The translations under genes were made by a program, and so were the position numbers. Below, piece after piece: positions 1 to 55,800 of a stretch of 55,800 nt of DNA (its first letter is position 1; every line of letters begins with the position of its first letter). The stretch spans positions 1 through 55,800 of the forward strand of contig CAYJMB010000001.1 in assembly GCA_964371455.1 (NCBI GenBank). Direction: 5' to 3'. This stretch comes from an uncultured archaeon. GTDB taxonomy: Archaea > Aenigmatarchaeota > Aenigmatarchaeia > GW2011-AR5. The notes under the pieces were generated by a model, which was given only the letters and a program-made list of their open reading frames with translations, searched no databases and had not been told where the DNA came from.

Positions 1-68
1 CACCTCTGAATTATTGTCAAAAGGAGTATATAAGTCCAGATAAGTTTACATTATCCTGCCCACATGGA

Positions 69-85
69 TTTACAATTTTTGTAAA
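69..85. promoter_or_regulatory. Candidate BlaI/CopY-type operator: perfect dyad TTTACAA-TTT-TTGTAAA
   Basis: Read directly: tttacaatttttgtaaa (69-85) is a perfect inverted repeat with a TACA-N5-TGTA core, about 60 nt upstream of the BlaI-family ORF. An extra GTTTACA half-site lies at 44-50. BlaI/MecI/CopY repressors are known to bind TACA/TGTA dyads. Confidence 0.45.
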
Positions 86-105
86 CAATTTATATCGGTA
101 TGTTC

Positions 106-121
106 ATATATATAAATATAA
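106..121 (+). promoter_or_regulatory. TATA-like A/T block, candidate archaeal promoter for the blaI-like operon
   Basis: atatatataaatataa lies about 25-38 nt upstream of the ATG at 144. This spacing fits an archaeal TATA box driving a leaderless or short-leader mRNA. Confidence 0.35.
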
Positions 122-143
122 TCTGTCCCAAACTCTGATTGCT

Positions 144-524
144 ATGGTGAAAATAAACAAATTAAGATTCGATAAAAAAGGCGCGCAAAGTTTTCTAAGC
201 CCTCTTGAAACTGATACGCTACTTATTCTTTGGAAATTGGAGCAGGCAAGAACTAGGGAAATTCATAAGGTTTTAAGCCGAAGGAAAAAGGTTGCCTTGA
301 CCAGCATCGCAGTTACTCTTGACAGGCTGCATCAGAAGGACTTAGTTACTAGAAAAGTAGAGAACGGCCGGGGCGGCAGCCATTATATATATTCTCCTCG
401 TTTTTCCAGGCAGGAATTTGAGGAATCGATTGTCGACCATACAGTAAACAAGCTTATTAATAATTTCGGACAAGTGGCAGCCAACTACTTTTATAAAAGA
501 TTCTCAAAGGGGCAGGACAAATGA
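144..524 (+). CDS. BlaI/MecI/CopY-family winged-helix transcriptional repressor
   Basis: The 126 aa product has the penicillinase-repressor pattern LSPLETDTLLILW...ARTREIHKVL...ALTSIAVTLDRLHQKDLVTRK...YIYSP. Its TGA overlaps the ATG of the next ORF (ATGA at 521-524). Confidence 0.75.
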   Translation: MVKINKLRFDKKGAQSFLSPLETDTLLILWKLEQARTREIHKVLSRRKKVALTSIAVTLDRLHQKDLVTRKVENGRGGSHYIYSPRFSRQEFEESIVDHTVNKLINNFGQVAANYFYKRFSKGQDK

Positions 525-1270
525 TACTTGGGTGTTTTGCTGGATTTGTTATCGATGCTGATAAATTATTATTAATGACAAGCTCTATCTCTTTTGCGAT
601 AATCACGCTTTTAATTCTCAGCAAATTTAAGCTCTCGACAAAAGCAAAAATAGGTTTTATTTACGGTCATCTCATTTTCCTGTTTTTCCCGTTTGTTGTT
701 TTGACAACAACTGCTGTATGCAGCGTAGGCTGCATGCCCTGTGCAAACAATCTTGCTAACCTTGTGGCGCTAGCTTTGCCGACAACATTATTATTGAGCG
801 CAATAGCCAGCTTTTTTGTTATTCCTGGTTTTTACATGTTCTTTAACAAAAAGGCAGAAATCAAAAATGCGCGTTTGCTCAAATTTGTAAAAGTGCATTC
901 TGCGCGAATAAAAATTCATATGCCTAAAGTATACATTATAGATAATGCAAACCCTGTCGCCTTTTCATTCAGGTCATTCAAGCCTATGGTATTCGTTTCT
1001 GCCAGGCTTACAGAGCTGCTTAATAAAAAAGAGATAGAAGCCGTACTGTTGCACGAGCTGGGGCATTTAAAGCGCAAAGCATCCGTGTTGACAATGTCTG
1101 TTTCCATACTTAGATTTTTCTCTCCTCTTTCGCTTCTTGCAAGATTTCATCACGATTCGGATATAGAAGAAACATATGCGGACAAGTTTGCCATTAGAAT
1201 TCAGAAAACGAACAGGTATATCAGATCCGCTAAAAGAAAGATTGATGAGTTTGAGCAAGCTCAAAGCTGA
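521..1270 (+). CDS. BlaR1-like M56/M48 membrane zinc metalloprotease (peptidase module only, no sensor domain)
   Basis: The 249 aa product has several N-terminal TM segments. It carries an HEXXH motif (LLHELGHLKR) and a downstream E..AD third-ligand-like motif (IEETYADKFA). It is translationally coupled to the BlaI-like gene. Confidence 0.7.
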   Translation: MILGCFAGFVIDADKLLLMTSSISFAIITLLILSKFKLSTKAKIGFIYGHLIFLFFPFVVLTTTAVCSVGCMPCANNLANLVALALPTTLLLSAIASFFVIPGFYMFFNKKAEIKNARLLKFVKVHSARIKIHMPKVYIIDNANPVAFSFRSFKPMVFVSARLTELLNKKEIEAVLLHELGHLKRKASVLTMSVSILRFFSPLSLLARFHHDSDIEETYADKFAIRIQKTNRYIRSAKRKIDEFEQAQS

Positions 1271-1633
1271 AAAAAGCAATCGAGCGTGGAATGGAAATAT
1301 GAAGCCAATAAGATCAAAACTGGAAAGAATGATACTTAATGCGGTCAACCAAAAGAGCGGAGCTTCCGAATTTCTGGCGAATGCTCTATACACGGACATC
1401 TGAGGGAGAAATAGTGAAGTTGTTTGGTAAGAAATGAATTCGGGATACAAAGCATTTGTCAATCCATTAACCGCATGCTCATGAGCGACGTACAAATGCC
1501 CTGCCACAGAGGACGAAATAACACCCGCCTTAATAAGTATCCCTACAGCGCCATCAAAAAGACACAGGATACCATGCGCTATGGATCTGATTAGAACCCT
1601 ATTTTTTGAATCCAAACACAAGTAACACCAGAA

Positions 1634-2020
1634 CTAAATTTTACCTATTTTCAAAGCCCCGAAATCGAAGCCAAAATATCCTTTCTCGCCTTGCTTTGTT
1701 TCGTGAGGCAAAGTACTGTTGACTGCACTTTTCCTTTTGCTGCCTCTATATTCAGCGCCTAGGTTTGTAGTGGCATCGGCTTTTTTGTATTTCCTAGCTG
1801 CGCGCCTTCTCTTTTTCTTTTCGACATCTGAATAGGTGCTGAGGTCTTCCACCAAATCGTCATCAAATAAATCCGTTGCTTCGTCAGAAAGATATGTCTT
1901 GGCAAAAGTGAACTTGCCGGGCTTTTCTTCGGCGAACAGATCTTTTGCGCCTAGATCAGGCTTCTTTAATTTGGTGTTTTCCAATGCCAAAATCTCAGAA
2001 TCGTTATTAATCTTTCTCAT
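1634..2020 (-). CDS. Hypothetical highly charged protein (acidic centre, KKKRRRAARKYKK basic patch)
   Basis: The 128 aa ORF fills an otherwise empty interval. I recognise no family motif. Confidence 0.35.
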   Translation of the reverse strand: MRKINNDSEILALENTKLKKPDLGAKDLFAEEKPGKFTFAKTYLSDEATDLFDDDLVEDLSTYSDVEKKKRRRAARKYKKADATTNLGAEYRGSKRKSAVNSTLPHETKQGEKGYFGFDFGALKIGKI

Positions 2021-2108
2021 ATTCCTTAATAGTATAGTTATTAAATTTAAGCCTAATTGTTAATAACTTCTGGCTCTGCTTTAAATATACTTTATTAACA
2101 ATAGAATT

Positions 2109-2492
2109 ATGCCAATTATAAGCGTTTCACTTGATGCTGAAATCATGCAGGAAGCAGACAGGCTCATTGCAAAGAAAGGTTACAAAGGCCGCTCAGAAAT
2201 TGTGCGCGCGGGCCTCAGAAACCTTATTGCCGATTCCAAGCAGCTCGAAAGCGTACAGGGAAAAATAACGTGCGTCCTCATGATAGTGCATAAAGACAAG
2301 TACGAGGATTTTGTGAGCAGGATAAAGCATAAGTTTGAGTCGCTTGTTATCACTCATCTGCACAGTACACTTCAGGATGAAAAGTGTCTGGACGTCTTCA
2401 TTATTTCCGGTAATGCGGACAAAATAAAATTGCTTGTCAATTCCTACGAAATAAGCAGAAAAATAAATTACATTAAAGCTTTCGTGCCTTAA
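2109..2492 (+). CDS. NikR/CopG-like ribbon-helix-helix regulator with C-terminal ACT-like metal/ligand domain
   Basis: The N-terminus IISVSLDAEIMQEADRLIAKKGYKGRSEIVRAGLRNLI is a typical RHH. The C-terminus has a NikR-like THLH...C patch. Confidence 0.6.
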   Translation: MPIISVSLDAEIMQEADRLIAKKGYKGRSEIVRAGLRNLIADSKQLESVQGKITCVLMIVHKDKYEDFVSRIKHKFESLVITHLHSTLQDEKCLDVFIISGNADKIKLLVNSYEISRKINYIKAFVP

Positions 2493-2503
2493 TTATTTGG
2501 CGT

Positions 2504-3325
2504 CTAGAAAACAGCTTCAACGTAAGCTGCGACAACTACGAGAAATTCTGCTGCGAGGAGGAGGACAAGCGCGTCGAATGCAATCTTCTTAAATTCCCTG
2601 CTCATTGCTTTTTCGCGCAGAACGCCTACAGAAAGGATGCCGCCTGCAAGCCCGGCGATGAAGTATGCGACAATTTCTGGTATGCCATGCAAGGCTATGG
2701 AGCCAAGGCCGACAGGCACGCCATAGAGGTACGCCACAGGGCTTGAAAGTCCTGACTCTATAAAAGACCTTACCAGAAGGCCCACATAAACTGCTATAAC
2801 TGATGCATTCCAGGCGAGGATGAATATTGCTCCTGCGCCGAATGCCAGTGACAAGACAAACATCATGACCATGACCTGCGTGTTATTGAGGAGGAACCTG
2901 ACAAAGTCTGTATTTTCTGTTGCGCTGCCTGAAGGGGAGCCGGAAAAGCTTTTCAGGGTTTCTGTCTGGAGAGAAAACGCAGGCTCTGCGTCTGCATAGA
3001 AAATAAACAAAAAGCTCATAGCTATGATTATGCCAAAGAAGAATGCTGAAAATGAATAGATGAGTTTCTGATGCCTGACAAACAAATTGCCCTGAATTTT
3101 TCTTTCTGCTGCCTGGTCTTCTTTTTCTTCCTCAATCTCAAAGAGCTTCTGGAAGAACGGAACGAAGATGATGGTGAGGAACGCGACAGATAAAATTGAG
3201 GACTGCCCCGGGAAAATGCTCAGTGAGAAAAGGATGGATATTAGTGTGTAGATAAAAGAAACCAGAAAAATCTCCCACGGCCTGTCTTCTGCCTGCTTTG
3301 GGTTGAGAATGGATTCAAGCACCAT
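2504..3325 (-). CDS. SpoIIM/DUF95-family integral membrane protein
   Basis: The 273 aa polytopic protein carries the characteristic ALHGIPEIVAYFIAGLAGG motif. Confidence 0.6.
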   Translation of the reverse strand: MVLESILNPKQAEDRPWEIFLVSFIYTLISILFSLSIFPGQSSILSVAFLTIIFVPFFQKLFEIEEEKEDQAAERKIQGNLFVRHQKLIYSFSAFFFGIIIAMSFLFIFYADAEPAFSLQTETLKSFSGSPSGSATENTDFVRFLLNNTQVMVMMFVLSLAFGAGAIFILAWNASVIAVYVGLLVRSFIESGLSSPVAYLYGVPVGLGSIALHGIPEIVAYFIAGLAGGILSVGVLREKAMSREFKKIAFDALVLLLAAEFLVVVAAYVEAVF

Positions 3326-3493
3326 GATATTTCTTGTGAAAGGCGCTATAAATTACTAATTACTATCAATCCTCAGACTTATCTGTTTGATATAGGTGTC
3401 CTGGTTTGCCGTCAGAATATTCTTTCACTAATTTGAACCTGCCATAACCTGAAGAGCGAATCCTTTAAGTTCTTTTCTGCGACATTCTTTCAG

Positions 3494-4531
3494 ATGGCGA
3501 TAGGTATTGTTGGGTACGGCGCGTACATTCCGCGCTTCAGGATAAAGGTTGAGGAAATAGCAAAGGTCTGGGGCACGGACGCTGCGGCCATAAGAGACGG
3601 GCTTCTTGTTGAGGAAAAGAGCGTGCCTGACCATGATGAGGATACAATAACAATAACTGTGGAAGCTGCGCGGAATGCACTGGTGCGGGCTGGGATAGAT
3701 CCGAAGCTCATTGGCGCTGTTTTTGTAGGCAGCGAGAGCCATCCATATGCAGTGAAGCCTAGCGGAACTGTTGTGGCTGAGGCGCTTGGCATAGGAACAA
3801 CATATACGACTGTAGACACAGAGTTTGCCTGCCGCGCTGGAACAACTTCTATGTACATATGCTACGGTCTTGTGAAGGCTGGAGAGATAGAGAATGGCTT
3901 GGCCGCGGGCGCGGACACTGCACAAGGACAGCCTGGGGATGCGCTGGAATACACAGCTGCTGCAGGCGGAGCCGCTTTTATTATCGGTAAAGACCCGCTG
4001 GCAGAGATAGAAGCATATTTTTCCTTTACATCGGACACGCCGGATTTCTGGAGACGGGAGGGGGAAGAATATCCGAAGCATGGCGCACGATTCACAGGAG
4101 AACCTGCCTATTTCAGGCATGTTGTAAGCGCGACAAAGGGCCTGATGGAGAAGACGGGATTAAGGCAGCAGGATTTCCACCATGTTGTGTTTCATATGCC
4201 GAATGGGAAATTCCCGATGCGCGCCGCAAAACTGCTGGGATTTGATGCCAAGGTATTGGAACATGGACTTCTTGTCAGCAGGATAGGCAATACATATTCT
4301 GGATCATCTTTGCTTGGGCTGACAAGCGTGCTGGATATTGCAAAGCCTGGTGAGAGGGTCTTGGTGACATCGTTTGGTTCAGGTGCGGGGTCGGATGCAT
4401 TTTCATTCATGGTGACAGACAAAATACTGGAAAGAAGGGATAAGGCTCCGAAAACAGAAAGCTACATTGCAAAGAAAACTTATGTTGATTACGGCACTTA
4501 TGCGAAGCTAAGAGGAAAGTTGAAGGTGTGA
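3494..4531 (+). CDS. Hydroxymethylglutaryl-CoA synthase (archaeal type)
   Basis: 345 aa. It has an [17 protein letters not shown] start and a thiolase-fold condensing-enzyme pattern (EFACRAGT..., [11 protein letters not shown]). It lies in the archaeal HMGCS/thiolase/DUF35 neighbourhood. Confidence 0.85.
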
Positions 4532-4536
4532 TAGTT

Positions 4537-4665
4537 ATGGGCGTTGCGGTGACTGATAGGTTCGATGAGAGAAGGATTGAAGCGGGCCGTGAGGATTATA
4601 AAAAGATGGAACGTGCACTGTACTATGATGAAAGGCGGCCTGAAGTTTATGGGGTTGTGATATGA
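4537..4665 (+). CDS. Possible 42-codon small ORF (MGVAVTDRFDERRIEAGREDYKKMERALYYDERRPEVYGVVI)
   Basis: Hand-translated and below the ORF-track cutoff. Its amino-acid composition is balanced, and its TGA overlaps the ATG of the next 42-codon ORF (ATGA at 4662-4665). Confidence 0.25.
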   Translation: MGVAVTDRFDERRIEAGREDYKKMERALYYDERRPEVYGVVI

Positions 4666-4790
4666 TGGCCGAGCTGACTACGCGTGAAATTTCTTTCGTT
4701 GGGAAAATAGCTAGCGGGAAGAAATTGCGGGCACAAGAAATAGGCGAATTGCTGCAGCAGAAATGGTATGTAGATGTGAAAATGATGTGA
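4662..4790 (+). CDS. Possible 42-codon small ORF (MMAELTTREISFVGKIASGKKLRAQEIGELLQQKWYVDVKMM)
   Basis: Hand-translated and coupled to the preceding small ORF. It may contain a short helix-turn-helix-like stretch. I recognise no family. Confidence 0.25.
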   Translation: MMAELTTREISFVGKIASGKKLRAQEIGELLQQKWYVDVKMM

Positions 4791-4817
4791 AAATATGAGG
4801 TGTGAATGGTTGTGAAA
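4774..4817 (+). repeat. Four TGTGAA repeats at about one helical turn spacing
   Basis: GTGAA starts at 4776, 4787, 4802 and 4812 (spacings 11, 15 and 10 nt). The repeats lie in the strand-skewed (C-poor) non-coding tract upstream of the thiolase gene. Confidence 0.4.
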
Positions 4818-5024
4818 AAGATAAATCCTTTCAATGAGAGGATACTGCAAACAGGCGCCTGGAATGTGTAGAACTGAAAAATGCACTGGCGGCTTGTGGG
4901 AAAGATGAAAATCCTGTAATAAAGTCCATAATGTTTGTTGGTAGAGGAAGGTTAAGATTAATTCAGAATGCCCCTACAGCGTTACAATTAATTACTATAA
5001 CAGAACATCTAGGATGCGAATACA

Positions 5025-6200
5025 ATGAAAAACGTGGCAGTAGTTGGTATCGGTCAGACGAAGTTCGGTGAGCACTGGGACAAGTCGCTGAAGGATATGA
5101 TATGCGAGGCTTCGCTTGCTGCTGTGGCGGATGCTGGCGTGGAAAAGAAGGATATTGAAAGCATTTACATTGGAAATATGTCTGCTGGAAGATTTGCAGG
5201 GCAGGAACATCTTGGCGCGCTTGCAGCGGACTGCATAGGCGTGAGTGTGCCGGCGACACGGTACGAAGCTGCGTGCGCTTCGGGCAGCGTGGCTTTCAGG
5301 AATGCGTACAATTCTGTGGCAGCGGGGCAGGAAAAGCTCGTGCTTGTCATAGGTGTGGAAAAGATGACTGATATCAGCATCCCGGCTGCTGTGCTGAGCT
5401 TGGCAGCTGCTGGTGATCAGGAATGGGAGGCTGCGGCGGGGCTGACATTTGCAGGCGCTTACGCGCTCATTGCGAGAAGGCACATGCATGAATTCGGCAC
5501 AACCAGGGAGCAGCTTGCAGCTGTGGCTGTCACAAACCATAAGAATGCTGTTGGAAATCCTTATGCGCAATTTCCTCATGCTGTTGCGCTGCAAGATGTT
5601 CTGGATGCTAACATGATTGCAGAACCCCTTGGCCTGCTGGACTGCTCTCCTATAACAGACGGGGCTGCGGCTGTTGTCGTTGCGGAAGAGGGCATTGCAA
5701 AGAAGTTGAATAATTTGCCGGCATGGGTTCTGGGTTCGGGGCAGGGCGCTGACACGCTTGCGCTGCACAGCAGGAAGTCTCTTGTAGAAATGCAGGCGAC
5801 AAAACAGGCTGCCAAGAGGGCTTTTGAGCAAGCTGGGATAGAAAGGAAAAACATTAATGTTGTGGAGGTACACGACTGCTTTACTATTAATGAGATCATT
5901 GGTTTAGAGGATTTGGGCTTTTGTGAAAAGGGTAAAGGAGGCAAATTTGTTGAGGACAGAAAAATAGAAAAAGATGGTGAGGTTCCTACAAACACGCTCG
6001 GCGGGCTGAAGGCATGCGGGCATCCTGTAGGTGCGACTGGGGTGAGGCAGATTATTGATATCGCGCGCCAGCTCAGGGGCAAGGCGTACAATCAAGTCCA
6101 AGGGGCTCGATACGGCTTGAATCTGAATATCGGAGGGTCTGGGGCGACGGCGGTTGTTAATATTTTTGGGAGTGAGTTGAATGGAAGAGGGTTGGGTTAA
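5025..6200 (+). CDS. Acetyl-CoA C-acetyltransferase (archaeal thiolase)
   Basis: 391 aa. It shows an MKNVAVVGIGQTKFGE start, an active-site-like AACASGS motif and a C-terminal GGLKACGHPVGATG...NIGGSG thiolase signature. Confidence 0.85.
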   Translation: MKNVAVVGIGQTKFGEHWDKSLKDMICEASLAAVADAGVEKKDIESIYIGNMSAGRFAGQEHLGALAADCIGVSVPATRYEAACASGSVAFRNAYNSVAAGQEKLVLVIGVEKMTDISIPAAVLSLAAAGDQEWEAAAGLTFAGAYALIARRHMHEFGTTREQLAAVAVTNHKNAVGNPYAQFPHAVALQDVLDANMIAEPLGLLDCSPITDGAAAVVVAEEGIAKKLNNLPAWVLGSGQGADTLALHSRKSLVEMQATKQAAKRAFEQAGIERKNINVVEVHDCFTINEIIGLEDLGFCEKGKGGKFVEDRKIEKDGEVPTNTLGGLKACGHPVGATGVRQIIDIARQLRGKAYNQVQGARYGLNLNIGGSGATAVVNIFGSELNGRGLG

Positions 6201-6601
6201 TGCCGCACAGGTCTAGTGTTGCGCAGCCATGGAGGATGCAGGCGAGCAGGTACCGGCTTGCGGGCAGTGAGTGTGTTATTTGTAAGAATGTGGATTTTCC
6301 TCCCAGAAGGATTTGCAGTAAGTGTGGAGGGCATGATTTGGTAGAACAAGTTATGAGTGGTGAGGGGGTAATAGAAACATTTACTATAATACATACAGCT
6401 CCTGAAGGATTTGAGGGCACAACACCTTATGCCATTGGACTTATCCGACTGAAAGAGGGGCCACTTATAACAGCGCAAATTGTTGGTGATGCTGAAAATA
6501 TTGAAATTGGAAAAGATGCCAAAGCTGTTTTTAGAAAACTTTATGAGCATGGCAAAGGCGGGCTCATACACTACGGATTCAAATTTGAGGTTGTGGATTA
6601 G
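6200..6601 (+). CDS. DUF35 Zn-ribbon/OB-fold protein (scaffold partner of thiolase/HMGCS)
   Basis: 133 aa. It has a CVICKNVDFPPRRICSKCGG zinc ribbon followed by an OB-fold-like C-terminus. Its start overlaps the thiolase stop. Confidence 0.8.
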   Translation: MPHRSSVAQPWRMQASRYRLAGSECVICKNVDFPPRRICSKCGGHDLVEQVMSGEGVIETFTIIHTAPEGFEGTTPYAIGLIRLKEGPLITAQIVGDAENIEIGKDAKAVFRKLYEHGKGGLIHYGFKFEVVD

Positions 6602-6708
6602 TTTTAGTTTTCGGATTTTAAGGTTGTGAGGTTGTATGAACACGATTCTACTACTAATCTGACTCTTATCAAAACCAATAATTCCAAGAGATTTATGGTG
6701 CTGAGAGG

Positions 6709-6726
6709 CCTTGATTTCTCATGGAG
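6709..6726 (-). repeat. ORB-like element 1 (contains tttctcatgga, the exact inverted copy of 6897-6907)
   Basis: ccttgatttctcatggag. The 11-mer ccttgatttct recurs exactly at 6813-6823, and tttctcatgga (6715-6725) is the reverse complement of tccatgagaaa (6897-6907). Confidence 0.45.
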
Positions 6727-6746
6727 ATGGTTGCTATGAGGTTGTT

Positions 6747-6791
6747 GTTTGTGGTGATTGTTTGTGGGTTCTGGTTTGTGGCGTTTTGTGG
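6747..6791 (+). repeat. Periodic GTTTGTGG repeats (x3 exact plus 1 variant)
   Basis: Exact GTTTGTGG occurs at 6747, 6760 and 6774 (13-14 nt period). A GTTTTGTGG variant lies at 6783-6791. All sit between the inverted ORB-like elements. Confidence 0.5.
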
Positions 6792-6812
6792 GAAAATATG
6801 GAAAACGAACAA

Positions 6813-6828
6813 CCTTGATTTCTTGTAG
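6813..6828 (-). repeat. ORB-like element 2 (direct copy of element 1 core)
   Basis: ccttgatttcttgtag shares the exact 11-mer ccttgatttct with 6709-6719, 104 bp away. Confidence 0.4.
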
Positions 6829-6895
6829 CAATGCAAAATTGAACAACCTATAGTTCTTATAACAATGTTATTGTACAGACAACAACAACAGGAGG

Positions 6896-6915
6896 TTCCA
6901 TGAGAAAAGAGGGGG
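6896..6915 (+). repeat. ORB-like element 3 with G-string (ttccatgagaaaagaggggg)
   Basis: It is in opposite orientation to element 1. The TTCCA...GAAA...GGGGG layout resembles described archaeal origin recognition boxes. Confidence 0.45.
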
Positions 6916-6948
6916 TGTGTTTGGTTTTTGGAAGTATATTTCAAGAAA

Positions 6949-6964
6949 CCTTGGTTTCCGATAG
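6949..6964 (-). repeat. ORB-like element 4 (degenerate: ccttggtttccgatag)
   Basis: It matches the ccttgatttct core at 9 of 11 positions. Confidence 0.3.
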
Positions 6965-7058
6965 AGATAAGTTTATATATGCTGGAAGAGAAATAAGGGT
7001 ATTCTCGGTTTTTTATTATTTTAGTTTTTTGTTTTAATTGTCATGCGGGGGTTGTGGA

Positions 7059-8333
7059 ATGGAATCAGTGACTACTACAGCGACAAATAAGATATCACAT
7101 ATAGCACCGAATATTGCACCGAGCATATCAGCCAACATCTTTTCTCAATACATACAGAACGAAGGCATATTCAAGGACAAAAAATTTCTCTCCTCGTCTT
7201 TTATTCCGCAAACAATTCCACACAGGGAACAAGAGATACAACAGATCAGTTCTGTGCTTGCACCTGTTCTCAAAGGGTACAAACCAAACAACATCTTCAT
7301 TTACGGGACTTGTGGAACAGGGAAAACCATATGCACCAAATTTGTTCTCAATCAGCTTGCAGAGATTTCCAGAAACAAGATCACGACACTTTATGTAAAC
7401 TGCAAGATGAAAAAAGTCGCTGACACAGAATACAGACTATTTGCGCAGATGCTGAAAGACCTCAATGAATTTGTGCCGGATACAGGGTTGCCTACTGATG
7501 TGCTTTACAGAAAATTCTTTGCCAAGATAGAAGAAAGAAAGATGGCCGTAATCATAGTTCTGGATGAGATTGACACGCTGCTGAAAAAGGTTGGTGATGA
7601 GTTCCTCTACAACTTCACACGCATCAACACAGAGCTGATCAAATCGCATGTCACCATCATAGGCATAACAAATGACCTTGCGTGCAGGGACAGGCTGGAT
7701 TCGCGGGTAAAATCATCACTGTCAGAAGAGGAGATCATGTTCAAACCGTACAATGCTGTGCAGTTAAAAGATATACTCGGGACGAGGGCTAAAATGGGAT
7801 TCAGAGATGATACCATTGAAGATGGGGCACTGAGCAAGTGCGCGGCACTGGCTGCGCAGGAACATGGAGACGCGCGTAGGGCTCTGGACCTGCTGAGGGT
7901 TGCAGGAGAAGTAGCAGAGCGCCTCGGTGAAAAGGCTGTTTCAGAAAAGCATGTAGACCTAGCTGAGCAGAAGATAAATCTGGACCGCATCACAGAAGCT
8001 GTGCGCATACAACCCAGACAATCTCAGGCTGTCCTGTACTCTGTCCTGATGCTGGAAAAAAGAAACAAATCGCAAAAGAAATGGGCAGACCTGCGGCTGC
8101 TGACAGGGGATGTTTATAATTCCTACAAAGCTGTGTGCGAGAAAGGCAGTATCAAAGCCCTCACACAGAGGAGGGTCAGTGACCTGATAAGTGAGCTTGA
8201 CATGCTTGGTATAATAAATACAAGGGTCATTTCAAAGGGCAGGCACGGCAGGACGCGTGAGATATCATTAGAAATACCGGACAGCACGCTGGACAAGGTT
8301 GAGAAACTCCTCATGGACAGGTTTGAGTGCTGA
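7059..8333 (+). CDS. orc1: Orc1/Cdc6 replication initiator (AAA+ plus C-terminal winged helix)
   Basis: It has the HREQEI motif, Walker A (IYGTCGTGKT), Walker B (VIIVLDEID), sensor motifs (GDARRALDLLR) and a C-terminal wHTH. The track ORF begins at TTG 7038, but the ATG at 7059 (MESVTTT) is the more likely start. Confidence 0.9.
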   Translation: MESVTTTATNKISHIAPNIAPSISANIFSQYIQNEGIFKDKKFLSSSFIPQTIPHREQEIQQISSVLAPVLKGYKPNNIFIYGTCGTGKTICTKFVLNQLAEISRNKITTLYVNCKMKKVADTEYRLFAQMLKDLNEFVPDTGLPTDVLYRKFFAKIEERKMAVIIVLDEIDTLLKKVGDEFLYNFTRINTELIKSHVTIIGITNDLACRDRLDSRVKSSLSEEEIMFKPYNAVQLKDILGTRAKMGFRDDTIEDGALSKCAALAAQEHGDARRALDLLRVAGEVAERLGEKAVSEKHVDLAEQKINLDRITEAVRIQPRQSQAVLYSVLMLEKRNKSQKKWADLRLLTGDVYNSYKAVCEKGSIKALTQRRVSDLISELDMLGIINTRVISKGRHGRTREISLEIPDSTLDKVEKLLMDRFEC

Positions 8334-8335
8334 TA

Positions 8336-9439
8336 ATGGCAAATACTCAAGGCACGATAGAGGCCTTTTTCAAAAAAGGAAAGCTTCTTACTCCTGAGGC
8401 CCTGCGCTACATGGAAAACAAGGACGTCGAGGGTTTTTTATCAGACAATTACGATCTCATTGTGGACGTAGAAGACCTGCTTGCCAGAGAGGACAAGATA
8501 CACATAATAAGAAACATAACAGAAAAGAAGACAGAAGTCACCACAGCTGATATTGTACGCTTTTACAATTCCAAATATGAGAAAATGAAAAACATAATTA
8601 TCTCACGCCTGCAGAAGAATTTTGTTTCAATAAATAAGCTGGATGCGTACAGGCAGGAAGTCTTTGTCATAGGCATAGTCAGGGACATCAAGGACAATGA
8701 GGGGAAAAAGAACGTGGAGCTTGAAGATTCAACAGGGGCTGTGACAGCTGTCTTTGAGTCTAAAGAAACAGAAGACCTGGAACTGGACGATGTTGTTGCT
8801 GTTCAGGGTATAGCTGCTGGTAAAGTCATATTCGGCAAGAAAATACTATTCCCTGATGTCCCGCTACGGCAACCGACAAAAGGCAGCGGAAAGGCATGTT
8901 TTATCTCTGACCTGCATTTAGACGAGGCGCCAAAGCAGGATCTGGAAAAATTTCTCCGGTGGTTTGAGGGGCAGGACGCAAAATACCTTTTCGTAGTAGG
9001 CGCTGTCGGGGACATGGACACTTTTGAATCACTAATTGATTCTTACTGCAGAAACAAGAAAGTATTTGCCTCGCTGAACAAAGACGAGGACGAGTTTCCA
9101 AGCCTTCCTGTGGCGTTCAAATCAAAAAATATAATATCCCTCAGCAATCCTGCAATGGTCGAAATAAATGGCGTCAAGATCCTGGTTATAAACAATTTTG
9201 ACATTAAAATGCTGAAGAAAAGGCATCTCGGCAATATAAAACCCACTCTGGAAGAAGACCTCATGGCACTAGAAGAACTGCCTGATATTGTACACTGCGG
9301 ACACAGCCATGAAGCAAGCATAACCAACTACAAATCCACGACTATCGTCAACGCAGGATCCCTTCTTACCAGCTTCAGGCCGATACTAGTGGACTTCGCT
9401 ACACGGGAGTGCATGCAGGTTGATCTCGCAAGTTTGTAA
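8336..9439 (+). CDS. DNA polymerase II (PolD) small-subunit DP1-like protein, short form with partly degenerate phosphoesterase motifs
   Basis: It has an OB-fold-like segment (EVFVIGIVRDIKDNEGKKNVELEDSTGAVTAVF). Calcineurin-type motifs I (ISDLHLD), II (GAVGDMD) and V (HCGHSHE) are present, but I saw no clear GNHD motif. At ~368 aa it is shorter than typical DP1. Confidence 0.55.
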   Translation: MANTQGTIEAFFKKGKLLTPEALRYMENKDVEGFLSDNYDLIVDVEDLLAREDKIHIIRNITEKKTEVTTADIVRFYNSKYEKMKNIIISRLQKNFVSINKLDAYRQEVFVIGIVRDIKDNEGKKNVELEDSTGAVTAVFESKETEDLELDDVVAVQGIAAGKVIFGKKILFPDVPLRQPTKGSGKACFISDLHLDEAPKQDLEKFLRWFEGQDAKYLFVVGAVGDMDTFESLIDSYCRNKKVFASLNKDEDEFPSLPVAFKSKNIISLSNPAMVEINGVKILVINNFDIKMLKKRHLGNIKPTLEEDLMALEELPDIVHCGHSHEASITNYKSTTIVNAGSLLTSFRPILVDFATRECMQVDLASL

Positions 9440-9529
9440 GATACAATGATGCGCGTGCGGCTTATTAAAAACATATGGGATGATATCTATAGCATCTGCC
9501 GCAAATAACCTTAAGCAGTTAGGGTTTTC

Positions 9530-12238
9530 ATGGGTGACATAATGAGAATGCAGATAGTTGATGTTGATTACTTTTTTAGTACAAACAGACCAGTCGTGAG
9601 AATTTTCGGCAGGACGCAGAACGGCAATGCCGCCTGTATCCTGTACGACCAGTTAATGCCCTATTTTTATGTCAGGTGCACAGAAGAGCAGGCCGAGAAG
9701 ATCCGCCAGATAAAAGAGGTGCGCAGCGTAGAGGATACAGAGCTGTTCATACCAAAAGGATACCAGGAAAAAAAGAGCCCACTCAAGAAAATTATTTTAT
9801 CCAACCCGCAGGATGTCCCGGGGACACGGGACAAAATATCTGCGCTCGGCATCAGAGAGGTATTTGAGGCAGACATAATGTTCAAGTACAGATTTATGAT
9901 AGACCACGGGCTCTTTGGGATGCAGTGGATAGATGCAGAATGCACAAAAGCCAGCACCAGAGTCGCAAAAGTGCCGACCTATTACGCAACAAAAATAGAG
10001 CCTGTGGAGCAGAGCGGCAACGCAGAGCACAAAATACTCTCTTTTGATATAGAATGCGTTTCAAATGACAGCAAGAGAGTGCCCGACGCAAAGAAAGATC
10101 TCATAGTAATGATATCCATGGCTTTCCATCCCGACTACAAAGGCAAGAAGAATATCGTTTTTGTGGCTAAGCAATTTTTAGGAGAAAACACCAGAGGATT
10201 TGCATCGGAAAGGGACATGCTGGAAGAGTTTGTAAAGATTATTGATGAGTACGACCCTGATATAATAACAGGCTACAATATCAACAATTTTGACTTGCCT
10301 TACTTAACTGAGAGGCTCAGGCAAAATAAAATTTCCCTCAATACAGGCAGGTCTGATAAGCCCATGTTCGGCAGGACAACAGGCATGACTACAGAGTTCG
10401 TGATACCAGGCAGGGTTGTTTTTGATCCTTACCAGATATTAAAGCGCGACCCATGGCTAAAATTCCAGCGCTATGACCTCAATACAGTTGCAAAGAAAAT
10501 GCTGAATGAAGAGAAGCACAACGTTGACTACAGTGAGATGGCATCACTCTGGAACGGCCCACGGGAAGGGCTAAGCAGATTTATAGAGTATGCGAGAAGG
10601 GATGCCGAGCTTTCATTAAGGCTGGTTCTAGAGAAAGGCCTGATAGATAAGTTCTACGAACTCTCGAAGATTTCTGGCGTGCTGCTGCAGGATGTTTTCG
10701 GAGGGCAGACACGCCGGGTGGACACGATGGTATTGCACGAGTTCAAGAAGAGGGGCTTTGTCATGCCTCTCAGCCCTATGAAATCCGATCACATAAAAAG
10801 AGCCAAAGAACGCGACAAGGAGGGACTCAAGGGCGCAATAGTGCTTGAGCCGAAGAGAGGACTACATGCAGATGGCTGCGTGCTTGTGCTGGATTTCAAG
10901 AGCCTGTACCCTTCAATTATGAGAACGTTCAACATTTCACCTGATACGCTGCTGCTGGCAGCCAAAGATGTACCATGCCATATATCACCAACCGGGGCGA
11001 AATTTGTGACGAGCGGAGTACGGATGGGCGTGCTGCCATCACTCCTGACAAACTTAATTGAGACACGTGCAAAAATCAAAAAAGAAATGAAAGCAGCCAC
11101 GGGCGAGCAGAAAAAAATATTGAATGCAAAGCAGCTCGCTATAAAGGACATGGCGAACTCGTACTATGGATATACAGCATACATAAGGGCGCGCCTGTAT
11201 ACAATAGATGTTGCCGCCTCTATCACTGCTTATGGAAGAGAAAACCTTCAGGCAACTAAAAAACTCATAGAAGAAAACTTTGATGTAGAAGTCATTTATG
11301 CAGATACGGATTCTGCATTTCTCAAGACCAAGACAATAAACCTAGACGAGGCAAAGAAACTCGGAGAAGACATAGCACGGTTTGTCACAGAAAACCTGCC
11401 GGGCTATCTGGAGCTCCAATTTGAAAAAATATACAGGACGTTTCTTATACTCACAAAGAAAAGATATGCAGGGCTCAAGTACGAACTCATCGGAGGCAAC
11501 TGGACAGATGAAATAGAGATGCGTGGGATAGAGACTGTCAGGAGAGACTGGTGCCCACTTGTCTCGCAAGTGATGGTGGATGTTCTGGATGTCCTGCTCA
11601 AAGAAGGAGATTTGGAAAAAGCAATAGCTCTTGTTAAGAATGTACTAGAACAACTCCGTCACAATCAAATAGACGTAGACAGGCTCACTATAATAAAAGG
11701 CATTACAAAACATATTGACAGCTACGAGGGCACGCTGCCGCACATTGAGCTGGCAAGAAAAATGGCGATAAGAAACCCGCAGGAAGCGCCAAGAATAGGA
11801 GACAGAATCGGATTTGTTATTGTTAAAGGCAACCAACTGCTATCGAAGCGAGCCGAAGACCCGAAATACGTCAAGAAAAATAACATAGCAATTGATTCTG
11901 ATTACTATATCCACAGCCAGCTGCTACCGCCGCTGGAAAGGATATTCGTGTCAGTTGGTGTGGAGAAAAATGAGATCTTGGGCAGCGGAAGACAGGTCAG
12001 CCTCGGTGATGTCGTGAACGGCGCAAAGAGAAAGATGAAACATGACATAGAAGTCCAGTACAACAATGAAGATGTGCAAGACAAAAAAGAACAGCCACTG
12101 CAAGGATGGGAAGCGTTTGTGTGCAAAAAATGCGCCAAGATTTTCAGGTCAGTCCCGCTTCAAGGGTCATGCGAATGCGGCGGCGAGATACTTATGAGCT
12201 ATCATGGTTCTGTGAGCAACAAGGCTCTTCTGCATTGA
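9530..12238 (+). CDS. polB: Family B DNA polymerase
   Basis: Exo I (SFDIECVS), Exo II (GYNINNFDLPYL) and Exo III (YARRDAEL) are present. So are Pol A (LDFKSLYPSI), Pol B (KQLAIKDMANSYYGY) and Pol C (YADTDS). There is a C-terminal Cys4 finger (CKKC...CECGG) and no intein. Confidence 0.92.
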   Translation: MGDIMRMQIVDVDYFFSTNRPVVRIFGRTQNGNAACILYDQLMPYFYVRCTEEQAEKIRQIKEVRSVEDTELFIPKGYQEKKSPLKKIILSNPQDVPGTRDKISALGIREVFEADIMFKYRFMIDHGLFGMQWIDAECTKASTRVAKVPTYYATKIEPVEQSGNAEHKILSFDIECVSNDSKRVPDAKKDLIVMISMAFHPDYKGKKNIVFVAKQFLGENTRGFASERDMLEEFVKIIDEYDPDIITGYNINNFDLPYLTERLRQNKISLNTGRSDKPMFGRTTGMTTEFVIPGRVVFDPYQILKRDPWLKFQRYDLNTVAKKMLNEEKHNVDYSEMASLWNGPREGLSRFIEYARRDAELSLRLVLEKGLIDKFYELSKISGVLLQDVFGGQTRRVDTMVLHEFKKRGFVMPLSPMKSDHIKRAKERDKEGLKGAIVLEPKRGLHADGCVLVLDFKSLYPSIMRTFNISPDTLLLAAKDVPCHISPTGAKFVTSGVRMGVLPSLLTNLIETRAKIKKEMKAATGEQKKILNAKQLAIKDMANSYYGYTAYIRARLYTIDVAASITAYGRENLQATKKLIEENFDVEVIYADTDSAFLKTKTINLDEAKKLGEDIARFVTENLPGYLELQFEKIYRTFLILTKKRYAGLKYELIGGNWTDEIEMRGIETVRRDWCPLVSQVMVDVLDVLLKEGDLEKAIALVKNVLEQLRHNQIDVDRLTIIKGITKHIDSYEGTLPHIELARKMAIRNPQEAPRIGDRIGFVIVKGNQLLSKRAEDPKYVKKNNIAIDSDYYIHSQLLPPLERIFVSVGVEKNEILGSGRQVSLGDVVNGAKRKMKHDIEVQYNNEDVQDKKEQPLQGWEAFVCKKCAKIFRSVPLQGSCECGGEILMSYHGSVSNKALLH

Positions 12239-12250
12239 GAACGCTCTCTA

Positions 12251-12258
12251 TTTTTTTT
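12251..12258 (+). terminator. Oligo-T (T8) tract, candidate archaeal terminator after polB
   Basis: tttttttt lies 13 nt after the polB stop. Archaeal RNA polymerase terminates at oligo-T tracts. Confidence 0.4.
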
Positions 12259-12343
12259 CTCATAATTTTCTTCGTAAATCAGCTTTGAATCCGAAGCCCC
12301 ACTCTCAGCAAATCTTAAATACAAGAGCGAATAATGAAAATGT

Positions 12344-12535
12344 ATGGCCAACAGGCACATCAAAGTTATCAACGGGAGAAAGTATTACTATGAGTCCATA
12401 AGAAAGGGGAAAAAAGTGACCAGCAGATACCTGGGGCCGGTTGACGAGAGAAAAAGAAAACTAAGAGAGGAACAACCACAGGCGCTAGTTCTTGAGGAAC
12501 AAGAAATAAAGCCAGAAGAAAATTATATTGGATGA
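12344..12535 (+). CDS. Small basic protein (INGRKYYYESIRKGKKVTSRYLG motif), unknown function
   Basis: 63 aa. It has a basic beta-hairpin-like N-terminus and a charged tail. I assign no family confidently. Confidence 0.4.
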   Translation: MANRHIKVINGRKYYYESIRKGKKVTSRYLGPVDERKRKLREEQPQALVLEEQEIKPEENYIG

Positions 12536-12591
12536 AGCTATAAAACGTTAGTTTTAAAAGTATTTACGCTCAAAAATAAGAGGTGGAAGAT

Positions 12592-12768
12592 ATGGCAGAA
12601 CTTCTTGTGGTAAGAAGCAAGGTAAGAGAACTTGCAAAGAAAAAGAAAATGAACATGGGCGCTGATGCTGCTGATGCGCTGAGCAAGGAAGTAGCACGCA
12701 TGGTGGACAGGGCAGCAGAAAGGGCCAAGGCAAACAGAAGGACAACGATAAAAGGAAGGGATATATAA
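12592..12768 (+). CDS. Small histone-fold-like (DUF1931-like) protein
   Basis: MAELLVVRSKVRELAKKKKMNMGADAADALSKEVARMVDRAAERAKANRRTTIKGRDI fits a helix-loop-helix histone-fold half pattern. A GAGGTG Shine-Dalgarno-like motif lies 7 nt before ATG 12592. Confidence 0.45.
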   Translation: MAELLVVRSKVRELAKKKKMNMGADAADALSKEVARMVDRAAERAKANRRTTIKGRDI

Positions 12769-12770
12769 TT

Positions 12771-12808
12771 TTTGATATTTTTTGTTTTATTTTTGCCTTT
12801 CTTTTAAG
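12771..12808 (+). terminator. T-rich tract (several T5-T6 runs), candidate terminator
   Basis: tttttgatattttttgttttatttttgcctttctttt lies directly after the stop at 12768. Confidence 0.35.
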
Positions 12809-12849
12809 AATAACTTTTTTCCGATTTTAATTTTGTATTTACAACAAAC

Positions 12850-14034
12850 TCAAAACGGGTAATAGAAAATTATCGTTGGCAGCAGCAGCACAGCCATGAG
12901 CACAGACATTTTGATTTTTGAGGTGTATGCAAATATTCCCAGCGCCGCGCAGACAACAAATAAAAACAGTCCATAAAAGCCGCTGAACGCTATTACAGCA
13001 ACAACTATAAGCAGGAAGACCAGCTTTGATATCACGACATAGTTAATTCTTTCCATTACATGCAGGAATGCTTTTGCTAGTTTTAATGTGGCAACTGCCA
13101 CGATGCCAGCCGCAAAAAGCGCCGCAAAAAGGACAAGGAACACATCCTGCAATGAAAGAGAAACAAAATTGCTGAGAATGACTGAGGCGCCGCTGCGCGC
13201 CTTGCCTATGAGCCAGAGCGCCACAACGGAAATTATTATATTTGACGTTGCTAATGCGCCGAGCGTAATCAAAAATGACTTTTCATTTTTGTCGACAGTT
13301 GCGATGGACGCTATCTGGCTTGTCCCAACACCGGGCAGCAAGCCGGAAAAAACACCGCCAAGAGAGCCGAAGAGTGCTGCGCGGCTTACGAGACGATGCG
13401 AAACGTACTCATCAGATTTTTCTTTTTCTATATACACGTGTTTCTGCCTGAACTGCATCACGAGCACAGAAGCGCCGAACAAACCAGCAAGAACAGGGAA
13501 AAGAATCACAGAACTGTCCAAGGGAATGCGCGGCAAGTAGATACCAATAAATCCGGATAGCAAGAAACAAACAGCCGAGATAAATTTCTTACTCCCCTCC
13601 TCTGTGAGAACTATGTAGAGGGCGACTGCTGCCAAAATAAAAAACAAAGCCGGCTGCAAGAAATTATAGACAGCAGGGAAAATAAAAATAATCGCAGGAA
13701 AGAACAGAGCGAGCAGCACAACGGAAAGGAGGCTCCCTGTGACTGCGAGCTTCACTGCCTGGTACCCCTGCCCTCTCAGCAGCATTCTGTGGCCTGGCGA
13801 AACAGAGAGCTCTGTGCCCGCCTCAGGCGCGCCGAAAAGAATGGATGGTACGAAATCAGAGACAGAATTCGCAACTGCCATGGCAACAACAAACACAATG
13901 AGGGCGGCCGATGAAGAAAAAGAGAAGAACAGCGGCGCAAGCACGATAAAAAAGTTTGGGTGCAAACCAGGAATAAGGCCGAAGACTATTCCTACTAAAA
14001 TGCCGAGAAGAGCGAAGAGCATGAGCTCCAGCAC
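12850..14034 (-). CDS. TctA/DUF112-family polytopic membrane transporter-like protein
   Basis: The 394 aa protein is very hydrophobic and has repeated G(L)xPG(L/V) motifs (GLIPGLHP, GLLPGVGTSQ) typical of the TctA/DUF112 family. Confidence 0.55.
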   Translation of the reverse strand: MLELMLFALLGILVGIVFGLIPGLHPNFFIVLAPLFFSFSSSAALIVFVVAMAVANSVSDFVPSILFGAPEAGTELSVSPGHRMLLRGQGYQAVKLAVTGSLLSVVLLALFFPAIIFIFPAVYNFLQPALFFILAAVALYIVLTEEGSKKFISAVCFLLSGFIGIYLPRIPLDSSVILFPVLAGLFGASVLVMQFRQKHVYIEKEKSDEYVSHRLVSRAALFGSLGGVFSGLLPGVGTSQIASIATVDKNEKSFLITLGALATSNIIISVVALWLIGKARSGASVILSNFVSLSLQDVFLVLFAALFAAGIVAVATLKLAKAFLHVMERINYVVISKLVFLLIVVAVIAFSGFYGLFLFVVCAALGIFAYTSKIKMSVLMAVLLLPTIIFYYPF

Positions 14035-14096
14035 ATTTTATTCCCCCTAGGATATTCACAGCCAGCCTTTAAATTCGTCGACAAACAAATGATAGT

Positions 14097-14417
14097 ATGT
14101 TTGGAAAGGACCCTAAAAAAATAGAGCAGATGATGAAAAAGATGAATATCAATACGCGGGAAATAGACGCAAGCGAGGTGACAATCAAGGCTGATTCTGG
14201 AGATATAGTTATTGAATCGCCCCAAGTTATGATCATGAATATGATGGGGAGGGACGTTTACCAGATCACAGGAACAGTAAGAAAAGCGCCAAAAGAAGAC
14301 GATGTAAAAATTGTGATGGAACAGACAGGCAGGGACAAGCCAACAGTTGAGAAAAAACTGGAAGAGCTCAACAATGATCTGGCAAAGGCCATCATGGAGC
14401 TGAAGAAGGAGAAATAG
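14097..14417 (+). CDS. nac: Nascent polypeptide-associated complex protein (NAC domain plus UBA)
   Basis: It has the NAC beta-barrel pattern (REIDASEVTIKADSGDIVIESPQVMIMNMMGRDVYQITG) and a C-terminal UBA-like helix bundle. Confidence 0.8.
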   Translation: MFGKDPKKIEQMMKKMNINTREIDASEVTIKADSGDIVIESPQVMIMNMMGRDVYQITGTVRKAPKEDDVKIVMEQTGRDKPTVEKKLEELNNDLAKAIMELKKEK

Positions 14418-14432
14418 AAAGCAGGTGTTACA

Positions 14433-14669
14433 ATGAAAGACGTTTTGAGAGATAAGATGCTCGCAATTGCGCTTCTTTTAATAGGGATAATTTTTGTTAT
14501 AGAAGGCGTGGTTGTCATGTACGTGCTGGGGCTGTTCCCGCCCTTTATTCTGCAATCAAACCCGCAAGTTGCGCAATTCGTGTCCATTGGGTGGGGATAT
14601 GGGATGCTGAAGCTTCTTGTAGGCCTGATAGCTACAGGGACTGCTGGTGCCATTCTTTTTTCACGCTAG
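14433..14669 (+). CDS. Small two-TM membrane protein
   Basis: The 78 aa product has two clear hydrophobic helices and sits tightly after nac. Confidence 0.4.
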   Translation: MKDVLRDKMLAIALLLIGIIFVIEGVVVMYVLGLFPPFILQSNPQVAQFVSIGWGYGMLKLLVGLIATGTAGAILFSR

Positions 14670-14704
14670 ATGGGTTTTTATTTTTGTGTGTGTACTTTTG
14701 ATAT

Positions 14705-16165
14705 ATGCCGGAATATGTGCGCGAGAACTGTGGGTTAACTCTTGCTTATTCTTTACCCGATGCTTACAATGGAATAAAACTTCTCCAACACCGAGGCCAG
14801 GAAGCAACAGGAATTGAGGGTATTAACGGTTACGGAATTGATGCAGTTAAGTGGATAGGAAATGTGGATGCATTTTCCCTGAGCAATTTAGAACGGTTGT
14901 TACCAGGAAGAAATTATAAGATGTTCGCAGCACATGTCAGATATGCAACAAAAGGCAGAAAAGAGAGGCTGCTGCAGGATGCACACCCGCATGTTATTGG
15001 CGGTGAGCGCATTGATCGCAGTACACATGTAATAACGAGGGGCGCAAAGAAATCTATTATACATAATGGTCAGGTGGATCAATACTTTTTAAGAGATATA
15101 GACAGTTCACGACTTTCTTCTGATTGCGATACAGAAGCGCTGCTCCATAAATACCATAATTTAGGACCTGAAGAATTAGTAAAATACATTCCAGGTGCAT
15201 ACTCCGCAATCTTTTTTGATGCGGAAAGAAATGGAGCTATTGTTTTGAGGGATGTTCATGAGATAAGACCATTATGTATCGGAATAAAAGACGGTAAATA
15301 TATATTTGCATCTGAAACGAGGCCGCTGCAAAGACACGGGGGGCGCTATCTTAGAGATGTAAAAGGCGGTGAAATTATATATGTTGATTTTGATGGCAGA
15401 ATTAAGTCAACACAAATTCTCCGGGCCGATCCTAGGCACTGTTTTTTTGAATTTACATATCTTCAATATCCTGATTCTTACATAAGCGGAGTAAAAGTAT
15501 CAGAAGCGAGAAAATGGCTTGGAAGGGCAGCAGCTGACGAATTTCACCCGTCAGGCATAGACATCGTTTCTTATATACCCCAGTCTCCAGAATATGCAGC
15601 AATGGGGTACGCTGAAGCTTATGCTGAAATATATGGACTAAATTTCGATGACATTTTTCAGGGAGTGTTTTATAAAATCTCAGATGAACGAACCTTCATT
15701 AAATCCAAACAAAGTCAAAGAGAAAAGCACATAGAAAGTAATTTGTATATGTATGATAATGCTAATGTTGAAGGGAAAATCGTGCTCTTGGTTGATGACA
15801 GCATAATAAGAGGCACAGAATCTAGACGTGCAGTTTCATTGCTGCGAGAAAAGAATCCTGCTGCTATTTACTTCGTTTCTTATATACCGCCAGTTGGAGT
15901 TATAAAAAATGGTATAAAATCCGGTTGCGAAGAAGGTGTTGATATGCCTCCTGAACCTGAACGATTGCCAGAGCCTTATACATATGCAATAAGAAAAGGC
16001 GGCTCAGTCGATGGCGTAAGAATAGAAATAGGGGCGGATAAAATCCATTACTTATCAAAAGAAAGAATGTTTTCTGCACTCGGTCTGGATGACCGTGCAT
16101 GCCACAGATGCCTAGGCGGCCCTAGAGTTTACACTGTTCCGCAACTTGTTTCTTTGCACGCTTAA
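14705..16165 (+). CDS. purF: Glutamine-PRPP amidotransferase (PurF)-like protein
   Basis: It has an Ntn Cys after a short propeptide (MPEYVREN|CGL), the LQHRGQEATGI motif and a PRT motif (VLLVDDSIIRGTE). Confidence 0.7.
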   Translation: MPEYVRENCGLTLAYSLPDAYNGIKLLQHRGQEATGIEGINGYGIDAVKWIGNVDAFSLSNLERLLPGRNYKMFAAHVRYATKGRKERLLQDAHPHVIGGERIDRSTHVITRGAKKSIIHNGQVDQYFLRDIDSSRLSSDCDTEALLHKYHNLGPEELVKYIPGAYSAIFFDAERNGAIVLRDVHEIRPLCIGIKDGKYIFASETRPLQRHGGRYLRDVKGGEIIYVDFDGRIKSTQILRADPRHCFFEFTYLQYPDSYISGVKVSEARKWLGRAAADEFHPSGIDIVSYIPQSPEYAAMGYAEAYAEIYGLNFDDIFQGVFYKISDERTFIKSKQSQREKHIESNLYMYDNANVEGKIVLLVDDSIIRGTESRRAVSLLREKNPAAIYFVSYIPPVGVIKNGIKSGCEEGVDMPPEPERLPEPYTYAIRKGGSVDGVRIEIGADKIHYLSKERMFSALGLDDRACHRCLGGPRVYTVPQLVSLHA

Positions 16166-16168
16166 TAT

Positions 16169-17758
16169 TCATTTCTTCAAAAACTTCTCCACGATCACGC
16201 TGAAGGCGGGCCTTGCTACAAGCACGCCGATAAGCACGCCGATCATCGTCACTATCGCAAAGCCACGCAGGAGACCAAAGCCGAGAATAGTCAAAGGCAG
16301 CATGGCTGCGATCATAGTGCCAGCAGAGCCGAATATGATAAAGAAGGCGCGCTTGAATTTTTCCTTCATGGTTTCAGCATGCATTTCGCCGCCGCGCAGA
16401 GCCTGGTCTATAATAATGATCTGTGAATTCACGCCAGTGCCTACTGTTGCAATAATAGCCGCGATGGCTGCGAGGTCTATTGTCCAGCCAATAGCTGTGG
16501 CAAGCCCTAAAATAATGAGCACCTCACTCAGTGATGTCGCAACCATGGGCACCACAATGCGGAGCCGTCTGTAACGCAACAGCACTATTACGACAACACC
16601 TATCACTGCACCCAGACCTGCGAGCAATGCGCTCTTTATGAAGCCGGCACCAAGCGTAGGGGATATTGAGTCTATGCTCAGCACCTCTATTGCCGTGGGC
16701 AAGGCGCCGGAGCGCAGGATTGCCTGCAATCTTGCTCTTTCGCGCACTGCTTCCTGGAACGTGTCTGCGCCGCCTGATATGCTTATTTCTGTTTCTGCTC
16801 TCCCTTTTAGTGTGGAGGCAATGTTAAGCGTGTCAATGATCTCACCATCCAGGTAGAGCGAGATTTGCGCGTCCAGATAGTTCCCGAGAGATGCTGCATT
16901 TTTTGTGACTTTTGCAAAACGCTCTGCGCTCTCTGGGCTGATCTGTATTCCGAATGACCACTGGAAACCAGAGCCTGTATTTTCTATCCTGGATCTCTGC
17001 GGGTCAAAGAAGACAGTCCTAATGTCAGAGCCTGAAAAAATGTCAGCTGTCAGATTTGCCCTGCTGGCACTACGGTTGTTGTAGACAAATGTTATGCTGT
17101 CAAGAACGAAGGAATCGCCAGGCTTTACCGTCTTATTTCCGATCGTCGCAACAGAATCTGAAAATGTTATATTGTACTTCTTATCAAGATTGAGAGAACT
17201 AGCAGCGAACGTTATTTTTCCCTCGAACTTTCCCTGGGTTTGCAACAGGTCAACAAGCTCCTGCTTGTTGCCGCCAGCAATACTGATCTCAATAAAATTT
17301 TCCTTGTTTATACTCACAGTACGAAATGTGGCTTCCCGCAGCCCAAAGACATTTATCCTTGTCTGCAAAGTAGACTTGACCTGTTCTGCGACGTCGGGAC
17401 TGCTGTCGTTCAATTTTACCAGTGCGCGGACACCGCCTTTGATGTCGAGCCCAAAGCGCAGATTTGTTGGCTGGACTTCTTCGATATCAATGCCCAGTGT
17501 TCCGTTCGCTCTTAAGAATATATCGCCTTTGTCTGTTTTAAGCTTTACAATGCCTGAATACATTTTGTCAATAAACTGTGGCGTAAACTCTTCACCGTTA
17601 ACTTCATAAACAACCATGCCGACTTTCAGCTGCTCTGGCGCATCTTTGCCGATAAAGGAAATTCTATAACCAGCGGGATTTGGGTTAGGCCCTATAAGCA
17701 GAATGGCTATGACAATGAAGAGGAGCCATAAAAGCACTTTGTAGTTTTTCAATGTCAT
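16169..17758 (-). CDS. secD: Protein-export membrane protein SecD
   Basis: It has a large extracytoplasmic domain followed by a 6-TM C-terminus typical of SecD. The start ATG (MTLKNYKV) overlaps the secF TGA (ATGA at 17755-17758). The track ORF extends further, to 17806. Confidence 0.8.
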   Translation of the reverse strand: MTLKNYKVLLWLLFIVIAILLIGPNPNPAGYRISFIGKDAPEQLKVGMVVYEVNGEEFTPQFIDKMYSGIVKLKTDKGDIFLRANGTLGIDIEEVQPTNLRFGLDIKGGVRALVKLNDSSPDVAEQVKSTLQTRINVFGLREATFRTVSINKENFIEISIAGGNKQELVDLLQTQGKFEGKITFAASSLNLDKKYNITFSDSVATIGNKTVKPGDSFVLDSITFVYNNRSASRANLTADIFSGSDIRTVFFDPQRSRIENTGSGFQWSFGIQISPESAERFAKVTKNAASLGNYLDAQISLYLDGEIIDTLNIASTLKGRAETEISISGGADTFQEAVRERARLQAILRSGALPTAIEVLSIDSISPTLGAGFIKSALLAGLGAVIGVVVIVLLRYRRLRIVVPMVATSLSEVLIILGLATAIGWTIDLAAIAAIIATVGTGVNSQIIIIDQALRGGEMHAETMKEKFKRAFFIIFGSAGTMIAAMLPLTILGFGLLRGFAIVTMIGVLIGVLVARPAFSVIVEKFLKK

Positions 17759-18597
17759 TGTTTCCTCTCCAGGTGCCATTTCAGAATGCCGACATTGGTG
17801 AACCACGTCGCAAACACATCAACAATCAGGCCGATAATAAGCACCAGTGCTATCCTTTCAAGGACAAAAGAACCGGTGATAAAATACAATGCAGACAATG
17901 CAGTCACCGTAGTCACAGTCATGACAAGGCCTGTTTTCATGCCGTTTGCAATCCTTTCAAGCATTTGCAGTTCGCGGGAACGCAGCATGTTAGTTGTAAG
18001 CAGAATATCAGTATCTACTGAATAGCCGATCAGCGTCAGTAAGGCAGCAAGAACAGGGAGCGAGAGTTCTATGCGCAGTACGTTCATGACACCAAGTGTT
18101 ATGCCGATGTCTACAATTACAGACAAGATTACAATGCCTGAAGGAACAGCCGAACGGAATATTGCAAAGACCACAATAGCCATGAGTATAAATGCCACTA
18201 TGAATGCCAACAGTGCCTGCTGGAAAAATATCTCGCCAAGAACAGGGCCAATAGTGCGCACACTTGGTTCGCCTTCAAAACTTACAAGAGCGCGCAATGT
18301 TTCAATTGCCTGCGTTTCATTTGCGCTATAAGGCAAACTAACCTGAAGCGTTTTTGTAATGCCTGACGTCAACTGGACCTTTGCGCCGGGCAGTGCATTT
18401 TCTAGTGCCCGGATATCGGCATCTTTGACAGCCACGCTGACTTGCTTGCCTCCCGTGAGTTCAACGTCCCTTTCAAGGATAAAGCCTGTTGTCAGTGCTG
18501 TGTTAGCCAGGATGACTGCAGAAATTACAAGAGCGATAATAGGCAGCCACATAAGCTTTTTGCTGTACCTATCCACGAACGCAAATATCGAGATCAT
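17755..18597 (-). CDS. secF: Protein-export membrane protein SecF
   Basis: 280 aa with SecF topology and a conserved TM block (LLTLIGYSVDTDILL). It is coupled to secD. Confidence 0.8.
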   Translation of the reverse strand: MISIFAFVDRYSKKLMWLPIIALVISAVILANTALTTGFILERDVELTGGKQVSVAVKDADIRALENALPGAKVQLTSGITKTLQVSLPYSANETQAIETLRALVSFEGEPSVRTIGPVLGEIFFQQALLAFIVAFILMAIVVFAIFRSAVPSGIVILSVIVDIGITLGVMNVLRIELSLPVLAALLTLIGYSVDTDILLTTNMLRSRELQMLERIANGMKTGLVMTVTTVTALSALYFITGSFVLERIALVLIIGLIVDVFATWFTNVGILKWHLERKQ

Positions 18598-18658
18598 TTT
18601 TGGTCACATTAAAGAACTCTTATCAATTATTTAAGTTTGAAACAGTTTTAATTCTAAT

Positions 18659-19747
18659 ATGTACGATGCTATATTTGTTGGCGGCGGCGTTGCCGGCTGC
18701 TACACAGCAAGCCTGCTTCCCAAGCATTTGGACACGCTGGTGCTGGAAAAGGACAAAAAAATCCGGCTGAAGGACAGCGGCATAGTGTCCACGCGCTTTG
18801 ATTCTTTTGTTCAAGAGCCCAGACTCATTAAAAACAAGGTGGATGAGATAGAGTGCATCTCGCCTTCTGGCAAAGCGTTCTCGCTGAAGAGCAGAGAACC
18901 GTTTATTTACATTCTAAAAAGAAAGAAATTTTCCCGTTATCTGAGACAGAAAGCAAAAGAACGCAGCACCTTTAAATGCGAGAACGTTCTTGAAGTCATT
19001 CGGAGGAAAGACTGCGTCACTGTGAGAACAAAAGAAGGCGAATACGATGCAAGAATAGTTGTGGGTTGCGATGGCGCGAACTCTATGGTGCGCAGGAGCA
19101 TGGGCATCAAGCCGCCTATCTTATCTGCAGGCATAATGGTCAAGACAAAAGAGAGGATGGCTGATAAAATAAAGGTGTTCTTTAACAAATATTATTCACC
19201 AGACTATTTTGCCTGGGTCATCCCACAGAATCGCGAATACGGCCTGATAACAGCGAAGCGCCCAAGGGAATATATGAATTATTTTGCTGCCAAGCAAAAG
19301 CTGCCACAGGGAAAGATGTACGCTTATCTTGTGCCTATGGGGATCACGGGAAGCTACGGCCATAGAACTTTACTGATAGGAGATGCGTGCGGCCAGAACA
19401 AGCCTCTGACTGGCGGCGGCATAATGTTCTCCCTTACTGCTGCAAGATTTGCCGCAGAGATAGTAAAAGATGCGTTTCAAGCAAATACATTTTCTGCTGT
19501 CTTTCTAAGCCATTATGAACGATTATGGAAATCACAGTTGCAGAAAGAAATAACCAGGCAGGAGCTTGTAAGAAAAATATACAGGAAACTCACAAACAAT
19601 GATATAGACAGACTGTTTGACGACTTCGGCGCGCACATAGAGATGCTTACCGGGTTTGATTACGACAAATTCAGCCTCTCGTCAGAAAACCTGCCAAAAT
19701 GGAAACTCTTCAAGTTCGCTATTGCAAATGCACGACATTTATTTTGA
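18659..19747 (+). CDS. Geranylgeranyl reductase-family FAD-dependent oxidoreductase
   Basis: It has an N-terminal YDAIFVGGGVAGC dinucleotide fold, GCDGANS, and GDACGQNKPLTGGGI, the pattern of archaeal lipid or prenyl reductases. Confidence 0.75.
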   Translation: MYDAIFVGGGVAGCYTASLLPKHLDTLVLEKDKKIRLKDSGIVSTRFDSFVQEPRLIKNKVDEIECISPSGKAFSLKSREPFIYILKRKKFSRYLRQKAKERSTFKCENVLEVIRRKDCVTVRTKEGEYDARIVVGCDGANSMVRRSMGIKPPILSAGIMVKTKERMADKIKVFFNKYYSPDYFAWVIPQNREYGLITAKRPREYMNYFAAKQKLPQGKMYAYLVPMGITGSYGHRTLLIGDACGQNKPLTGGGIMFSLTAARFAAEIVKDAFQANTFSAVFLSHYERLWKSQLQKEITRQELVRKIYRKLTNNDIDRLFDDFGAHIEMLTGFDYDKFSLSSENLPKWKLFKFAIANARHLF

Positions 19748-19796
19748 CATCCTATTCATTGTCGGCAATCTTATAAAGATTTAAATTGAATCTCAG

Positions 19797-20993
19797 ATGA
19801 TAACGTCTAAATCAGGTGCTTTGATGAACTTTCCCAGCATGCTGAAAAAATACTGGCCTGCAGCGATTGTTCTTGCAATAGTAGTGCTCGGGCTTTATGT
19901 CAGGATTTTTGACTACAGGTTTCCATACCTGCGCAACATAGACTCCTATGCATTCACAAGACAGATTGAAGATGTTGCCAACAATGGTTACCTGCCACAG
20001 CACGATGACATGTCCCTTGCGCCAGCAGGGCAGGACAGGCCTCTGGGGAGAGACCTGTACGTGTACATCATGGCTTACAGCTTTAGTTTTGTGAAGTTCT
20101 TTATCCCTGACTATACCCTGTTCCAATTCCTGATATGGGCACCTGCCTTTATGGCGGCTCTCATGGCAATACCTATGTACTATATAGGCAAGACATTTTA
20201 CGACAGGCGTGCAGGAATACTGGCTGCATTTTTTATTGTCTTTGACATAACAATACTTTCAAGAACACTTGGCGGAGATCCTGACAATGACACTTCGGTC
20301 ATGCTGTTCCCGCTTATAGCCATTGCTCTGTTCCTGCTCGCGTACAAATATACCAATGAAAAAGGCTTTACAAAAAAAGGAATTTTGTATACGGCGCTGG
20401 CTGGCATAGGGCTGGGTGCATGGGGCTATATCTGGAGCGGGTTTTGGTTTGTGATATGGCTCATAGCAGGATTTATCATTGTCAAGATACTCATGAAGCT
20501 CGTTAAGAACAGAAACATAACTGCGATCAAAGGGCTGAAACGGCCGATATTTCTTTTTGCAGCCATGATGACAATATTTTTTGTACTCACTGTGCCGTTT
20601 TTAGGCTCAAGAGTGATTACAGAGACGGTGCAGGGGCCTTTCTCTTTCGGGGATATAAAAAGCGAAGAAAACAGGGAATTTCCCAATGTTTACGTATCTG
20701 TGGCAGAGCTGCAGTCTGGGGGCGGCGTGCGTGAAATCCTGCAGAGGACAAACACGTACCTCTTTATTTTCATGATATTTTCTCTGATATATCTGGCTGT
20801 TTCAGCACTCATGAAACGGGAAGAGCATATTGATACATTCATACTTCTGCTGATATGGTTTGTGGGGCCGCTGATTGCAACAGGCATAGGCATCAGATTT
20901 GCTGTTTTGTTTTCTGCACCTATTGCTATTGGCTCTGCTATATTCATTTCCAAAATATTCAGAATAATTGACGGCGAAGGGGCTGCAGACTAA
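19797..20993 (+). CDS. aglB: Oligosaccharyltransferase AglB/STT3, N-terminal membrane part (ends at in-frame TAA)
   Basis: It has multiple TM segments, an EL1 acidic motif (LRNIDSYAF...NNGYLPQHDD...AP.G) and a second acidic motif (GGDPDNDTS). Confidence 0.7.
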   Translation: MITSKSGALMNFPSMLKKYWPAAIVLAIVVLGLYVRIFDYRFPYLRNIDSYAFTRQIEDVANNGYLPQHDDMSLAPAGQDRPLGRDLYVYIMAYSFSFVKFFIPDYTLFQFLIWAPAFMAALMAIPMYYIGKTFYDRRAGILAAFFIVFDITILSRTLGGDPDNDTSVMLFPLIAIALFLLAYKYTNEKGFTKKGILYTALAGIGLGAWGYIWSGFWFVIWLIAGFIIVKILMKLVKNRNITAIKGLKRPIFLFAAMMTIFFVLTVPFLGSRVITETVQGPFSFGDIKSEENREFPNVYVSVAELQSGGGVREILQRTNTYLFIFMIFSLIYLAVSALMKREEHIDTFILLLIWFVGPLIATGIGIRFAVLFSAPIAIGSAIFISKIFRIIDGEGAAD

Positions 20994-22325
20994 ATGGTTA
21001 ACAAATATCTAGGGAGTGCTATTGGCAGTATAGTGTTTATGGCTGCAGTGTTCCTTGTATACATTGTTTTGTCGTTTCCGTTAACTTATGCAATAGGCTT
21101 TGCAGTGGCGTTTCTGGCTTATATTCCGGCTCTTTACTTTGCCAGCAAGATGGCAAATTTCACAGAGAAAAATTTCACAGATATAACATTCCTGCATCTC
21201 ACTGCAGCAACAATTTTGCTGGCATTTACCTTCTTTAATATGATATTTTTGCTTGTTGTTATCCTCATAGTTGCAATAGCATTCGTGGTAATGAAGACAT
21301 TTTCTATCAGAGATCTTCTAAAGACACTGTTCATGTTTATCATTGTCTTCATAGCAGCGACAACATCTTTCCAACCTGCTGTTGCAATATCAGCTGGCCA
21401 GGGAACAGTGCTCAGCGACAACTGGTGGAACTCACTGAACTGGATAAGGAACAACACAGAAACATGCGCTGTTGTTGCGACATACTGGGACCCGGGGCAC
21501 TTCATCACAGGCATTGCCAAAAGGCCAGTTGTATTTGACGGTGCGTCGCAGAATGCGCTGTGGAATATAACTGCAGCTGCAGGCCTTTCAGACGAAGAGA
21601 TAAGAGAAATAGCGGCGAGCGAGAAGTTCAGGGCAACAAACGTCACTGTTAACGGAGAGGCAAAAACACTTATAGAGACGGCCAGGATACAGGATATAGC
21701 AGCAACGCTGTCAACGGACAACGAGACATTGGCGATAAAGATACTGGAAAAATACAGGAAGCCCGGGTGCGATGAGGTGTATTACCTCGCAACTGCAGAC
21801 CTTGTAGGGAAAAGTTTCTGGTGGACATACTTCTGGTCATGGAATCCCATTGACAAAGGATGCGCGACTCCTATGTCACAGATGGGACTGAGGCAAGCCA
21901 GACCTTCAACAACGGGAGGCATAACTTATGTTTACGAGGGCGGAATCCCAGCAGGCTGCAACAGACAGGCACCAGGACAGGTGATAATCAACCAGCAGAA
22001 CGAATCCTTGCAGGCATTTGTCCTTCGTGGCAACCAACTTGAGCCGGTGGAGCAGTTTGTTTATTTCACTAACCAGGGCGGTATACTCAGAACCCAGCCC
22101 AATGCGCCTGTAAAGGGCATGATCTTCATGGAGCCGAACAGACAAGGAGTTATTTTCATCCCAGAAGAGATCAAAGATTCTATGTTTACAAAGATGTTCC
22201 TCTTCAATGGACAGGGGCTGGAGCGCTTTCAATTTGTGGATTCCTGGGGCGGGGAGATAAAGTTGTTTAGGATAAGATTTAACAACGCGACAGCTAACAT
22301 CACTATGCTTCATAGTTTGCTCTAG
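20994..22325 (+). CDS. aglB: Oligosaccharyltransferase AglB/STT3, C-terminal part with WWDYG-type motif
   Basis: It has further TM segments, then a VATYWDPGHFI (WWDYG-variant) motif and a soluble C-terminal domain. It starts with an ATG directly after, and in frame with, the TAA of the preceding ORF. Confidence 0.7.
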   Translation: MVNKYLGSAIGSIVFMAAVFLVYIVLSFPLTYAIGFAVAFLAYIPALYFASKMANFTEKNFTDITFLHLTAATILLAFTFFNMIFLLVVILIVAIAFVVMKTFSIRDLLKTLFMFIIVFIAATTSFQPAVAISAGQGTVLSDNWWNSLNWIRNNTETCAVVATYWDPGHFITGIAKRPVVFDGASQNALWNITAAAGLSDEEIREIAASEKFRATNVTVNGEAKTLIETARIQDIAATLSTDNETLAIKILEKYRKPGCDEVYYLATADLVGKSFWWTYFWSWNPIDKGCATPMSQMGLRQARPSTTGGITYVYEGGIPAGCNRQAPGQVIINQQNESLQAFVLRGNQLEPVEQFVYFTNQGGILRTQPNAPVKGMIFMEPNRQGVIFIPEEIKDSMFTKMFLFNGQGLERFQFVDSWGGEIKLFRIRFNNATANITMLHSLL

Positions 22326-22375
22326 TAGACCTACGATTTGCAACAACTTATATTCCTTTGTTTCAGAATAACAAC

Positions 22376-23890
22376 ATGAACTATGCAGAAAGGCTCTTTA
22401 AGGGCAGCACTGTTGTATTTGCAGCAGCTATACTGGCAGCTGTGCTTGGGTATTTGCTCAGACTATTCATCGCACGCAACCTATCTGTAACAGATTTCGG
22501 GCTGCTGTATTCTATATTTGTGTTTATTGCTTTCTTCTCCCTGTTCAAGGACATGGGACTCGGCCCCACACTTGTCAAATTTCTTGCAGAATTTTCAGTG
22601 ACAGAAAACAAAGATAAAATCAAATCTTCTATTTTGGCTGTTGGAGTGGTACAGCTCATTGTTGCAGTTGCCATCATGGTACCGATAATAATTTTTTCTG
22701 ATGCAATAGCAATAACATACTTTAAGACCAGCGCAGCATCAGCCCCCCTGCAGTTCATCGCTCTTTCATTTGTTATCGGGACAACGCTTACAACATTACA
22801 GCATGCCGCTCAGGGCCTTGGCCATGTAAAGATTTACTCACTCGTAGAGCCCATCAGGATAGTTGTCTCTTTTGTATTTGTTTTTCTTTTTGTATACATG
22901 GGTGTTATAGGTGTCAGCTATGCGTACGTCTTGGGCGCAGTTGCGTCTGTAATATTCCTGGCATCTGGACTAAAACGGAACAAAAAAATTACAGGCAAAG
23001 CCGTTTTTGACGGGGCGCTTTTCAAGCAACTAATGAAATTTGGCATACCTGTTTTTATTGGCGGGTTATCCTCGCTGCTTTTATTTTATACAGACACGAT
23101 AGTGCTCACAGTGTTTCGCGGGCTTGAAGATGTCGGGCTTTACCAAGCAGCTCTTCCTACATCACAACTACTATGGGTGCTTGCTAACTCGCTGGCTGTG
23201 ATACTTCTGCCTCTGGTATCAGAAATGTGGGCAAAGAAGCATACACGTGAGATATCAGCGACGCTGGGCTTGATGTCAAAATTCGCATTTGCGATAGTGA
23301 TCCCTTTAGCAATCATAATAATCGCCTTTGCAAGTGACATATTAATCATACTGTTTGGTCAGGCTTATGCACCTGCTGCGATAGCGCTGCAAATACTTGC
23401 GATAAACTCCATGTTTTATACGCTTTTTGTCGTATTTTCCAATTCACTTATAGCTGTTGACAAGCCTGTATCAAATACAAAAATAACTGTTTTTATATCT
23501 ATACTAAATCTTGTATTGAATATACTATTTATTCCGCAGTACGGCATAGTTGCTGCTGCTCTGTCAACTCTGCTGGCTTACTTTATCGGCACAGTGCTCG
23601 CTTTTTATGCATTAAGAAAGAGGGTGCAGGTACGAATGGATACAATTTCACTAGCAAAGATATTTGCGGGCGGCATGATGTCGCTGATGATAATTTTTGC
23701 CATTAAGACAATACTTATTTTCAATATCTGGGCTGAGATCATTGTGTCGCTTGCTGCCGGGCTTGTGTTTTATTCTGTTTTTATTTTGCGTACAAAAGGA
23801 CTAACAAAAGAAGAACTAAAATTTTTGCAAAAATTGAAGATACCTTTTCCAAACTTCGCTGTAAAAATACTGGCGAAATTGGCTTCTTAA
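22376..23890 (+). CDS. Wzx/MOP-family polysaccharide (lipid-linked oligosaccharide) flippase
   Basis: About 505 aa with 12-14 TM segments and the typical polysaccharide-biosynthesis-protein layout. The ATG at 22376 is preferred over TTG 22358. Confidence 0.7.
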   Translation: MNYAERLFKGSTVVFAAAILAAVLGYLLRLFIARNLSVTDFGLLYSIFVFIAFFSLFKDMGLGPTLVKFLAEFSVTENKDKIKSSILAVGVVQLIVAVAIMVPIIIFSDAIAITYFKTSAASAPLQFIALSFVIGTTLTTLQHAAQGLGHVKIYSLVEPIRIVVSFVFVFLFVYMGVIGVSYAYVLGAVASVIFLASGLKRNKKITGKAVFDGALFKQLMKFGIPVFIGGLSSLLLFYTDTIVLTVFRGLEDVGLYQAALPTSQLLWVLANSLAVILLPLVSEMWAKKHTREISATLGLMSKFAFAIVIPLAIIIIAFASDILIILFGQAYAPAAIALQILAINSMFYTLFVVFSNSLIAVDKPVSNTKITVFISILNLVLNILFIPQYGIVAAALSTLLAYFIGTVLAFYALRKRVQVRMDTISLAKIFAGGMMSLMIIFAIKTILIFNIWAEIIVSLAAGLVFYSVFILRTKGLTKEELKFLQKLKIPFPNFAVKILAKLAS

Positions 23891-23938
23891 GATTTTCTTA
23901 TATGCTTGTGATATGGACATGATAGGCAGTGACATGAT

Positions 23939-24838
23939 ATGAAGGTGTGCGTTACAGGCGGAAGCGGGTTTATCGGTACTCACCTAGCCAGAGCACTGAT
24001 TACAGAGGGTCGTGGTGTTTCTGTGATAGACAAAGTAAGACCGGCTACCAGCATCGTTAATAACATAAATATTTTCCAGTGCGATCTTACTAGAAGTTTT
24101 AATACTTCTATATTTAGCGCCGATGCTGTTTTCCATTTCGCAGCTTCGGTTGATGTGAAGAAAAGCATGGAAAACCCTATGGAAAGCATAGAGAACAATG
24201 TTATTGCCACGCAAAATGTTCTGGATGCGTGCAGAAAGCAGGATGTAAAGAAAATAGTCTTTGCATCTACATCAACCGTTTACGGGAATGCGGACAAGAT
24301 CCCTACATCAGAAGACGCGGAACTGAGGCCCGTATCTGTTTACGGTGCCACAAAAGCGGCATGTGAAATGCTCATCAGGTCTTACTATGAAACATATGGA
24401 ATTGATGCACTTATACTTCGGTACGCTAACATCTATGGCCCGGGCAGCAGGCAAGGTGTCGTACAGGATTTTGTCAAAAAACTGTCTGCCGACACCTCGC
24501 AGTTAGAAATACTGGGAAATGGAATGCAGAGCAAATCTTACCTGTACATTGATGACGCTATTGCAGCGACACTATTGGCAGCAAACACAAAAGGGTGGAA
24601 TGTGTTCAATATAGGATCTGAAAAGCAGACAACAGTAAAGGAAATAGCAGAGATGGTCATAGATGCTATAGGGTTAACAAACGTGCAATTAAAATTCAGC
24701 AATGGAGTCAGCGGCTGGCCAGGAGATGTGCCAAGATTTTTGCTAGATGTAACAAAGATTAAGGCGCTTGGCTGGCAGGAGAAAACAGATATCAGAACAG
24801 GCGTCAGGCAATATGTGGAGTGGCTGGTGAGGCGATGA
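23939..24838 (+). CDS. NAD-dependent nucleotide-sugar epimerase/dehydratase (extended SDR)
   Basis: It has the VTGGSGFIGTHL Rossmann motif and a catalytic YGATK (YxxxK). Confidence 0.8.
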   Translation: MKVCVTGGSGFIGTHLARALITEGRGVSVIDKVRPATSIVNNINIFQCDLTRSFNTSIFSADAVFHFAASVDVKKSMENPMESIENNVIATQNVLDACRKQDVKKIVFASTSTVYGNADKIPTSEDAELRPVSVYGATKAACEMLIRSYYETYGIDALILRYANIYGPGSRQGVVQDFVKKLSADTSQLEILGNGMQSKSYLYIDDAIAATLLAANTKGWNVFNIGSEKQTTVKEIAEMVIDAIGLTNVQLKFSNGVSGWPGDVPRFLLDVTKIKALGWQEKTDIRTGVRQYVEWLVRR

Positions 24839-25698
24839 GCATACTTGTGGCAGGCAGCGCAGGATTTATAGGATCACATTTAATGGAGAGGCTGCCACAT
24901 GCAGAGACGTTCGACATCAAGACAGGACAGAATGGCCTGGACTTTGATCTTGTTAAGCGATGCGTAAAAAACAAAGAACTGGTTTTTCATCTTGCAAATA
25001 TGCCTGCCCACAGGCTTAGTGTTGAGAACCCTTACGAGATTGCCAAGAACAATTTCATGATAACGCTGAATTTTGCAGAGGCATGCAGGCAGTCTGACAC
25101 GAAGATGGTTTTTGCTTCTTCATTCAGCGTCTACGGGAAGCAGGCGCCGCCTTTCAGAGAAGACATGCCGATGCAGCCTGACACGCCTTACGGAGTGACA
25201 AAACAGGCTTGCGAGGAGATGCTAAAAATGTACAATGAAACTTACGGGATGGACATCATAATTGTCAGGCCCAGCAATGTATGGGGCAGCAGGGACTACC
25301 TACACGAACCGCTACAGGTGCTGCCGACATGGATAAACAATGCAAGGGACGGCAAGCCGCTGATCGTTTTCGGCGGGAACACGACAAGGGACTTCACACA
25401 CATCAATGATTTTATTGCAGGCATACTTCTTGCGAGTCAAAGAAACGGATGGGACATCTTTAACTTGGCTGCTGGAAAAGAGATTAAGCTTTTGGATATT
25501 GCGAAAGCTGTTTCAGACAATGTTACAGTAAAACCGCTGCCAAAATACGAGGCTGAGAGATGGTCTGGAGACAACACAAAAGCACGGACAGTTTTAGGCT
25601 GGGAACCGGAAACAGAGTTCTGGAGCGCGTTCCGGCAGTACTGCAGGGAGAGGTTAGGGAAAGAAATCATTTTCCCTGAAGAAAGCAATTTCACGTAA
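24835..25698 (+). CDS. NAD-dependent nucleotide-sugar epimerase/dehydratase (extended SDR), second copy
   Basis: It has VAGSAGFIGSHL and YGVTK motifs. Its ATG overlaps the preceding TGA (ATGA at 24835-24838). Confidence 0.8.
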   Translation: MSILVAGSAGFIGSHLMERLPHAETFDIKTGQNGLDFDLVKRCVKNKELVFHLANMPAHRLSVENPYEIAKNNFMITLNFAEACRQSDTKMVFASSFSVYGKQAPPFREDMPMQPDTPYGVTKQACEEMLKMYNETYGMDIIIVRPSNVWGSRDYLHEPLQVLPTWINNARDGKPLIVFGGNTTRDFTHINDFIAGILLASQRNGWDIFNLAAGKEIKLLDIAKAVSDNVTVKPLPKYEAERWSGDNTKARTVLGWEPETEFWSAFRQYCRERLGKEIIFPEESNFT

Positions 25699-25759
25699 AC
25701 ACTTCATTTTTTGCTCTATTCCTAAAACACTTTAAAAGGCTTTGATATTAGAATAGGTC

Positions 25760-26830
25760 ATGTCCAGGATTGTATGCGCACTTGGCAGAGTAGCATTTAC
25801 GTACAAGAAGAAAGAGCCGCCTAAAAAGATAGACAAGATACTCTTTCTCAAGATTGGAGCCCTTGGTGACGTGCTAATGACTACACCGCTCGTGAGGGCG
25901 ATCAGAAAGAAATTTATTCATGCCACAATTGATTACGCCTGCGGCAAGTCTTTTGCGAGTGCACTGCAATATAACAAAAACATCAATTACCTTATTCCAT
26001 TTGATGAACGAATATTTTTTAACAATGACTTTTCAGAACTAAGGAAGCTTGCTGTCAGGCTGAGGGGAAACAGGTATGATGTTATTTTTGTCCTGGATAA
26101 ACACTGGGCCGCAGGCTTGTTTGCGGCGCGGTGCGGCACTTTCAGGATAGGACTTGACAGATTTGGCGAAGGCTTTGCCAATAACCTCAATGTTTATTAC
26201 AGGCAGAACAAGCATGACATTGATGCATATCTTGACTTGGGCATATATTTCAGGGCAAAGCCTGCAGGCAGGGAAATGGACATAGCAATAACAAAACAAG
26301 ACAGGAAATTTGCACAGCGCGTCTGCAGCAAAAAATACATCGTCATTGCGCCTGGCGGGGCAAAAAATACAGGGCAGAGGGCGAAGATAAAGATCTGGCC
26401 CAAGGAAAATTACCTTCGTGTCGTAGACGCGTTATCTAAAAAATTTACTATCGTGCTTGTTGGCAACAAAAACGATAAAAAAATATCTTCCTGGATACGG
26501 AAACGCGCAAAGAACAAAAAGAAAATAAAGGACCTCTGCGGCAAAACAACAGTTGGGCAGACAGGGGCTGTCATGGCATTGTGCAAATTTGTAATCTGCA
26601 ACGATTCCGGGGCCATGCATATAGCATCGTGCGTGAACAACAATATTATATCTTTGTTTGGTCCGACAAATCCTCATGTGCTAGCACCTCTTAACAAGGG
26701 CAGTATATTCATCTGGAAGGAACAGAGGGCATGCTACGACATATACGGCAGATTCGGTACATGCAATAAGAACATAATGAAGAAAATCACTGTGGAGGAT
26801 GTGCTCAATGCGGCAAAAAGATACCAATAG
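25760..26830 (+). CDS. GT9-family glycosyltransferase (heptosyltransferase-like)
   Basis: The N-terminus has KILFLKIGALGDVLMTTPLVRAI. The C-terminus has DLCGKTTVGQTGAVMALCKFVICNDSGAMHIASC...LFGPTNP, the hallmark GT9 pattern. Confidence 0.7.
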   Translation: MSRIVCALGRVAFTYKKKEPPKKIDKILFLKIGALGDVLMTTPLVRAIRKKFIHATIDYACGKSFASALQYNKNINYLIPFDERIFFNNDFSELRKLAVRLRGNRYDVIFVLDKHWAAGLFAARCGTFRIGLDRFGEGFANNLNVYYRQNKHDIDAYLDLGIYFRAKPAGREMDIAITKQDRKFAQRVCSKKYIVIAPGGAKNTGQRAKIKIWPKENYLRVVDALSKKFTIVLVGNKNDKKISSWIRKRAKNKKKIKDLCGKTTVGQTGAVMALCKFVICNDSGAMHIASCVNNNIISLFGPTNPHVLAPLNKGSIFIWKEQRACYDIYGRFGTCNKNIMKKITVEDVLNAAKRYQ

Positions 26831-27917
26831 TCCGGGCAGCGCTATTAAAAAAGTGCTGATTATCAAAGGACCAGGAATAGGAGATGTTATAACATCTGTG
26901 CCGCTGGCCAGAAACTTCAAGCAGATACTAGGATGCGAGGTCCATATGCTGGAGGAATTCCCGCCTGAGAAGCAAGGAAAGGTTCTGATCAAAAACTGCC
27001 CTTACATAGACAAGATTGCAAGAATTGACTATAACATCTGGTACCTGAGGCCACATAGCGGGCATTTTTTGCGCGAGTTGTTTACACTAAGGTTCATTCC
27101 AGATGCATTCAGATTTATTCGCGATATCGCAAAACTAAGAAACGAAAAATACGATTTAGTGTTTGAGGGATTTCCCGGAACGCGGAATACGTACCTCCTG
27201 ACAAAATTCATCGGAGCAAAACTCAAGATATGCTGCGCAAGCCATCCTGCGAGGAAACTATACGACGAGTCTGTTGATATAACTGGCAAAAACATTGTCC
27301 AGCTAGAAAACAGCATTTTTGAACTGTTTGGCACCAAACTGACAGACGAAAAGCTTAAACTAGAAGTATTCTTTGACAAAGACCACATGAAGAAAACAGC
27401 AGATACAGTACTGAATGAACATGGGATAACAAAAAAATTGCCAATAGTCGGCATTAATACCGGACACAGTTATAAGAAGTGGCAGAATGTTAAATGGGCC
27501 AGGCTCATAGACAGCATTTCCGGGGCTGCTGTTGTGCTTGTCGGCGACAAAGAGCAGTCTGCAGACAGCAAGGAAATCCAGGCGCTCTGCAAGACAAAGT
27601 TTATAGACCTTACGGGGAAACTGAAACTGGAAGAGACTGCAGCAATTATGGAAAGAATGAGGATTTTCATATGCACAAATGGCGGGCTCACATGGATAGC
27701 TGCGGCCCTTGGTCTACCCACTGTAGTAGTGAGCGGGCCTACACCATACTGGTGGGACCCGCACACAAAAAACTGCAAAGTAGTAAGGAAAGCTGGGAAG
27801 ACATTTTATGAGCAGGAACAATATTCATGGCTTCAGCATGCACGCACAGATGACATTACAATAGAAGATGTAACGAAAGCGGCAAAAGAACTAGGGGAAC
27901 GCTATGGGAAAAATTGA
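26799..27917 (+). CDS. GT9-family glycosyltransferase (heptosyltransferase-like), second copy
   Basis: It has KVLIIKGPGIGDVITSVPLARNF and DLTGKLKLEETAAIMERMRIFICTNGGLTWIAAALGLPTVVVSGPT. Confidence 0.65.
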   Translation: MCSMRQKDTNSPGSAIKKVLIIKGPGIGDVITSVPLARNFKQILGCEVHMLEEFPPEKQGKVLIKNCPYIDKIARIDYNIWYLRPHSGHFLRELFTLRFIPDAFRFIRDIAKLRNEKYDLVFEGFPGTRNTYLLTKFIGAKLKICCASHPARKLYDESVDITGKNIVQLENSIFELFGTKLTDEKLKLEVFFDKDHMKKTADTVLNEHGITKKLPIVGINTGHSYKKWQNVKWARLIDSISGAAVVLVGDKEQSADSKEIQALCKTKFIDLTGKLKLEETAAIMERMRIFICTNGGLTWIAAALGLPTVVVSGPTPYWWDPHTKNCKVVRKAGKTFYEQEQYSWLQHARTDDITIEDVTKAAKELGERYGKN

Positions 27918-28980
27918 TATCATAGTATGCAGTCACAACAATGAGGACATTATTTCCAGGTGCCTGGACAGCGTAAAAAAACAAACATTCAAGGATTTTA
28001 ATTGCATTCTGGTTGATGACAATTCTTCTGACGGCACAGCGGATATCGTCAAAAGCAAATACAGATGGGTTAAAATTATAAAGAAAGACGGGCAGACAGG
28101 ACCTACGATAAGCAGGAACACGGCAATAGAACTCACTGAAGGAGAATTCATTGCTACACTCGACAGTGATGTACAGCTGGACAGGAACTGGCTCAGAGAA
28201 CAAGTGAAACTCCTGCAATCAGATGCAAGCATTGGCATAGCAGCTTCTAAAATTCTTTATTCATGGGACACACAAAGAATAAATTCCTGCGGAGGCGGCA
28301 TGACAAAAGAGGGTTTCGGCTTTGACATCCTTTGCGGAGAAGATGTTGGCAAACAAAAAGTTTATCTCCGGCCTGTTCTGTATGGCCACAGCGCAGCGAT
28401 GCTGGTCAGGAGAAAGATGCTGCAAGAAATCGGCATTTTTGACAGCACTTACTTTTACGGCAATGAAGATACGGACATCGGGTGGAGGGCGAACATTGCC
28501 TGCTGGAAGGTGATGTTCAATCCAATGGCAATTGCGTACCATGACGAGAATGCTACAATAAAAAATATGGCATGGAGTACCACGTTTCATGGCACCAAAA
28601 ACAGGATAAGGTCCTTAATTAAAAATTACTCCAGCACAAATGTGATCAAATATTTGCCGATTCACATGCTTATGGTTTTGGGCAAGACAGCAGTCAGCAA
28701 CAACAAATCAGCACGATTAAATGCTATTGCATGGAATACTGCGCATATCTTATCAACACTAAAGGAACGGCAGCATGTCCAGAAAACAAGGAAGATAGGC
28801 GACAAGGATATTATGACACATGTATTTTCCGAGAAACTACCCATGAAAAGAAAACAGCAAAATGACACTTCATTTTTTGCACCAAAAAAGAAGTTAGTGC
28901 TGATATCAACAAAGCTTTATATCACTATCCAAAACATAGTAAAAATCTTGTTTAACTATAACCAGGTGAAAGAATGGTGA
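27904..28980 (+). CDS. GT2-family glycosyltransferase
   Basis: It has IDIIVCSHNNEDIISRCLDSVKKQTFKDFNCILVDDNSSDGT and a DSD (DxD) motif. Confidence 0.75.
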   Translation: MGKIDIIVCSHNNEDIISRCLDSVKKQTFKDFNCILVDDNSSDGTADIVKSKYRWVKIIKKDGQTGPTISRNTAIELTEGEFIATLDSDVQLDRNWLREQVKLLQSDASIGIAASKILYSWDTQRINSCGGGMTKEGFGFDILCGEDVGKQKVYLRPVLYGHSAAMLVRRKMLQEIGIFDSTYFYGNEDTDIGWRANIACWKVMFNPMAIAYHDENATIKNMAWSTTFHGTKNRIRSLIKNYSSTNVIKYLPIHMLMVLGKTAVSNNKSARLNAIAWNTAHILSTLKERQHVQKTRKIGDKDIMTHVFSEKLPMKRKQQNDTSFFAPKKKLVLISTKLYITIQNIVKILFNYNQVKEW

Positions 28981-30398
28981 AGATACTCATATGCGACTTG
29001 CCATGGAAAGGCAAGAAGTATGCAGGCAGGACAGGCATGCGCTGGGCGCATACGTCAAACAAGGAGCCTGTTGTAAGCTTCAGACCGTTTCCGTTTTATC
29101 TTGCCACGACTGCGGCCGTGCTGGAAAACGGGGGACACGAAGTAATGATTCTGGATGCGCTCGCCGAGCGCCTGGTCGACGAAACATTTTTCAAGAGGGC
29201 TGTTAACTTTCAGCCAGATTTTATTCTCGCAGAAGTTCACACACCTTCTTACAACAACGACAGATTTTATTTTGCAGAGCTGAAGAAAGCGACAGGCGCC
29301 AAGAATATTTTTGCAGGGCCGCACACGACAGCCATGCCGGAGCAGGTGCTTAAGGAAAATCCAGGAGTGGCTGATTTTGTTGTGATTTCTGAGTACGATT
29401 TTCTGGCTTTGGACATTGTTGAGGGACGCACTGGTGAAGGCATTGTCAAGCAGCACGAGGTCACAGACATAAACAACATACCATGGCCTGCTAGACATTT
29501 GTTCAAGATGAACTTATATAATGAAGTTTTTTGCAGAGAATACCCAAATATACAATTAATGGGTTCGCGTGGCTGCCCATTTATGTGTACATACTGTAAT
29601 GTATTCACAATGAACAACTTTACCCGCAAACAAAGGACAAGACATCCGAAAGATATATGGGACGAAGCTGAATTTTTAATAGCTAAATATAAACCGAAAG
29701 AGCTCTACTTTGATGACGACATAATAAATGCCACACCAAAATGGTTTGATGCATTTCTCCAAGAGAAGATTGACAGGGGTATTGATATCCCATTCACATG
29801 CATGGGCCACGTAAATATCAGCGAGCAGCTGCTAGAAAAAATGAAACAGGCGAACTGCGTCGGATGGAAACTGGGTATAGAATCTACAGATGATAATGTG
29901 CTCCGGACTCTAAGGAAAGGGACAAATCATGCTATTCAGATGAGAACACTCAGCAAATGCAAGGAACTCGGAATAAAATGCCATCTCAATTTCTGTATAG
30001 GGCTGCCTGGCGATACAGAAGACAGTGTAAGGAAAACGTTGGAATTTGCAGAAACATGGGGAGATCACTATCAGGTAAGCATTGCTGCCCCATTGCCCGG
30101 AACAGAACTTTTTGAGGATGCGCTGAAGAACACGTGGATACAGGAAATAAACTGGGACGAATTTGACGGTATGGAGGACGCCATCATACAGTACCCGCAT
30201 CTGCCTATTGAAACGCTCAAGAAACTGGCTATGAGGGGCCAAAGCAATACGTACAAGAAAATCCTGCTCACGGGAGAGTGGAAGAAATACGTAAAGATGA
30301 TTTACAATGAAAGAGGCGTGGCAGGCGTTGCCAAGCTGGTTTTCATCCGCGGCCCCGGGATAACAAAAGAGATACTGTTTTCTCGCAGCAGTGATTAG
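28974..30398 (+). CDS. B12-binding-domain radical SAM enzyme (intein-free paralogue)
   Basis: It has an N-terminal Rossmann-like cobalamin-binding-type domain. This is followed by GSRGCPFMCTYC (CX3CX2C) and a radical SAM core (ELYFDDDIIN). Confidence 0.75.
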   Translation: MVKILICDLPWKGKKYAGRTGMRWAHTSNKEPVVSFRPFPFYLATTAAVLENGGHEVMILDALAERLVDETFFKRAVNFQPDFILAEVHTPSYNNDRFYFAELKKATGAKNIFAGPHTTAMPEQVLKENPGVADFVVISEYDFLALDIVEGRTGEGIVKQHEVTDINNIPWPARHLFKMNLYNEVFCREYPNIQLMGSRGCPFMCTYCNVFTMNNFTRKQRTRHPKDIWDEAEFLIAKYKPKELYFDDDIINATPKWFDAFLQEKIDRGIDIPFTCMGHVNISEQLLEKMKQANCVGWKLGIESTDDNVLRTLRKGTNHAIQMRTLSKCKELGIKCHLNFCIGLPGDTEDSVRKTLEFAETWGDHYQVSIAAPLPGTELFEDALKNTWIQEINWDEFDGMEDAIIQYPHLPIETLKKLAMRGQSNTYKKILLTGEWKKYVKMIYNERGVAGVAKLVFIRGPGITKEILFSRSSD

Positions 30399-30446
30399 TG
30401 ACAGGAAAGGCACAAGGCTAAATTTCTTTCTGCAAGAGATATCGGT

Positions 30447-31481
30447 ATGTACTATGACATTAGAATGAGATATGCGAAGGAGGAGAAGACAAGGATCAGA
30501 CAAATAGAGGAAGATATACAGCGAGCACTAAAGGAGATCATAAATATTATTAGAGACAAATTCAGCAACTATGTACTTTCTTTCGGGCTTACAGGACCTA
30601 TGGCGCACGGTGAAGGCACTATATTTTTTCAGCAGGATCAAATAACTGGCAGCGATATAGATCTTGCGATTGTGACAAAATACCGTTCGCTTAGAAAACA
30701 GAAAGCACTGGAAAGAGAAATCAAAATAGCATTTTCTTGTTCAGGCTTGGAGGCGGGACCGCTGTTTTTTGCACCGAGCATATTTGATAGGCCTGATCTG
30801 CTCTTTGTGGAATACGCGAAAGCAGGAAAAGTTCTCTTTGGTGAGAAAGTCAGATGCAATAAAGATATAGCTGTCTGGGAAGCTGCAAAGATACTTACAT
30901 CACGATGCGGCGCATTTTTTGATTCCGTTTCATTCAATAGCGGAATAAAGTTCTCTCAGAAATTTCCTTATGCATGGTCAAAATCTGTCATGGCTGCTGC
31001 AGAGGCTATGCTCGTGCTGGAAAACAGATATGCATTCTCCATTCAGGCACGCACGATGAAGATAAAGAATTCCAAATATGCGAAACTCATGCCTGGATTT
31101 CTAAATCTCTATCAAAAGGCATATACATGCAGGTATTCTGGAAGGATGCCGCAACAAAAAGGTCTTATTGAGAAAACAGCAAATTTTATCTCTTTCGCGT
31201 TTGAAGAGACAGCCAAGAAGCTGGCTGAGAAGAGCGGGAGAGATATTGCAAATCTCAGTGCGCCGTTTCCCAGCATAATTTCCACACGCTTTTTCTATTT
31301 CATAAATATGCTTAAGAATGAGCATCTAAGCATCCCGCTCTCCGAACCTTTGGTTAAAGAATTCGCAGAAATGGGAAAAATGTTTGGACAGCTCAGATCC
31401 AGTGAGATTCCAGAAGAAAAAACAAGGCAGCGCGTTGTACGATTATGGAAACATGCAGAGAGATTCTGGTTGCCTTATTAA
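30447..31481 (+). CDS. Pol-beta-superfamily nucleotidyltransferase-fold protein with helical C-terminal domain
   Basis: GLTGPMAHGEGT...GSDIDLAIV fits the hG[GS]-x(n)-D-x-D minimal NTase signature. The rest is alpha-helical and has no motif I recognise. Confidence 0.4.
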   Translation: MYYDIRMRYAKEEKTRIRQIEEDIQRALKEIINIIRDKFSNYVLSFGLTGPMAHGEGTIFFQQDQITGSDIDLAIVTKYRSLRKQKALEREIKIAFSCSGLEAGPLFFAPSIFDRPDLLFVEYAKAGKVLFGEKVRCNKDIAVWEAAKILTSRCGAFFDSVSFNSGIKFSQKFPYAWSKSVMAAAEAMLVLENRYAFSIQARTMKIKNSKYAKLMPGFLNLYQKAYTCRYSGRMPQQKGLIEKTANFISFAFEETAKKLAEKSGRDIANLSAPFPSIISTRFFYFINMLKNEHLSIPLSEPLVKEFAEMGKMFGQLRSSEIPEEKTRQRVVRLWKHAERFWLPY

Positions 31482-31502
31482 TTGTCACCATGTACACATA
31501 CC

Positions 31503-32654
31503 TTACGCCACTGTTGCCATTTTTATAAACTTGAATAATTCCACTACCTTGATCTCTTTCTTACGCACAGGCAAGTTAGTCACAAAAATTCCTTTAGAAT
31601 CCGGGAACATCGGATCAAAACCATGCCATCCCTTCAGGCCGCCTTTTATCGGCGCAAAGTAATCCGGGAAGATGCGCGTTTCAGGGTCTGCGAGAAATAT
31701 CAGATCGCCATAACGCTTTTTATTTTTGAAGTCTATTCTGTACTTTTTGAGCAATTTGCTGTCAAGAAATGTTATTCCTTTTACACTTGCCAGTTTTGAT
31801 ATGATGCGCTGTTTTATTTCTTCTGTTGATGGCCAGAACCTTGCCATTGTAGAGTCATAGAATGCAATGTAATCTCTGCCGTTTTTTAGCCCTGCTGCTG
31901 ATAAAATTTTTTGGATGTTAATAAAATTCTTCACTTCGCACATGCCATGGTCAGAAAACAGCAGGAAATTTACTTTGGTGCCCATCTGCTTTGCATTTTC
32001 AAGAAGTTCCTTTATTTTCTTATCGGCCTTCATGAGATAGTCCACTACCTGCCTTGAAAAGGGACCATGGATATGGCCGAGCTCATCAGAGCGATATAAG
32101 TAGAAGAAATCTACCTCGCTGTCTGTAAGAGACATGTCTTCTAGCCTGTTGTACTCGCCAAAATAGTCTGCGGAATCCGATTGCTTTGAGTAGGTGATGC
32201 CTTTTCTGTCCAGCATTTCAAATATTGTGCCTGTGGTCTCCAAAGGATTATTGGAGAAGTAAGGCGCCATTTCAATTGGAATTGCAGGAGGCAGGGGCAC
32301 AACTTTATTTTTGATGAATTTTGGTAGAAGTTTCCTGCAACTAGGAAGCAGGAAATACGGGGCTTTCATTGCAGCTAAAACATTTTTTCTGATGAAATGC
32401 GTCGGCAAAAATTTCAATGACCATGTCCATTTAAACGGTGAGTGCTCAGGATCATAATAAAATGTTGTGAACATACCATGCTCGTCCTGATACTTGCCGC
32501 TCCAGATGCTGGGGTGGATGCCTATGCTGTAGCCCAGCATAGAAACAACAGCAGCATAAGAATGCTTTTTGGCAAAGGCAGTTGTAAAAGGCATGCTTAC
32601 TTTCATCTGTTTTGGGTTCACGCCATCGATCAAAATCACTATTGTTTTTGCCAT
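31503..32654 (-). CDS. Alkaline-phosphatase-superfamily enzyme (type I phosphodiesterase/nucleotide pyrophosphatase-like)
   Basis: It has an N-terminal IVILIDGVNP metal/nucleophile region and an LLFSDHGM motif. Confidence 0.6.
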   Translation of the reverse strand: MAKTIVILIDGVNPKQMKVSMPFTTAFAKKHSYAAVVSMLGYSIGIHPSIWSGKYQDEHGMFTTFYYDPEHSPFKWTWSLKFLPTHFIRKNVLAAMKAPYFLLPSCRKLLPKFIKNKVVPLPPAIPIEMAPYFSNNPLETTGTIFEMLDRKGITYSKQSDSADYFGEYNRLEDMSLTDSEVDFFYLYRSDELGHIHGPFSRQVVDYLMKADKKIKELLENAKQMGTKVNFLLFSDHGMCEVKNFINIQKILSAAGLKNGRDYIAFYDSTMARFWPSTEEIKQRIISKLASVKGITFLDSKLLKKYRIDFKNKKRYGDLIFLADPETRIFPDYFAPIKGGLKGWHGFDPMFPDSKGIFVTNLPVRKKEIKVVELFKFIKMATVA

Positions 32655-32688
32655 GCTAATATGCTAAATGATAATTTTTAATAGCAAT

Positions 32689-33327
32689 TTAGCTGCGACG
32701 AGAAGTTTTCCTTACCACTGTCAGCAAGAACGGCATACCTGCGACACTGATCTTGCGCGTAACGTGTGCATAAGGGAGCTTTCTTAGATACCCTTCTATG
32801 CGCGTTCCCGTATAGCCTACCTTTTCAAATATGACAAGGCTGCCATTGCTCTGCAACATTGTATCTATATTTTTTGCTACCTGACCGACATACTTTTCCG
32901 GAATATAGGGCAGTATACCAATGCATAAGATGAGGTCATATTTCCCGCTGCAGTAACTGATGATATCTTGCTGGAGGAACCTGACTTTTCTGTTGTTATG
33001 TCTGGCTACTTTCAGCGCTGTTGCAGAAATATCAACTGCTGTTACAGTTGGCACGGTATCTGCAAGCTTCCCCGCTATAAAACCATAGCCACAACCTAAG
33101 TCCAGTGCAGACCTGTATCGCCTACGAGGGATGTATGTGACAACATCTTCTGCAATTCTTTTGTGGTATTTAAGGGAACCGAAGCCCTTTCTCTTTTTGT
33201 ATGTATGCTCAAATCTCTGTCTCCTCAGGAAGGAAAATCTGTTCAGGCCGTATCTATACAACCTGCTCGCAAACCTGTAGAGCCTACACATACAAACAAC
33301 TCTGTGCAGAAACAATAAGAACTTCAT
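32689..33327 (-). CDS. Class I SAM-dependent methyltransferase
   Basis: It has the motif I sequence ALDLGCGYGFIAG. Its start overlaps the stop of the upstream DUF4346 gene. Confidence 0.7.
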   Translation of the reverse strand: MKFLLFLHRVVCMCRLYRFASRLYRYGLNRFSFLRRQRFEHTYKKRKGFGSLKYHKRIAEDVVTYIPRRRYRSALDLGCGYGFIAGKLADTVPTVTAVDISATALKVARHNNRKVRFLQQDIISYCSGKYDLILCIGILPYIPEKYVGQVAKNIDTMLQSNGSLVIFEKVGYTGTRIEGYLRKLPYAHVTRKISVAGMPFLLTVVRKTSRRS

Positions 33328-33737
33328 TTAGGGACTTTCTTTTGCAGCCACAACACTTCAGGAAATTCTCCAGATACCGAACCGTCCTGTACGTATTTTA
33401 CGCCCAGCTTCATGCAGATCCAGGCGCGTGCCAGTTCCTTGCCAAGATAGGCTGCGTGATCCATGCGCGAGACGATGCCCTCATCAATTATCCGCTGATA
33501 AATATGATGAGGAAGTCTGCCTTTCACCAGTATTTTTATGCTGTTGACATCGTCGTATTCACAAATACCTACTTCTATTTCTTGCGTTTCTTCATTAATA
33601 CGAATTAGAAAATAGCCGACAGGATCTGCTATCCATTCGTACGTCTTGTCGTCCGCATTGATTACTTTTGCGTTGTTCCATTGAATTGCATTCCAAATAT
33701 ATTTCTTTACATCTTCTGCCATTTTAATCATCTTCAA
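33324..33737 (-). CDS. Stand-alone DUF4346-like protein
   Basis: DPVGYFLIRINEETQEIEV...HAAYLGKELARAW...KYVQDG matches my recollection of the DUF4346 signature (DPxGYF...HAAYLGRELxxAE...YxQD). This domain is normally found at the C-terminus of pterin-binding/MtrA-like proteins. Confidence 0.5.
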   Translation of the reverse strand: MKMIKMAEDVKKYIWNAIQWNNAKVINADDKTYEWIADPVGYFLIRINEETQEIEVGICEYDDVNSIKILVKGRLPHHIYQRIIDEGIVSRMDHAAYLGKELARAWICMKLGVKYVQDGSVSGEFPEVLWLQKKVPK

Positions 33738-33740
33738 AAC

Positions 33741-35915
33741 TCAATAGTATGTCATCCCTTCTTTTATGGCCTCGCGCCCCTTTTTACAGAACTCTAAAAT
33801 CTCTTCAGCAGTAAGATTATTATGTTTGATAAGAATCTGGTTTGCGCCACCTTTGCCGACCTGGTAGTAATTTTCCCAGTTGCTGTCTTGCGGCTTTATG
33901 ATTTCTATGCCAAAATTCTGCGGATTTTCCCAGAGCGGAGTTGCTGGAAAAGGCGTGAGTGGATAGAAATCGCAATATTCTATTTTTAAAGACTTTGCAA
34001 ATTCGATTGTCTGCTGTATGGTTTCCCTTGTTTCGCCGGGCAGGCCTATAATAAAGAAGCCTTTTACCTTAATGCCCAGGTCATGGCACCAGTTCACTGT
34101 TTGTCGTGTTCTTTCCAGACTGGCGCCTTTGCGGATATTCCTGAGAATCTGTTCATTGCCGGACTCAAAACCGAAGCTCAAGACGTCGCAACCTGCTGAT
34201 TTCATTGCTTTGAGCAGCTCATAATCTACGAGGTCCACGCGCGTAGTGGCGCGCCACTTGACCGGCGGTAGGCGTTCTTTTATTAATCTACAGATTTCAT
34301 AGACACGCTGCTTGTTGAATGTGAATATATCATCAACAAAATAAAATGCATGTATGTTGTACTTGTTCACCAAGAGCTCAAGCTCGTTTACGACATTTTC
34401 AGGACTTCTCGGCCGCCACTTCTTTATTTTGGCAGAGCCGCAGTTATGAACTAGCACATAATTAGCAAAAAAATTGTTGTGCGGTTTACAATTCAGGTTG
34501 TAAACGACCGTTTTTCCATAAAAATTTTTTATCTTTTTAACTTTCATGCCATTTGTAATGAAACTGCCTACCTTGTTTATAATGTGATCTGCTCCTTTTT
34601 GCAAGTCATGGCCCCAAACAACTAAAGTTTCATAGCCATTGTCCAAATAATATTTTAGTTTTTTCTCATCTTTTTCTGTCTGTCCGCTAAAGCCACAATC
34701 CTTGCATTTATGCCAATAACAACCAAAAAATTCTATTATCTTTTTCTTTTCTACGTGTACCCAGTCGGGAAAGAAAGTCCCTACAGGTCTTTCAAAAAAT
34801 GAAGTATATAAAAATTGATTCGGGAACTTTTCCTGAATAATTTCATTCAAGCGTAATTCTTCTTTATTCTCTATGCGCGCCCTTACTTTATGAAATCTCT
34901 CCCTCTGATTTTCTGGAGGATTCGCCATAGGATTATTTGTCAGTGCAATAACTCTCTGCCTTTCGCTAACCATCCGGCGACCTGCCTCTGTTTCTAGATA
35001 ATAAACAATTTCTTCACGTCCCCTCGTTTCCTCTTCTGTGGGAATATGAACTGGCATTTTTTTATTGAAAGAAATTTTATCTTTCGGGGTGATATGATGC
35101 AAGATATTGCCTGGTTTTATTTTGCCTGCTGCAACCCATTCTCCAGCGATGTAAAATGGATGTTCTGGAGTCGTTTTAATTAATGTGCCATCTTCCAGAG
35201 TTATTTCCAACATTTCATTGACACTTCTTTTAAATACTTCCTTCACTTCCGTTTCAACCAATAGGCCACCATCAAATGCAATCATTTTGTCTCCTATTTG
35301 GATATCTTTTATTTTTTTGTTGGGCGAGTTTGATGTGATAACCGTCGTGTTGCCATCCAGACAAAACACGCATCCATAAACACAGCCACGACTGGATGAG
35401 ATTGTAATCGCTTTCTCACCGCCAATAAGCATGGAGTACCTTTCAAGCTTGATGCCCTCGTAATCAGGGAGTGGCAATGTGTCCAGATTTTCTATCGGCG
35501 ACGACACTATTATTTTGATGTTCGGCCTTTCTTCTATAATTTTTTTAAGTCCGTTTTCCCCATCACCAACTACAACATAGTCAAATGCTTCAAGGGTTGG
35601 TTTTTCATTTGGGATGTCTGTGACGTGATTTCCGCCAGCAACAAGAAGACCCTGGAAGCCGGCAGCACGAATCTCTTTTGCCATGGTTATGCAGTTTTTA
35701 TAATTTGGCGTTGAAACAGAAATGCAGACAATATCAGGCTTTTCACATTTTATTGCTTCCATCAACTGTTCTTTGGTTTCGTGATTCATGTCAAATAGCT
35801 CTGTTTCATGGTCTATGCTTTTGAGATAAGAAGACAGGTAAGCAATTCCTAAAGGAGGGCGGTCTCCAGGATTCTCAAGAAACCAATCATGCGGGCTGAT
35901 AAGAAACGCTAACAT
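33741..35915 (-). CDS. B12-binding-domain radical SAM enzyme interrupted by an intein
   Basis: The N-extein is a B12-type domain ending ...SSRGCVYGCVF. The C-extein reads CGSAKIKKWRPRSPENVV...FYFVDDIF..., a standard radical SAM core. The 307 aa insertion carries intein blocks. Confidence 0.8.
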   Translation of the reverse strand: MLAFLISPHDWFLENPGDRPPLGIAYLSSYLKSIDHETELFDMNHETKEQLMEAIKCEKPDIVCISVSTPNYKNCITMAKEIRAAGFQGLLVAGGNHVTDIPNEKPTLEAFDYVVVGDGENGLKKIIEERPNIKIIVSSPIENLDTLPLPDYEGIKLERYSMLIGGEKAITISSSRGCVYGCVFCLDGNTTVITSNSPNKKIKDIQIGDKMIAFDGGLLVETEVKEVFKRSVNEMLEITLEDGTLIKTTPEHPFYIAGEWVAAGKIKPGNILHHITPKDKISFNKKMPVHIPTEEETRGREEIVYYLETEAGRRMVSERQRVIALTNNPMANPPENQRERFHKVRARIENKEELRLNEIIQEKFPNQFLYTSFFERPVGTFFPDWVHVEKKKIIEFFGCYWHKCKDCGFSGQTEKDEKKLKYYLDNGYETLVVWGHDLQKGADHIINKVGSFITNGMKVKKIKNFYGKTVVYNLNCKPHNNFFANYVLVHNCGSAKIKKWRPRSPENVVNELELLVNKYNIHAFYFVDDIFTFNKQRVYEICRLIKERLPPVKWRATTRVDLVDYELLKAMKSAGCDVLSFGFESGNEQILRNIRKGASLERTRQTVNWCHDLGIKVKGFFIIGLPGETRETIQQTIEFAKSLKIEYCDFYPLTPFPATPLWENPQNFGIEIIKPQDSNWENYYQVGKGGANQILIKHNNLTAEEILEFCKKGREAIKEGMTYY
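34443..35363 (-). mobile_element. Class-1 intein (307 aa) with Vsr-like PD-(D/E)xK nuclease domain
   Basis: Block A is CLDGNTTVIT, block B is TTPEHPFYI, and blocks F/G are VVYNLNCKPHNNFFANYVLVHN, followed by a +1 Cys. Boundaries were verified at the nucleotide level (tgt at 35363-35361; aac|tgc at 34445-34440). The internal PDWVHVEKKKIIEFFGCYWHKCKDC...LDNGYETLVVWGHDL resembles the Vsr core. Confidence 0.8.
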
Positions 35916-35936
35916 TATTCCAACACCTCTGATTCA

Positions 35937-36632
35937 TCACTTTCTTGCTTTTATTATAAATATCATGGCAAATCTGTCAGGCACTGTATTGGCGAGCCGT
36001 ATTTTCAAACCAAAAGGAAGAAGGTGCAAGCCATACGCTACTGTATGTATACAGAATTTTTTAATGCTTTTAAGCTTAATCATGTCTTTGATTGTTTCTT
36101 TTTCAAGGAAGCCTGGCGTATATTCAATTTCTTTTACTTTCAGGCCTGCATCTTTTAAAGCCTGCAGTGCATCGGTAAGATACCATCTTTTTTTATGATG
36201 GACACCGTCTGCCGGCAGGTTTGGAACACCGAGTACCAGCATGCCACCTGGCTTGAGGCATTTTCTTATCTGCCTGAGCATGCTCACAGGTTTTTCTATA
36301 TGCTCAATTGTCTCAAAACAGATAACAATATCAAATGAGTTTTCACGCACAGGATACCTGCCCTGCACATCTGACTGGATTGTTTTGAAGCCGCGTCGGC
36401 GTGCTTCTGTTAAACCAGATTTTGATATGTCCAACACAGTTGCTTTTTTCACACCCAGCCATTCAAGAAACTGCCCATTGCCACCGCCAACATCAAGAAC
36501 CTTAAGATCATCAGAAGGCTTGATAAAACCCTTGATGTGGCTATAGCGCAAGTCGTAGTAATCCATACCGCGCTGTATGTGTTCCTCTTCCCAATAATGT
36601 TCATAATATTTTTCGTAATCAAAGTGTTTCAT
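35937..36632 (-). CDS. Class I SAM-dependent methyltransferase
   Basis: It has the motif I sequence VLDVGGGNGQFL and DIVICFETIEHI. Confidence 0.75.
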   Translation of the reverse strand: MKHFDYEKYYEHYWEEEHIQRGMDYYDLRYSHIKGFIKPSDDLKVLDVGGGNGQFLEWLGVKKATVLDISKSGLTEARRRGFKTIQSDVQGRYPVRENSFDIVICFETIEHIEKPVSMLRQIRKCLKPGGMLVLGVPNLPADGVHHKKRWYLTDALQALKDAGLKVKEIEYTPGFLEKETIKDMIKLKSIKKFCIHTVAYGLHLLPFGLKIRLANTVPDRFAMIFIIKARK

Positions 36633-37356
36633 TCTTCAGCACCACAAAGGCTTCCCTGAGTGTCATGAACTCTACTTTTAGTTTCGCTAAATTTTCTATC
36701 AAATCTTTAAATTTCGCAAAATTTTTGTACTGATGATAGGCATGCAAACCGAGAACAAATATGCCATTTTTGGATGCCACGCTCTTGATGATGTAGTTTT
36801 TTATGACAGAATAATCGTCTTCGTTCACGTCCATCTGCCACTGTCTGGGCAGGCGCAGCCAAGGTATCTCGTAAAGTGCGCCAAAATGCATGAGCTTTTT
36901 TACTGGATAAAATGTGCCTATAGAAGAGTCCAAGACAAAACCCGCATTTTTTACATTTTCTATTGATTGTTTATCCTTTGATGTCCATGGAAAACGCCAT
37001 GACTTGACGTTACCATCGTACATGCTAAGTTCTTTGTAGCACTGCAATGCACTCTGATAATTTTTCTCCCTTTCTTCTCTGGAGTGAGAGATGCTATGAC
37101 CCCCTATTTCATGCGCCATTCCCACCAGCTGCTTAATAATTTCTGGCTCTGTCTGGTTGATGGTAAGAAAGAAGGTTGCCGGAATATTCTTGGATTTCAG
37201 ATATTCTGCCAATTCAATGCTTTTGCTGTCCACGTAGTCATCAAATGTCAACACAACGATTTTTCTTTTGGTCTGTCTGGAGAATTTGTAGGCCGGGTAT
37301 CCTGACAGCCTCTTGAAAAAGAAATATGCCCTGATGAACACAGGACTCACCACCAT
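36619..37356 (-). CDS. Polysaccharide deacetylase (NodB/CE4-like)
   Basis: It has VVLTFDDYVDS (TFDD motif) and GGHSISH (His motif). Confidence 0.7.
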   Translation of the reverse strand: MVVSPVFIRAYFFFKRLSGYPAYKFSRQTKRKIVVLTFDDYVDSKSIELAEYLKSKNIPATFFLTINQTEPEIIKQLVGMAHEIGGHSISHSREEREKNYQSALQCYKELSMYDGNVKSWRFPWTSKDKQSIENVKNAGFVLDSSIGTFYPVKKLMHFGALYEIPWLRLPRQWQMDVNEDDYSVIKNYIIKSVASKNGIFVLGLHAYHQYKNFAKFKDLIENLAKLKVEFMTLREAFVVLKNETL

Positions 37357-38396
37357 GCAACCTGCGCGGCGCGATAAAGCTTACTACAACCCCGGCACAG
37401 AGCAACTTTGTCACCCATTTTCTGCTGGTGCAAATCTCTTATTTTAGAATAGAGTTCCCCGTTCCATACTTCGGATAAACTCCGTTTGCTGGCGTCGCCT
37501 AAAATAACCTTTCCGTCAAAATCCACACAACATAATGCGACTTTCCCGCTGCTCAGCACAATCATTTCATTCCACAAGCGCCTGCAGGGATAGACGATTT
37601 TTGATCTCTCCACCTCAAGCTCACCCTCGTGCCCTTCCCCCTCCCTGTTGTCAACAATACCGAAATCATATCCATCTACTATGCCATCCCAGAGATTCTT
37701 GAACAAATCAAGCTCATGATAGTTCTCCTTCTGAATCGTACAGTTGACTTCGATCATTGGCTCTACCATACCGTGCCTATTTCTCTCCTCCACCAAATTC
37801 CTTATGTTAGATACGACTACATCAAATTTCCCATTGACACGGATTTTCTCATAAGTTTCCTTTGTTCCGCCGTCGAAACTGAATATAATTTTATTGGGAG
37901 GGTTTGCAAGAAGCTTGTTAATCTTTTCACTGTTCAGGACAGTGCCATTTGAGTAAAACATGACATACATATCCTGGCCCCTCACGAAGCTTATGCGCTC
38001 AAAGATCAGGTGATCGAGAAACGGCTCGCTGTAAAAAGAGAGTATTATTGTGTTTACACCCATTTTCTTCGCGTCAAGCACGATCTTCTTGAATAGTTCC
38101 ATAGGCATGACGGTCTTCTGCCGTGTCATGTCCTTGTACGGACACATAATGCATTTCAGATTGCAGAGGTTGAATGTTTCTATGGAGATCGCCTGCGGGA
38201 TCTGGACATCCTTTAGAACAGCATTTATCCTTCTTGTGTATATCTTGTCGTATGCAATGTAAAACGGGTACCTGTTGATCAGTGCAAACATAAGTTTTTT
38301 CAGGCTGTAATGGTTGTTCGCAAACTGCTTGAAGGAATGATAGAGTTTTTGCATAATAATCACCAATTTCTCGCTAAATGGGCAACATATAATCAC
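37347..38396 (-). CDS. Radical SAM enzyme with SPASM/twitch-type C-terminal Cys-rich domain
   Basis: It has CNLKCIMCPY (CX3CX2C). The C-terminus has CCVDFDGKVILGDASKRSLSEVWNG...CRGC. The real start is possibly M15 (38354). Confidence 0.75.
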   Translation of the reverse strand: MIICCPFSEKLVIIMQKLYHSFKQFANNHYSLKKLMFALINRYPFYIAYDKIYTRRINAVLKDVQIPQAISIETFNLCNLKCIMCPYKDMTRQKTVMPMELFKKIVLDAKKMGVNTIILSFYSEPFLDHLIFERISFVRGQDMYVMFYSNGTVLNSEKINKLLANPPNKIIFSFDGGTKETYEKIRVNGKFDVVVSNIRNLVEERNRHGMVEPMIEVNCTIQKENYHELDLFKNLWDGIVDGYDFGIVDNREGEGHEGELEVERSKIVYPCRRLWNEMIVLSSGKVALCCVDFDGKVILGDASKRSLSEVWNGELYSKIRDLHQQKMGDKVALCRGCSKLYRAAQVAWW

Positions 38397-38522
38397 TAAA
38401 TGGAATAGACTTAAAAATCAATGTCTCCCTGTATATTATAAAGGCTTTTTGGGGCGAACAATGAACTAAATGCAAAACAAAGTTTCCAACTATTTTTAAC
38501 CTTTGCTGTGCAGTGAATTCCA

Positions 38523-39287
38523 ATGACAAGATTAAGCGCGATAGTACTCACGCACAATGCGAGCGGCACGATAAAGGACGTGCTAGCGCAGCTGGACAAA
38601 GCCGCCGACGAAATAATCATAGTGGACGATAACAGCGACGACAACACAACAGAGATCGCCAGAAAGCTAGTACCCAAAGTGAAAATAATAAATCACAAAC
38701 TCACCAACCACGGGGAGCAGAGGAATATAGGCTACGCACATGCAAGCGGAGAATGGCTTGCATGGGTAGATGACGACGAGATATGGGATGACAACCTCGT
38801 AGAGGAAACCAAAAAAATAAAGGAGCTTGACGGGTACGGATACGACGGCTTCGAGTTCCTGTTCAAAACGCCGGTCCTCGGGAATGTTGTCGAGGATGAG
38901 TGGCATATGCGTTTATTCAGAAAAGGGAAAGGGAAAAATACCTCCGCTTTCCATACAACGGTTGAAATGCTACCAGGCTCCAAAATAAAGCGGGTAAGAA
39001 ACGGGCATGTACTGCACCTGACATGGCATGGAGTGGAGCCGTGGCTCAGGAAGCATATATTTTACTCAAAAATGGACGCCGACAGCTACCTTGAGCGCGG
39101 GCTGAACGTCAGCCCCTGGAAAATGATTGGCATGTTCTTTTTCGTATTCTTCAAAAGGCTCCGGCTTGCAAGGTTCGGCATATCGGGAATCACATGGGCA
39201 TTCGCGGCGAGCACTTCGTGGCTTTTCAAGGCGTGCTTTTTGGTCGAGGCGCGGCAAAAGAGAAAACAGCGAATAAGAGCTAAGTAA
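38523..39287 (+). CDS. GT2-family glycosyltransferase (small, WaaE/KdtX-like size)
   Basis: It has LSAIVLTHNASGTIKDVLAQLDKAADEIIIVDDNSDDNT and DDDE. Confidence 0.75.
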   Translation: MTRLSAIVLTHNASGTIKDVLAQLDKAADEIIIVDDNSDDNTTEIARKLVPKVKIINHKLTNHGEQRNIGYAHASGEWLAWVDDDEIWDDNLVEETKKIKELDGYGYDGFEFLFKTPVLGNVVEDEWHMRLFRKGKGKNTSAFHTTVEMLPGSKIKRVRNGHVLHLTWHGVEPWLRKHIFYSKMDADSYLERGLNVSPWKMIGMFFFVFFKRLRLARFGISGITWAFAASTSWLFKACFLVEARQKRKQRIRAK

Positions 39288-39363
39288 TTTGGGGATTTAC
39301 ATGAGAAGTTGGTTCAGTTGTCACTAACATGAGCTGTCAAGTCTTTTGGATATAAATTCTTAA

Positions 39364-39678
39364 ATCCCGTTAGAACTAAATGACGAGCCTCTATGTAATA
39401 GAGGCGTATTCCCGTTTCTAGTTGGAGATAAAGGCACGAAGTTACGTGTTGACGCATATTTTCGTAATTTTAATCTTGTTGTAGAATACGACGGAAAACA
39501 ACATTTTGAAGATGTCAAAAATATGAATAGAAGACCTGGAAGAGCAGAACAGAGAAAAAGGTATGACGAACTAAGAAATAACTTTGCAAAAGAAGGAAAA
39601 TATAAGCTCATACGAGTTTCTTACAAAGAATCTTTAACATTAGCGAGTCCTACAATCAGCTTTACCGAAAGTCAATAA
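39364..39678 (+). pseudogene. Start-less PD-(D/E)xK (Vsr/DUF559-like) nuclease fragment
   Basis: The hand-translated open frame runs from just after the stop at 39361-39363 to the TAA at 39676-39678. It reads ...LRVDAYFRNFNLVVEYDGKQHF...RYDELRNNFAKEGKYKLIRVSY.... There is no ATG/GTG/TTG start before the nuclease core. Confidence 0.45.
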
Positions 39679-39693
39679 CTTTACAGCTTACGG

Positions 39694-40686
39694 CTATTCA
39701 ACAGCCCCAAGCTGCCTTAGCGCATTTGAAAACGGCAGTCTGCTTCTAGAGTACGCTCTGGCTAATTTCTTGAAAGTCGTTGCAAGTGTTTCATGTTTTA
39801 CAACAAAGCGCGAGAAGCGGTCAAATAAGGGAGTGAAAATGAAATAACCCTTCAGGTAGTAATTGCGCCTGAGCTTGTGAAGGACGTCAAGGGTTTTCGC
39901 GTACTCGCTGACTTTTACTTTTGTCGGTGTTCCTTTCTTTGCAAAGAGCCTTACTGAGGAGCCGCGAACAAGCTTAACAATATCGAAGCCGTTCATCTTG
40001 AGAACAGCAGACAGGGTTGCAGGAGAATAGTAATAAGGATGCGCAATGTCGCAGCTTTGTTCAAATCGGCCATAGAATTCATGCACATTAGGGACTTCGA
40101 TATACAAAATGCCATCGTCGGCAAGCAGGTTGCGCAGCTTCCTGAGTACTGAATGCGGGTCTGTTATGTGCTCAAAAACATGAACAAGCGTTATGAAAGA
40201 GTACTCCTTGTGAATTCTTGCTTCTTCTAGAAGTACCGGAATTATTTTAATACCGAATTTCTTCTTCCCGTGATCTGCAAAGGTTTTTGTGGGTTCCAGG
40301 CCTTCTGCCTGCCAACCCATTTGACTGAACTTATATGGCAGGTAGCCCGCAGAGCAGCCGATATCGAGGTACGATTTTATTTTTAGTGTCCTTAGGTCTA
40401 CCGACCTGATAAAAAAGTCTGTTTTTTCCTCTGCGCCGCGGAGACTTCTCTCGTCAAGGGCTTGTGTAGGCTTTTCTGTCCCGCTTGCCAGTTTTCTGTA
40501 AGCTGGAGACGAGTAGAACTTGGAGTATTCATTTTTCGTCATTCTTGGATTCAGGAAAACAAGCCCACAATTTTTGCATATTACTGTATTTGCTTTAATT
40601 TTTTTATTCTTTGTCCTCGTTTCTAGGATTTCGTTCTTGTCAGGACCAGAACCGCAAAGAGCACATGAAACAGTTTCCATGATCAT
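39694..40686 (-). CDS. Class I SAM-dependent methyltransferase with N-terminal zinc ribbon
   Basis: It has a CALCGS...CKNCGLVFLNP zinc ribbon, the motif I sequence YLDIGCSAGY, and ITLVHVFEHI. Confidence 0.75.
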   Translation of the reverse strand: MIMETVSCALCGSGPDKNEILETRTKNKKIKANTVICKNCGLVFLNPRMTKNEYSKFYSSPAYRKLASGTEKPTQALDERSLRGAEEKTDFFIRSVDLRTLKIKSYLDIGCSAGYLPYKFSQMGWQAEGLEPTKTFADHGKKKFGIKIIPVLLEEARIHKEYSFITLVHVFEHITDPHSVLRKLRNLLADDGILYIEVPNVHEFYGRFEQSCDIAHPYYYSPATLSAVLKMNGFDIVKLVRGSSVRLFAKKGTPTKVKVSEYAKTLDVLHKLRRNYYLKGYFIFTPLFDRFSRFVVKHETLATTFKKLARAYSRSRLPFSNALRQLGAVE

Positions 40687-41540
40687 ACCATCTTTTTCAA
40701 ATAAGAAAAATATCGGACAATTGAATATTTCAATGCGTAATATATGAAAGGCCCTTTCAGGTGCAGGTACTTGCGCAAAAATTTGTAGTGCTTTTTCCAG
40801 AAATATATGTTATTCTTAAATAGCGAGAATTCTATCTCTATTTTTTTCTGCGTCCTGCAGCCGCCTGCCCGGCTCAAATAGTTAAGATGCCACACAAATG
40901 CCTTGTTGCAAAAGACTATCTTGAAACCTGCTTTCAGCGCTGAAACATACAGATCTGTTTCCTCCCTGTGGTAATTGCCGCCTATTTTTTCGTCGTAGCG
41001 CAACTTACTAAAAACGCTTCTGCGGAACAGCGCAAAGGGCAAAAGGGTATGAATGGGAATATTCCTGCCCAGGTCAACAGAGAAATTGACGTCTGTGGGG
41101 TAGCAGATGTAGAGATCCTTGTCTGCAGTTCTTTGCGCCCTTTTCATGGCAGAAGCTTTAGTTTCTCCTTGGTACACGAAAATCTGCCTGCCGCCTATGA
41201 TATCTGCGTTCTCTTTTTCCATGTTTTCCATAAGGATTGCAACATAATCCGGCGTGAATTCGACGTCGTCCTCGCCGAAGATTATGAAGTCGCCGGTTGC
41301 ATGAGCAATGCCGTAATTCCGCGCCCCCGGCAGTCCGAGCCTTTTTTCAGGGGAGAGATATTTTATTACCTTGTGATTTTTTATGATGTCTTTAATGTCG
41401 TTGAAGGCAAACCCGCCGTCGTCCACAATGATGATTTCCTTTACAAACTTCTGATTCAGATAAGAAGGCAATGTATTCTTGATAACATCCCCTCTTTTGT
41501 ATGTTGGAATAATGATGCTTACTGTTTTCATGCCGACCAC
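40683..41540 (-). CDS. GT2-family glycosyltransferase
   Basis: It has VSIIIPTYKRGDVIKNTLPSYLNQKFVKEIIIVDDGG and EDD. Confidence 0.75.
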   Translation of the reverse strand: MVGMKTVSIIIPTYKRGDVIKNTLPSYLNQKFVKEIIIVDDGGFAFNDIKDIIKNHKVIKYLSPEKRLGLPGARNYGIAHATGDFIIFGEDDVEFTPDYVAILMENMEKENADIIGGRQIFVYQGETKASAMKRAQRTADKDLYICYPTDVNFSVDLGRNIPIHTLLPFALFRRSVFSKLRYDEKIGGNYHREETDLYVSALKAGFKIVFCNKAFVWHLNYLSRAGGCRTQKKIEIEFSLFKNNIYFWKKHYKFLRKYLHLKGPFIYYALKYSIVRYFSYLKKMV

Positions 41541-41620
41541 AATAATTAAAGAAGCGAAAGATTCTTGTAGTCAAGCCATTGGCAGGAAACCATTTAAGTA
41601 TTACATATTCATACTTAGCT

Positions 41621-42337
41621 ATGAAAGATAAAATTGCGATTTCACTCAGCAAAGATATTATAGAAAAGATAGACAGAAAAATAGACGGCACAAATATCCG
41701 CAGCAGAAGCCAGGCTATTGAGGTTCTTATTAAGAGAGGGCTCATGGCAGAGCATGTGGACACAGCTGTTTTGCTGCTCAGCCAGATGCACTCGCATATC
41801 CCTCTAATGCTCTTCAAGTCTTCTACTGTGTTAGATCAGCAAATAGAATTCCTGAAGAAGAACAGGATAAATAATATATACATTATAGCTCAAGGAAATC
41901 TGAACACAGACAAGGCTGTCGTGATAAGGACAAAAGAGGCGAAAAACGGAGACGCATTGCGCCAGGCAAAGAATATCGCAAAAAATAATTTTATAGTTAT
42001 GAGCGGCGACATATACACCAACTTTAATCTTACTGACATGGTCGCCAAGCATGTTAATTCAGGCAAGCTCGCGACAGTGGGGCTTATAAGCTCGGCTACA
42101 CCATCCAAATATGGAACTGCTGTGCTGGAGGGCGACTTGGTTGCTGCTTTTGCAGAAAAACCAAAGCGTCCTGTATCGCATGTCATCAATGCAGGTATTT
42201 ACATTTTCAGCCCCGAAGTTTTCAGCATTATGAAGGGTTCGATAGAGCGAAATGTCCTGCCAGAGCTGGCGAAAAAGAAACAACTGGTCGGATATTTTGC
42301 TACAGGCGAGTATGTACATTTTGGAGAGAGGAAATAA
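41621..42337 (+). CDS. Ribbon-helix-helix (CopG-like) domain fused to a degenerate sugar-phosphate nucleotidyltransferase-like domain
   Basis: The N-terminus KIAISLSKDIIEKIDRKIDGTNIRSRSQAIEVLIKRGL is an RHH. The remainder aligns with NTP-transferase folds (GDALRQAK, MSGDIYTNF, SKYGTAVLEGD..AFAEKPKRP..HVINAGIYIFSPEVF). The G-x-G-T-R-L loop is replaced by LLLSQMHSHIPL. The ATG at 41621 is preferred over TTG 41579. Confidence 0.55.
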   Translation: MKDKIAISLSKDIIEKIDRKIDGTNIRSRSQAIEVLIKRGLMAEHVDTAVLLLSQMHSHIPLMLFKSSTVLDQQIEFLKKNRINNIYIIAQGNLNTDKAVVIRTKEAKNGDALRQAKNIAKNNFIVMSGDIYTNFNLTDMVAKHVNSGKLATVGLISSATPSKYGTAVLEGDLVAAFAEKPKRPVSHVINAGIYIFSPEVFSIMKGSIERNVLPELAKKKQLVGYFATGEYVHFGERK

Positions 42338-42358
42338 TTTATCAAGCAATAAAATTGA

Positions 42359-43429
42359 CTATAACTTTACCAAATCCTTGGATGCTTCTATAACATCTTC
42401 TACTTTCAGATTCTTCATGTGTTCATGATTACATTCTGGAAACTGGGCGCGAAATGGCAGGATGCATGGGAGGCCGCTGTCTTTTCTCAGACTGACGCAG
42501 TGCTGACCATAAGGGCCAAAGCGTTCCGGTACGTTGGGGCCGAAGAGCCCTACAGTTGGGATACCCATGGCAGCTGCTATGTGCATGGGGCCGGAGTCAT
42601 TGGCTATCACTAATTTCATTTTTGAGAATAGGTACGCAAGCTCATTAATGGAAAGATGGCCGCTAAGGTCTTTTATTCTGTTTCTATACTTACAGAGGCT
42701 GATGATTCTTTTGTTTATGTCCTTTTCATTTTCAGCACCAACCAGATAAACAGCCCAGCCCCTGCTTGCGAAAAAATCACAGATCTTTGCAAAATTCTCC
42801 TCAGGCCATCTTCTTGTTGTGGATGTAGATGCAGAGCCTGCATGTATGGCCAGAGCGTTTTGCTGAAATTTTATTGCGGACGGTTTGGAGAATACCGGGA
42901 CAAGCGCTTTTGGGGCAGGAAAGTACGAAAAAGCGGAAAATATCCTGTAAAAAGACAGCACTGCATGTTCGTTCTCGTTAATTTTGACCGAGCACGTGTA
43001 GAGATGACGGCGATTGTCGAGGCCATAGCGTTTCTGCGCGCCAGAAAGAGCGCTGAGCACAGCAGAGAATTTCATATATGGATCTGCATCAATTGCAACA
43101 GAGAACCGGAATTTTCTTATGGACAATATTGTTGAGATGGCTTTGAAGGGATTAGTGAAATTAAAGACAACAACCTCATCTATGAATTTCTGATTTTCAA
43201 AAACTGCTTTGTTCTCCTCGGTGCAGATTACTGTTATTGTATGGCCTTTATCTTTTATGGCTTTGATGCATGGCAACACTAAAACACTCTCGCCAATTGC
43301 CCATAGTTTTATGATGAGGACATTTTTGTTCGCTGCATTATTTTGCAAGAATGGCAGGAGCAGCCAGCACAGCATATAAAGAAACATGCCAACATACCTG
43401 TCCAGCATACGCAAAATTTTTGGCTGCAT
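42359..43429 (-). CDS. GT9-family glycosyltransferase (heptosyltransferase-like), third copy
   Basis: It has NVLIIKLWAIGESVLVLPCIKAI and DLSGHLSINELAYLFSKMKLVIANDSGPMHIAAAMGIPTVGLFGPNVP. Confidence 0.7.
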   Translation of the reverse strand: MQPKILRMLDRYVGMFLYMLCWLLLPFLQNNAANKNVLIIKLWAIGESVLVLPCIKAIKDKGHTITVICTEENKAVFENQKFIDEVVVFNFTNPFKAISTILSIRKFRFSVAIDADPYMKFSAVLSALSGAQKRYGLDNRRHLYTCSVKINENEHAVLSFYRIFSAFSYFPAPKALVPVFSKPSAIKFQQNALAIHAGSASTSTTRRWPEENFAKICDFFASRGWAVYLVGAENEKDINKRIISLCKYRNRIKDLSGHLSINELAYLFSKMKLVIANDSGPMHIAAAMGIPTVGLFGPNVPERFGPYGQHCVSLRKDSGLPCILPFRAQFPECNHEHMKNLKVEDVIEASKDLVKL

Positions 43430-43433
43430 AACA

Positions 43434-44219
43434 TCATTTCCCGTCTGGAGAAGGCGGAGGAATTATCAGATTATCGTGCGCCAACTTGTTTGCCTCTTCG
43501 TATGCCTGTAGCGTGCCGATGTCTATCCAGAATGTTATCTTTTCTGTAAAACCGGCAAGCTTACCTTTTGCAGCAAGCAAGGGGAAAAGACTATCCTCTA
43601 TTTTGATTTCCCTGTCCTCTACCAGCTCTTCTACTTCATCTAATTCAAGAATATAGTACGCAGCGTTTGCCAACAGCGATTCAGGAACACGGGGCTTTTC
43701 AACGAATTTTTCTATCAGCGTAAAGCCGACCTCTTTTTTGATATTGGCTACCCCAAGGCGCTTTGCATTCTCTTCCGTGACTTCAAACAAGGCAACAGTT
43801 GCTGATGTGCCCAGGGCAGCGCGGCATTCTTTATGATAATCCAGCAGATCGGCTACGTTCACGTCAGAAAGGCTGTCCCCATAGGCGACGACAACAGGAC
43901 CTGATTGCAGGCCGCATTCTCTTAAAACTTTTTTTAAATCACCTGCTGTTTCTTTCTGTTCTGTCCTGACCGTCCTGATTGCTCCGCTGTATTTCTCACC
44001 CAGATACTTTTCTATGCAAAAGGCCTGGATTCTGGATAATTCATCTATGTTGCCTGCTATTGCCACTATGATTTCGTCTATTTCGCTGCTTTTTTTCAGG
44101 TTGCCTATGACCCAATCTATGATGGGAACACCTTTCACGGGGAGAAGAGGCTTAGGCACTCCATAAGTAAGCGGCCGCAACCTTGTGCCCTTGCCTGCAG
44201 CAAGAATTATAGCTTTCAT
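43434..44219 (-). CDS. Sugar-1-phosphate nucleotidyltransferase
   Basis: It has the canonical loop MKAIILAAGKGTRLRPLTYGVPKPLLPV, then YGDSLSDVN and EKFVEKP. Sugar specificity cannot be determined from the sequence. Confidence 0.8.
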   Translation of the reverse strand: MKAIILAAGKGTRLRPLTYGVPKPLLPVKGVPIIDWVIGNLKKSSEIDEIIVAIAGNIDELSRIQAFCIEKYLGEKYSGAIRTVRTEQKETAGDLKKVLRECGLQSGPVVVAYGDSLSDVNVADLLDYHKECRAALGTSATVALFEVTEENAKRLGVANIKKEVGFTLIEKFVEKPRVPESLLANAAYYILELDEVEELVEDREIKIEDSLFPLLAAKGKLAGFTEKITFWIDIGTLQAYEEANKLAHDNLIIPPPSPDGK

Positions 44220-44510
44220 CTAACAACCTCCAGCACCAAATCTCCGAGCGTTTGGAAAATGAATGTTCATGTATTTACTGCATCCCTTTAGGGCAGTGTC
44301 TTTCGACCATATCTCTTCTATTTCAGAGGCTTTTGATTCGCTGTGAACGCCAATAGCCAGCTGAATAGTGTTGTCAAATAATGCAGCAAAAAGTGAGATA
44401 ATCGGTGATAGTGGAGACGTTGTTGCGTTACGTATCCCCAAATCAACTATTGCTTGCTGGGCTGCTTGTTCTGTGTAAGTTCCTTGAGGCCCGAGGTATC
44501 CTATCTCCAT
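44220..44510 (-). pseudogene. Prephenate-dehydratase-like relic (96 codons)
   Basis: MEIGYLGPQGTYTEQAAQQAI matches the PDT N-terminal signature (xxxYLGPxGTFxxxAA). The product is far too short, and it lacks the catalytic TRF region and the ACT domain. It is wedged between ugd and the NTP-transferase gene. Confidence 0.35.
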
Positions 44511-44514
44511 ATAA

Positions 44515-45819
44515 TCACCAGCAAACTCCTTCAGAACCTGAGACCTGCGCCTTGTCAAGGATGCAGCGGCCTTCTATGATGATTTTATTTTTCATAGAAG
44601 AAAAGTCGCTGTCCGCAAGCTCAGAAAATTCTTCCCATGCCGTCAGGATGAGACAGGCGTCTGCACCTTCTAGGGCTTCTTTTATAGAACTGACGTACTT
44701 TACAGTAGGAAATATCTTTTTCATGTTTTCATTTGCGAGAGGATCGTAAGCATAGATGATGGCATTTAGCTGGCGGAGCTCGCGGATGGTGTCAATAGCA
44801 ATAGAATCCCGGACATCGCCTGTGTTTTCCTTGAACGCCAGACCAAGAAGGGCTATCTTTTTTCCTGCAGGATTGATTTTGGTTTTCAGGATCTCTATGA
44901 TCTTTCTTTTCTGGATTTCGTTTGCTTTCATAACTGCGTCCAGCACATACGATGGCTCATTTTTCTCCCTGAAGAGAGAAGTCAGGGCCGAAATGTCCTT
45001 TGGGAAGCAGGAGCCACCGAAGCCGCAGCCTGCATTGAGGAAATAGGGGGATATGCGCTTGTCGTAACCCATACCGCGCGCAACTTCATAGATGTCAATG
45101 CCAAGCTTCTTGCAGAGGTTGCCCAATTCATTGATAAATGTCACCTTGGTTGCGAGGAATGCGTTAGACGCGTACTTTATCATTGCCGCTGTTTTTAGAG
45201 ACGTCCGCATGACAGGCGCGCCGAAATCCGCGTAGAGATTTTCAATGACATCGCCACTTCTTTTGTCAAATTCGCCAATGACGATGCGGTCCGGGTTCAT
45301 GAAATCGTGAAGAGCGAAACCCTCGCGCAGAAACTCCGGGTTCATGGCGATGCCGAAATCTGTGCCAGCGCGCTTGCCTGATGCCCTTTCTATAATTTTT
45401 GCAGCCTCTTCTGCTGTGCCTGGGAGAACTGTGGATTTGATGCAGATGACATGGTAAGCATTTTTGGTTTTAATCGCAGCAGCAATAGCATCAGCAGCAC
45501 TGGCGATCTGGCTCACGTCTATGGACCCATCCGGCTTTGACGGCGTACCGACGCAGATGAACGTTATGTCCGAGTTCTGGACTGCGTGTGTATAATCGGC
45601 AGTTGCAAAAATGAGTTTTTTACCAAGCGCTTCCTTGAGGCTGTCTGCTATATTTTCTTCGTAGAATGGCGGAATGCCTTTATTTATGTCGTTGACTTTC
45701 TCCTCATCCCTGTCGATACAGATACAGCTGTGACCATGATGGGCGAGACCTAAAGCAGTGCTCAAGCCTACATAACCTGCGCCTACTATGGAGATTTTCA
45801 TGATTATCTTCTTTAGCAA
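44515..45819 (-). CDS. ugd: UDP-glucose/GDP-mannose dehydrogenase-family enzyme (UDP-glucose 6-dehydrogenase-like)
   Basis: It has KISIVGAGYVGL, a catalytic FGGSCFPKD motif and a C-terminal UDP-binding domain. The likely start is M7 (45801). Confidence 0.85.
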   Translation of the reverse strand: MLKKIIMKISIVGAGYVGLSTALGLAHHGHSCICIDRDEEKVNDINKGIPPFYEENIADSLKEALGKKLIFATADYTHAVQNSDITFICVGTPSKPDGSIDVSQIASAADAIAAAIKTKNAYHVICIKSTVLPGTAEEAAKIIERASGKRAGTDFGIAMNPEFLREGFALHDFMNPDRIVIGEFDKRSGDVIENLYADFGAPVMRTSLKTAAMIKYASNAFLATKVTFINELGNLCKKLGIDIYEVARGMGYDKRISPYFLNAGCGFGGSCFPKDISALTSLFREKNEPSYVLDAVMKANEIQKRKIIEILKTKINPAGKKIALLGLAFKENTGDVRDSIAIDTIRELRQLNAIIYAYDPLANENMKKIFPTVKYVSSIKEALEGADACLILTAWEEFSELADSDFSSMKNKIIIEGRCILDKAQVSGSEGVCW

Positions 45820-45906
45820 TAGATGGAACTTTTTTAAGCTTCGCTCCCTGCTTATATTTTAGGACAAAAAGTGAACTATATATTTGGATACTGTCAGTTT
45901 TTGGGA

Positions 45907-46434
45907 TCATAAATTAACAACCAGTTTTGCGGCGGCAAGCAGGTCATCAGCAACAGCATCAGGTTTAGTGCCTTCATAATTCACACCGTAGCCGGTTCGC
46001 ACAAGGATGGTTTTGCAGCCTGCGCGCTTACCCATCTCTATATCAAGGGGCTTGTCGCCTACGACATAAGAGTCAGACAGACTGATGCCGTAGTCTTTTA
46101 CAGCACTTTCTAACATACCTGTATTAGGTTTTCTGCATTCACAGAGATCTAAAGGATGGTGCGTACAGCAATATACCTCAGTTATATGACCACCTGATTT
46201 TTCTATTTCTGTTCTCATCCTGCTGTGGATGTCAAGAAGGTCTTCTTTACTAATAATGCCACGTGCAACACCGCTCTGGTTTGTGACAACAAATATCATG
46301 TAGCTGTTCTGCGAGAGCAAAGCTATTGCTTCTTTAGAGCCTGGCAAAAAATAAAATTCATTCCAACTTTTAATGTAATTTTCGCTTTCTCTATTTACCG
46401 TTCCATCGCGATCCAGGAAGACTGCTTTTATCAT
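45907..46434 (-). CDS. gmhB: D-glycero-D-manno-heptose 1,7-bisphosphate phosphatase
   Basis: It has HAD motif I (FLDRDGTVN), the GmhB-specific Zn finger and motif (CCTHHPLDLCECRKPNTGM) and VGDKPLDIEMG. The start at MIKAVFLDRDG (46434) is preferred over the track start at 46497. Confidence 0.8.
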   Translation of the reverse strand: MIKAVFLDRDGTVNRESENYIKSWNEFYFLPGSKEAIALLSQNSYMIFVVTNQSGVARGIISKEDLLDIHSRMRTEIEKSGGHITEVYCCTHHPLDLCECRKPNTGMLESAVKDYGISLSDSYVVGDKPLDIEMGKRAGCKTILVRTGYGVNYEGTKPDAVADDLLAAAKLVVNL

Positions 46435-46451
46435 GACAACACCATGTACAC

Positions 46452-47066
46452 TTACCTGTTGCTGTCTTTTGAGAAAATATCCTTTACACCAAGCCAAATC
46501 CAGTGGAGAAGTTCAAAGTAACTAATTTGAACATTCTGCGTATCACCAGAAGGAATTACTATGGCTATATCAGAACGACCCACAATTTCATGACTCAACT
46601 CACCGTTTCCAACAATGCCAATTCGGTAAATTCCCATACATTTCGCGAGATCCAGTGCTCTCCTCACGTTAACAGCTTTGCCGCTTGTGCTTATTCCATA
46701 GATCACATCACCTGCTTTACCCATCGTTCGTAGCTGATATTCAAAGGCGTGTTGGTCTCCGTAATCATTAGAGATTGCTGTGACAGAAGACGCATCCGTT
46801 AACGACAAAGAACGAAACATTACACCTTCATAAGGCAGCGTATCACGAAATTCTCCTGCAAAATGCTGGGAATCTGCCGCACTTCCCCCATTGCCGCAGA
46901 AGTAAGCAGCGCCACCTGACCGAAAAACATCTGCAGTCAATATAAGAGCTCTTGCCACTTGGTCAAAAACTCCTGCTTCTTCAAATGCACTTCTTACTTT
47001 TGTATGTGCCTTATATCTCCGTTTCAAATTTCCAATCAGCTCTTGATCTATCTCGCTATTTACCAT
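46452..47066 (-). CDS. gmhA: Phosphoheptose (sedoheptulose-7-phosphate) isomerase
   Basis: It is a SIS domain carrying the GmhA signature YFCGNGGSAADSQHFAGEF, and its 204 aa length fits. Confidence 0.8.
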   Translation of the reverse strand: MVNSEIDQELIGNLKRRYKAHTKVRSAFEEAGVFDQVARALILTADVFRSGGAAYFCGNGGSAADSQHFAGEFRDTLPYEGVMFRSLSLTDASSVTAISNDYGDQHAFEYQLRTMGKAGDVIYGISTSGKAVNVRRALDLAKCMGIYRIGIVGNGELSHEIVGRSDIAIVIPSGDTQNVQISYFELLHWIWLGVKDIFSKDSNR

Positions 47067-47392
47067 CTAACCATCTCCTCTGTTCTTCCAGAAAATATTG
47101 AATTGGCCTGTCGTCTTTTGGGTACAATCGTGTCAATTCGGGTCCAATGCCCAAGTCTTTCAGTACTTTTGTCGTTAGTTGCTACAATTAATATTCCTCC
47201 GTTAGCGTGTCGCTGCAAGAACTCTTTTGCCTCTTCCAAGGCATTTGCGTGATGTGGTCTCACTGGATTGAAAGTGCCTACAGCTATTCCTGATTTCTTT
47301 CCTCGTTCCTTATAACTAGCAATTAATGTTCCAGCCTTATACAGGCTTATTACTTTTTCCATTTGCATACACTTCCAGTACCTTTTCAACAA
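47060..47392 (-). pseudogene. Truncated, degenerate paralogue of the adjacent heptose-1-P adenylyltransferase (cytidylyltransferase fold)
   Basis: IAVGTFNPVRPHHANALEEAKEF...ILIVATNDKS parallels the neighbour's VTTNGCFDILHIGHVRYLAEAKKL...VLMVGMNSDVS. However, the HxGH motif is RPHH and the C-terminal half is missing. It overlaps both flanking genes. Confidence 0.35.
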
Positions 47393-47837
47393 TATTTGTT
47401 GTAGACTTGCCTTCTGTTTTTGGGATCAGCACGACTTTGCCGCCTGCCTTTTCCACAGCACCTTTTTCTACACAATCCTTGATGCTATAGTCCCTGCCGC
47501 TGGCCTTGACGTGAACATCTGGCTTGATTTTTTCTACCCACTTGTTTGGCGTTTCGTCATCGAAAAGGAAAACGCAGTCTACTGATTTTATAGCATTGAG
47601 CATTTCTGCACGTTCTCTTTCCGGTATTATTGGCCTCTTCTCGCCTTTGAGCTTTCTCGCCGATACATCAGAGTTCATTCCCACCATAAGAACATCTCCC
47701 AGCTTTTTGGCTTCTGCCAAATAGCGGACATGACCTATGTGCAGAATATCAAAACAGCCATTTGTGGTAACAATCTTTTTACACTGCTTTCTACACTTAT
47801 CTGCGATTTTTATTGCTTCTTTCAAAGAGACGATCAT
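47337..47837 (-). CDS. hldC: D-glycero-beta-D-manno-heptose 1-phosphate adenylyltransferase (RfaE/HldE domain II type)
   Basis: It has the cytidylyltransferase signature TNGCFDILHIGHVRYL, GMNSDVSARKLKGEKRPI and a C-terminal KSTTNIVEKV. Confidence 0.8.
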   Translation of the reverse strand: MIVSLKEAIKIADKCRKQCKKIVTTNGCFDILHIGHVRYLAEAKKLGDVLMVGMNSDVSARKLKGEKRPIIPERERAEMLNAIKSVDCVFLFDDETPNKWVEKIKPDVHVKASGRDYSIKDCVEKGAVEKAGGKVVLIPKTEGKSTTNIVEKVLEVYANGKSNKPV

Positions 47838-47841
47838 TTAA

Positions 47842-48885
47842 TCACCAATTTTCCCAACTGTTATCAACAATTTTGCAGCCCTTTTTCAACTCGGCGAGAA
47901 GTTCTCTAGTTGTTAGTGTCTGTGTTCCGGATCTTCCAACAACAACACTTGCTGCATAATTTGATATAACTGCGGACTCACGCATACTGGCACCAGACAG
48001 GACAGCTGATGTAAACGCACTTGTAACTGTATCACCAGCTCCTGTGACATCCTGGACCTGCTTGTTATCTTTAATTGCACTAATTTGGACAAATCCTTTA
48101 GCGTCGTACAAAACCATACCCTCAGACCCTTTTGTTAGCAGCAAAGCATCTATGCGCTCGTTCTGCAATATACTGCGCGCTGCAATATGTTCTGGCATAC
48201 GTCTGTATCCATTGTGCCTTGCCATCTCTGACAAGTTTGGTTTCAAGAGTGTTGCGTTTCTATACTTTGAGAACTCGGCTTTCGGATCAACCGCGACAAA
48301 TTTACCTTGTTTTTTCGCTAAAGAGATTACATACTGGCACAGTCGAGGCGTGACAAAACCTTTGTCGTAGTCAGAAACGATCACCCCGTCAACATCGGCG
48401 ATTATTTTTTTTACCTTTAACATAGCGGATTTTTCTACCTTAGATGAAATCGGTTCTGTGTCCTCAGTGTCATTTCTGAATATATGCTGATTCTCACTTT
48501 CCGGCCAATTAAGCTCTTTTAAAATGCGCTCATCTACGCTAGTTGCTATCCCTCTTTCTTTTAATGTAGTCTTTCTTTTATTATCCACAATGAAGAGCGG
48601 CTCAATCCCACATTCTTTTATTTTTTGCTGCAAATACAACGCATTTTGGTCTTTCCCAATGACTGAGCAAAGATAAACAATGCCGCCGAGTGCTGCAACA
48701 TTTGCTGCAACGTTACCACAACCACCAGGGCTGTATACATCCCGCTCCCTTTCCAGTATGGGAATATTAGCTTCCGGAGAGCGCCTGCGCACGATTCCAT
48801 AAATTGTATGGTCTAACATCACATCGCCCACGACCAGTACAGAATGCCCGGGCATAGCACTCACAATGCTAACATAATTTGTCAT
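47842..48885 (-). CDS. hldA: D-glycero-beta-D-manno-heptose 7-phosphate kinase (RfaE/HldE domain I type, PfkB family)
   Basis: It has VLVVGDVMLDHTIYG, GGCGNVAANVAALGG and a C-terminal DVTGAGDTV ribokinase-family motif. Confidence 0.75.
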   Translation of the reverse strand: MTNYVSIVSAMPGHSVLVVGDVMLDHTIYGIVRRRSPEANIPILERERDVYSPGGCGNVAANVAALGGIVYLCSVIGKDQNALYLQQKIKECGIEPLFIVDNKRKTTLKERGIATSVDERILKELNWPESENQHIFRNDTEDTEPISSKVEKSAMLKVKKIIADVDGVIVSDYDKGFVTPRLCQYVISLAKKQGKFVAVDPKAEFSKYRNATLLKPNLSEMARHNGYRRMPEHIAARSILQNERIDALLLTKGSEGMVLYDAKGFVQISAIKDNKQVQDVTGAGDTVTSAFTSAVLSGASMRESAVISNYAASVVVGRSGTQTLTTRELLAELKKGCKIVDNSWENW

Positions 48886-48979
48886 ACTTTTTCATACTTT
48901 ATTAGTCTTTAAATACGTTGTGGAGCAGGGAGGCAATTTTCATAAAAGGTTTATTAGGCAGGCAGAGCCATGTAAATGT

Positions 48980-49591
48980 ATGAGGATTCTCAAGTCTTTC
49001 CCTGTTCAGGACAAGAAAACAGAGCAGGTGTCCAAGGTTTTTGATGCCGCGATAACTAAATTTGACTATCCATGGAGATTTGGCAGAATGGAGCTGCACC
49101 TCAGGGACGAAAACAAAGTCATGGCAAACGAAGAGGCGGGCATAATTGTTCTGGACTACAACGATGTCTTTATTCAGGCAATGGATGCCAAAGGGACTGC
49201 TGTCCTTATAATGAGGGCGCTATTCACGTTGATTACAAGAGAGATCTGCGGCAGCTTGCCCACTGTTATAGAAGATATTATTGCCAACAGAGAGATGATC
49301 AGGCAGGGATATGGCGACGCGCTTGTTTACTACTACTACCAGAAAAATATCAGTGAGCCAAGGCCATCCACCGCGGAAGATGATGTGCCCTGGCTGAGTT
49401 TCTACATCGATGACAGATACAATTCTGATTTTTTCAGACAGCAGAGAAAAGATAATAATGGGGCAGGAGATATGAACAATCTTGTAGAATGCCTCAAGCA
49501 AGACTTAACAGACAGAGACAAGCTAGGTACGGCGCTGCGCGTTTACTATGCGCTTAGAAAAGAAAAATTGCTCGTGTCAGGACTCGTGTGA
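48980..49591 (+). CDS. Hypothetical protein, no recognisable motif
   Basis: About 203 aa counted from ATG 48980 (the track ORF begins at GTG 48920). Its stop overlaps the GTG of the next ORF. Confidence 0.4.
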   Translation: MRILKSFPVQDKKTEQVSKVFDAAITKFDYPWRFGRMELHLRDENKVMANEEAGIIVLDYNDVFIQAMDAKGTAVLIMRALFTLITREICGSLPTVIEDIIANREMIRQGYGDALVYYYYQKNISEPRPSTAEDDVPWLSFYIDDRYNSDFFRQQRKDNNGAGDMNNLVECLKQDLTDRDKLGTALRVYYALRKEKLLVSGLV

Positions 49592-49596
49592 GGACC

Positions 49597-50403
49597 ATGC
49601 AGATAATCAAATATAAATGGGAGAACTGGAGGCCGCACTTCATTTTAAGGGATGAAGACGCGTTGGAAAAACTCGCACTGCTTGGCAGCGATGTCAGTTT
49701 CCACATTGGCAAGAAGCTGTGCACAGGCTTCGTGCGTGATGGCAAGCACTCCCCCTGCAAAAACAGGCGAGAAACAGAGGATATGTGCAACGAGTGCAAG
49801 CTTGAGGATGAATATTTCTTCTGCATACGGTGCGACGGCTCTGAATGTATAAACAGGAAAAAAAGAGACGAGTGCAAGAAAAATTATTATTATATTTACC
49901 TTGCTGCATTCGGACCATTGCTGAAAGTAGGTGTCTCACATGAATTTCGGTTGCTGGAGAGGCTGGTGGAGCAGGGGGCAGACTTCGGGGCGAAGATAGC
50001 AAGGGTGCAGGATGGCAAGCTTGTCAGGGCTATGGAACAGGAGATTAAGAAAGAGATAAAAATTGCTGACAGGATAACAGGCGAGCAGAAGTTTAGCACG
50101 CTTTTCGGGAACCCCAACGTTGCTGTTGCAAACATTTACAGGGCTATTTCTCTTCTGAAAACAAACGGGTTTGCCAAGCACCTGTCAGGGCCTGAGGTTT
50201 ATGATCTGAGGGAATACTATAATCTGCAGAATGTTATGTCACAGCCGCAAGAGATGGCAGTGCAAGAAGGATTGGACATTGCGGGCCGCGTGGTTTCTGC
50301 CAAGGGCAACCTGATAATCCTGCAGAAAGAAAAAATGTTCTTTTCTGTAAATGCGCACAGGCTGGTGGGCAGGGAAATAATACCATCAACGATTGTAATT
50401 TAA
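49597..50403 (+). CDS. Cys-rich (zinc-ribbon) protein, DUF2797-like
   Basis: It has Cys clusters (CKNRRETEDMCNEC...CIRCDGSEC). These are followed by YYIYLAAFGPLLKVGVSHEFRLLERLVEQGADFGAKIA, which resembles my recollection of DUF2797. Confidence 0.4.
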   Translation: MQIIKYKWENWRPHFILRDEDALEKLALLGSDVSFHIGKKLCTGFVRDGKHSPCKNRRETEDMCNECKLEDEYFFCIRCDGSECINRKKRDECKKNYYYIYLAAFGPLLKVGVSHEFRLLERLVEQGADFGAKIARVQDGKLVRAMEQEIKKEIKIADRITGEQKFSTLFGNPNVAVANIYRAISLLKTNGFAKHLSGPEVYDLREYYNLQNVMSQPQEMAVQEGLDIAGRVVSAKGNLIILQKEKMFFSVNAHRLVGREIIPSTIVI

Positions 50404-50426
50404 GATTTCAGCGCGTTATTAACATC

Positions 50427-51077
50427 ATGGAAGTCTTCAAGGGCATTCATATCATTCCTGGCATTGCCCACGACTCCAACATATACATAATTGATAACGA
50501 GATCGTTGTTGATACAGGAACAGGCGAATTCTTCCACCAAAACCGCAGAGATATTGAGAAAGCACTTGATATCAAAAGACTCAAGCTCATTGCCAATACA
50601 CACTACCACTTTGACCATACAGGAGGGAACAAGAAATTCCGAGACTGGCTGCGCGTGCCGATAGCGGTGCACCAAGCGGACAAGGATTTCATAGAACGAG
50701 GGAGAACGCTTGCTGAGTCCTTCAAGCAGGTTGCCAAGATTGTTACCATAGACAAAGAGCTCAGGGATGAAGATGTCATCACCACAGAAAATTTTGAGCT
50801 TTCTGTTCTGCACACGCCAGGGCACAGCGCTGGCAGCATCTGCATCTATGAACCGCAGAACAAGATACTCATATCCGGGGACACGCTTTTTGAAAATGCT
50901 GCGGGCAGGACAGATTTGCCAGGAGGCAACTACAATGAGATGAAGTTCTCGCTAGAGAAACTCGCAAAATATAACATTCAGTATCTTTTCCCTGGGCACG
51001 GCGCGCCCAAGACAGGCGGCGTGAACTTCCTGATAAAAAAGCTCCTCACGACGCTGGAGACAGCGACGATGATATAA
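50427..51077 (+). CDS. Metallo-beta-lactamase-fold hydrolase
   Basis: It has THYHFDHTGG (HxHxDH), HTPGHSAGS, GDTLF and PGHG. Confidence 0.8.
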   Translation: MEVFKGIHIIPGIAHDSNIYIIDNEIVVDTGTGEFFHQNRRDIEKALDIKRLKLIANTHYHFDHTGGNKKFRDWLRVPIAVHQADKDFIERGRTLAESFKQVAKIVTIDKELRDEDVITTENFELSVLHTPGHSAGSICIYEPQNKILISGDTLFENAAGRTDLPGGNYNEMKFSLEKLAKYNIQYLFPGHGAPKTGGVNFLIKKLLTTLETATMI

Positions 51078-51125
51078 ATATGCAGGATGGAATTTTCTTC
51101 TTCCAGTTCTCTATTTTTTATTACG

Positions 51126-52145
51126 CTATTTGACAGCAATAATCTTCTCCTTCTCGCCGATACTGAACTTCACGGGCAGGAACTTCTCTATGACCCAGAT
51201 GTTCGTCCTTGTGTGGCTTGTGATTTTCGGCACTCTGATTCTGCTGGGCGGGGCAAGGGCCATGTAAGGAAGGAGCTGGTCTTCTGCGTATTCATCCACT
51301 GCAGCAGCGGAAGCGATTTCAGCAAGCAGTTGTTTGGCTGCTTCTTCTCCGACTTTTTCTGCCGGCTTTGATTTTTCTCCCAAGGCACTGGCGCCGATAA
51401 CCGACTGCTCAGAGACAGCTTCAAGCTCTATGCCGGAGCCTGGCGATGCGGTGTCTAAATACAGCACATTTATTTCTGACGCTATGTCTGTATTGGCCAT
51501 AAGCTCTTTGACTGCAGCGTTCTTCTGGCGTTCTGCGACTTTTGCCTGTGACAAGCTTTTGGATGCATGCGAGATTCCTGATATCCTGACAAATTTTCCT
51601 CGCTCTGCCAGATTTAACGGAATGAGCTTTTTAGGAAATATTTCTGCCTCAGCTACAGCTCCGCCTGCGGGATAGTATCCGTATTTTTTGATGTTTATGC
51701 GTGCCTGATAACCCATTTTATTGAGCAATGGCAGCAAAACATTCTTTGTGTAATTCAATGGCGGTGCCCATTTGCCATGCGTGGCGCCGCCTGAGAATTT
51801 AATTGTGACAGGGCCTTCTGCATGCAGTGCAGCGATCATCATCGACTGCAGGACAAGGCCTATGCTGCCTGCGGTCGGAATTTTTACCTGTATTTCCCCA
51901 GATTTTATTTTCTTCGGGACAAATTCTATTTCTGTGCTACCGATTTCTAAACCAACGGCATCAGCATCACATAAGGCTGCTACTGCTTTTATTGCTTCCA
52001 GGTGCTGGTGCTTGAGACCTGGCTGAGGCCTGCCTTTGCGTATGTTGAAGATTCTGCAGGGCTGCTGCGTGACTGCTGAGAGGGCTATTGATGTTCTGAC
52101 TATCTGACCCCCAGCTTCCCCGACTGATCCGTCTATTTCGATCAT
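51126..52145 (-). CDS. rtcA: RNA 3'-terminal phosphate cyclase
   Basis: It has MIEIDGSVGEAGGQIVRTSIALSAV...IFNIRKGRPQPGLKHQHL, the canonical RtcA N-terminus. Its 339 aa length fits. Confidence 0.85.
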   Translation of the reverse strand: MIEIDGSVGEAGGQIVRTSIALSAVTQQPCRIFNIRKGRPQPGLKHQHLEAIKAVAALCDADAVGLEIGSTEIEFVPKKIKSGEIQVKIPTAGSIGLVLQSMMIAALHAEGPVTIKFSGGATHGKWAPPLNYTKNVLLPLLNKMGYQARINIKKYGYYPAGGAVAEAEIFPKKLIPLNLAERGKFVRISGISHASKSLSQAKVAERQKNAAVKELMANTDIASEINVLYLDTASPGSGIELEAVSEQSVIGASALGEKSKPAEKVGEEAAKQLLAEIASAAAVDEYAEDQLLPYMALAPPSRIRVPKITSHTRTNIWVIEKFLPVKFSIGEKEKIIAVK

Positions 52146-52224
52146 CTATGCCACTCTCAACTGCTCCATAGGCAACAATAGTCAATAAAGATAAAAAGAT
52201 TTCTTCCTCTAAAAATACTGGGGT

Positions 52225-52473
52225 GTGGCTGTGAGGCTTGTTAATCTGAGGGATGCCATTATTCTTTCAATGCTGCAGGACGGTTTTCAGTCAAAACAAG
52301 ACATTGAGCGCAAGTTCGGTATGCAGAAGTCTGTGGCACGACAATCGCTTTCTGTATTAAAAACATCAGGACTCATTGCAAAACAGAGGATAAACGGCAA
52401 TGACTTCTACCTCATTACAGACAAAGGGAACAAATCCATAAAGAAGGTTTACCAGAGGCTCAGCCTTGTGTGA
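52225..52473 (+). CDS. Small winged-helix DNA-binding protein
   Basis: ILSMLQDGFQSKQDIERKFGMQKSVARQSLSVLKTSGLIAKQ..NGNDFYLITDKG fits the wHTH pattern. It has a GTG start and is divergent from rtcA. Confidence 0.45.
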   Translation: MAVRLVNLRDAIILSMLQDGFQSKQDIERKFGMQKSVARQSLSVLKTSGLIAKQRINGNDFYLITDKGNKSIKKVYQRLSLV

Positions 52474-52533
52474 TCCGTTTCCAAACAAATGATACTATCA
52501 ACTTAAGGGTCTGTTGACAAATATGAATACATC

Positions 52534-53772
52534 TTAAATATCAACTGTTTCGCCGTTTGCGGGCGCATGGGCTTCAATGCCCAGATTAGATGAAATATCT
52601 TTTGCGAATTTTTGGCAATCGTCTCCGTGGACGCAGATCACTGTCTCTGGCCGGAGCTTCTCAATGATTTTGTAGAGGCCGGATTTGTCTGTGTGGGCAC
52701 TCAAGTCAAGCTTGTGCAAGCCGCACTTCACTCCGAAACGTTCATCAAGATTTTCGAAGATGGAGGTCTGCATCAAATTTCTGCCAGGCGTGCCCTCTAT
52801 GAGGAAGCCTGTGAATATGACTTTTGAATTGATATCGTCTTTTATTTCGCGCAGGTAATGCACAGCCGGGCCGCCGCCCAGCATGCCTGCTGAGGAGACT
52901 ATGACCTGGTGCCTGCGCAGGGCATTGAACCGCTCTTCATTGGATTTGATAAAATTAACCTTAGACATAATATTCCTCAGCTTTTTCGCGTTTTTCAGGT
53001 GCGCTCCATAGTCCTCAATAATCTCGCTTGCAGCTTTTACCATCCCGTCTATGGCAATGGTATCTGCATACTTTTCTAGAATAAGGAGAACTTCCTGGGA
53101 CCGGCCTACTGCAAAGACAGGAAACAGGACTGAACCTTCATTGGAAAGAGCTTCTTCAACGCAGTCCAGCAGTTTTCTTTCTTCCCCTTTCCTATCAGGA
53201 TGATTTTTGTGGCCATAGGTGCTCTCTGTGATGAGGATGTCTGCTTTCTTTGGGAGCACACAGCCATGCAAGAGATTGCTCTCATGCGTCTGGATATCAC
53301 CTGTGTAGAATATGCGCTTTTTTCCCTCGAGATAAATGCCAGCTGAGCCTGGAATATGGCCTGCATCATAGAGCTGGCATTTCATGTTGCCAAGAGTAAA
53401 ATGCTCACCGTACCTGACGATCTTGGTGTAGCGTATCATTTTTTTCAGGTCTTGCTTGGAAAATGCAGGATCAAATCCCTCCTTCCTCGCAACTTTCATG
53501 GAGTCCTTGATGAGGAGGGCAGAGAGCTCAAGCGTGACATCTGTCATGTATATGGGCGGCTTGGCTTTGCGGAAGAGCAGAGGAGTGCCGCCGCAATGAT
53601 CCAGATGGGCATGCGACAGCACAGCAAAATCCGGCTTGCAGTCAAGAGGAAATTTTGGCGGCACTGGCTCGATCTTTGTGCCATAATCAAGGACAACAGA
53701 TTTTTTGTCTTGGAGTAAGATAGCGCTGCGACCTACTTCCTGGCCTGCGCCTAGGATTGTGATCTTGGACAT
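52534..53772 (-). CDS. Beta-CASP-family MBL ribonuclease (aCPSF2-like)
   Basis: It has ITILGAGQEVGRSAILL, SHAHLDHCGG and beta-CASP motifs (ESTYG..., HGD at the C-terminus). It is 412 aa. Confidence 0.8.
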   Translation of the reverse strand: MSKITILGAGQEVGRSAILLQDKKSVVLDYGTKIEPVPPKFPLDCKPDFAVLSHAHLDHCGGTPLLFRKAKPPIYMTDVTLELSALLIKDSMKVARKEGFDPAFSKQDLKKMIRYTKIVRYGEHFTLGNMKCQLYDAGHIPGSAGIYLEGKKRIFYTGDIQTHESNLLHGCVLPKKADILITESTYGHKNHPDRKGEERKLLDCVEEALSNEGSVLFPVFAVGRSQEVLLILEKYADTIAIDGMVKAASEIIEDYGAHLKNAKKLRNIMSKVNFIKSNEERFNALRRHQVIVSSAGMLGGGPAVHYLREIKDDINSKVIFTGFLIEGTPGRNLMQTSIFENLDERFGVKCGLHKLDLSAHTDKSGLYKIIEKLRPETVICVHGDDCQKFAKDISSNLGIEAHAPANGETVDI

Positions 53773-54140
53773 TATGTAGAACCTCTTTTCTTTTTTGATT
53801 GCGACTATTAATAAAACAATCGAGATTGTCGAATGATCGCAATCCTGAATTATTTGACAACAAACAATCTCAACAAAGACACGTAGACCTGCCCAATAGA
53901 TTTAAAAACATGCCGCTCAAAGAAATCTTAGAGGCGATCACATGGACTACGATTATCAGCCGAAGGCGAGAAGCTTGGTCCAGTGTTAGCCAGGGCTCTG
54001 AACAAAAATCAGATACTGATTCTAAATGAAGTCGTAAAAGAAAGCGGCAACATAACAAACATCCTGAAGAATGTTTCTGATATGCGGGACAGGTTCAAGT
54101 CCGGCTGAGGGGACTAAAAGGAAAGAGAGGAGGAATCTAG

Positions 54141-54514
54141 ATGGAAGATGATTTGAAGGAAAGGCTTCTTGAACTTGTCAGGACGCACCCTGCTATAAAC
54201 AACAAGTTTCTCACTCGGTTCGCAAAGGGTGAGGCAATAAAAGAGTAAGTAGAAAGATTTGCCATAGAATTTTATCACTTTCTCAGATCGATAGGAATAG
54301 AGCCGATGCAAATAATAAAGAGACCGATGCTCAAGGCAACAAAGGCTTGGATTGATGCACAATCCACAGGGAATTGGAAGAGAAGCATGAGGATGCAATG
54401 GACGTCGTTGCAAACATGCTCAAGCCAGAGGCAGAACAATCGTTTAGGAGAGGAGTACTGGATGTGCTGAATGCTGAGGCATACTTTTGGTCTGGCATTT
54501 CTATGAAGAATTAA
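54141..54514 (+). pseudogene. Decayed heme-oxygenase-like (TenA/PqqC-like 'iron-containing redox enzyme') gene remnant
   Basis: MEDDLKERLLELVRTHPAINNKFLTRFAKGEAIKE is followed by a TAA at 54246-54248. It then continues in frame as VERFAIEFYHFLRS..., and a second frame carries ...EEKHEDAMDVVANMLKPEAEQSFRRGVLDVLNAEAYFWSGI. The gene therefore has an in-frame stop plus a frameshift. Confidence 0.35.
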
Positions 54515-54555
54515 CTTAAAAATAACAGAAATAAAGTAAGTTTAAGGGACAGGAT

Positions 54556-55635
54556 ATGGATTTGGAAAGAAGAATCGACTTGATAAAGAAACCGCCTACA
54601 GAGGAAATCATTACAGAGCAGGATTTGCGAGCACTTCTGGAAACAAAACAGAGGCCAGCAGCCTATGACGGGTTCGAGCCCAGCGGATTGCTGCACCTCG
54701 GTTCCGGAGTTGTCAGGGCGATAAAAATAAACGACTTCCTCGAAGCAAAAGTAGATTTTATTCTGTGGGTAGCGGACTGGTTTGGTTACATAAATAACAA
54801 GATGGGTGGCGACCTAGAGCTCATAAAAAAAGTAGGGGAGTATTTCATAGAGGGATGGAAAGCCTGTGGCGTTGACATCAAAAGAGTCAAGATACTGTGG
54901 ACAAGCGATGCTGTTAAAGACCCTGACTACTGGAAGGGTGTCATTGATGTTGCCAAGATTGCTACAGTACAGAGAACAATAAGGGCAAGCCCGATAATGG
55001 GGAGAAGCGAGGCCGACATAAAATATACTGCACAGCTTTTCTATCCCATGATGCAGGCATGGGATCCATTTTATTTCAAAGCCGATATATTACAACTCGG
55101 AATGGACCAGAGGCATGCAACGATACTATCCAGGGAATTGGCAGAAAAGCTCGGGCAGACACCAAGAGTTTGTGTGCACCACCACCTGCTTGCGGGCCTG
55201 CAGGGCCCCAAAGGCAGAATGGGGCAAGAGACAGCAACGCTTCAAATAGAGGATAAGATGAGTAAATCGAAGCCGCAGACTGCAATATTCATACATGACA
55301 GCGCAAAGGAAATAGAGGAAAAGATAAACAAGGCATTCTGCCCTGAAAAAACTATTGACGGGAACCCTCTGCTGGAAATCTGGAAATACGTAATTCTGAG
55401 GAAATTTGATTCAAGAACAATCAGCAGACCAGAAAAATTTGGCGGGGATATTGAGATCGCAAATTACCAGGAACTGGAGAATATGTTTAAAGAAGGCAAG
55501 ATTCATCCGTTAGATCTGAAGAAGGAAACATCTATTGCGGTAGATGAAATTTTAAAACCCGTCAGGAAACATTTTGAAAAACCGAAGGCAAAAAAACTCT
55601 ACGAGACTGTGAAGAATGCTCAGGTAACAAGATGA
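54556..55635 (+). CDS. tyrS: Tyrosyl-tRNA synthetase (archaeal type)
   Basis: It has YDGFEPSGLLHLGS (HIGH-type), KMSKSKP, RPEKFGGDIEI and HPLDLK. These align well with my recollection of the M. jannaschii TyrRS sequence. Confidence 0.85.
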   Translation: MDLERRIDLIKKPPTEEIITEQDLRALLETKQRPAAYDGFEPSGLLHLGSGVVRAIKINDFLEAKVDFILWVADWFGYINNKMGGDLELIKKVGEYFIEGWKACGVDIKRVKILWTSDAVKDPDYWKGVIDVAKIATVQRTIRASPIMGRSEADIKYTAQLFYPMMQAWDPFYFKADILQLGMDQRHATILSRELAEKLGQTPRVCVHHHLLAGLQGPKGRMGQETATLQIEDKMSKSKPQTAIFIHDSAKEIEEKINKAFCPEKTIDGNPLLEIWKYVILRKFDSRTISRPEKFGGDIEIANYQELENMFKEGKIHPLDLKKETSIAVDEILKPVRKHFEKPKAKKLYETVKNAQVTR

Positions 55636-55643
55636 AGTCTGCA

Positions 55644-55800
55644 TCAAGAGCTAAAATCGTGTAAGTACTTGTCAAGATTTATTTTGCCGTTTTTTACTTT
55701 GATGCCATCTTTTTTCAGCAACCCAACTTTCTTCTGATACTTTTTGCCAGAGATAACGCGGCTAAAAATCTGACGGAACTGCCTTTTGATGTTATTCGAA
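55644..55800 (-). CDS. 3' end of a gene running off the window (C-terminal 51 codons)
   Basis: Hand translation of the minus strand gives ...NIKRQFRQIFSRVISGKKYQKKVGLLKKDGIKVKNGKINLDKYLHDFSS, with a stop at 55644-55646. The partial sequence does not allow a family call. Confidence 0.3.
   Translation of the reverse strand, partial: SNNIKRQFRQIFSRVISGKKYQKKVGLLKKDGIKVKNGKINLDKYLHDFSS

Follow-up and report, generated by a model that had tools for sequence, protein, structure and literature searches.

The window analysed here, a 55,800-nucleotide stretch of DNA from an uncultured archaeon, carries two adjoining genes that together encode a putative oligosaccharyltransferase (OST) of the AglB/STT3 family (Table 1). 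Of the two open reading frames (ORFs), the first encodes the STT3 membrane core and the second the last membrane helices and a WWDYG-type external domain. Both ORFs share one frame, their products sum to 841 residues, and the letters at the junction are gca gac TAA ATG gtt, so the sequence and the ORF list bear out the claim of the sequence-only reading that an AglB/STT3 enzyme is split by an in-frame TAA followed at once by ATG. One point needs correction: translation of the first gene more likely begins, at a conserved position, with its second ATG (19824, M10), which would give a chain of 389 residues. An AGGTG stands just before this ATG, at 19814-19818, and in the closest relatives the N-chain proteins are 389-390 residues long.

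Table 1. Features of the aglB-N/aglB-C locus, in positions of the window.
Feature	Position	Strand	Description
AT-rich TATA-box-like stretch (ttataaag atttaaat)	19771..19786	+	Upstream of aglB-N; candidate archaeal promoter of the pair, as read from the sequence
aglB-N	19797..20993	+	Membrane core, TM1-TM12, EL1 and EL5; 398 aa from ATG 19797
NIDSY	19935..19949	+	N aa 47-51; holds the catalytic Asp49 where TM1 meets EL1; counterpart of EFDPY in the STT3A alignment
GGDPDND	20271..20291	+	N aa 159-165; DxD-type metal-binding motif; aligned to GSYDNE of STT3A
VSVAE in EL5	20694..20708	+	SVSE/TIXE-type motif; falls in the loop 290-317 that joins TM9 to TM10, given with low confidence by the AF2 model
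GIRF in TM11	20889..20900	+	Candidate equivalent of the pyrophosphate-binding Arg, judged from position
Cytoplasmic C-terminal tail DGEGAAD	20970..20990	+	N chain ends ...IIDGEGAAD; alignment of 27 N chains
Gene junction TAA ATG	20991..20996	+	0-nt spacer, same frame; TAA 20991-20993, ATG 20994-20996
aglB-C	20994..22325	+	443 aa; extra membrane helices, TM13 and external sequon-binding domain
Lineage-specific N-terminal extension	20994..21293	+	C aa 1-100; 2-4 extra membrane passes predicted from hydropathy; pLDDT 51-70
TM13 equivalent	21309..21395	+	C aa 106-134; model helix 504-534; alignment
YWDPGH	21483..21500	+	C aa 164-169; WWDYG-type motif; aligned to WWDYGY of STT3A
RIQDIAATL	21684..21710	+	Conserved helix where the DK/MI motif would be expected; tentative assignment

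While a candidate promoter precedes aglB-N, no comparable TATA-box-like element could be read from the sequence just upstream of aglB-C. A scan of the locus for sigma-70 promoters and terminators, a method unsuited to archaea, returned nothing above the shuffled expectation. A purine-rich GAAGGGG lies 12-18 nt upstream of the aglB-C start and might serve as an internal Shine-Dalgarno sequence, although the codons of the conserved G-E-D/G residues at this place could equally account for it. Directly downstream of the pair lies a glycan island with a Wzx/MurJ-type flippase, two epimerases/dehydratases, two GT9 glycosyltransferases and one GT2 glycosyltransferase.

The N chain matches the STT3 family profile PF02516 (Pfam; E 3e-26, 93.3 bits against a cut-off of 24.5), and at the genome level this match runs through the stop codon and covers model positions 23-397 of 405. 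Membership in the archaeosortase-A-associated AglB subfamily (NCBIfam TIGR04154) was rejected, as the match to that profile is partial, is confined to the N chain and reaches 95.3 bits, below the curated cut-off of 450 bits. The motifs that the sequence-only reading had named are present and align with human STT3A, and in an alignment of 27 N chains those of the first chain lie within the clade-conserved stretches YLRNIDSY and LGGDPDxD. The stretch FPNVYVSVAEL is conserved in all aligned N chains; we take its VSVAE to be the SVSE/TIXE-type motif of EL5, and SVAE resembles the eukaryotic SVSE. An A(V/I)RF sequence occupies the TM11 position in every row of the alignment, and the clade consensus for the end of the chain is TGEDKxxxD followed by a stop. 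In characterised enzymes the catalytic aspartate, to which Asp49 of the N chain corresponds, is D47 of AglB/Stt3 and D56 of PglB, and the pyrophosphate-binding arginine is R375 of PglB and R404 of Stt3 (PMC7226087).

The C chain gave only sub-threshold matches to Pfam and NCBIfam profiles, including the AglB core domains, and its identity was therefore established from its alignment to STT3A and from its fold. Homology is further indicated by tblastn and an alignment to 23 C chains, and the structural matches described below extend over the whole joined model. The predicted N terminus begins MVNKYLGSAIGSIVF and opens an extension that is absent from short C chains (L005, L008, L013, L020 and L028) and partial in others. 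A loop in the extension, ANFTEKNFTD, carries two N-x-T sequons. Identity of the extension to the nearest relatives is 42-43%, versus 78-82% for the rest of the chain, and TM13 is the sole membrane helix common to all aligned C chains. The WWDYG motif takes the variant form YWDPG, in which the W-D pair is kept, and ATYWDPGHFITGIA is nearly invariant in the clade. Like other motifs of its type, YWDPGH is predicted to bind the +2 Ser/Thr of the sequon. Further downstream, ARIQDIATTL is conserved in the clade; it has no Lys at the DK position and an IxxIxxxL pattern that resembles MxxI, and neither a DK nor an MI motif can be clearly recognised. The catalytic and sequon-binding motifs are thus distributed over both chains, in agreement with the earlier view that catalysis needs residues from both halves.

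An AlphaFold2 (AF2) model of the artificially joined chains (pLDDT 85.8, pTM 0.83) has 12 membrane helices ahead of the cut and TM13 behind it, and locates the cut in the cytoplasmic TM12-TM13 loop; confidence is low for the residues that follow directly (aa 399-498). Since the input was an artificial fusion, assembly of the two chains lies beyond what the model can prove. In a Foldseek search the top 19 matches were all PglB, AglB or STT3 (E 2.5e-19 to 2e-13), including PglB (6gxc, E 2.5e-19), AfAglB (7e9s, E 7e-18), and yeast and human STT3. Of the hallmarks of an OST (GT-C, CAZy GT66), the two chains have the PF02516 match, the catalytic Asp, the DxD motif and the WWDYG-type motif, and the joined-chain model has a fold of 13 helices with long EL1 and EL5 loops plus an external mixed alpha/beta domain. 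The one-polypeptide catalytic unit was not found, since here it is encoded by two genes. To our knowledge, the catalytic units of all characterised STT3, AglB and PglB enzymes consist of one polypeptide.

Archaeal AglB, exemplified by A. fulgidus AglB-L (PDB 3WAJ, 3WAK, 5GMY, 7E9S), shares with the pair the fold, the 13 core helices, the total length of about 840 residues, the catalytic Asp, the DxD, EL5 and WWDYG-type motifs, the beta-rich external domain and the neighboring glycan gene cluster. The pair differs from it in having two polypeptides, extra helices that open the second chain and YWDPG, and in sequence identity, which is about 15%. C. lari PglB (PDB 3RCE, 5OGL, 6GXC), a single-subunit OST without accessory subunits, is the best structural match (TM-score 0.65, target-normalised), although it is bacterial, consists of one chain, and has an MxxI motif and another external domain. 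The best sequence matches in the PDB are to the eukaryotic proteins (yeast Stt3, human STT3A/STT3B; E 2.7e-8), with which D49, DxD/E and WWD align. Eukaryotic STT3 is a single chain inside a multi-subunit complex, whereas in the archaeon the catalytic subunit itself is divided. A looser parallel is offered by Alg13/Alg14 and EpsE/EpsF, both divided versions of a MurG-like glycosyltransferase and thus glycosylation enzymes whose catalytic and membrane parts are separate or fused depending on the lineage, with repeated re-fusions (PMC8993221, PMC4973528). These enzymes have the unrelated GT-B fold rather than GT-C, and their division is between a soluble domain and a membrane anchor, not within a polytopic enzyme. 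A full-text literature search returned no description of a split AglB or STT3, and its matches to 'split' concerned Alg13/Alg14; the main phylogenetic survey of AglB (Nikolayev et al. 2020, Mol Phylogenet Evol) may mention the split.

The two-gene arrangement is not peculiar to this genome. The same break point occurs in 28 of the 29 genomes of the same order in which both halves lie on one contig, and is shared by two near-identical metagenome contigs from this genus-level group. The upstream gene of the relatives ends in ...GEDKxxxD-stop, and an ATG start always follows the stop. A genuine two-gene split, one of the options left by the sequence-only reading, is supported by these comparisons, and an uninterrupted gene in all relatives, which that reading held to speak against a natural split, is the opposite of what was found. 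Stand-alone N-chain homologues of 386-468 residues form at least 207 clusters in NCBI, JGI, ENA and Logan assemblies. This tiny uncultured member of the Aenigmatarchaeota, like nearly all of its relatives, encodes the OST in two adjacent conserved genes. Its stop codon thus marks a genuine gene boundary passed on by descent, and is neither an error nor the sign of a dying gene.

What is the mechanism by which two genes might yield one enzyme? We hold with considerable confidence that aglB-N and aglB-C are real genes that arose by ancient fission of aglB, would be co-transcribed, and encode chains that would form an OST of the STT3 fold. The single ancestral gene would have been split in the cytoplasmic TM12-TM13 loop. 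aglB-N supplies TM1-TM12, the catalytic Asp, the DxD motif, the SVAE of EL5 and the candidate TM11 Arg, and aglB-C supplies TM13 and the WWDYG-type sequon-binding domain and, in this genus, another 2-4 poorly conserved N-terminal helices. The two genes are presumably co-transcribed, and a ribosome that stops at the TAA probably re-initiates at the adjacent ATG. Such coupling would yield matched amounts of both chains, which may then assemble non-covalently in the membrane. The predicted product is most likely a two-chain OST made by translational coupling, and it would move a lipid-linked glycan from the downstream glycan island onto Asn-x-Ser/Thr sites.

Short overlaps and spacers support termination-reinitiation coupling and are enriched among genes for subunits of heteromeric complexes (PMC6728339, PMC10666635). 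Coupled pairs are co-directional and either overlap or lie less than about 10-20 nt apart (PMC10666635), and the spacer here is 0 nt. Spacers in about 21 of 30 relatives range from -4 to +10 nt (-4, as ATGA, -1, 0, 1, 2, 4, 5 and 10). In about a quarter of the relatives the spacer measures 13-75 nt, which exceeds what coupling allows (PMC10666635), so that not every member of the clade can rely on it.

An alternative explanation is that both genes are real but no longer specify one enzyme, in which case the C chain may be a free membrane-anchored sequon-binding protein and the N chain may act alone or with another partner. A candidate partner is a second GT-C protein of 484 residues encoded elsewhere in the genome (C4:9079-10533) with a WWDYG-like C-terminal motif; given this protein, the split pair may not be the sole OST-like enzyme of the cell. 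The variable extra membrane helices gained by the C chain are consistent with separate functions, as is the finding that in three genomes of another family (G052, G112 and G117) the halves match different contigs. We nevertheless consider this explanation unlikely, since adjacency and tight spacing are kept in almost every genome of the order, both halves co-occur, and none of the motifs for catalysis and sequon binding has been lost. Moreover, two lineages have re-fused the halves into a single ORF (L034; L044 and L045), which implies that the halves still worked together.

Read-through or recoding of the TAA would produce a single AglB of 842 residues and make the split only apparent in this genome. 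The shared frame and the missing spacer invite such a reading, and an in-frame TAA-ATG is also present in G001, G004, G018 and G019. Across the relatives, however, the junctions use TAA, TAG and TGA and all three relative frames, and about 8 of 30 are in frame, as the chance expectation of one third predicts. G001/L022 (88% identical) has the same junction as the window, but the halves are in other frames in about two thirds of the relatives, including those that are 82% (L043, TAAaaATG) and 79% (L042, TAATG) identical. It follows that the two halves share a frame here by accident and that read-through is not a conserved trait; the in-frame TAA-ATG is one of many equivalent junctions and is without special meaning. 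One genome (G016) even has a 181-aa methyltransferase gene between the halves, and the constant ATG after the stop also speaks against read-through. TAA is in ordinary use as a stop codon in this genome, closing 175 of 470 long ORFs (37%), and a tRNA scan of the genome found no tRNA with a UUA anticodon; an alternative genetic code was rejected on stop-codon usage and the same scan. We therefore regard functional read-through as very improbable, while low-level accidental read-through may occur and is compatible with the data.

In an enzyme that is normally one chain, a lone in-frame stop is what a recent nonsense mutation typically leaves behind, and the pair could on that account be taken for a decaying pseudogene. 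There is very little chance that it is one, considering that the break is common to an order-level clade and beyond, that the catalytic motifs are all intact, and that a conserved C-terminal tail precedes the stop and a conserved ATG follows it. Both genes are under purifying selection, with dN/dS of 0.08-0.19. Between the window and G001 the ratio is 0.083 for the N chain and 0.194 for the C chain (first 191 codons), and between the 79% and 82% identical relatives it is 0.094 and 0.134, respectively; closer pairs were used because synonymous sites are saturated between the window and these two relatives. Finally, although the source is a fragmented metagenome-assembled genome (124 contigs, 73% complete), a sequencing or assembly error is a very unlikely origin of the stop codon, given an independent metagenome-assembled genome of another project with the identical junction (JACQNX010000047.1), records of the exact 398-aa product from three contigs, and the same boundary in more than 30 other assemblies.

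For the favored reading, an ancient fission of aglB, the phylogeny indicates when the cut may have been made. A clade with 98% support comprises 26 rows from the same order and two other families, of which 23 are split and 3 are fused, which places the split before the origin of the order. Other families of the Aenigmatarchaeota, within the same class of organisms, have AglB proteins (e.g., L050-L063, 687-870 aa) that are homologous to the split pair along their whole length but are encoded by one ORF each and have only a short loop from TM12 to TM13. We regard the fused AglB in these families as the ancestral state and that in L034, L044 and L045 as the re-fused state. A bolder proposal, which we put forward tentatively and at somewhat less than even odds, is that the TM12-TM13 loop is a recurrent seam that has seen at least two independent cuts and at least two re-joinings, with an obligate two-chain OST in a large part of the Aenigmatarchaeota and the C chain as a semi-autonomous reader module. 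One cut would have occurred in the ancestor of the order and its two neighboring families and another in family f10, and the halves would have been re-joined in L034 and in L044/L045. The second chain would have been free to gain membrane helices, such as the 2-4 seen in this genus.

In automated annotation the N chain is called 'hypothetical' or 'STT3 domain-containing protein' and the C chain receives no domain, so that AglB can be overlooked or wrongly counted when N-glycosylation is surveyed across DPANN archaea. STT3, AglB and PglB have been treated as indivisible chains in which the membrane and external WWDYG domains jointly form the active site. That a two-chain version occurs in nature and is under selection across an order implies that TM12 and TM13 need not be covalently linked. 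The TM12-TM13 loop thus represents a permissive cut site that may be used for engineering split or modular oligosaccharyltransferases, and the gene pair provides a natural system for studying how a membrane core and a sequon-binding head recognize one another.

Two open reading frames of the window, aglB-N and aglB-C, are parted at ...gca gac TAA ATG gtt... by a TAA (20991-20993) and an ATG (20994-20996). The sequence-only reading had described two same-frame ORFs separated in this way, with the EL1 and DxD-type acidic motifs on the first and a WWDYG-type motif on the second; the sequence and the ORF listing bear out the former statement, and an STT3A alignment the latter. NIDSY of the N chain aligns with the catalytic Asp of STT3A, GGDPDND with its DxD/E motif, and ATYWDPGHFITGIA of the C chain with the WWDYG region of the human and canine proteins. 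aglB-N matches Pfam STT3 (PF02516, E 3e-26), and searches of Pfam and NCBIfam gave no significant match for aglB-C. When the whole genome was searched with PF02516, the match crossed the stop codon, reaching model position 397 of 405, and the split pair was the only locus to score. Translation of aglB-N could begin at either of two ATGs (19797-19826), ATG 19797 giving 398 aa and ATG 19824 giving 389 aa. The second follows an AGGTG (19814-19818) and agrees in length with the closest homologues (389-390 aa); it is probably the conserved start.

An AlphaFold2 model was built from an alignment of 48 sequences, comprising the window's chains artificially joined by one Gly, one fused and two in-frame relatives, 23 N chains and 21 C chains. 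Mean pLDDT was 85.8 and pTM 0.83, and the 19 best PDB matches of the joined model were all PglB, AglB or STT3 (6gxc, E 2.5e-19; 7e9s, E 7e-18). The helix count of the model places the cut in the cytoplasmic TM12-TM13 loop. With the functional roles of the oligosaccharyltransferase (OST) motifs taken from PMC7226087, the motif map assigns the catalytic acidic residues, EL5 and the candidate pyrophosphate-binding Arg to chain 1, and TM13, the WWD motif and the rest of the sequon pocket to chain 2.

Coordinates of the two ORFs and of the segments of the joined-chain model
Feature	Position	Length	Remark
aglB-N ORF	19797..20993	398 aa	one frame with aglB-C
aglB-C ORF	20994..22325	443 aa	one frame with aglB-N
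TM1	model 12-37		followed by EL1
TM2-TM9	model 108-283		eight helices
EL5	model ~290-317		contains VSVAE
TM10	model 320-338		
TM11	model 342-364		contains the conserved Arg of GIRF
TM12	model 366-392		
Cut between chains	model 398/399		
TM13	model 504-534		
External domain	model 541-842		

In the window's genus, about 100 extra hydrophobic residues (20994-21293), accounting for two to four membrane passes, lie between the cut and TM13; model confidence is low over this extension (pLDDT 51-70). The window's C chain has the longest such extension among those aligned, many relatives are without one, and so are the shortest C chains (298-337 aa, one TM). Identity to the nearest relatives is 42-43% in the extension versus 78-82% in the remainder of the C chain, and by sequence comparison the extension is fast-evolving. 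Its polar loop ANFTEKNFTD has two N-x-T sequons.

The joined N+C protein was searched first against 41 related genomes and next against 151 from the class, and every junction was read by script. An uninterrupted gene in all relatives, which the sequence-only reading had set against a natural split, is the opposite of what was seen: 28 of the 29 same-order genomes with both halves on one contig have the same break site. In the split relatives, a conserved tail (consensus TGEDKxxxD) precedes the stop of the upstream gene; all three stop codons are in use, and an ATG follows within a few bases. Most genomes have a spacer of -4 (ATGA overlap; loci L016 and L027), 0, 1, 2, 4, 5 or 10 nt, a minority one of 13-75 nt, and in genome G016 a gene for a 181-aa SAM-dependent methyltransferase (L009:2660-3204; PF08241, E 1.6e-21) separates the halves. 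The frame of aglB-C relative to aglB-N is 0, +1 or +2, and the two are in frame in about 8 of 30, the chance expectation. Among the nearest relatives, the junction reads TAA-ATG in a genome at 88% identity (G001), gatTAAaaATG in a contig at 82% and gacTAATGgaa in a 369-kb contig at 79%; thus, the in-frame TAA-ATG of the window is an accidental form of a closely spaced gene boundary. In a further relative (L033, genome G026), ggttttaaaaatgattgatggaaa is directly duplicated in the spacer, the start region of aglB-C with it, and the spacer also has two in-frame TAA stops. For three genomes of family f14 (G052, G112 and G117), the N-half and C-half matches fall on separate contigs, at a distance from the contig ends in G117, and the two genes may be unlinked there.

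An alternative is that the TAA is read through or recoded. Read-through is contradicted by the nearest relatives (79% and 82%), whose halves are out of frame, and we take the question as settled. Recoding is likewise not supported, since TAA terminates 175 of the 470 long ORFs of the genome and a tRNA scan of it found no UUA-anticodon tRNA. ARAGORN with introns allowed reported 21 tRNAs in all, including one tRNA-SeC (anticodon tca); the MAG is incomplete, and this call is probably spurious. That the halves represent a pseudogene or an assembly error is very unlikely given purifying selection (dN/dS against the 88% relative of 0.083 across 395 codons of aglB-N and 0.194 across the initial 191 of aglB-C; 0.094 and 0.134, respectively, between the 79% and 82% relatives) and the protein records: among 5.8 billion proteins searched, stand-alone N chains of 386-468 aa make up at least 207 clusters from four independent data sources, and the exact 398-aa product is recorded from three contigs.

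How old is the split between the two genes? Profile HMMs sorted twenty further loci of the class into 16 with one ORF (687-875 aa) and four that break at the same HMM positions. When 42 joined sequences were placed in a quick maximum-likelihood tree, 26 rows (the window's order plus families f12 and f14), 23 split and three fused, formed a clade with 98% support; the split pair of family f10 branches separately, within fused genes. The tree requires at least four changes between split and fused. Read most simply, it implies a single old fission at the base of the large clade, two re-fusions (L034; L044 with L045) and a second fission in f10, but how many events there were and in which direction is provisional because the tree is quick and midpoint-rooted. 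The fused genes nested among split relatives (L034:235-2406 in G030, L044 in G058 and L045 in G046; 724, 826 and 875 aa) are probably secondary re-fusions. L034 keeps ...YHKEDKSN... at the join, where relatives have the GEDK tail and stop, and this KEDKS relic fits a secondary re-fusion.

The organism is a DPANN archaeon, represented by a MAG of 886 kb (124 contigs, 73% complete); a Candidatus Aenigmatarchaeota genome of the same genus comes from groundwater. The aglB pair is the head of a glycan-synthesis island, with SecD/SecF and an FAD-dependent reductase upstream and a Wzx/MurJ-type flippase, two NAD-dependent epimerases/dehydratases, two GT9 and one GT2 glycosyltransferases directly downstream, and these neighbours recur in the closest relatives. 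The 362-aa reductase (18659-19747; FAD_binding_3, weak Lycopene_cycl), syntenic with the pair in the 79% and 82% relatives (L042:912-2000, L043:452-1540), is possibly a polyprenol or geranylgeranyl reductase with the lipid carrier as its substrate. Outside the window, the genome encodes a 484-aa GT-C protein (C4:9079-10533, plus strand) whose membrane part matches PMT_2 (PF13231, E 5e-6) and whose C-terminus, MLWIKENTPPNATILSDWSWGHWITG (...SDWSWGHWITG...), has a weak alignment with the WWDYG region of Pyrococcus furiosus AglB (2zag, E 0.006). Similar frames of 450-490 aa, weakly matching this protein, occur in five relatives (G001, G008, G013, G020 and G035). From its sequence, the GT-C protein could represent an AglB-like paralogue of very short length, and given its weak WWDYG-like C-terminus, the split pair may not be the sole OST-like enzyme of the genome.

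By fold and motifs the pair is an AglB. To our knowledge, the catalytic unit is a single chain in all characterised AglB/STT3 members, whereas that of the window is encoded by two genes, and no account of a split AglB/STT3 turned up in full-text literature searches. The closest parallel in print is a MurG-like enzyme split into Alg13/Alg14 and EpsE/EpsF, where re-fusions also occur (PMC8993221, PMC4973528).

In archaea and bacteria, gene pairs that overlap or lie a few bases apart undergo translation by termination-reinitiation. Subunits of heteromeric complexes are over-represented in such pairs, and a spacer of about 20 nt abolishes the coupling (PMC6728339, PMC10666635). The 0-nt spacer of the window and those of -4 to +10 nt in about 21 of 30 relatives fit this pattern, and on that basis we propose that aglB-N and aglB-C may share one bicistronic mRNA, that translation of aglB-C would be coupled to that of aglB-N by termination-reinitiation, and that a TM1-12 core would assemble non-covalently with a chain consisting of TM13 and the external domain.

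Follow-up and report, generated by a model that had tools for sequence, protein, structure and literature searches.

Three GT9-family glycosyltransferases in an AglB-linked gene island of an Aenigmatarchaeota archaeon

Gene content of the AglB island

The DNA analyzed here (the window) is a stretch of 55,800 nucleotides from a 57-kb contig of an Aenigmatarchaeota (DPANN) MAG with a completeness of 73%. The contig is archaeal and carries genes for Cdc6/Orc1, PolB, AglB and SecDF. Three of the genes in the window, designated GT9-1, GT9-2 and GT9-3, encode glycosyltransferases of family GT9, and they are accompanied by the following genes (bit scores for the named families are given in parentheses).

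19797..20993, forward strand: N-terminal membrane part of AglB/STT3 (PF02516, 93.3 bits; TIGR04154 archaeal STT3; about 9 hydrophobic segments)
20994..22325, forward strand: C-terminal part of AglB, in frame and directly past the TAA of the first open reading frame (junction gac TAA ATG)
22358..23890, forward strand: Wzx/MOP-type flippase for lipid-linked glycans (PF01943, 100.5 bits; PF13440; many hydrophobic segments)
23939..25698, forward strand: two overlapping genes of the SDR type for sugar-nucleotide epimerases or dehydratases, directly upstream of GT9-1 (PF01370, 186.9 and 156.3 bits)
25760..26830, forward strand: GT9-1, 356 aa, a canonical GT9 of the heptosyltransferase type (clade 1)
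26799..27917, forward strand: GT9-2, 372 aa, a divergent GT9 (clade 2), overlapping GT9-1 on one side and the following GT2 gene on the other
27904..28980, forward strand: GT2 glycosyltransferase, its start overlapping the end of GT9-2 (PF00535, 101.6 bits; no equivalog reached)
41579..42337, forward strand: RHH and nucleotidyltransferase-fold protein, divergent to GT9-3 (PF00483, PF01402)
42359..43429, reverse strand: GT9-3, 356 aa (clade 3)
43434-44219, reverse strand: sugar-1-phosphate nucleotidyltransferase, upstream of GT9-3 (PF00483, 115.5 bits)
44515-45819, reverse strand: UDP-glucose 6-dehydrogenase of the AglM type (NF041297 AglM, 474.9 bits; TIGR03026, 460 bits)

A preliminary description of this DNA claimed that the GT9 genes are linked to AglB, and the gene map bears this out: AglB/STT3 (19797-22325) precedes GT9-1 by 3.4 kb in the same orientation, and the intervening genes are tightly spaced or overlapping. 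The whole forms a co-directional, overlapping run in the order AglB-AglB'-Wzx-SDR-SDR-GT9-1-GT9-2-GT2, a layout shared with G001, L034 and G010. The order Wzx-SDR-SDR-GT9 is also present in L034 and L040, and the position of the split in AglB is shared by L034 (TAATG) and G010 (ATGA). Thus, the glycosyltransferase genes of the window cluster with aglB and a flippase gene, which is the arrangement by which agl clusters are recognized. Orthologues of the RHH-nucleotidyltransferase gene adjoin the GT9-3 orthologue in G007, G010, G006, G001 and G489.

Family, fold and conserved residues of the three proteins

All three open reading frames exist as described earlier and encode genuine GT9 glycosyltransferases. 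They match the Pfam family PF01075 (Glyco_transf_9; gathering cut-off, 22 bits) with 120.3 bits (E 1e-34) for GT9-1, 73.2 bits (E 3e-20) for GT9-2 and 123.4 bits (E 1e-35) for GT9-3, and are the only GT9 matches in the 0.89-Mb genome. The best PDB match by sequence is in each case the Veillonella parvula GT9 3TOV (E 9e-21, 7e-8 and 6e-21, respectively; identity of about 20%), followed for GT9-1 by WaaF 1PSW (E 9e-18). The GT-B fold was compared through predicted models for GT9-2 (AlphaFold; pLDDT 82.9, pTM 0.80) and GT9-3 (pLDDT 93.5, pTM 0.92), while GT9-1 was placed by sequence. A comparison with WaaC and WaaF had been proposed in the preliminary description; in Foldseek searches, both predicted models matched GT9 structures best, with 3TOV, WaaF 1PSW and WaaC at the top and 2H1H, 2GT1 and 6DFE also among the matches (E 1e-12 to 1e-21, TM 0.65-0.81), 3TOV being the best (TM 0.73-0.81). 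We take 3TOV to stem from structural genomics and to lack an assigned acceptor, and it is therefore uninformative on function. Both models also matched a plant protein that forms part of the NDH-PSI supercomplex.

The three proteins share their Pfam family and GT-B fold with the Escherichia coli enzymes WaaC (HepI), WaaF (HepII) and WaaQ (HepIII; PDB 2H1H, 6DFE and 1PSW). As in that system, several paralogues occur in one pathway and are genetically coupled to GmhA, HldA, GmhB and HldC. However, the three proteins are only 17-24% identical to the E. coli enzymes and group with none of WaaC, WaaF and WaaQ in the tree. When the LPS equivalogs TIGR02193, TIGR02195, TIGR02201, NF008204, NF008162 and NF007742 were scored, all were missed, the closest being GT9-1 against TIGR02195 (124.6 bits; cut-off, 134.6), with every other score far short of its threshold. 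The three GT9s fall into three separate orthogroups, each with a clade support of 99, and every orthogroup is represented once in the genus G007 and once in G010. They are not recent duplicates.

According to Merino et al. (2013; PMC3559599), Asp261 and His266 of WaaC contact the sugar, Glu222 contacts O2/O3 of the heptose, Asp13 is conserved in every characterized enzyme, and the heptosyltransferase signature reads D261-(T/S)-(G/A)-X-X-H266. Replacement of Asp261 of WaaC by Ala lowers the activity about 2000-fold (PMC5713226). GT9-1, whose clade spans several DPANN groups, resembles the E. coli enzymes in this respect, as it keeps D13, K192 and the donor signature D261-S-G-A-M-H266 (DSGAMH). 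The motifs quoted in the preliminary description were nearly right for the set, except that GT9-3 has G-E-S rather than G-D and that in GT9-2 the Asn is preceded by Thr (C-T-N-G-G-L-T-W) rather than by N or C.

GT9-3 differs from WaaC, WaaF and WaaQ in having Glu for the catalytic Asp13 and a hydrophobic N-terminal helix (residues 3-28 in the model), which precedes the strand at 36-40. The signature is retained as DSGPMH, and Lys192 is replaced by Arg. Throughout clade 3, these features are nearly constant (E13 in 22/25, R192 in 25/25, D..H in 25/25), and the N-terminal extension is conserved across phyla. Both substitutions are conservative, and Glu13 could serve as the catalytic base, but the change of a residue described as universally conserved also counts against the explanation favored below. 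Arg192 corresponds to one of the two replacements of Lys192 (Arg or Asn) reported in D,D-heptosyltransferases (PMC3559599). In both GT9-1 and GT9-3, a simple hydrophobicity scan took the first strand and helix of the Rossmann fold for a transmembrane segment, which is an artefact; the candidate anchor of GT9-3 is the helix 3-28.

GT9-2 departs further from the LPS enzymes. It has Asn for Asp261 and Trp for His266 (NGGLTW), and so fails the published D(T/S)(G/A)XXH signature, which GT9-1 and GT9-3 match. In clade 2, N261 is invariant (16/16), Gly replaces the Thr/Ser at 262 in 15/16, W266 is found in 13/16, and Gln replaces Glu222 in 13/16, yet D13 is retained in 16/16, Lys or Arg at 192 in 15/16, and the pocket is strongly conserved. 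Deeper members of the clade, in G007 and G010, retain His266. From a word-index search, GT9-2 appeared to be a tiny clade confined to Aenigmatarchaeota, but an exhaustive profile search found Asn261 in about 45 of the best 149 representatives.

The ADP-heptose pathway and the probable donor

The preliminary description names an ADP-heptose pathway along with the GT9 genes; a complete one is linked to them at 45907-48885, and a borderline candidate for HldD is encoded elsewhere in the genome.

45907-46497, reverse strand: GmhB (NF006506, 186.7 bits; cut-off, 178)
46452-47066, reverse strand: GmhA (TIGR00441, 107 bits; best-matching family)
47337-47837, reverse strand: HldC (TIGR02199, 186.7 bits; cut-off, 181.5)
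47842-48885, reverse strand: HldA (TIGR02198, 288.9 bits; best-matching family)
G000:C44:1357-2244, on another contig: HldD candidate, borderline (274.2 bits; cut-off, 274.6)

The SDR pair upstream of GT9-1 was rejected as HldD, as it reaches only 103.9 and 81.3 bits against TIGR02197 (cut-off, 274.6).

Among 301 genomes of the window's phylum, 9 have GT9 together with a strong HldC, 6 have GT9 only, 2 have HldC only, and 284 have neither (Fisher p=5e-12; p=2e-7 when counted by genus). The corresponding numbers for 251 genomes of a second DPANN phylum are 47, 28, 3 and 173 (Fisher p=2e-27), where the genomes counted are, as in the first phylum, not phylogenetically independent. In this second phylum, GT9 and HldC lie on one contig in 38/47 and less than 5 kb apart in 29. 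In Woesearchaeota, in Undinarchaeota and in another four genomes, GT9 genes are also found interleaved with those for GmhA, HldA, HldC or HldE. This co-occurrence and linkage in two DPANN phyla, together with the membership of GT9 genes in ADP-heptose operons, supports ADP-heptose as the donor, as we infer for the family in these archaea. In keeping with ADP-heptose, the HldC of the window lacks the Arg of STTR5 that permits synthesis of CDP- or UDP-heptose, although such products are still conceivable with the Lys of this family. An NTP-transferase and a UDP-Glc dehydrogenase adjoin GT9-3, and an alternative donor is therefore possible.

The donor of GT9-2 is the least certain of the three. 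At least one paralogue, most likely this one, might use a sugar other than ADP-heptose, such as the product of the SDR pair or another NDP-sugar, or might be a non-catalytic partner; we consider this unlikely, though to be taken seriously. The residues altered in clade 2 include three sugar contacts of WaaC, among them the one whose loss is so costly to WaaC, and two SDR genes other than HldD lie directly upstream of the GT9-1/GT9-2 pair. That a GT9 fold can be non-enzymatic is illustrated by the NDH-PSI protein from plants mentioned above. Against this stand the conserved pocket of the clade, with its Asp13 and Lys/Arg192, and the His266 of its deeper members. Moreover, an Asn261-type protein (P0304) is the sole GT9 in an ADP-heptose operon, HldA-HldC-GmhA-x-GmhB-GT9. 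Merino et al. (2013; PMC3559599) describe a precedent for a residue other than Asp at 261, namely the WahF type of Aeromonas and Actinobacillus, an active heptosyltransferase with Ser261 and the variant signature S(T/S)(G/A)XXH. However, WahF retains His266 and its acceptor is the LPS core, whereas GT9-2 has both Asn261 and Trp266 and there is no LPS here. Because of P0304 and WahF, a non-heptose donor is not our leading reading of GT9-2. Nevertheless, the proposal that three paralogues imply a multi-heptose glycan was an overstatement, as GT9-2 lacks the D(T/S)(G/A)XXH signature and a glycan of this kind can only be suggested.

The probable lipid carrier, AglB and the possible fate of the glycan

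The preliminary description also held that lipid A-Kdo, the classical acceptor of GT9 enzymes, is absent here. We agree that it cannot be the target, because no Kdo transferase WaaA (PF04413) was found in the 73%-complete genome in a search to which control genomes respond, the contig is archaeal, and the scores for WaaC, WaaF and WaaQ are all below their cut-offs. Instead of lipid A-Kdo and WaaA, the partners in this system are AglB, Wzx and genes for polyprenyl-phosphate sugar synthases.

Since AglB is nearly universal (225/251 genomes), its co-occurrence with GT9 is uninformative, and physical distance was used in its place. In another phylum, a GT9 gene lies less than 10 kb from AglB in 21/52 genomes versus 3.9% expected (p=1e-16), and the most common distance is about 4 kb, i.e. 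adjacent. In relatives, the genes for AglB, a PpgS/AglJ-like GT2, DUF2304 and a clade-3 GT9 follow one another with overlapping stop and start codons. This GT2/DUF2304 pair upstream of the clade-3 GT9, together with the adjacency to AglB, argues for polyprenyl or dolichyl phosphate as the lipid on which the acceptor is built, as had been presumed. No initiating enzyme was identified within the window, where the three GT2s of the island score below the AglJ, AglG and AglD cut-offs; PpgS-like GT2 candidates in this genome lie only on other contigs (C73 and C4), and DUF2304 was not found in it by tblastn. A gene of the AglH type (PF00953) is carried by the Undinarchaeota cluster and is absent from this genome (73% complete).

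Our best explanation is that all three proteins are GT-B glycosyltransferases of GT9 that work on the cytoplasmic face, within a glycosylation module conserved in DPANN. We think it rather probable that ADP-heptose is their donor and a dolichyl-phosphate-linked glycan their acceptor, and that this glycan, with its heptose, is then flipped by Wzx and transferred to protein by AglB. In such a pathway, a GT2 would make the dolichyl-phosphate-linked sugar primer, as the PpgS/AglJ-like GT2 and its DUF2304 partner may do in relatives; here the task could fall to a similar GT2 encoded on a different contig or to a GT2 of the island itself. Each GT9 would add one heptose with inversion of the anomeric configuration. 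GT9-3 would probably act first, given its hydrophobic N-terminal helix and its position nearest to AglB and the GT2/DUF2304 pair in relatives, and GT9-1 and the lineage-restricted GT9-2 would probably extend or branch the glycan. Tailoring may fall to neighboring methyltransferases, radical-SAM enzymes and a deacetylase, after which the glycan would cross the membrane by way of the Wzx-type flippase and be attached by the two-part AglB to Asn of surface proteins.

The logic proposed here is that of the Agl pathway of Haloferax volcanii, in which AglJ, AglG, AglI and AglE act on dolichyl phosphate before a flippase step and AglB. There, too, a GT2 charges the lipid, soluble or peripheral enzymes lengthen the glycan on the cytoplasmic face, and the agl genes cluster around aglB. 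However, AglB is encoded in two parts here, unlike in Haloferax, and to our knowledge none of the Haloferax glycosyltransferases belongs to GT9 and its glycan has no heptose. Heptose is present in the N-glycan of Thermoplasma acidophilum (PMC11407970), and ADP-heptose clusters were reported in 'Iplasma' and in Methanococcus maripaludis KA1/JJ (PMC3750248, PMC12667266). These cases resemble the present proposal in having a heptose N-glycan or an ADP-heptose cluster in a glycan island; they differ in that those reports identified no heptosyltransferase.

A bolder version of this pathway is offered tentatively, with rather less than even confidence. Here, the genes would represent an old, portable DPANN cassette, also present in at least one bacterium, Haliovirga, in which a GT2 and DUF2304 make the primer, a membrane-anchored, Glu-base clade-3 GT9 adds the first heptose and a clade-1 GT9 the next, giving an oligosaccharide like the LPS inner core on dolichyl phosphate for transfer by AglB. 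Aenigmatarchaeota would have added a re-tooled clade-2 GT9 (Asn261, Trp266) for an SDR-modified heptose or a different linkage. Haliovirga abyssi does contain the order GT2-DUF2304-GT9(clade 3)-x-GT9(clade 1).

In the 17-kb locus of this bacterium, none of the 11 called genes is of the STT3 type, and a short heptose-containing glycan made on a polyprenyl phosphate might accordingly bypass AglB, ending as a glycolipid or lipoglycan, as a secreted polysaccharide, or on O-sites of proteins through a PMT/ArnT-like GT-C enzyme. The Woesearchaeota clusters carry PMT_2-type GT-C enzymes, so their lipid-linked product may have such a fate; clade-1 GT9 genes there overlap the starts of genes for membrane proteins with a length of about 545 aa, and PMT_2 is matched by one of these proteins. 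The Undinarchaeota cluster contains a PMT gene along with LPG_synthase_TM genes, and a Wzx flippase serves any lipid-linked glycan. We nonetheless judge this fate improbable at the present locus, as genes of the PMT/ArnT-like, Wzy or ligase type are missing from the window, GT9-1 and GT9-2 sit in a tight co-directional run with AglB and Wzx, and the adjacency of GT9 and AglB is about 10 times above chance across a phylum.

The autotransporter O-heptosyltransferases TibC and Aah (PDB 4RAP, 4RB4) have a GT-B fold and use ADP-heptose on a non-LPS acceptor; TibC forms dodecamers, binds iron and modifies protein directly. With these enzymes, heptose in the Thermoplasma glycan, and archaeal ADP-heptose clusters and synthesis already known, the view of GT9 as classically an LPS family was incomplete. 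A similar direct O-heptosylation of Ser/Thr in the cytoplasm, with no lipid carrier, seems very improbable for the proteins described here. TibC-type enzymes are same-fold relatives (Foldseek E ~1e-8), and GT9-2 matches TIGR04414 weakly; its 35.9 bits are nevertheless far from the cut-off of 200, GT9-1 and GT9-3 do not match, TibC ranks far below WaaC, WaaF and 3TOV in both fold searches, and the conserved partners (a flippase, a polyprenyl-phosphate sugar synthase pair and AglB) imply a lipid carrier.

Bacterial contamination or misassembly of the MAG, with enzymes acting on bacterial LPS, can be dismissed almost entirely: homologues are automatically named 'LPS heptosyltransferase II' and one with 66% identity is labelled Moranbacteria, but the contig carries the archaeal genes listed above, its layout is found again on a contig of 369 kb as well as in a number of related genomes, the genome has no WaaA, and G+C is even across the window. 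Gene sharing between CPR and DPANN through the 'Moranbacteria' homologue was likewise rejected, because its 3.5-kb contig repeats the gene order of the window and is probably misbinned.

Archaeal N-glycan heptose and archaeal ADP-heptose genes are already known. Archaeal enzymes make ADP-heptose in vitro, and the use of non-bacterial NDP-heptoses was left open (PMC11461863). The recurrence of the GT9 module across DPANN hints at a use of heptose in archaea, and a concrete candidate answer comes from this locus and its numerous relatives, namely GT9 heptosyltransferases that would feed AglB-dependent N-glycosylation. If true, the reading as an LPS-core-like cassette would reveal the purpose of non-bacterial NDP-heptoses, which became a question after Tang et al. 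2024. The acceptor range of GT9 would then widen from lipid A-Kdo and autotransporter proteins to a new class, polyprenyl-phosphate-linked glycans. Our literature search returned nothing specific on archaeal or DPANN GT9 enzymes or heptosyltransferases; a preprint on GT94 and GT53 enzymes was set aside, as only its labels resemble 'GT9'.

As DPANN archaea spend their lives attached to host cells, what their surface glycans are made of is probably relevant to host recognition; ADP-heptose, in addition, is an innate-immune agonist in animals. The orthogroups provide hypotheses for mutagenesis, Glu13, Arg192 and the anchor helix in one and Asn261 and Trp266 in another. As the organisms have no LPS, the database name 'LPS heptosyltransferase II' is misleading for these proteins.

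The GT9 enzymes of the window

Three open reading frames that the preliminary description had assigned to glycosyltransferase family GT9 are present in the window.

25760-26830, plus strand: GT9-1
26799-27917, plus strand: GT9-2
42359-43429, minus strand: GT9-3

All three belong to GT9 as described, with PF01075 scores of 120.3 (GT9-1), 73.2 (GT9-2) and 123.4 bits (GT9-3) against a gathering score of 22, and Pfam PF01075 detects no further GT9 genes in the 0.89-Mb, 73%-complete genome. Their best solved relatives by sequence are a Veillonella GT9 protein (3TOV) and E. coli WaaF and WaaC. A structural comparison gave the same result: confident AlphaFold models built from clade alignments (GT9-2, pLDDT 82.9, pTM 0.80; GT9-3, pLDDT 93.5, pTM 0.92) retrieved 3TOV, WaaF and WaaC as top Foldseek matches, with far lower scores for TibC and other GT-B enzymes. 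Ranked behind the GT9 enzymes, at E 1e-8 to 1e-13, both models matched one subunit of the NDH-PSI supercomplex of plant chloroplasts (9GRX chain 1, 7WFF chain a, 7F9O chain 6), so a GT9-like fold also acts there as a structural subunit.

The contig that carries the GT9 genes, C1, also encodes an archaeal Cdc6/Orc1, a family-B DNA polymerase, SecDF and AglB, and the nearest public relatives of the polymerase are Candidatus Aenigmatarchaeota groundwater MAGs; the host is thus a DPANN archaeon. Every WaaC/F/Q equivalog score of the three proteins falls under its cut-off, and no Kdo transferase was found in the 73%-complete genome. The three enzymes are GT9 members, not lipopolysaccharide heptosyltransferases.

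A maximum-likelihood tree of 157 GT9 sequences (the window's three, ORFs of related genomes, database homologues, and E. coli WaaC, WaaF, WaaQ and WaaU) placed the three proteins in separate clades, each with an SH-aLRT of 99 and none grouping specifically with any E. coli enzyme. By this tree, GT9-1, GT9-2 and GT9-3 are three orthogroups (clades 1, 2 and 3) rather than three copies. Clade 1 has members in Aenigmatarchaeota, Woesearchaeota and Nanoarchaeota and a single one in Haliovirga abyssi, a cultured bacterium; clade 3 spans Aenigmatarchaeota, Undinarchaeota, Woesearchaeota and Nanoarchaeota; clade 2 in the tree holds only sequences labelled Aenigmatarchaeota or unlabelled. In each of two related genera, G007 and G010, every clade is represented once, with the genes together in the order GT9-2, GT9-1, RHH-nucleotidyltransferase, GT9-3.

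The key residues of WaaC (HepI) are D13, K192, E222, D261 and H266 (Merino et al., PMC3559599), the last two delimiting the heptosyltransferase signature D261-(T/S)-(G/A)-X-X-H266; only D13 and H266 are kept across all characterised heptosyltransferases compared (PMC3559599). Activity of HepI drops ~4700-fold in D13A, ~2000-fold in D261A and ~900-fold in K192A (PMC5713226).

Residues at four key positions, by clade (E. coli WaaC numbering)
Clade 1 (GT9-1): Asp13 51/51; Lys/Arg192 51/51; Asp261 51/51; His266 51/51
Clade 2 (GT9-2): Asp13 16/16; Lys/Arg192 15/16; Asn261 16/16; Trp266 13/16
Clade 3 (GT9-3): Glu13 22/25; Arg192 25/25; Asp261 25/25; His266 25/25
65 other GT9s, mostly bacterial-type: Asp13 64/65; Lys/Arg192 63/65; Asp261 64/65; His266 65/65

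Clade 2 further carries Gly262 (15/16) and Gln in place of Glu222 (13/16). Clade 3 has a conserved hydrophobic N-terminal extension of ~30 residues, modelled by AlphaFold in GT9-3 as a helix (residues 3-28) before the first Rossmann strand and absent from E. coli WaaC and WaaF, clade 2 and most of clade 1; this helix is a predicted membrane anchor. D,D-heptosyltransferases have Arg or Asn instead of Lys192, a residue in contact with heptose O5/O6 (PMC3559599), so the invariant Arg192 of clade 3, a weak predictor, may hint at D,D-heptose.

A word-index search returned 12 close relatives of GT9-2, the next match having 26% identity. When 1.84 billion representatives were searched exhaustively with a profile, 463 proteins were recovered at E <= 1e-30; among the best 149 of these 463, Asn261 occurs in ~45 (DNSGH, DNSGW, DNGGH and others) and Trp266 in ~15. 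GT9-2 is therefore part of a wider, uncharacterised Asn261 subfamily. One Asn261-type protein, P0304 (DNSGH), is the sole GT9 of its operon, in the order GT4, HldA, HldC, GmhA, small ORF, GmhB, GT9, followed by a deacetylase and, farther on, Wzx; an archaeal-type DUF1616 gene lies nearby. Since WahF has Ser261 yet is an active heptosyltransferase (PMC3559599), this operon makes heptose transfer by Asn261 enzymes plausible, with the qualification that the window's subclade also has Trp266.

Gene neighbourhoods and the sugar donor

GT9-1 and GT9-2 belong to a series of genes on one strand, closely spaced or overlapping, comprising AglB part 1, AglB part 2, a Wzx-type flippase, two SDRs, GT9-1, GT9-2, a GT2, a B12/radical-SAM enzyme and a 344-aa protein. 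GT9-3 lies on the opposite strand, 14 kb beyond GT9-2, as the last gene of the order HldA, HldC, GmhA, GmhB, UDP-glucose dehydrogenase, small ORF, sugar-1-phosphate nucleotidyltransferase, GT9-3. NCBIfam cut-offs are exceeded by GmhB and HldC; HldA and GmhA are named after their top-matching families. HldD (ADP-heptose 6-epimerase) is ruled out for both SDRs beside GT9-1; the sole good candidate in the genome is G000:C44:1357-2244, which scores 274.2 bits (cut-off 274.6).

A link between the GT9 genes and an ADP-heptose pathway, already suggested in the preliminary description, was borne out by HldC co-occurrence in two phyla and by shared operons. Among 301 genomes of the window's phylum, GT9 is found in 15 and strong HldC (>=160 bits) in 11 (both 9, GT9 only 6, HldC only 2, neither 284; Fisher p=5e-12, and p=2e-7 at genus level), and among 251 genomes of a second DPANN phylum, a set centred on a Woesearchaeota genome, GT9 is found in 75 and strong HldC in 50 (both 47, GT9 only 28, HldC only 3, neither 173; p=2e-27), these counts being phylogenetically non-independent, so that the p-values overstate the evidence. 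The two genes share a contig in 38 of the 47 second-phylum genomes that have both, lying <=10 kb apart in 34 and <=5 kb in 29. A Woesearchaeota contig reads UbiA, GT9, GmhA, SDR, fused HldE, GT9, GT9, and an Undinarchaeota contig HldA, HldC, GT9, GmhB, GmhA.

In HldC-type enzymes, the STTR5 arginine permits synthesis of CDP- and UDP-heptose (PMC11461863). This position (five residues before S-T-T) determines whether ADP-heptose or CDP-/UDP-heptose is made. It is Lys in the window's HldC (47337-47837) and in three related genomes (G001, G007 and G006); two other family members have Ala or Tyr, and Woesearchaeota and Undinarchaeota have Phe, Leu or Met. Arg occurs in no orthologue compared. Given the HldC co-occurrence, the operon membership and the lack of this arginine, ADP-heptose has the strongest support as donor, for clades 1 and 3 at the least. 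As a rough judgement, we regard it as quite likely for GT9-1 and GT9-3, and as probable, with less assurance, for GT9-2.

An RHH-nucleotidyltransferase-fold gene (41579-42337) adjoins GT9-3 divergently. Its orthologues (loci L018, L020, L022, L026 and L038; 42-73% identity) keep this place directly beside a clade-3 GT9 in five other genomes of two DPANN phyla, as would suit a gene that regulates the heptose/GT9 genes. The RHH/GT9-3 pair of G006 adjoins a true HldD (305.8 bits).

Acceptor and fate of the product

The sister genome G001 and a 369-kb metagenome contig repeat the layout AglB, Wzx, SDR, SDR, GT9-1, GT9-2, GT2; in G010, the genes AglB, GT4, GT2 and Wzx lead directly into the GT9 triad. 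Because AglB is near-universal in the second phylum (225/251 genomes), GT9-AglB distance was measured instead of co-occurrence. The linkage to AglB that had been noted in the window holds there as well: among the 52 genomes that have a GT9 and for which an AglB position was listed, a GT9 lies <=10 kb from AglB in 21 and <=6 kb in 19 (chance expectation ~3.9%, binomial p=1e-16). The modal distance is 3.6-4.5 kb, so GT9 adjoins the 3-kb AglB gene. Four second-phylum loci have in common the order GGR, AglB, GT2 (~230 aa), clade-3 GT9, GmhA, HldC, HldA, with a clade-1 GT9 after HldA in three of them and a 112-aa DUF2304 between the GT2 and the GT9 in the two read in detail. GGR and AglB are upstream neighbours in the window too.

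The ~230-aa GT2 scores highest against PpgS, a polyprenyl-phosphate GalNAc synthase (195.8 bits), and AglJ (111 bits), and together with DUF2304 it mirrors the mycobacterial PpgS/Rv3632 pair.

Occurrences of the GT2 (~230 aa, PpgS/AglJ-like) and DUF2304 (~112 aa) pair
L035 3937-4972 and L037 4052-5087: Woesearchaeota, just upstream of clade-3 GT9
L033 6566-8558: Undinarchaeota, two small genes between, before HldA-HldC-GT9
L032 2988-4014: near a GT9
L039 4888-5986: Haliovirga abyssi, just upstream of clade-3 GT9

The position of this pair before the clade-3 GT9 suggests that the primer is a polyprenyl- or dolichyl-phosphate-linked sugar and that the clade-3 enzyme acts as first heptosyltransferase. 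The pair is absent within the window; PpgS-like GT2 genes of the same genome lie on contigs C73 and C4, and no AglH-type gene was found in the genome (73% complete). While the GT9 assignment of the earlier interpretation stands, its dolichyl-phosphate-linked acceptor is the most likely one only, and we lean modestly towards the reading that the GT9 enzymes heptosylate a dolichyl-phosphate-linked glycan destined for AglB.

A real rival is that the lipid-linked product has a fate other than AglB-dependent N-glycosylation. Haliovirga abyssi, a cultured member of Fusobacteriota with a complete genome, has a cassette of GT2, DUF2304, clade-3 GT9, TPR protein and clade-1 GT9 (L039, AP027059.1, 4888-9044), flanked by TPR proteins and an 1842-aa protein. 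Its upstream GT9 has all clade-3 features (N-terminal helix, GES, R-R-W, NDTGPMH), and no LPS-core gene was called in the 17-kb locus. The cassette is thus not archaea-specific and does not need an adjacent AglB. In Woesearchaeota loci, clade-1 GT9 genes overlap the start of genes for ~545-aa proteins, one of which has a match to PMT_2, the GT-C family of dolichyl-phosphate-mannose protein mannosyltransferases.

Genes for ~545-aa proteins beside clade-1 GT9 genes
L035: 10208-11851 and 16349-18037
L036: 11145-12770
L037: 11844-13484

Such PMT_2-type neighbours favour the rival, and hint that lipid-linked sugars are also used in a second way, independently of AglB.

Heptose is present in the N-glycan of Thermoplasma acidophilum (PMC11407970), ADP-heptose clusters were noted in 'Iplasma' and M. 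maripaludis KA1/JJ (PMC3750248, PMC12667266), and archaeal enzymes made ADP-heptose in vitro, the use of non-bacterial NDP-heptoses being posed as an open question (PMC11461863). Our literature search found no paper on archaeal GT9 enzymes or DPANN heptose glycans. Added herein are three conserved orthogroups, each with a distinct active-site signature, a predicted clade-3 anchor helix, a quantified linkage of GT9 to HldC and AglB, and a cassette common to DPANN archaea and a bacterium.

Minor observations

The 344-aa protein (30447-31481) has no Pfam or NCBIfam match and carries a G-x-x-x-x-H-G-E-G ... D-I-D pattern, characteristic of nucleotidyltransferases of the Pol-beta type. In L034, a locus of a relative, the B12/radical-SAM gene is followed by a counterpart of 345 aa.

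AglB is encoded as two ORFs in three genomes, and as one undivided protein of ~1100 aa in Woesearchaeota relatives.

Window 19797-22325: junction TAA then ATG in frame
L034 2773-5249: junction TAATG
L022 (G010:C1) 2350-4895: junction ATGA

The split falls at the identical homologous position in all three, with a different translational-coupling junction in each, and looks like a natural two-gene form rather than a sequencing error. Lastly, a 3.5-kb contig labelled Candidatus Moranbacteria (L040, GCA_028715745.1) probably comes from Aenigmatarchaeota and was placed in a CPR MAG by misbinning.

Follow-up and report, generated by a model that had tools for sequence, protein, structure and literature searches.

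A seven-gene radical SAM operon that probably tailors cell-surface glycan sugars in an Aenigmarchaeota-like archaeon

Twitch radical SAM enzymes such as BtrN and BlsE are known to act on sugars and cyclitols (PMC9012708, PMC3715490). The pairing of a radical SAM enzyme with a reductase has its precedent in AprD4/AprD3 (PMC5461906), and a GT2 glycosyltransferase, a deacetylase and a B12-dependent radical SAM enzyme (B12-rSAM) make up the HpnI-HpnK-HpnJ pathway (PMC13459092). Our literature search found no paper describing the seven-gene module presented here, and none of its proteins reached a curated family cut-off among the NCBIfam models. The module was detected in a window (the whole stretch of DNA analysed, 55,800 nucleotides) from the genome of a small, uncultured Aenigmarchaeota-like archaeon (DPANN). 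By ORF and Pfam analysis, seven co-directional genes form a tight operon at 31503-38354 on the minus strand, here listed in transcription order together with elements within and upstream of it:

37347..38354, minus strand: twitch/SPASM-type radical SAM enzyme, operon gene 1, 335 aa (longest ORF to 38396, GTG)
36619..37356, minus strand: NodB/CE4-family metal-dependent deacetylase (Polysacc_deac_1), 245 aa, 10-nt overlap with the upstream gene
35937..36632, minus strand: class I SAM-dependent methyltransferase MT_a, 231 aa, 14-nt overlap with NodB
33741..35915, minus strand: B12rSAM1 (B12-binding, Intein_splicing and Radical_SAM), 724-aa precursor, 417-aa extein
34443..35363, minus strand: intein in B12rSAM1, 307 aa, precursor residues 185-491
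33324..33731, minus strand: stand-alone DUF4346 protein (PterinBD-DUF4346), 135 aa by gene callers (longest ORF to 33737)
32689..33291, minus strand: class I SAM-dependent methyltransferase MT_b, 200 aa by gene callers (longest ORF to 33327)
31503..32654, minus strand: NPP-type phosphodiesterase/pyrophosphatase (Phosphodiest), cytoplasmic, 383 aa, closing the operon
38432..38443, minus strand: TATA-like box CTTTATAATATA
38523..39287, plus strand: GT2 glycosyltransferase (Glycos_transf_2)

ORFs and Pfam domains agree with the gene order and domains given in a preliminary description of this DNA, and the cluster is real. Its limit of about 22 nt for overlaps and gaps did not hold: in longest-ORF coordinates the spacings are -10, -14, +21, +3, -4 and +34 nt, corresponding to overlaps of 4-14 nt and a largest gap of 34 nt. 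Gene callers use shorter ORFs on identical public contigs; the first gene was described as starting at 38396, whereas the callers use the ATG at 38354, which is preceded by a Shine-Dalgarno-like GGTGAT. The TATA-like box, read from the sequence in the divergent intergenic region, is a putative archaeal promoter of the operon. The GT2 gene is divergent from this region and keeps its position in the related loci L004, L038 and L122.

The operon sits, as had been described, inside a glycan island; AglB, Wzx, ADP-heptose and UDP-glucuronate genes lie around it. In total, the island holds STT3, Wzx, SDRs, three GT9 and four GT2 genes, the full set of ADP-heptose genes and a dehydrogenase of the AglM-like kind. 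AglB/STT3 and the heptose genes (45907-48885) were both confirmed, as was a second B12-rSAM downstream of the GT9-GT9-GT2 genes:

19797: AglB/STT3
28974..30398, plus strand: B12rSAM2 (B12-binding and Radical_SAM), 474 aa
30447..31481, plus strand: conserved 344-aa protein of no assigned family, always paired with B12rSAM2
42359..48885, minus strand: sugar-precursor block including heptose genes, UDP-glucose 6-dehydrogenase and GT9

The sugar-precursor block is transcribed in the order HldE kinase domain, HldE adenylyltransferase domain, GmhA, GmhB, UDP-glucose 6-dehydrogenase (AglM-like), sugar-1-P nucleotidyltransferase and GT9. NCBIfam scores reached 186.7 bits for rfaE_dom_II (cut-off 181.5), 186.7 for GmhB (cut-off 178), 475 for AglM and 460 for the NDP-sugar dehydrogenase subfamily (cut-off 190).

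We favour, with a probability of roughly 0.6, the reading that the locus is a clade-specific composite operon of Aenigmarchaeota-type DPANN archaea, which joins two older, independently recurring sub-modules and most likely tailors sugars of the cell-surface or N-linked glycan that the surrounding island (AglB, Wzx, GT9/GT2, ADP-heptose and UDP-glucuronate genes) produces. The window's AglB is broken by an in-frame stop, so that N-glycosylation itself may be impaired, and the target could be a lipid or polysaccharide instead of an N-glycan.

The seven-gene order recurs at 65-90% protein identity in independent assemblies (L004/L010, L038/L042 and, partially, L122), and the arrangement is therefore not due to chance. 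The module proposed in the preliminary description is kept as a unit only in close relatives, one of which lacks MT_b. Beyond these it separates into two sub-modules that are spread widely among tiny archaeal and bacterial lineages and were sampled here in only about five independent lineages each; every homolog neighbourhood examined has glycan context. Sub-module 1, the twitch enzyme with NodB and in some cases a methyltransferase, was found in DPANN archaea and one Parcubacteria bacterium, with 40-51% identity outside the close relatives. The pair occurs in L040, in L041 (Parcubacteria, in the order twitch-GT1-NodB-SDR), in L122 and in JGI 3300072015, where NodB lies 2.3 kb from the twitch homolog. 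In four lineages it is linked to the sugar-precursor block; in L040 a UDPGdh-NTP-GT9 block is directly followed by NodB-twitch-MT. Sub-module 2 comprises the B12-rSAM with DUF4346 and/or an SDR reductase. B12rSAM1 orthologs of 45-58% identity adjoin an SDR in L039, L012, L014, L015 and L018, and in two proteins (P0147, P0149) both are fused; the SDR part of these fusions best matches the SDRs adjoining B12rSAM1 orthologs.

The first enzyme, with Pfam Radical_SAM and SPASM domains, had been labelled SPASM. Its only match among PDB sequences is BtrN, whose four auxiliary cysteines align and are the only auxiliary ones that it carries. In 37 homologs, C64/C68/C71 as well as C257, C275, C320 and C323 are invariant, and the CX2CX5CX3C motif was not present across them. 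Foldseek searches with the AF2 model (pLDDT 90.6) ranked BlsE (1.2e-13) and BtrN (1.5e-13) at the top, and the peptide-modifying SuiB and CteB followed with nearly equal E-values. From sequence and model, the enzyme is best classified as a BtrN/BlsE-like twitch radical SAM enzyme with a single auxiliary cluster. Given this likeness to sugar- and cyclitol-acting enzymes, its placement in a glycan cluster, which had been considered rare for SPASM enzymes, has precedent and is no argument for a peptide substrate.

NodB (Polysacc_deac_1, E 1.5e-15) retains the TFDD, HSxxH, RxPW and LxH motifs, and the solved structures closest to it are those of peptidoglycan GlcNAc deacetylases. MT_a (Methyltransf_11/23/25; no NCBIfam cut-off reached) is kept after NodB in L004, L038 and L122. 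MT_b (Methyltransf_25/11/NodS) is missing from the otherwise syntenic L038 and is clade-specific or dispensable. The phosphodiesterase matches the whole Phosphodiest profile (E 5e-25), has bacterial NPP 2gsn and ENPP6/1 as nearest structures, and shows an NPP-like nucleophile region, YSIGIHPSIWSG.

For the B12rSAM1 extein, HpnJ is the best NCBIfam model with 183.6 bits (cut-off 577.6); the models for BchE, PhpK and QCMT-type enzymes reach similar scores, and the PDB profile ranking is AprD4, QCMT, OxsB. That such enzymes typically methylate cannot be taken for granted here, as the nearest characterised relatives are a mixture in which HpnJ, BchE, AprD4 and OxsB are non-methylases and QCMT and PhpK methylases. 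All three radical SAM proteins score far below the NCBIfam cut-offs and thus fall outside the characterised cofactor and RiPP families, which supports the preliminary description. The intein (Intein_splicing 7e-15) lies directly before the third cysteine of the CX3CX2C motif, running from CLDGNT to VLVHN between GCVYGCVF and CGSAK, and splicing is hence required to rebuild the cluster site. It holds a DUF559/Vsr-like endonuclease segment, judged from a weak match (DUF559, E 0.019). The orthologs in L004 and L038 are free of it; intein-less orthologs measure 417-419 aa and share 86-90% identity.

From the observed gene order, domains, catalytic motifs, conservation pattern and glycan context, we infer substrates and every chemical step by analogy to BtrN, BlsE, HpnJ and AprD4, which are distant relatives (15-20% identity, TM about 0.55-0.6). 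NodB would strip the N-acetyl group from HexNAc or HexNAc-uronate, present as a residue or as a nucleotide sugar. The 5'-deoxyadenosyl radical of the twitch enzyme would take a sugar C-H, with the second electron passing to the single auxiliary [4Fe-4S] cluster. The product would be a keto-sugar as with BtrN, a decarboxylated uronate as with BlsE, or an epimer, and MT_a may cap a hydroxyl or the amine that deacetylation has exposed. B12rSAM1 might act on a sugar residue or nucleotide sugar, catalysing cobalamin-dependent C-methylation or a radical rearrangement, dehydration or deoxygenation of the HpnJ/OxsB/AprD4 type, a step that other lineages would finish with an SDR reductase encoded next to the enzyme or fused to it. 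The DUF4346 protein may be a corrinoid-handling or electron-relay accessory. MT_b and the phosphodiesterase would be late clade-specific additions, the latter possibly cleaving a nucleotide or phosphodiester off an activated intermediate.

A different product, the head group of a membrane lipid instead of a protein glycan, would result if the locus encoded an HpnI/HpnK/HpnJ- or calditol (Cds)-type pathway, with GlcNAc transfer by GT2, deacetylation and B12-rSAM ring contraction to an ether-linked cyclitol. HpnJ is indeed the best model of both B12-rSAMs, GT2, deacetylase and B12-rSAM stand together as in the Hpn pathway, and the ring-contracting OxsB is among the best PDB matches. However, the HpnJ score stays below one third of its cut-off, with other models comparable, and HpnK belongs to a deacetylase family different from NodB. 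Across lineages NodB goes with the twitch enzyme and not with the B12-rSAM, B12rSAM1 orthologs go with SDRs and nucleotide-sugar genes, and the island has AglB and a Wzx flippase, so that we regard this pathway as unlikely. Even less credit is given to tailoring of a glycan substituent that contains phosphorus, as a phosphonate or phosphodiester (e.g. aminoethylphosphonate). Here methylation at C or P would fall to the B12-rSAM and N-methylation to the methyltransferases, and the phospho group would be transferred or trimmed by the NPP-like enzyme. In L123, PepM, phosphonopyruvate decarboxylase and an aminotransferase-nucleotidyltransferase fusion occur together with a twitch homolog, two B12-rSAMs, a methyltransferase and an alkaline-phosphatase-superfamily gene, and the B12rSAM1 extein scores 133 bits with PhpK and 102 with the Sden_1168 P-methyltransferase model. 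Both scores are far below cut-off, however, and a Pfam scan of the window's ORFs from 150 aa upwards (short antisense overlapping ORFs left out) found no PEP mutase or other phosphonate gene. The idea of phospho-linked sugars falls back on the single NPP-like gene closing the operon, which is kept with neither sub-module: among the fetched loci its homologs occur in close relatives only.

The same gene is central to a reading that we rate lower still, namely that the SPASM-type enzyme is an anSME-like maturase converting Ser or Cys to formylglycine on the operon's alkaline-phosphatase-superfamily enzyme. Both genes share the operon, a Sulfatase/Phosphodiest gene lies directly upstream of the 40%-identical twitch homolog in L123, anSME is among the Foldseek matches (E ~2e-10), and some homologs are labelled 'AslB'. 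Against this, anSME gave no PDB sequence match at E<=1e-3, and L040 and L041 have twitch and NodB genes without any alkaline-phosphatase-superfamily gene. Sulfatase-type maturation uses the motif C/S-x-P-x-R, and the nucleophile region of the phosphodiesterase is without it. The cysteines present account for one auxiliary cluster, but two are typical of SPASM enzymes like anSME (PMC9012708). A RiPP or cofactor maturation cassette placed in the glycan island by chance, in which the SPASM enzyme and the B12-rSAM modify a small peptide, is the least probable and largely refuted. Many RiPP maturases belong to these two families, Foldseek matches the SPASM-type enzyme closely with SuiB and CteB, and the B12rSAM1 extein scores 134 bits with ApyD and 107 with rSAM_ocin_1. 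Yet none of the RiPP family models reaches its cut-off, the operon encodes neither a protease nor a transporter nor a RiPP recognition element, and the homolog neighbourhoods examined are all glycan clusters. The check for a precursor near the SPASM-type gene, suggested in the preliminary description, gave no plausible ORF: the 126-nt intergenic region shows only an uncalled 51-aa TTG ORF across the promoter region, besides uncalled ORFs antisense to real genes.

The DUF4346 protein (PF14251, E 3e-19; AF2 pLDDT 86.8) had no PDB match by sequence or by fold. Of 44 long family members, 17 are fused to ferredoxin, six to MtrA and two to Peripla_BP_2 (BtuF-like), which hints at a corrinoid-handling role. 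DUF4346 adjoins B12rSAM1 orthologs in L039, L082, L088 and L017. The family is mostly located away from B12-rSAMs: of 43 loci spanning at least 5 kb, just 7 have one within 6 kb; the immediate neighbours are heterogeneous and include ThyA-DHFR or SHMT in some genomes.

B12rSAM2, 91-95% identical in L004 and L038, ends a convergent Wzx-SDR-SDR-GT9-GT9-GT2 operon and scores 185.9 bits with HpnJ, under cut-off. Its 344-aa partner, conserved in both loci, has no Pfam or NCBIfam match at E<=0.001; a weak Polbeta match (E 0.13) and a GxxG...SDIDL motif suggest that it is possibly a Pol-beta-type nucleotidyltransferase.

All seven co-directional ORFs that the preliminary description had proposed as a possible glycan-modification module on the minus strand at 31503-38396 were recovered, with Pfam content exactly as claimed.

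Genes of the operon, in gene order
37347-38396, minus strand: putative twitch-domain radical SAM enzyme, longest ORF (Pfam Radical_SAM and SPASM)
36619-37356, minus strand: NodB deacetylase (Pfam Polysacc_deac_1)
35937-36632, minus strand: first methyltransferase, MT_a (Pfam Methyltransf_11)
33741-35915, minus strand: first radical SAM protein with B12-binding domain, B12rSAM1, containing an intein (Pfam B12-binding, Intein_splicing and Radical_SAM)
33324-33737, minus strand: DUF4346 protein, longest ORF (Pfam PterinBD-DUF4346)
32689-33327, minus strand: second methyltransferase, MT_b, longest ORF (Pfam Methyltransf_25)
31503-32654, minus strand: phosphodiesterase (Pfam Phosphodiest)

The genes are tightly packed (in this order and with longest-ORF coordinates, -10, -14, +21, +3, -4 and +34 nt), but the last gap makes the spacing of at most ~22 nt assumed before slightly optimistic. 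On the identical public contigs (L001-L003) gene callers use shorter starts, giving 335 aa for the twitch protein (ATG at 38354), 135 aa for DUF4346 and 200 aa for MT_b. A GGTGAT site lies just 5' of the ATG at 38354, and a TATA-like CTTTATAATATA is located ~80 nt upstream of this codon, inside a 126-nt divergent intergenic region. None of the operon proteins reached a curated NCBIfam cut-off.

The linkage of the seven genes is kept in relatives at 65-90% identity, whereas only pairs are kept at 40-58%. In an Aenigmatarchaeota MAG (L004/L010) the whole arrangement is syntenic and the individual proteins are 72-95% identical; a 369-kb JGI contig (L038/L042) is syntenic at 59-91% identity without MT_b, and a further contig (L122, twitch protein 69% identical) is syntenic as far as it reaches, through MT_a. 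The nearest relatives carry the label Candidatus Aenigmatarchaeota. Among loci with twitch homologs at 40-51% identity, the heptose block in L040 is followed by UDP-glucose dehydrogenase, nucleotidyltransferase and GT9 genes and then directly by NodB, twitch and methyltransferase genes. The order in a Parcubacteria contig (L041) is twitch-GT1-NodB-SDR with a GT2 and a B12-rSAM gene nearby, and in a JGI contig NodB is found at 2.3 kb from the twitch gene, among glycosyltransferases, a sulfotransferase and a B12-rSAM. Orthologs of B12rSAM1 at 45-58% identity keep other partners: an SDR gene adjoins them in L039, L012, L014, L015 and L018, DUF4346 is at most two genes away in L039, L082, L088 and L017, and no twitch, NodB or phosphodiesterase gene was found near the orthologs examined. 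Two proteins (P0147, P0149) are fusions of B12-rSAM and SDR, and the fused SDR best matches those adjacent to the orthologs. With a sampling of about five independent lineages for each pair, we conclude that the seven-gene unit was put together recently and specifically in this lineage from two older pairs, twitch enzyme with NodB and B12-rSAM with DUF4346 and/or SDR, together with accessory genes. Every examined neighbourhood of twitch or B12rSAM1 homologs is a glycan cluster.

At this point two side observations on these loci can be added. B12-rSAM paralogs are expanded in several glycan islands (L020, L029, L032, L033 and L006); the last of these, a DPANN island (GCA_964373415.1, L006 7917-19331), packs three B12-rSAMs, DUF4346, an HIT-family gene, two PMT-type glycosyltransferases and five SDRs into 12 kb. 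Four contigs with DPANN-type B12rSAM1 orthologs (L011, L013, L017, L018) are titled 'uncultured Methanosarcinales archaeon'; since their gene content is like that of Woesearchaeota/Nanoarchaeota loci, they may have been misbinned or given the wrong taxonomy.

The setting in a glycan island is borne out by the genes on both flanks of the operon. The upstream flank on the plus strand comprises STT3/AglB, a Wzx-type flippase, two SDR epimerase/dehydratases, GT9-GT9-GT2, the expected second B12-binding radical SAM gene (B12rSAM2, 28974-30398) and a gene for a 344-aa protein. Beyond the operon start there are GT2, methyltransferase, GT2, nucleotidyltransferase, GT9 and nucleotide-sugar dehydrogenase genes, the dehydrogenase being AglM-like (475 bits, NCBIfam). 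The ADP-D-glycero-beta-D-manno-heptose pathway is complete in the window: GmhB and the adenylyltransferase domain of HldE score above their NCBIfam cut-offs, and the HldE kinase domain and GmhA give clear matches, yet under the cut-off. The remaining genes are archaeal housekeeping genes (Cdc6, PolB, SecDF, HMG-CoA synthase, RtcA, TyrRS), and tRNA and Rfam scans detected no RNA genes in the window. With AglB/STT3, flippase, AglM-like UDP-glucose dehydrogenase, nucleotidyltransferases, glycosyltransferases and SAM methyltransferases in one island, the region resembles archaeal Agl clusters. To our knowledge, however, the described Agl pathways have no radical SAM enzymes, GT9 heptosyltransferases or NodB deacetylases, and none were found for them in the literature.

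Three features of the island deserve a note of their own. In AglB/STT3 (19797-22325, plus strand) one in-frame TAA (20991-20993), directly followed by an ATG, separates a first ORF of 398 aa with the STT3 N-terminal domain from a second of 443 aa, whose only match, to AglB_core, is sub-threshold (E 0.09); the gene may be truly split, a pseudogene or wrongly assembled. The 344-aa protein (30447-31481, plus strand) is conserved and always paired with B12rSAM2; it contains a GxxG...SDIDL motif and has no family assignment, its Polbeta nucleotidyltransferase match being weak and sub-threshold (E 0.13). The convergent GT2 and methyltransferase genes are separated by a 406-nt non-coding gap (39288-39693) that measures 8 nt in L004 and contains an uncalled 83-aa ORF (39360-39611, minus strand) without Pfam match.

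The product of the first operon gene had been named a SPASM enzyme. It is indeed a radical SAM protein with an auxiliary cysteine site, but a twitch domain fits better. The CX3CX2C motif reads CNLKCIMC in translation (PF04055, E 2.6e-15), and all of 37 homologs keep C64, C68 and C71 as well as C257, C275, C320 and C323. According to the definitions in PMC9012708, only the first half and the terminal CxxC of the seven-Cys SPASM motif (CX9-15GX4C ... CX2CX5CX3C ... C) are present: the protein terminates 12 residues past the CxxC, so that the motif of the second SPASM cluster, CX2CX5CX3C, is absent. What is left corresponds to the single auxiliary four-Cys site (C...GxxxxC...CxxC) of BtrN, the sole PDB sequence match, with which all four auxiliary-cluster cysteines align. 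The enzyme is thus better described as a twitch-domain radical SAM protein with a single auxiliary cluster predicted from its sequence.

The AlphaFold2 model (pLDDT 90.6) retrieved BlsE (1.2e-13) and BtrN (1.5e-13) as top Foldseek matches, with SuiB, CteB, DesII, EpeE and anSME close behind. BtrN, the 2-deoxy-scyllo-inosamine dehydrogenase of butirosin synthesis, oxidises a carbinol of an aminocyclitol (PMC9012708), and BlsE, the cytosylglucuronate decarboxylase of blasticidin S synthesis, decarboxylates a glucuronic-acid nucleoside (PMC3715490). With both enzymes the twitch protein shares the radical SAM core with CX3CX2C motif, one (here predicted) C-terminal auxiliary cluster and a gene context of carbohydrate biosynthesis; it is also linked to a UDP-glucose 6-dehydrogenase gene, as BlsE-type chemistry would require. 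However, identity to BtrN and BlsE is only 17-19%, and the twitch protein carries a 50-residue N-terminal helical extension. Moreover, it is encoded in a primary surface-glycan island of DPANN/CPR instead of a Bacillus or actinomycete antibiotic cluster, and its regular partner is a NodB deacetylase, whereas BtrN and BlsE come without one.

Deacetylases of family CE4 are characterized by a catalytic Asp and an Asp-His-His metal triad (TFDD, H[ST]xxH) and by RxPY and LxH motifs. In the translated NodB sequence these motifs are intact as VVLTFDD, GGHSISH, WRFPW and LGLHAYH; PF01522 matches with 57.7 bits (cut-off 23.1), and the nearest structures are peptidoglycan GlcNAc deacetylases. The phosphodiesterase is NPP-like, with 89.4 bits to PF01663 across profile positions 1-342. 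On reading its sequence, the metal motifs appear as DELGHIHGP and SDHGM and a Ser takes the nucleophile position; PDB alignments reach residues 173-371 only.

B12rSAM1 has a class B architecture (PF02310, E 3.5e-18; PF04055, E 6e-27), into which a 307-aa intein is inserted at residues 185-491 of 724 (nt 35363-34443, minus strand). The boundaries GCVYGCVF|CLDGNT...VLVHN|CGSAK provide C185, the HN ending at 491 and the +1 residue C492; PF14890 matches with E 7e-15, and the extein (417 aa) agrees in length with orthologs that lack the intein (417-419 aa, 86-90% identity). The endonuclease segment gives a weak DUF559/Vsr-like match (E 0.019). Since the third Cys of the CX3CX2C motif is the intein +1 Cys and splicing restores GCVYGCVF|C, the cluster site exists only after splicing, and from the sequence the activity of B12rSAM1 would be strictly conditional on it. 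Another intein, with an HNH_3 endonuclease, occurs in a homolog of 39% identity (P0100), where it interrupts the motif two residues closer to the N-terminus, behind the second Cys; the two inteins look like independent invasions of one iron-sulfur motif.

The assignment of a reaction to B12rSAM1 is less straightforward, as all curated models score far under or under their cut-offs.

NCBIfam models matched by the B12rSAM1 extein
HpnJ (TIGR03471): 183.6 bits, cut-off 577.6
BchE: 153.5 bits, under cut-off
ApyD: 134 bits, under cut-off
PhpK: 133 bits, under cut-off
AprD4 family diol dehydratase (NF033070): 99.7 bits, cut-off at least 500

In a PDB search with the family profile, AprD4 ranked first (3e-28), followed by 9CCB (3.5e-22), OxsB (6e-21) and TokK (2e-14). 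The position of AprD4, 9CCB and OxsB above TokK, TsrM and CysS was considered as a sign of a non-methylase and then dropped, because 9CCB is the methylase QCMT (PMC12931638); sequence similarity hence does not separate methylation from rearrangement or dehydration. In addition, AprD4 is set apart as 'unrelated' to the B12-dependent enzymes (PMC12931638), and with this enzyme as the closest solved relative, cobalamin binding by B12rSAM1 should not be assumed. The SDR adjoining or fused to B12rSAM1 orthologs echoes the AprD4-AprD3 pair, in which a radical SAM diol dehydratase and an NADPH reductase carry out the C3'-deoxygenation of apramycin, but no such partner is part of the operon in the window, where the SDRs of the island lie 8-10 kb off in the convergent operon, and the likeness to AprD4 is nearly equalled by that to QCMT, the second-best match. 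With the class B, cobalamin-dependent C-methyltransferases of sugars or activated small molecules (GenK, Fom3 and QCMT), B12rSAM1 shares the N-terminal B12-binding Rossmann domain and the radical SAM core. It reached no curated class B methylase model in NCBIfam, and a partnership with DUF4346 or SDR is no feature of the known methylases. Fom3 acts on a nucleotide-activated substrate, and by analogy such a substrate is plausible for B12rSAM1.

By gene context, the reading of the operon as glycan-tailoring is well supported, and four other explanations were weighed against it. RiPP or cofactor maturation would fit a radical SAM protein of this general type. However, there is no credible short ORF for a precursor near the twitch gene at 38352-38522, gene callers find none in L001-L004, and neither the twitch enzyme nor the B12-rSAMs match a characterised non-glycan family at a curated cut-off. 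The SPASM maturase models for tungsten cofactor, mycofactocin, PQQ, heme d1 and sactipeptides all stay under NCBIfam cut-offs for the twitch protein (best TIGR04317, 112 bits versus 380). Together with the glycan cluster at every homolog, this leaves the RiPP/cofactor reading unsupported. A glycolipid head-group pathway like that of HpnI/K/J to bacteriohopanetetrol cyclitol ether, or that of the calditol synthase Cds (PMC13459092), is suggested by the clustering of GT2, de-N-acetylase and B12-domain radical SAM genes in the window, and among curated models B12rSAM1 and B12rSAM2 both score best with HpnJ. Yet both score only ~184 bits (185.9 for B12rSAM2) against the cut-off of 577.6, the deacetylase belongs to another family than that of HpnI-HpnK-HpnJ and co-varies with the twitch enzyme instead of the B12-rSAM, and hopanoid or GDGT genes are absent from the window.

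The two remaining alternatives arise from L123 (1-17035; JGI 3300009008 Ga0115649_1000824), where a 40%-identical twitch gene lies between a Sulfatase/Phosphodiest gene and one of two B12-rSAM genes, without NodB. Anaerobic sulfatase-type (anSME) maturation of the phosphodiesterase, raised by this arrangement, was rejected on Cys count, target motif and lineage distribution: the twitch protein has a single auxiliary site instead of the two clusters of such maturases and no anSME sequence match, and C/S-x-P-x-R is absent from the nucleophile region YSIGIHPS of the phosphodiesterase. A few kb off, L123 also encodes a fusion of PEP mutase and nucleotidyltransferase, a phosphonopyruvate decarboxylase and a fusion of nucleotidyltransferase and aminotransferase. 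This locus is likely a phosphonoglycan cluster with tailoring enzymes common to the window; phosphonate tailoring of the same type is opposed by the lack of PepM among the window ORFs of at least 150 aa scanned against Pfam.

For glycan tailoring, analogy to characterised enzymes would give the following steps. NodB would de-N-acetylate a sugar, and the twitch enzyme could perform C-H oxidation, decarboxylation or epimerisation with transfer of an electron to the auxiliary cluster. A methyltransferase may cap the freed amine or a hydroxyl group. The B12-rSAM would either C-methylate or catalyse a rearrangement or dehydration of the HpnJ, OxsB or AprD4 type, finished elsewhere by an SDR, and the NPP-type enzyme might cleave a nucleotide or phosphodiester. 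Extended to all loci, we tentatively propose, with a probability of roughly one in five, that two new families of sugar-acting radical SAM enzymes, common to DPANN archaea and CPR bacteria, diversify their surface glycans: a NodB-coupled twitch family for oxidation, epimerisation or decarboxylation of amino or uronic sugars, and an SDR-coupled or fused B12 family for C-methylation or deoxygenation of nucleotide sugars. Established examples of sugars modified by radical SAM enzymes come from the synthesis of antibiotics (butirosin, blasticidin, apramycin, gentamicin) and of hopanoid and calditol lipids; we know of no case in archaeal surface or N-glycan biosynthesis. In the literature we found neither such tailoring in these archaeal islands nor a description of either gene pair. 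As tiny episymbionts, DPANN archaea and CPR bacteria presumably attach to their hosts by way of surface glycans, and the recurrence of radical enzymes in their glycan islands points to sugar structures as yet unseen, with the twitch and B12-rSAM families both tractable in vitro.

DUF4346, with 1,855 representative clusters in a profile search, has no sequence match in the PDB; its AlphaFold2 model is confident and has no Foldseek match there (best E 1.4), and no literature on the domain family was found. B12-rSAM is the commonest immediate neighbour of DUF4346, though in a small minority (Radical_SAM 5, AhpC 4 and GT2 4 of 121, besides SHMT, SufBD and others); peroxiredoxin and ThyA-DHFR are also among the neighbours. 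A B12-rSAM lies within 6 kb of DUF4346 in just 7 of the 43 metagenomic loci that span 5 kb or more. These counts and the heterogeneous neighbours rule out DUF4346 as a generally obligate B12-rSAM partner. The fusion partners in 44 longer members, a single-cluster ferredoxin (17), corrinoid-binding MtrA (6) and Peripla_BP_2 of the BtuF-type binding-protein family (2), suggest a putative role as corrinoid and/or electron-transfer accessory, a first testable functional lead for the domain family. Fusions of ~190 aa with N-terminal ferredoxin and C-terminal DUF4346 (e.g. P0026, P0036, P0290) make up about one ninth of the best 150 of the 1,855 representatives. In some DPANN, stand-alone DUF4346 genes are found beside thymidylate synthase and DHFR or serine hydroxymethyltransferase (L008 8620-10360; L043 222-1957), a folate context that agrees with the 'PterinBD' label and conflicts somewhat with a role confined to corrinoids.

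Follow-up and report, generated by a model that had tools for sequence, protein, structure and literature searches.

Nucleases of the EDxHD homing lineage, represented by I-Bth0305I (structure 3R3P), have as their hallmark a glutamate at the position occupied by Phe62 in Vsr (Dassa 2009, PMC2677866; Taylor 2011, PMC3239194). The described members are encoded by separate open reading frames, which stand free, lie within group I introns or separate the two halves of split inteins, and the family carries N-terminal DNA-binding modules of the NUMOD type. A preprint (10.1101/2025.01.02.630785) described antisense EDxHD copies inside actinophage inteins and states that there are no other intein-associated reports. 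In the searchable literature, Vsr-like nucleases are thus listed solely in antisense orientation or as ORFs of their own in split inteins or introns. The canonical archaeal inteins (PI-PfuI, 1DQ3, and the Tli and Pho VMA inteins) carry LAGLIDADG or HNH nucleases. One archaeal intein has been characterized in a radical SAM enzyme, the MoaA of Pyrococcus abyssi (Callahan et al. 2011, as summarized in passages of PMC3922620 and PMC10663303); according to these passages, the extein cysteine at position -3 and the intein Cys1 form a CxxC arrangement that was demonstrated to act as a redox trap.

The locus described here lies in a stretch of 55,800 nucleotides analysed as a whole (the window) and encodes an intein with features of several of these systems. 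With I-Bth0305I and the EDxHD family it shares the catalytic fold, the signature residues, the tie to self-splicing elements and an extra N-terminal region before the core; it differs from them because its nuclease is in frame in a contiguous archaeal intein, keeps cysteines at or near the zinc-ligand positions of Vsr (GCYWHKCKDC) where I-Bth0305I has no zinc motif, and has no detectable NUMOD module. The likeness to E. coli Vsr (1VSR/1CW0; PF03852, TIGR00632) concerns the fold, the core PD(F/W)V ... GC(F/Y)WH.C ... G(W/Y)..L.(V/I)W and the zinc-like cysteine pattern, whereas the domain of the window has a glutamate in place of Phe62, is embedded in an intein and would be expected to make a double-strand homing cut instead of nicking at T:G mismatches. 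The canonical archaeal inteins have the same HINT scaffold, the same placement of the nuclease between blocks B and F and the same preference for conserved active-site motifs, but not the EDxHD/Vsr-like nuclease. As in MoaA, the intein sits in an archaeal radical SAM enzyme and forms a CxxC with the extein Cys -3 at identical spacing (C182-V-F-C185), although the host is here a B12-binding, class-B radical SAM protein. Finally, residues 171-494 of the precursor are collinear with positions 62-337 of NF038136, the "intein-containing Rv2578c family radical SAM protein" (5.9e-14), through the N-extein, the intein and the +1 residue, and the intein by itself starts to align at profile position 76. 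At the level of a profile alignment, this suggests that both inteins interrupt the same motif or lie next to it; the score of 51.8 against a cut-off of 700 bits indicates a different radical SAM family, and the NF038136 intein is different and shorter.

The precursor gene and its host enzyme

The gene is a single frame of 724 amino acids on the reverse strand, and its features are collected in Table 1. The same 724-residue protein (P0005 in the database) is found on three other, independently assembled contigs, and an assembly artefact is therefore ruled out. In Pfam, the precursor matches B12-binding (3.5e-18), Radical_SAM (6.4e-27), Intein_splicing (1.9e-14), PT-HINT (2.4e-9) and Hint (1.9e-7), and in NCBIfam it exceeds the cut-off of intein_Nterm (TIGR01445, 1.3e-9).

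Table 1. Coordinates of the intein-bearing gene, its parts and its paralogue in the window.
Feature	Position	Strand	Description and basis
Precursor gene, B12-binding radical SAM enzyme split by an intein	33741..35915	(-)	724 aa plus stop; ORF, translation, Pfam
N-extein, aa 1-184	35364..35915	(-)	B12-binding domain and first two cluster cysteines
B12-binding domain, aa 16-125	35541..35870	(-)	Pfam
CVYGCVF with C178 and C182	35364..35384	(-)	Cluster cysteines 1 and 2
Intein, 307 aa (protein aa 185-491)	34443..35363	(-)	Cys1 ... His306-Asn307; domains, orthologue absence, AF2, GC
HINT N-terminal splicing half, intein aa 1-92	35088..35363	(-)	Block A CLDGNT, block B TTPEHPFY (T65, H68); pLDDT >90
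Linker, presumed DNA-binding region, intein aa 93-149	34917..35087	(-)	Low-confidence model; one NNPM repeat kept
Predicted Vsr-like EDxHD nuclease domain, intein aa 150-270	34554..34916	(-)	Family profile against PDB, AF2/Foldseek, invariant residues
HINT C-terminal splicing half, intein aa 271-307	34443..34553	(-)	Blocks F/G VVYNLNC...NNFFANYVLVHN; pLDDT >90
+1 Cys, C492	34440..34442	(-)	Splice nucleophile and third Cys of CX3CX2C; column invariant in comparison with intein-free orthologues and paralogue
C-extein, aa 492-724 plus stop	33741..34442	(-)	Rest of the radical SAM core; Radical_SAM 496-640; alignment
Paralogue, B12-binding radical SAM, no intein, 474 aa	28974..30398	(+)	GCPFMCTYC; same cluster; 26% identical

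The earlier note, which was made from the letters of the DNA, had quoted a translation of this gene, read residues 185-491 as an intein with blocks A, B and F/G and a +1 cysteine, and proposed that their deletion restores CVYGCVFC and a radical SAM core. The translation was reproduced exactly and both proposals hold. Spliced in silico, the protein has 417 residues with a contiguous CVYGCVFC and matches Radical_SAM over the full profile (positions 1-166, 1.5e-31), whereas in the unspliced precursor only positions 21-166 are covered. Together with the B12-binding domain (PF02310, 7.8e-19), the match to PF04055 after in-silico splicing (at the same E-value) and the restored CX3CX2C assign the host to the class-B, B12-binding radical SAM enzymes. 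None of the functionally defined equivalogs of NCBIfam (HpnJ, BchE, PhpK and others) was reached, the best being HpnJ with 183.6 against a cut-off of 577.6 bits. The gene neighbours encode GT2, GT9, methyltransferases, a deacetylase, PterinBD-DUF4346 and Phosphodiest; from these neighbouring genes only, a glycan role could be suggested for the host enzyme.

The insert lies between the X2 residues and the third cysteine of the cluster motif, so that the +1 nucleophile is also the third cluster ligand. This identity, which the note had put forward, is borne out by the alignment to intein-free orthologues, and the intein-free paralogue that it had cited for comparison is likewise present as described.

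The intein

By signature, residues 185-491 constitute a canonical class-1 cis-splicing intein whose splicing is predicted. Taken alone, the segment matches Intein_splicing (7.4e-15, over the Pfam cut-off) and intein_Nterm (1.4e-9). The nucleophile at position 1 is Cys185 (CLDGNT), and C1 is invariant in the alignments of related inteins. In block B (T65-P-E-H68), T65 is nearly invariant in an alignment of 13 inteins (A3) and invariant in a tighter, close-set alignment (A4), H68 is invariant in both, and the following P69 is invariant in the intein alignments as well. The C-terminus reads VLVH306-N307 before C492, and in each of the 14 related inteins that were extracted, a terminal HN precedes C, S or T.

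The AF2 model of the intein has an overall pLDDT of 80.3 with the HINT parts above 90, and its top Foldseek matches in the PDB are all inteins or bacterial intein-like (BIL) domains, with a TM to target of up to 0.8. A single-sequence search of the PDB with the whole intein also returned inteins and BIL domains, all of them HINT matches with no nuclease among them. The GC content of the intein is 36%, versus 42-44% for the exteins. Neither a second intein, nor a free-standing Vsr-like gene, nor a tRNA was found elsewhere in the window.

The nuclease domain

Searches of Pfam (E<=1), NCBIfam and PHROGs revealed neither a LAGLIDADG nor an HNH domain between blocks B and F, which agrees with the earlier note. 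Its assignment of a Vsr-like nuclease is also upheld, by the family profile and the AF2 fold, while the matches of the single sequence to Pfam and NCBIfam families stay below threshold. Searched against the PDB, the family profile (A2) finds 3R3P, the I-Bth0305I structure (2.7e-9), 1CW0, the Vsr structure (6e-9), and 3HRL (1.7e-4). For the nuclease model (pLDDT 87.8), the best Foldseek match is again 3R3P (TM 0.81, probability 1.0), with 1VSR/1CW0 at a probability of 0.99. The profile alignment to 1CW0 predicts as catalytic residues of the intein D200, E211, H218 and D232, equivalent to D51, the F62 position, H69 and D97 of Vsr. P199, D200, E211, G214 and H218 are invariant, three of them (D200, E211 and H218) in 31 homologues; the D232 column is conserved but not invariant in that wider comparison. 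The hallmark glutamate of the EDxHD lineage is thus present and invariant in the family of the window as E211, and Cys215, Cys220 and Cys223 are the residues at or near the zinc-ligand positions.

Alone, the nuclease of the window scores 13.7-17.8 bits against DUF559 (PF04480; E 0.003-0.06), below the cut-off of 20.6, and 16 bits against the Vsr model TIGR00632 (E 0.011), for which the cut-off is 97.85; it has no match to PF03852. Among the 31 homologues, 16 match DUF559 at E<=0.01 (best 6.9e-10) and 7 match PF03852 (best 5.6e-5). The relation to DUF559 is at the superfamily level. As judged from profile and predicted fold, the nuclease clearly belongs to the I-Bth0305I/EDxHD homing lineage with the Vsr fold and is not an orthologue of the Vsr repair enzyme.

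Intein-free alleles

The earlier note had suggested a search for intein-free alleles, and these were found, with the exact junction, as the proteins P0006 and P0007 and the locus L001. P0006 (417 aa, 90% identity, 100% coverage) and P0007 (419 aa, 86% identity) are orthologues from syntenic loci of Aenigmarchaeota, and both align without gaps across CVYGCVF/CGSAKI, the slash marking the junction. L001 is a syntenic locus without the intein, in which the insertion site reads AGCCGTGGTTGTGTTTATGGGTGCGTGTTT/TGCGGCTCGGCTAAAATTAAAAAATGGCGC and the paralogue is also present. Alleles with and without the intein occur in both of two sister pairs, P0005 with P0006 (90.2% identical) and P0125 with P0007 (89.0%), the identity across the two pairs being ~86%. 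In P0125, the intein has lost 37 residues of the catalytic core of its nuclease; P0276, a member of the same 90% cluster, has the nuclease intact.

Between the two intein-bearing lineages, synonymous sites are saturated in the intein and in the exteins, and recent transfer is not indicated. The patchy distribution could therefore reflect precise losses and not gains.

Related elements

An exhaustive HMMER search found 4082 homologues of the nuclease domain. Among the best 150 of these 4082, 15 to 16 are in frame inside inteins, and 10 of those 15 to 16 inteins interrupt a radical-SAM CX3CX2C motif, in which two adjacent sites are used. A viral B12-binding radical SAM protein (L013) has an allelic intein at the very site used in the window, with HINT halves 45% and 54% identical to those of the window but with an HNH nuclease (HNH, 6.5e-4) instead, and another protein (P0056) carries in the same motif an intein that matches HNH_3 (6.2e-11). 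The insertion sites in the motif are one to three codons apart. A profile scan of genome contigs with the close-set alignment returned seven nuclease-only matches in assorted MAGs, with no intein context. From these sequence relationships, the intein of the window is one member of a sizeable lineage in uncultured microbes and viruses, and not a one-off.

Predicted splicing and homing, and alternative readings

We consider it highly probable that the insert is a genuine class-1 intein, a selfish element that homed into the CX3CX2C codons of a class-B radical SAM gene with its in-frame EDxHD nuclease. Its host would be a DPANN archaeon, Aenigmarchaeota-like, in which the mobile intein invaded the DNA coding for the [4Fe-4S]/SAM-binding motif. 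The 724-residue precursor would splice by the four steps of HINT domains, with an N-S acyl shift at Cys185, trans-thioesterification to Cys492, cyclization of Asn491 and an S-N shift; judging from the conserved residues, this would free the 307-residue intein and join CVYGCVF to CGSAK. Because the ligation creates the contiguous three-cysteine motif, normal cluster binding would be expected only after splicing. By analogy with I-Bth0305I, the nuclease presumably cuts intein-free alleles near ...GGGTGCGTGTTT/TGCGGCTCGGCT..., and recombinational repair would then copy the intein in. The cycle of invasion, fixation, decay and loss may be ongoing, since the patchy presence among orthologues, the damaged nuclease of P0125 and the viral HNH allele at the same site all fit it.

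It is also conceivable, though we regard it as rather unlikely, that the intein splices and its nuclease is by now an immobile relic, the element being kept solely because an imprecise deletion would destroy an essential motif. The linker before the nuclease points in this direction: its pLDDT is below 50 for residues 104-149, it is about 75 residues shorter than that of P0276, the closest relative, and two of the three NNPM repeats of P0276 are gone. No Pfam match to NUMOD is found in it or in P0276, and the only NUMOD3 match (9e-10) falls in the intein of P0135, which is more distant. A short, poorly modelled linker with no recognizable NUMOD implies that the nuclease may no longer home efficiently. 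The deletion in P0125 demonstrates that decay occurs in this lineage, and the saturated synonymous divergence speaks for long vertical residence. Against a relic stand the four predicted catalytic residues and the cysteine triad, which are all intact in the copy of the window and invariant in the close-set alignment, and the substitution pattern. In an allele comparison (L023), the nuclease has a pN of 0.144 versus a pS of 0.83, and its pN/pS of about 0.17 resembles the value for the HINT halves; for the exteins, pN is 0.083 versus a pS of 0.835. By this measure, the nuclease of the window is under purifying selection.

A further reading, which we hold to be improbable, is that the intein now serves its host as a co-opted conditional switch, with splicing, and hence activation of the oxygen-labile radical SAM enzyme, gated by redox state or by the supply of metal or Fe-S clusters. 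The gate would be a disulfide between Cys182 (-3) and Cys185 (1) or between Cys185 and Cys492, or a metal held by the four clustered cysteines. The junction C-V-F-C is indeed a CxxC made of the extein Cys-3 and the intein Cys1, with Cys-7 and Cys+1 close by. In the passages of PMC3922620 and PMC10663303 cited above, the MoaA intein is under native control by the Cys-3/Cys1 disulfide, and a disulfide between Cys1 and Cys+1 blocks the Pab PolII intein. The intein of the window is, in addition, retained under purifying selection. However, the close orthologues work without it, which makes it dispensable; a position within a conserved motif is an expected by-product of the target choice of homing endonucleases; any Cys1 intein inserted before the third cysteine receives the CxxC automatically from the host motif; and related inteins occupy two other positions of the motif, where the geometry is different. 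The post-translational switch on glycan tailoring that the earlier note had put forward as a possibility would have the redox trap of the P. abyssi MoaA intein as its only precedent. Finally, that the 307 residues are a non-excised accessory domain (BIL/Hint-like or a nuclease insertion) kept in the mature enzyme is extremely improbable and was rejected, for although Hint-superfamily domains without full splicing exist and a bacterial intein-like domain (2LWY, 3.8e-7) is the best sequence match in the PDB, no part of the intein signature is lacking from the segment, down to a C-terminal His-Asn before Cys. The segment also splits an obligatory eight-residue cluster-binding motif, is absent at exactly that point from 90%-identical orthologues, and has dozens of homologues in unrelated hosts that all likewise begin with Cys1 and end in HN before C, S or T.

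Significance

We found no description in the searchable literature of an in-frame Vsr-like nuclease in a contiguous intein within a radical SAM motif. EDxHD/Vsr-like would be the fourth in-frame nuclease type for contiguous inteins, and the basic understanding of inteins is unchanged by it. A compact nuclease of about 120 residues, possibly zinc-stabilized, on a self-excising scaffold could also serve as a possible engineering scaffold.

A bolder claim can be advanced only tentatively, and we think it more apt to fail than to hold: that the intein of the window represents a large and as yet undescribed lineage, whose contiguous inteins carry an in-frame EDxHD/Vsr nuclease of the zinc type and circulate among DPANN archaea, other uncultured prokaryotes and large viruses, specialized on the CX3CX2C codons of B12-binding radical SAM genes (at least two adjacent sites, with a third used by an HNH intein), that its nuclease module is exchanged between Vsr-like and HNH types while the HINT scaffold is kept, and that the four clustered cysteines, through their redox or Fe-S state, naturally gate its splicing. 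If true, an oxygen-labile class of enzymes would have in such a lineage a native system of conditional splicing.

Since the three [4Fe-4S] ligands and Cys1 all lie at most eight residues from the junction, the precursor offers a test of the control of splicing by redox state or cluster loading, which would extend the single characterized example, MoaA. Together, the repeated invasion of the radical SAM cluster motif and the presence of same-site inteins with different nucleases make this a natural system for the study of nuclease swapping and of the colonization of new sites.

The intein and its host gene

Translation of the window gene gave exactly the 724-aa sequence quoted in the earlier note. 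In Pfam searches of this precursor, matches to Intein_splicing (1.9e-14), PT-HINT and Hint lie between a B12-binding domain (3.5e-18) and a radical SAM core (6.4e-27); the precursor also passes the intein N-terminal model of NCBIfam, and neither LAGLIDADG nor HNH was matched by Pfam even at E<=1, in keeping with what had been claimed for the insert. When residues 185-491 are deleted in silico, a 417-aa protein remains with the predicted contiguous CVYGCVFC motif, and its Radical_SAM match (1.5e-31) now reaches back to position 1 of the profile, from 21 in the precursor. The intein blocks and +1 Cys that had been proposed are complete: Cys1 (C185), the block-B Thr and His in TTPEHPFY, the C-terminal His-Asn (VLVHN) and the +1 Cys (C492), that is, all the class-1 splice residues, are present and conserved in alignments with 12 related inteins of other proteins. 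An AlphaFold2 model of the whole intein, based on an alignment with related inteins, has a mean pLDDT of 80, exceeding 90 in both HINT halves, and all of its top PDB matches are inteins or intein-like domains.

At the sequence level, the decisive evidence that the insert is real comes from intein-free orthologues, alleles of the kind that the earlier note had proposed to seek in order to define the homing site. Two were found in the protein database, P0006 (417 aa, 90% identical, from a MAG annotated as Candidatus Aenigmarchaeota) and P0007 (419 aa, 86% identical), and in the alignment both are continuous across the exact junction (...GCVYGCVF-CGSAKIKKW...). The P0006 gene belongs to a locus syntenic with the window (L001, GCA_016202875.1), in which genes for a radical SAM/SPASM protein, a polysaccharide deacetylase and a methyltransferase precede the B12-radical SAM gene in the same order, and PterinBD-DUF4346, methyltransferase, Phosphodiest and paralogous B12-radical SAM genes lie beyond it in both. 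The spliced window gene and the L001 allele share 84% DNA identity, with 27/30 and 24/30 nucleotides matching on the two sides of the junction. The intein has a lower GC content than its host gene (36% versus 42-44%). A chimeric assembly is ruled out because the identical precursor occurs on three other independently assembled contigs.

The conserved cluster around the gene comprises GT9, GT2, the paralogous B12-radical SAM enzyme, a 344-aa protein without Pfam matches, Phosphodiest, two to three SAM methyltransferases, PterinBD-DUF4346, the polysaccharide deacetylase and the rSAM-SPASM protein. The putative role in glycan tailoring is deduced only from the neighboring GT2/GT9, deacetylase and methyltransferase genes, and the window enzyme scores below the cut-off of every functionally defined B12-radical SAM equivalog in NCBIfam.

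Coordinates of the intein-bearing gene, its surroundings and related loci
Feature	Position	Strand	Remarks
B12-binding radical SAM precursor, 724 aa	33741..35915	-	translation
Intein insert, residues 185-491, 307 aa	34443..35363	-	
Paralogous B12-radical SAM gene, intein-free	28974..30398	+	
Conserved gene cluster around the intein-bearing gene	26799..38396	both	syntenic in Aenigmarchaeota-type MAGs (also L001, L023)
Sister-allele loci L023-L025	e.g. L023:4001-6406		intein-bearing
Viral B12-radical SAM gene, 775 aa (L013)	2395-4722	+	IMG/VR UViG_3300029288_003766, 215-kb contig
Unannotated phage ORF, 868 aa	L026:1253-3859	+	Streptococcus phage vB_SagM-GXN1 (PQ819873.1 ~122.6-125.2 kb)

Identity of the nuclease

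Taken alone, the window nuclease gave sub-threshold matches to DUF559 (0.003-0.06) and to Vsr (TIGR00632, 0.011), and its match to the PHROG 'endonuclease' family (9e-5) was likewise counted as a sub-threshold hint. Intein residues 93-287, used as query in an exhaustive HMMER search (E<=1e-3), recovered 4,082 homologues with the common core PDF(I/V)N.NGKKKIIE(L/F)(F/Y)G(C/D)YWH ... GY.TL.IWEHEL. In a comparison with solved structures, a family profile built from 31 of them picked out the homing endonuclease I-Bth0305I through its catalytic domain (3R3P, 2.7e-9), as well as E. coli Vsr (1CW0/1VSR, with values from 6e-9 to 1e-8) and the DUF559 protein 3HRL (1.7e-4). The AlphaFold2 model of the nuclease domain (pLDDT 87.8) agrees, with 3R3P as its top PDB match (TM of 0.81 to the target, probability 1.0), followed by 1VSR, 1CW0 and 3HRL, and the Vsr-like nature of the nuclease, as originally claimed, is thus upheld by profile and model alike.

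In the profile-Vsr alignment, D200, H218 and D232 of the window correspond to Vsr Asp51, His69 and Asp97, and E211 takes the position of Vsr Phe62. An invariant Glu at this last position sets the 'EDxHD' homing lineage apart from repair Vsr (Dassa et al., PMC2677866; Taylor et al., PMC3239194). The window domain is therefore a Vsr-fold nuclease of the EDxHD type; a Vsr orthologue is ruled out, because the domain falls far under the curated cut-offs. Unlike I-Bth0305I, which is devoid of the Vsr zinc motif (Taylor et al., PMC3239194), it retains cysteines at or near the zinc-ligand positions of Vsr (GC215YWHKC220KDC223), a pattern present in 13/16 intein-borne homologues versus 52/150 overall among the best 150 homologues.

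Relatives and insertion sites

The window intein-nuclease is not a one-off. Among the best 150 of the 4,082 homologues, 134 are free-standing proteins (median ~250 aa) and 15-16 are in frame between HINT halves. Ten of the in-frame hosts belong to the radical SAM proteins and represent six or more subfamilies; the intein precedes the second Cys (Cxxx|CxxC) in seven (P0132, P0134, P0136, P0139, P0158, P0162, P0227) and the third in the window protein, its sister allele P0125/P0276 and P0131. P0129 and P0131 are orthologous in their exteins but differ in which of these two sites holds the intein. Still another insertion point in CX3CX2C, right behind the motif's second Cys and with a +1 Ser, is occupied in P0056 (702 aa, 39% identical to the window enzyme) by an intein carrying an HNH_3 nuclease. 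Other hosts of Vsr-nuclease inteins are a DnaE-like polymerase with four of them (P0126, 2724 aa), ThyX (P0173, also on viral contig L012), a GDP-mannose dehydratase (P0201), P0153 and P0135 (1135 aa), which has two and shows clear NUMOD3 motifs in the linker (9e-10). Nuclease-domain copies, free-standing or otherwise embedded, were also seen in MAGs of Thermoplasmata, Borrarchaeum (Asgard), Methanosarcinales, Patescibacteria, Caldisericales and Acidobacteriaceae (L005-L011), so the family is taxonomically very widespread.

A homologous intein with a decayed nuclease core (GCYWH motif lost) precedes the cluster-ligand Cys of GCGSAIAS in an IscU/NifU scaffold protein (P0002, 468 aa, on a 2.6-kb Logan contig). 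Its +1 context 'CGSA' (...|CGSA) is shared with the window gene, and the two may be related by ectopic homing between similar target sequences.

In the viral gene of L013 an intein occupies precisely the insertion point seen in the window gene (CPYNCSY|CLDGDT...MLVHN|C); its HINT halves share 45% and 54% identity with those of the window intein, and its nuclease is HNH-like, not Vsr-like (PF01844 6.5e-4, slightly under cut-off). Hence a single homing site hosts related splicing scaffolds with different nuclease modules, which suggests module exchange and a possible viral vector. The phage ORF of L026 opens with the C-terminal end of an intein (...SHN|C), followed by terminase-like sequence and then by another HINT N-half, to which an EDxHD-like nuclease (IIEIDGVRWH) is fused; the HINT C-half belonging to it is absent from the ORF. 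Negative results of the word-indexed protein search have to be read with care: with the 307-aa intein as query it missed the window's own precursor in the database (P0005), which the extein query found.

Persistence and decay of the intein

The distribution of the intein is patchy: in each of the two closest extein pairs, one allele has the intein and the other lacks it (P0005/P0006, 90.2% identity; P0125/P0007, 89.0%), with ~86% across pairs. P0276 has an intact intein of 382 aa, and P0125, from the same 90%-identity cluster, has lost the nuclease core beyond GCYW through an in-frame deletion of 37 aa, a state that represents the homing cycle in its decay phase. Between the window gene and that of P0276 (L023), synonymous sites are saturated (pS of 0.70 in the intein and 0.84 in the exteins) and pN is 0.144 in the nuclease and 0.083 in the exteins; the nuclease is therefore under purifying selection and the intein is a long-term resident, and this comparison gave no sign of recent transfer between the two lineages. 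The linker from HINT-N to the nuclease is ~75 aa shorter in the window intein than in P0276, has lost two of the latter's three 'NNPM' repeats, contains no NUMOD motif and is modelled with pLDDT <50; DNA targeting may be impaired.

Predicted splicing and cluster assembly

In the alignment with all intein-free homologues and with the paralogue, C492 shares the column of the third CX3CX2C cysteine, from which it follows, as the earlier note had it, that the third cluster ligand is also the splice nucleophile. Directly observed are the arrangement of domains, the conservation of splice and nuclease residues and the exact absence of the insert from orthologues; by established intein chemistry, an N-S shift at Cys185 would be followed by trans-thioesterification to Cys492, then by Asn491 cyclisation and an S-N shift, yielding the 417-aa enzyme with CX3CX2C intact. 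Since the 307 residues of the intein stand between the second and third ligands in the precursor and the latter is required for splicing, it is plausible that normal [4Fe-4S]/SAM binding should need prior splicing. As the HINT fold brings the termini together, the four neighboring cysteines may bind metal aberrantly in the precursor. By analogy with I-Bth0305I, the nuclease would cut the intein-less site, and repair would then copy the intein in.

The junction is a CxxC (C182-V-F-C185) with the geometry of the native Cys-3/Cys1 disulfide trap in the intein of the P. abyssi radical SAM enzyme MoaA (reviews PMC3922620, PMC10663303), and redox-conditional splicing is therefore a reasonable hypothesis. 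As an adaptive switch on the enzyme we nevertheless consider it improbable: this geometry is automatic whenever a Cys1 intein precedes the third motif Cys, orthologues without intein exist, and sister inteins sit at other motif positions.

Relation to known inteins

Inteins in conserved active-site motifs are already established, including one in MoaA (PMC3922620, PMC10663303), as are Vsr-like EDxHD homing endonucleases (PMC2677866, PMC3239194), and NCBIfam curates an intein-containing Rv2578c-type radical SAM family. According to a 2025 survey (10.1101/2025.01.02.630785), intein-associated Vsr-like nucleases were previously found only as separate ORFs in split inteins, to which it adds antisense copies. 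We found no description of an EDxHD nuclease in frame inside a contiguous archaeal intein, but one may exist, because most subscription journals lie outside the literature searched, and the architecture is open to view by domain co-occurrence in metagenomic proteins. The finding is solid and correctly interpreted; it brings no new principle and constitutes a useful extension at the level of the family.
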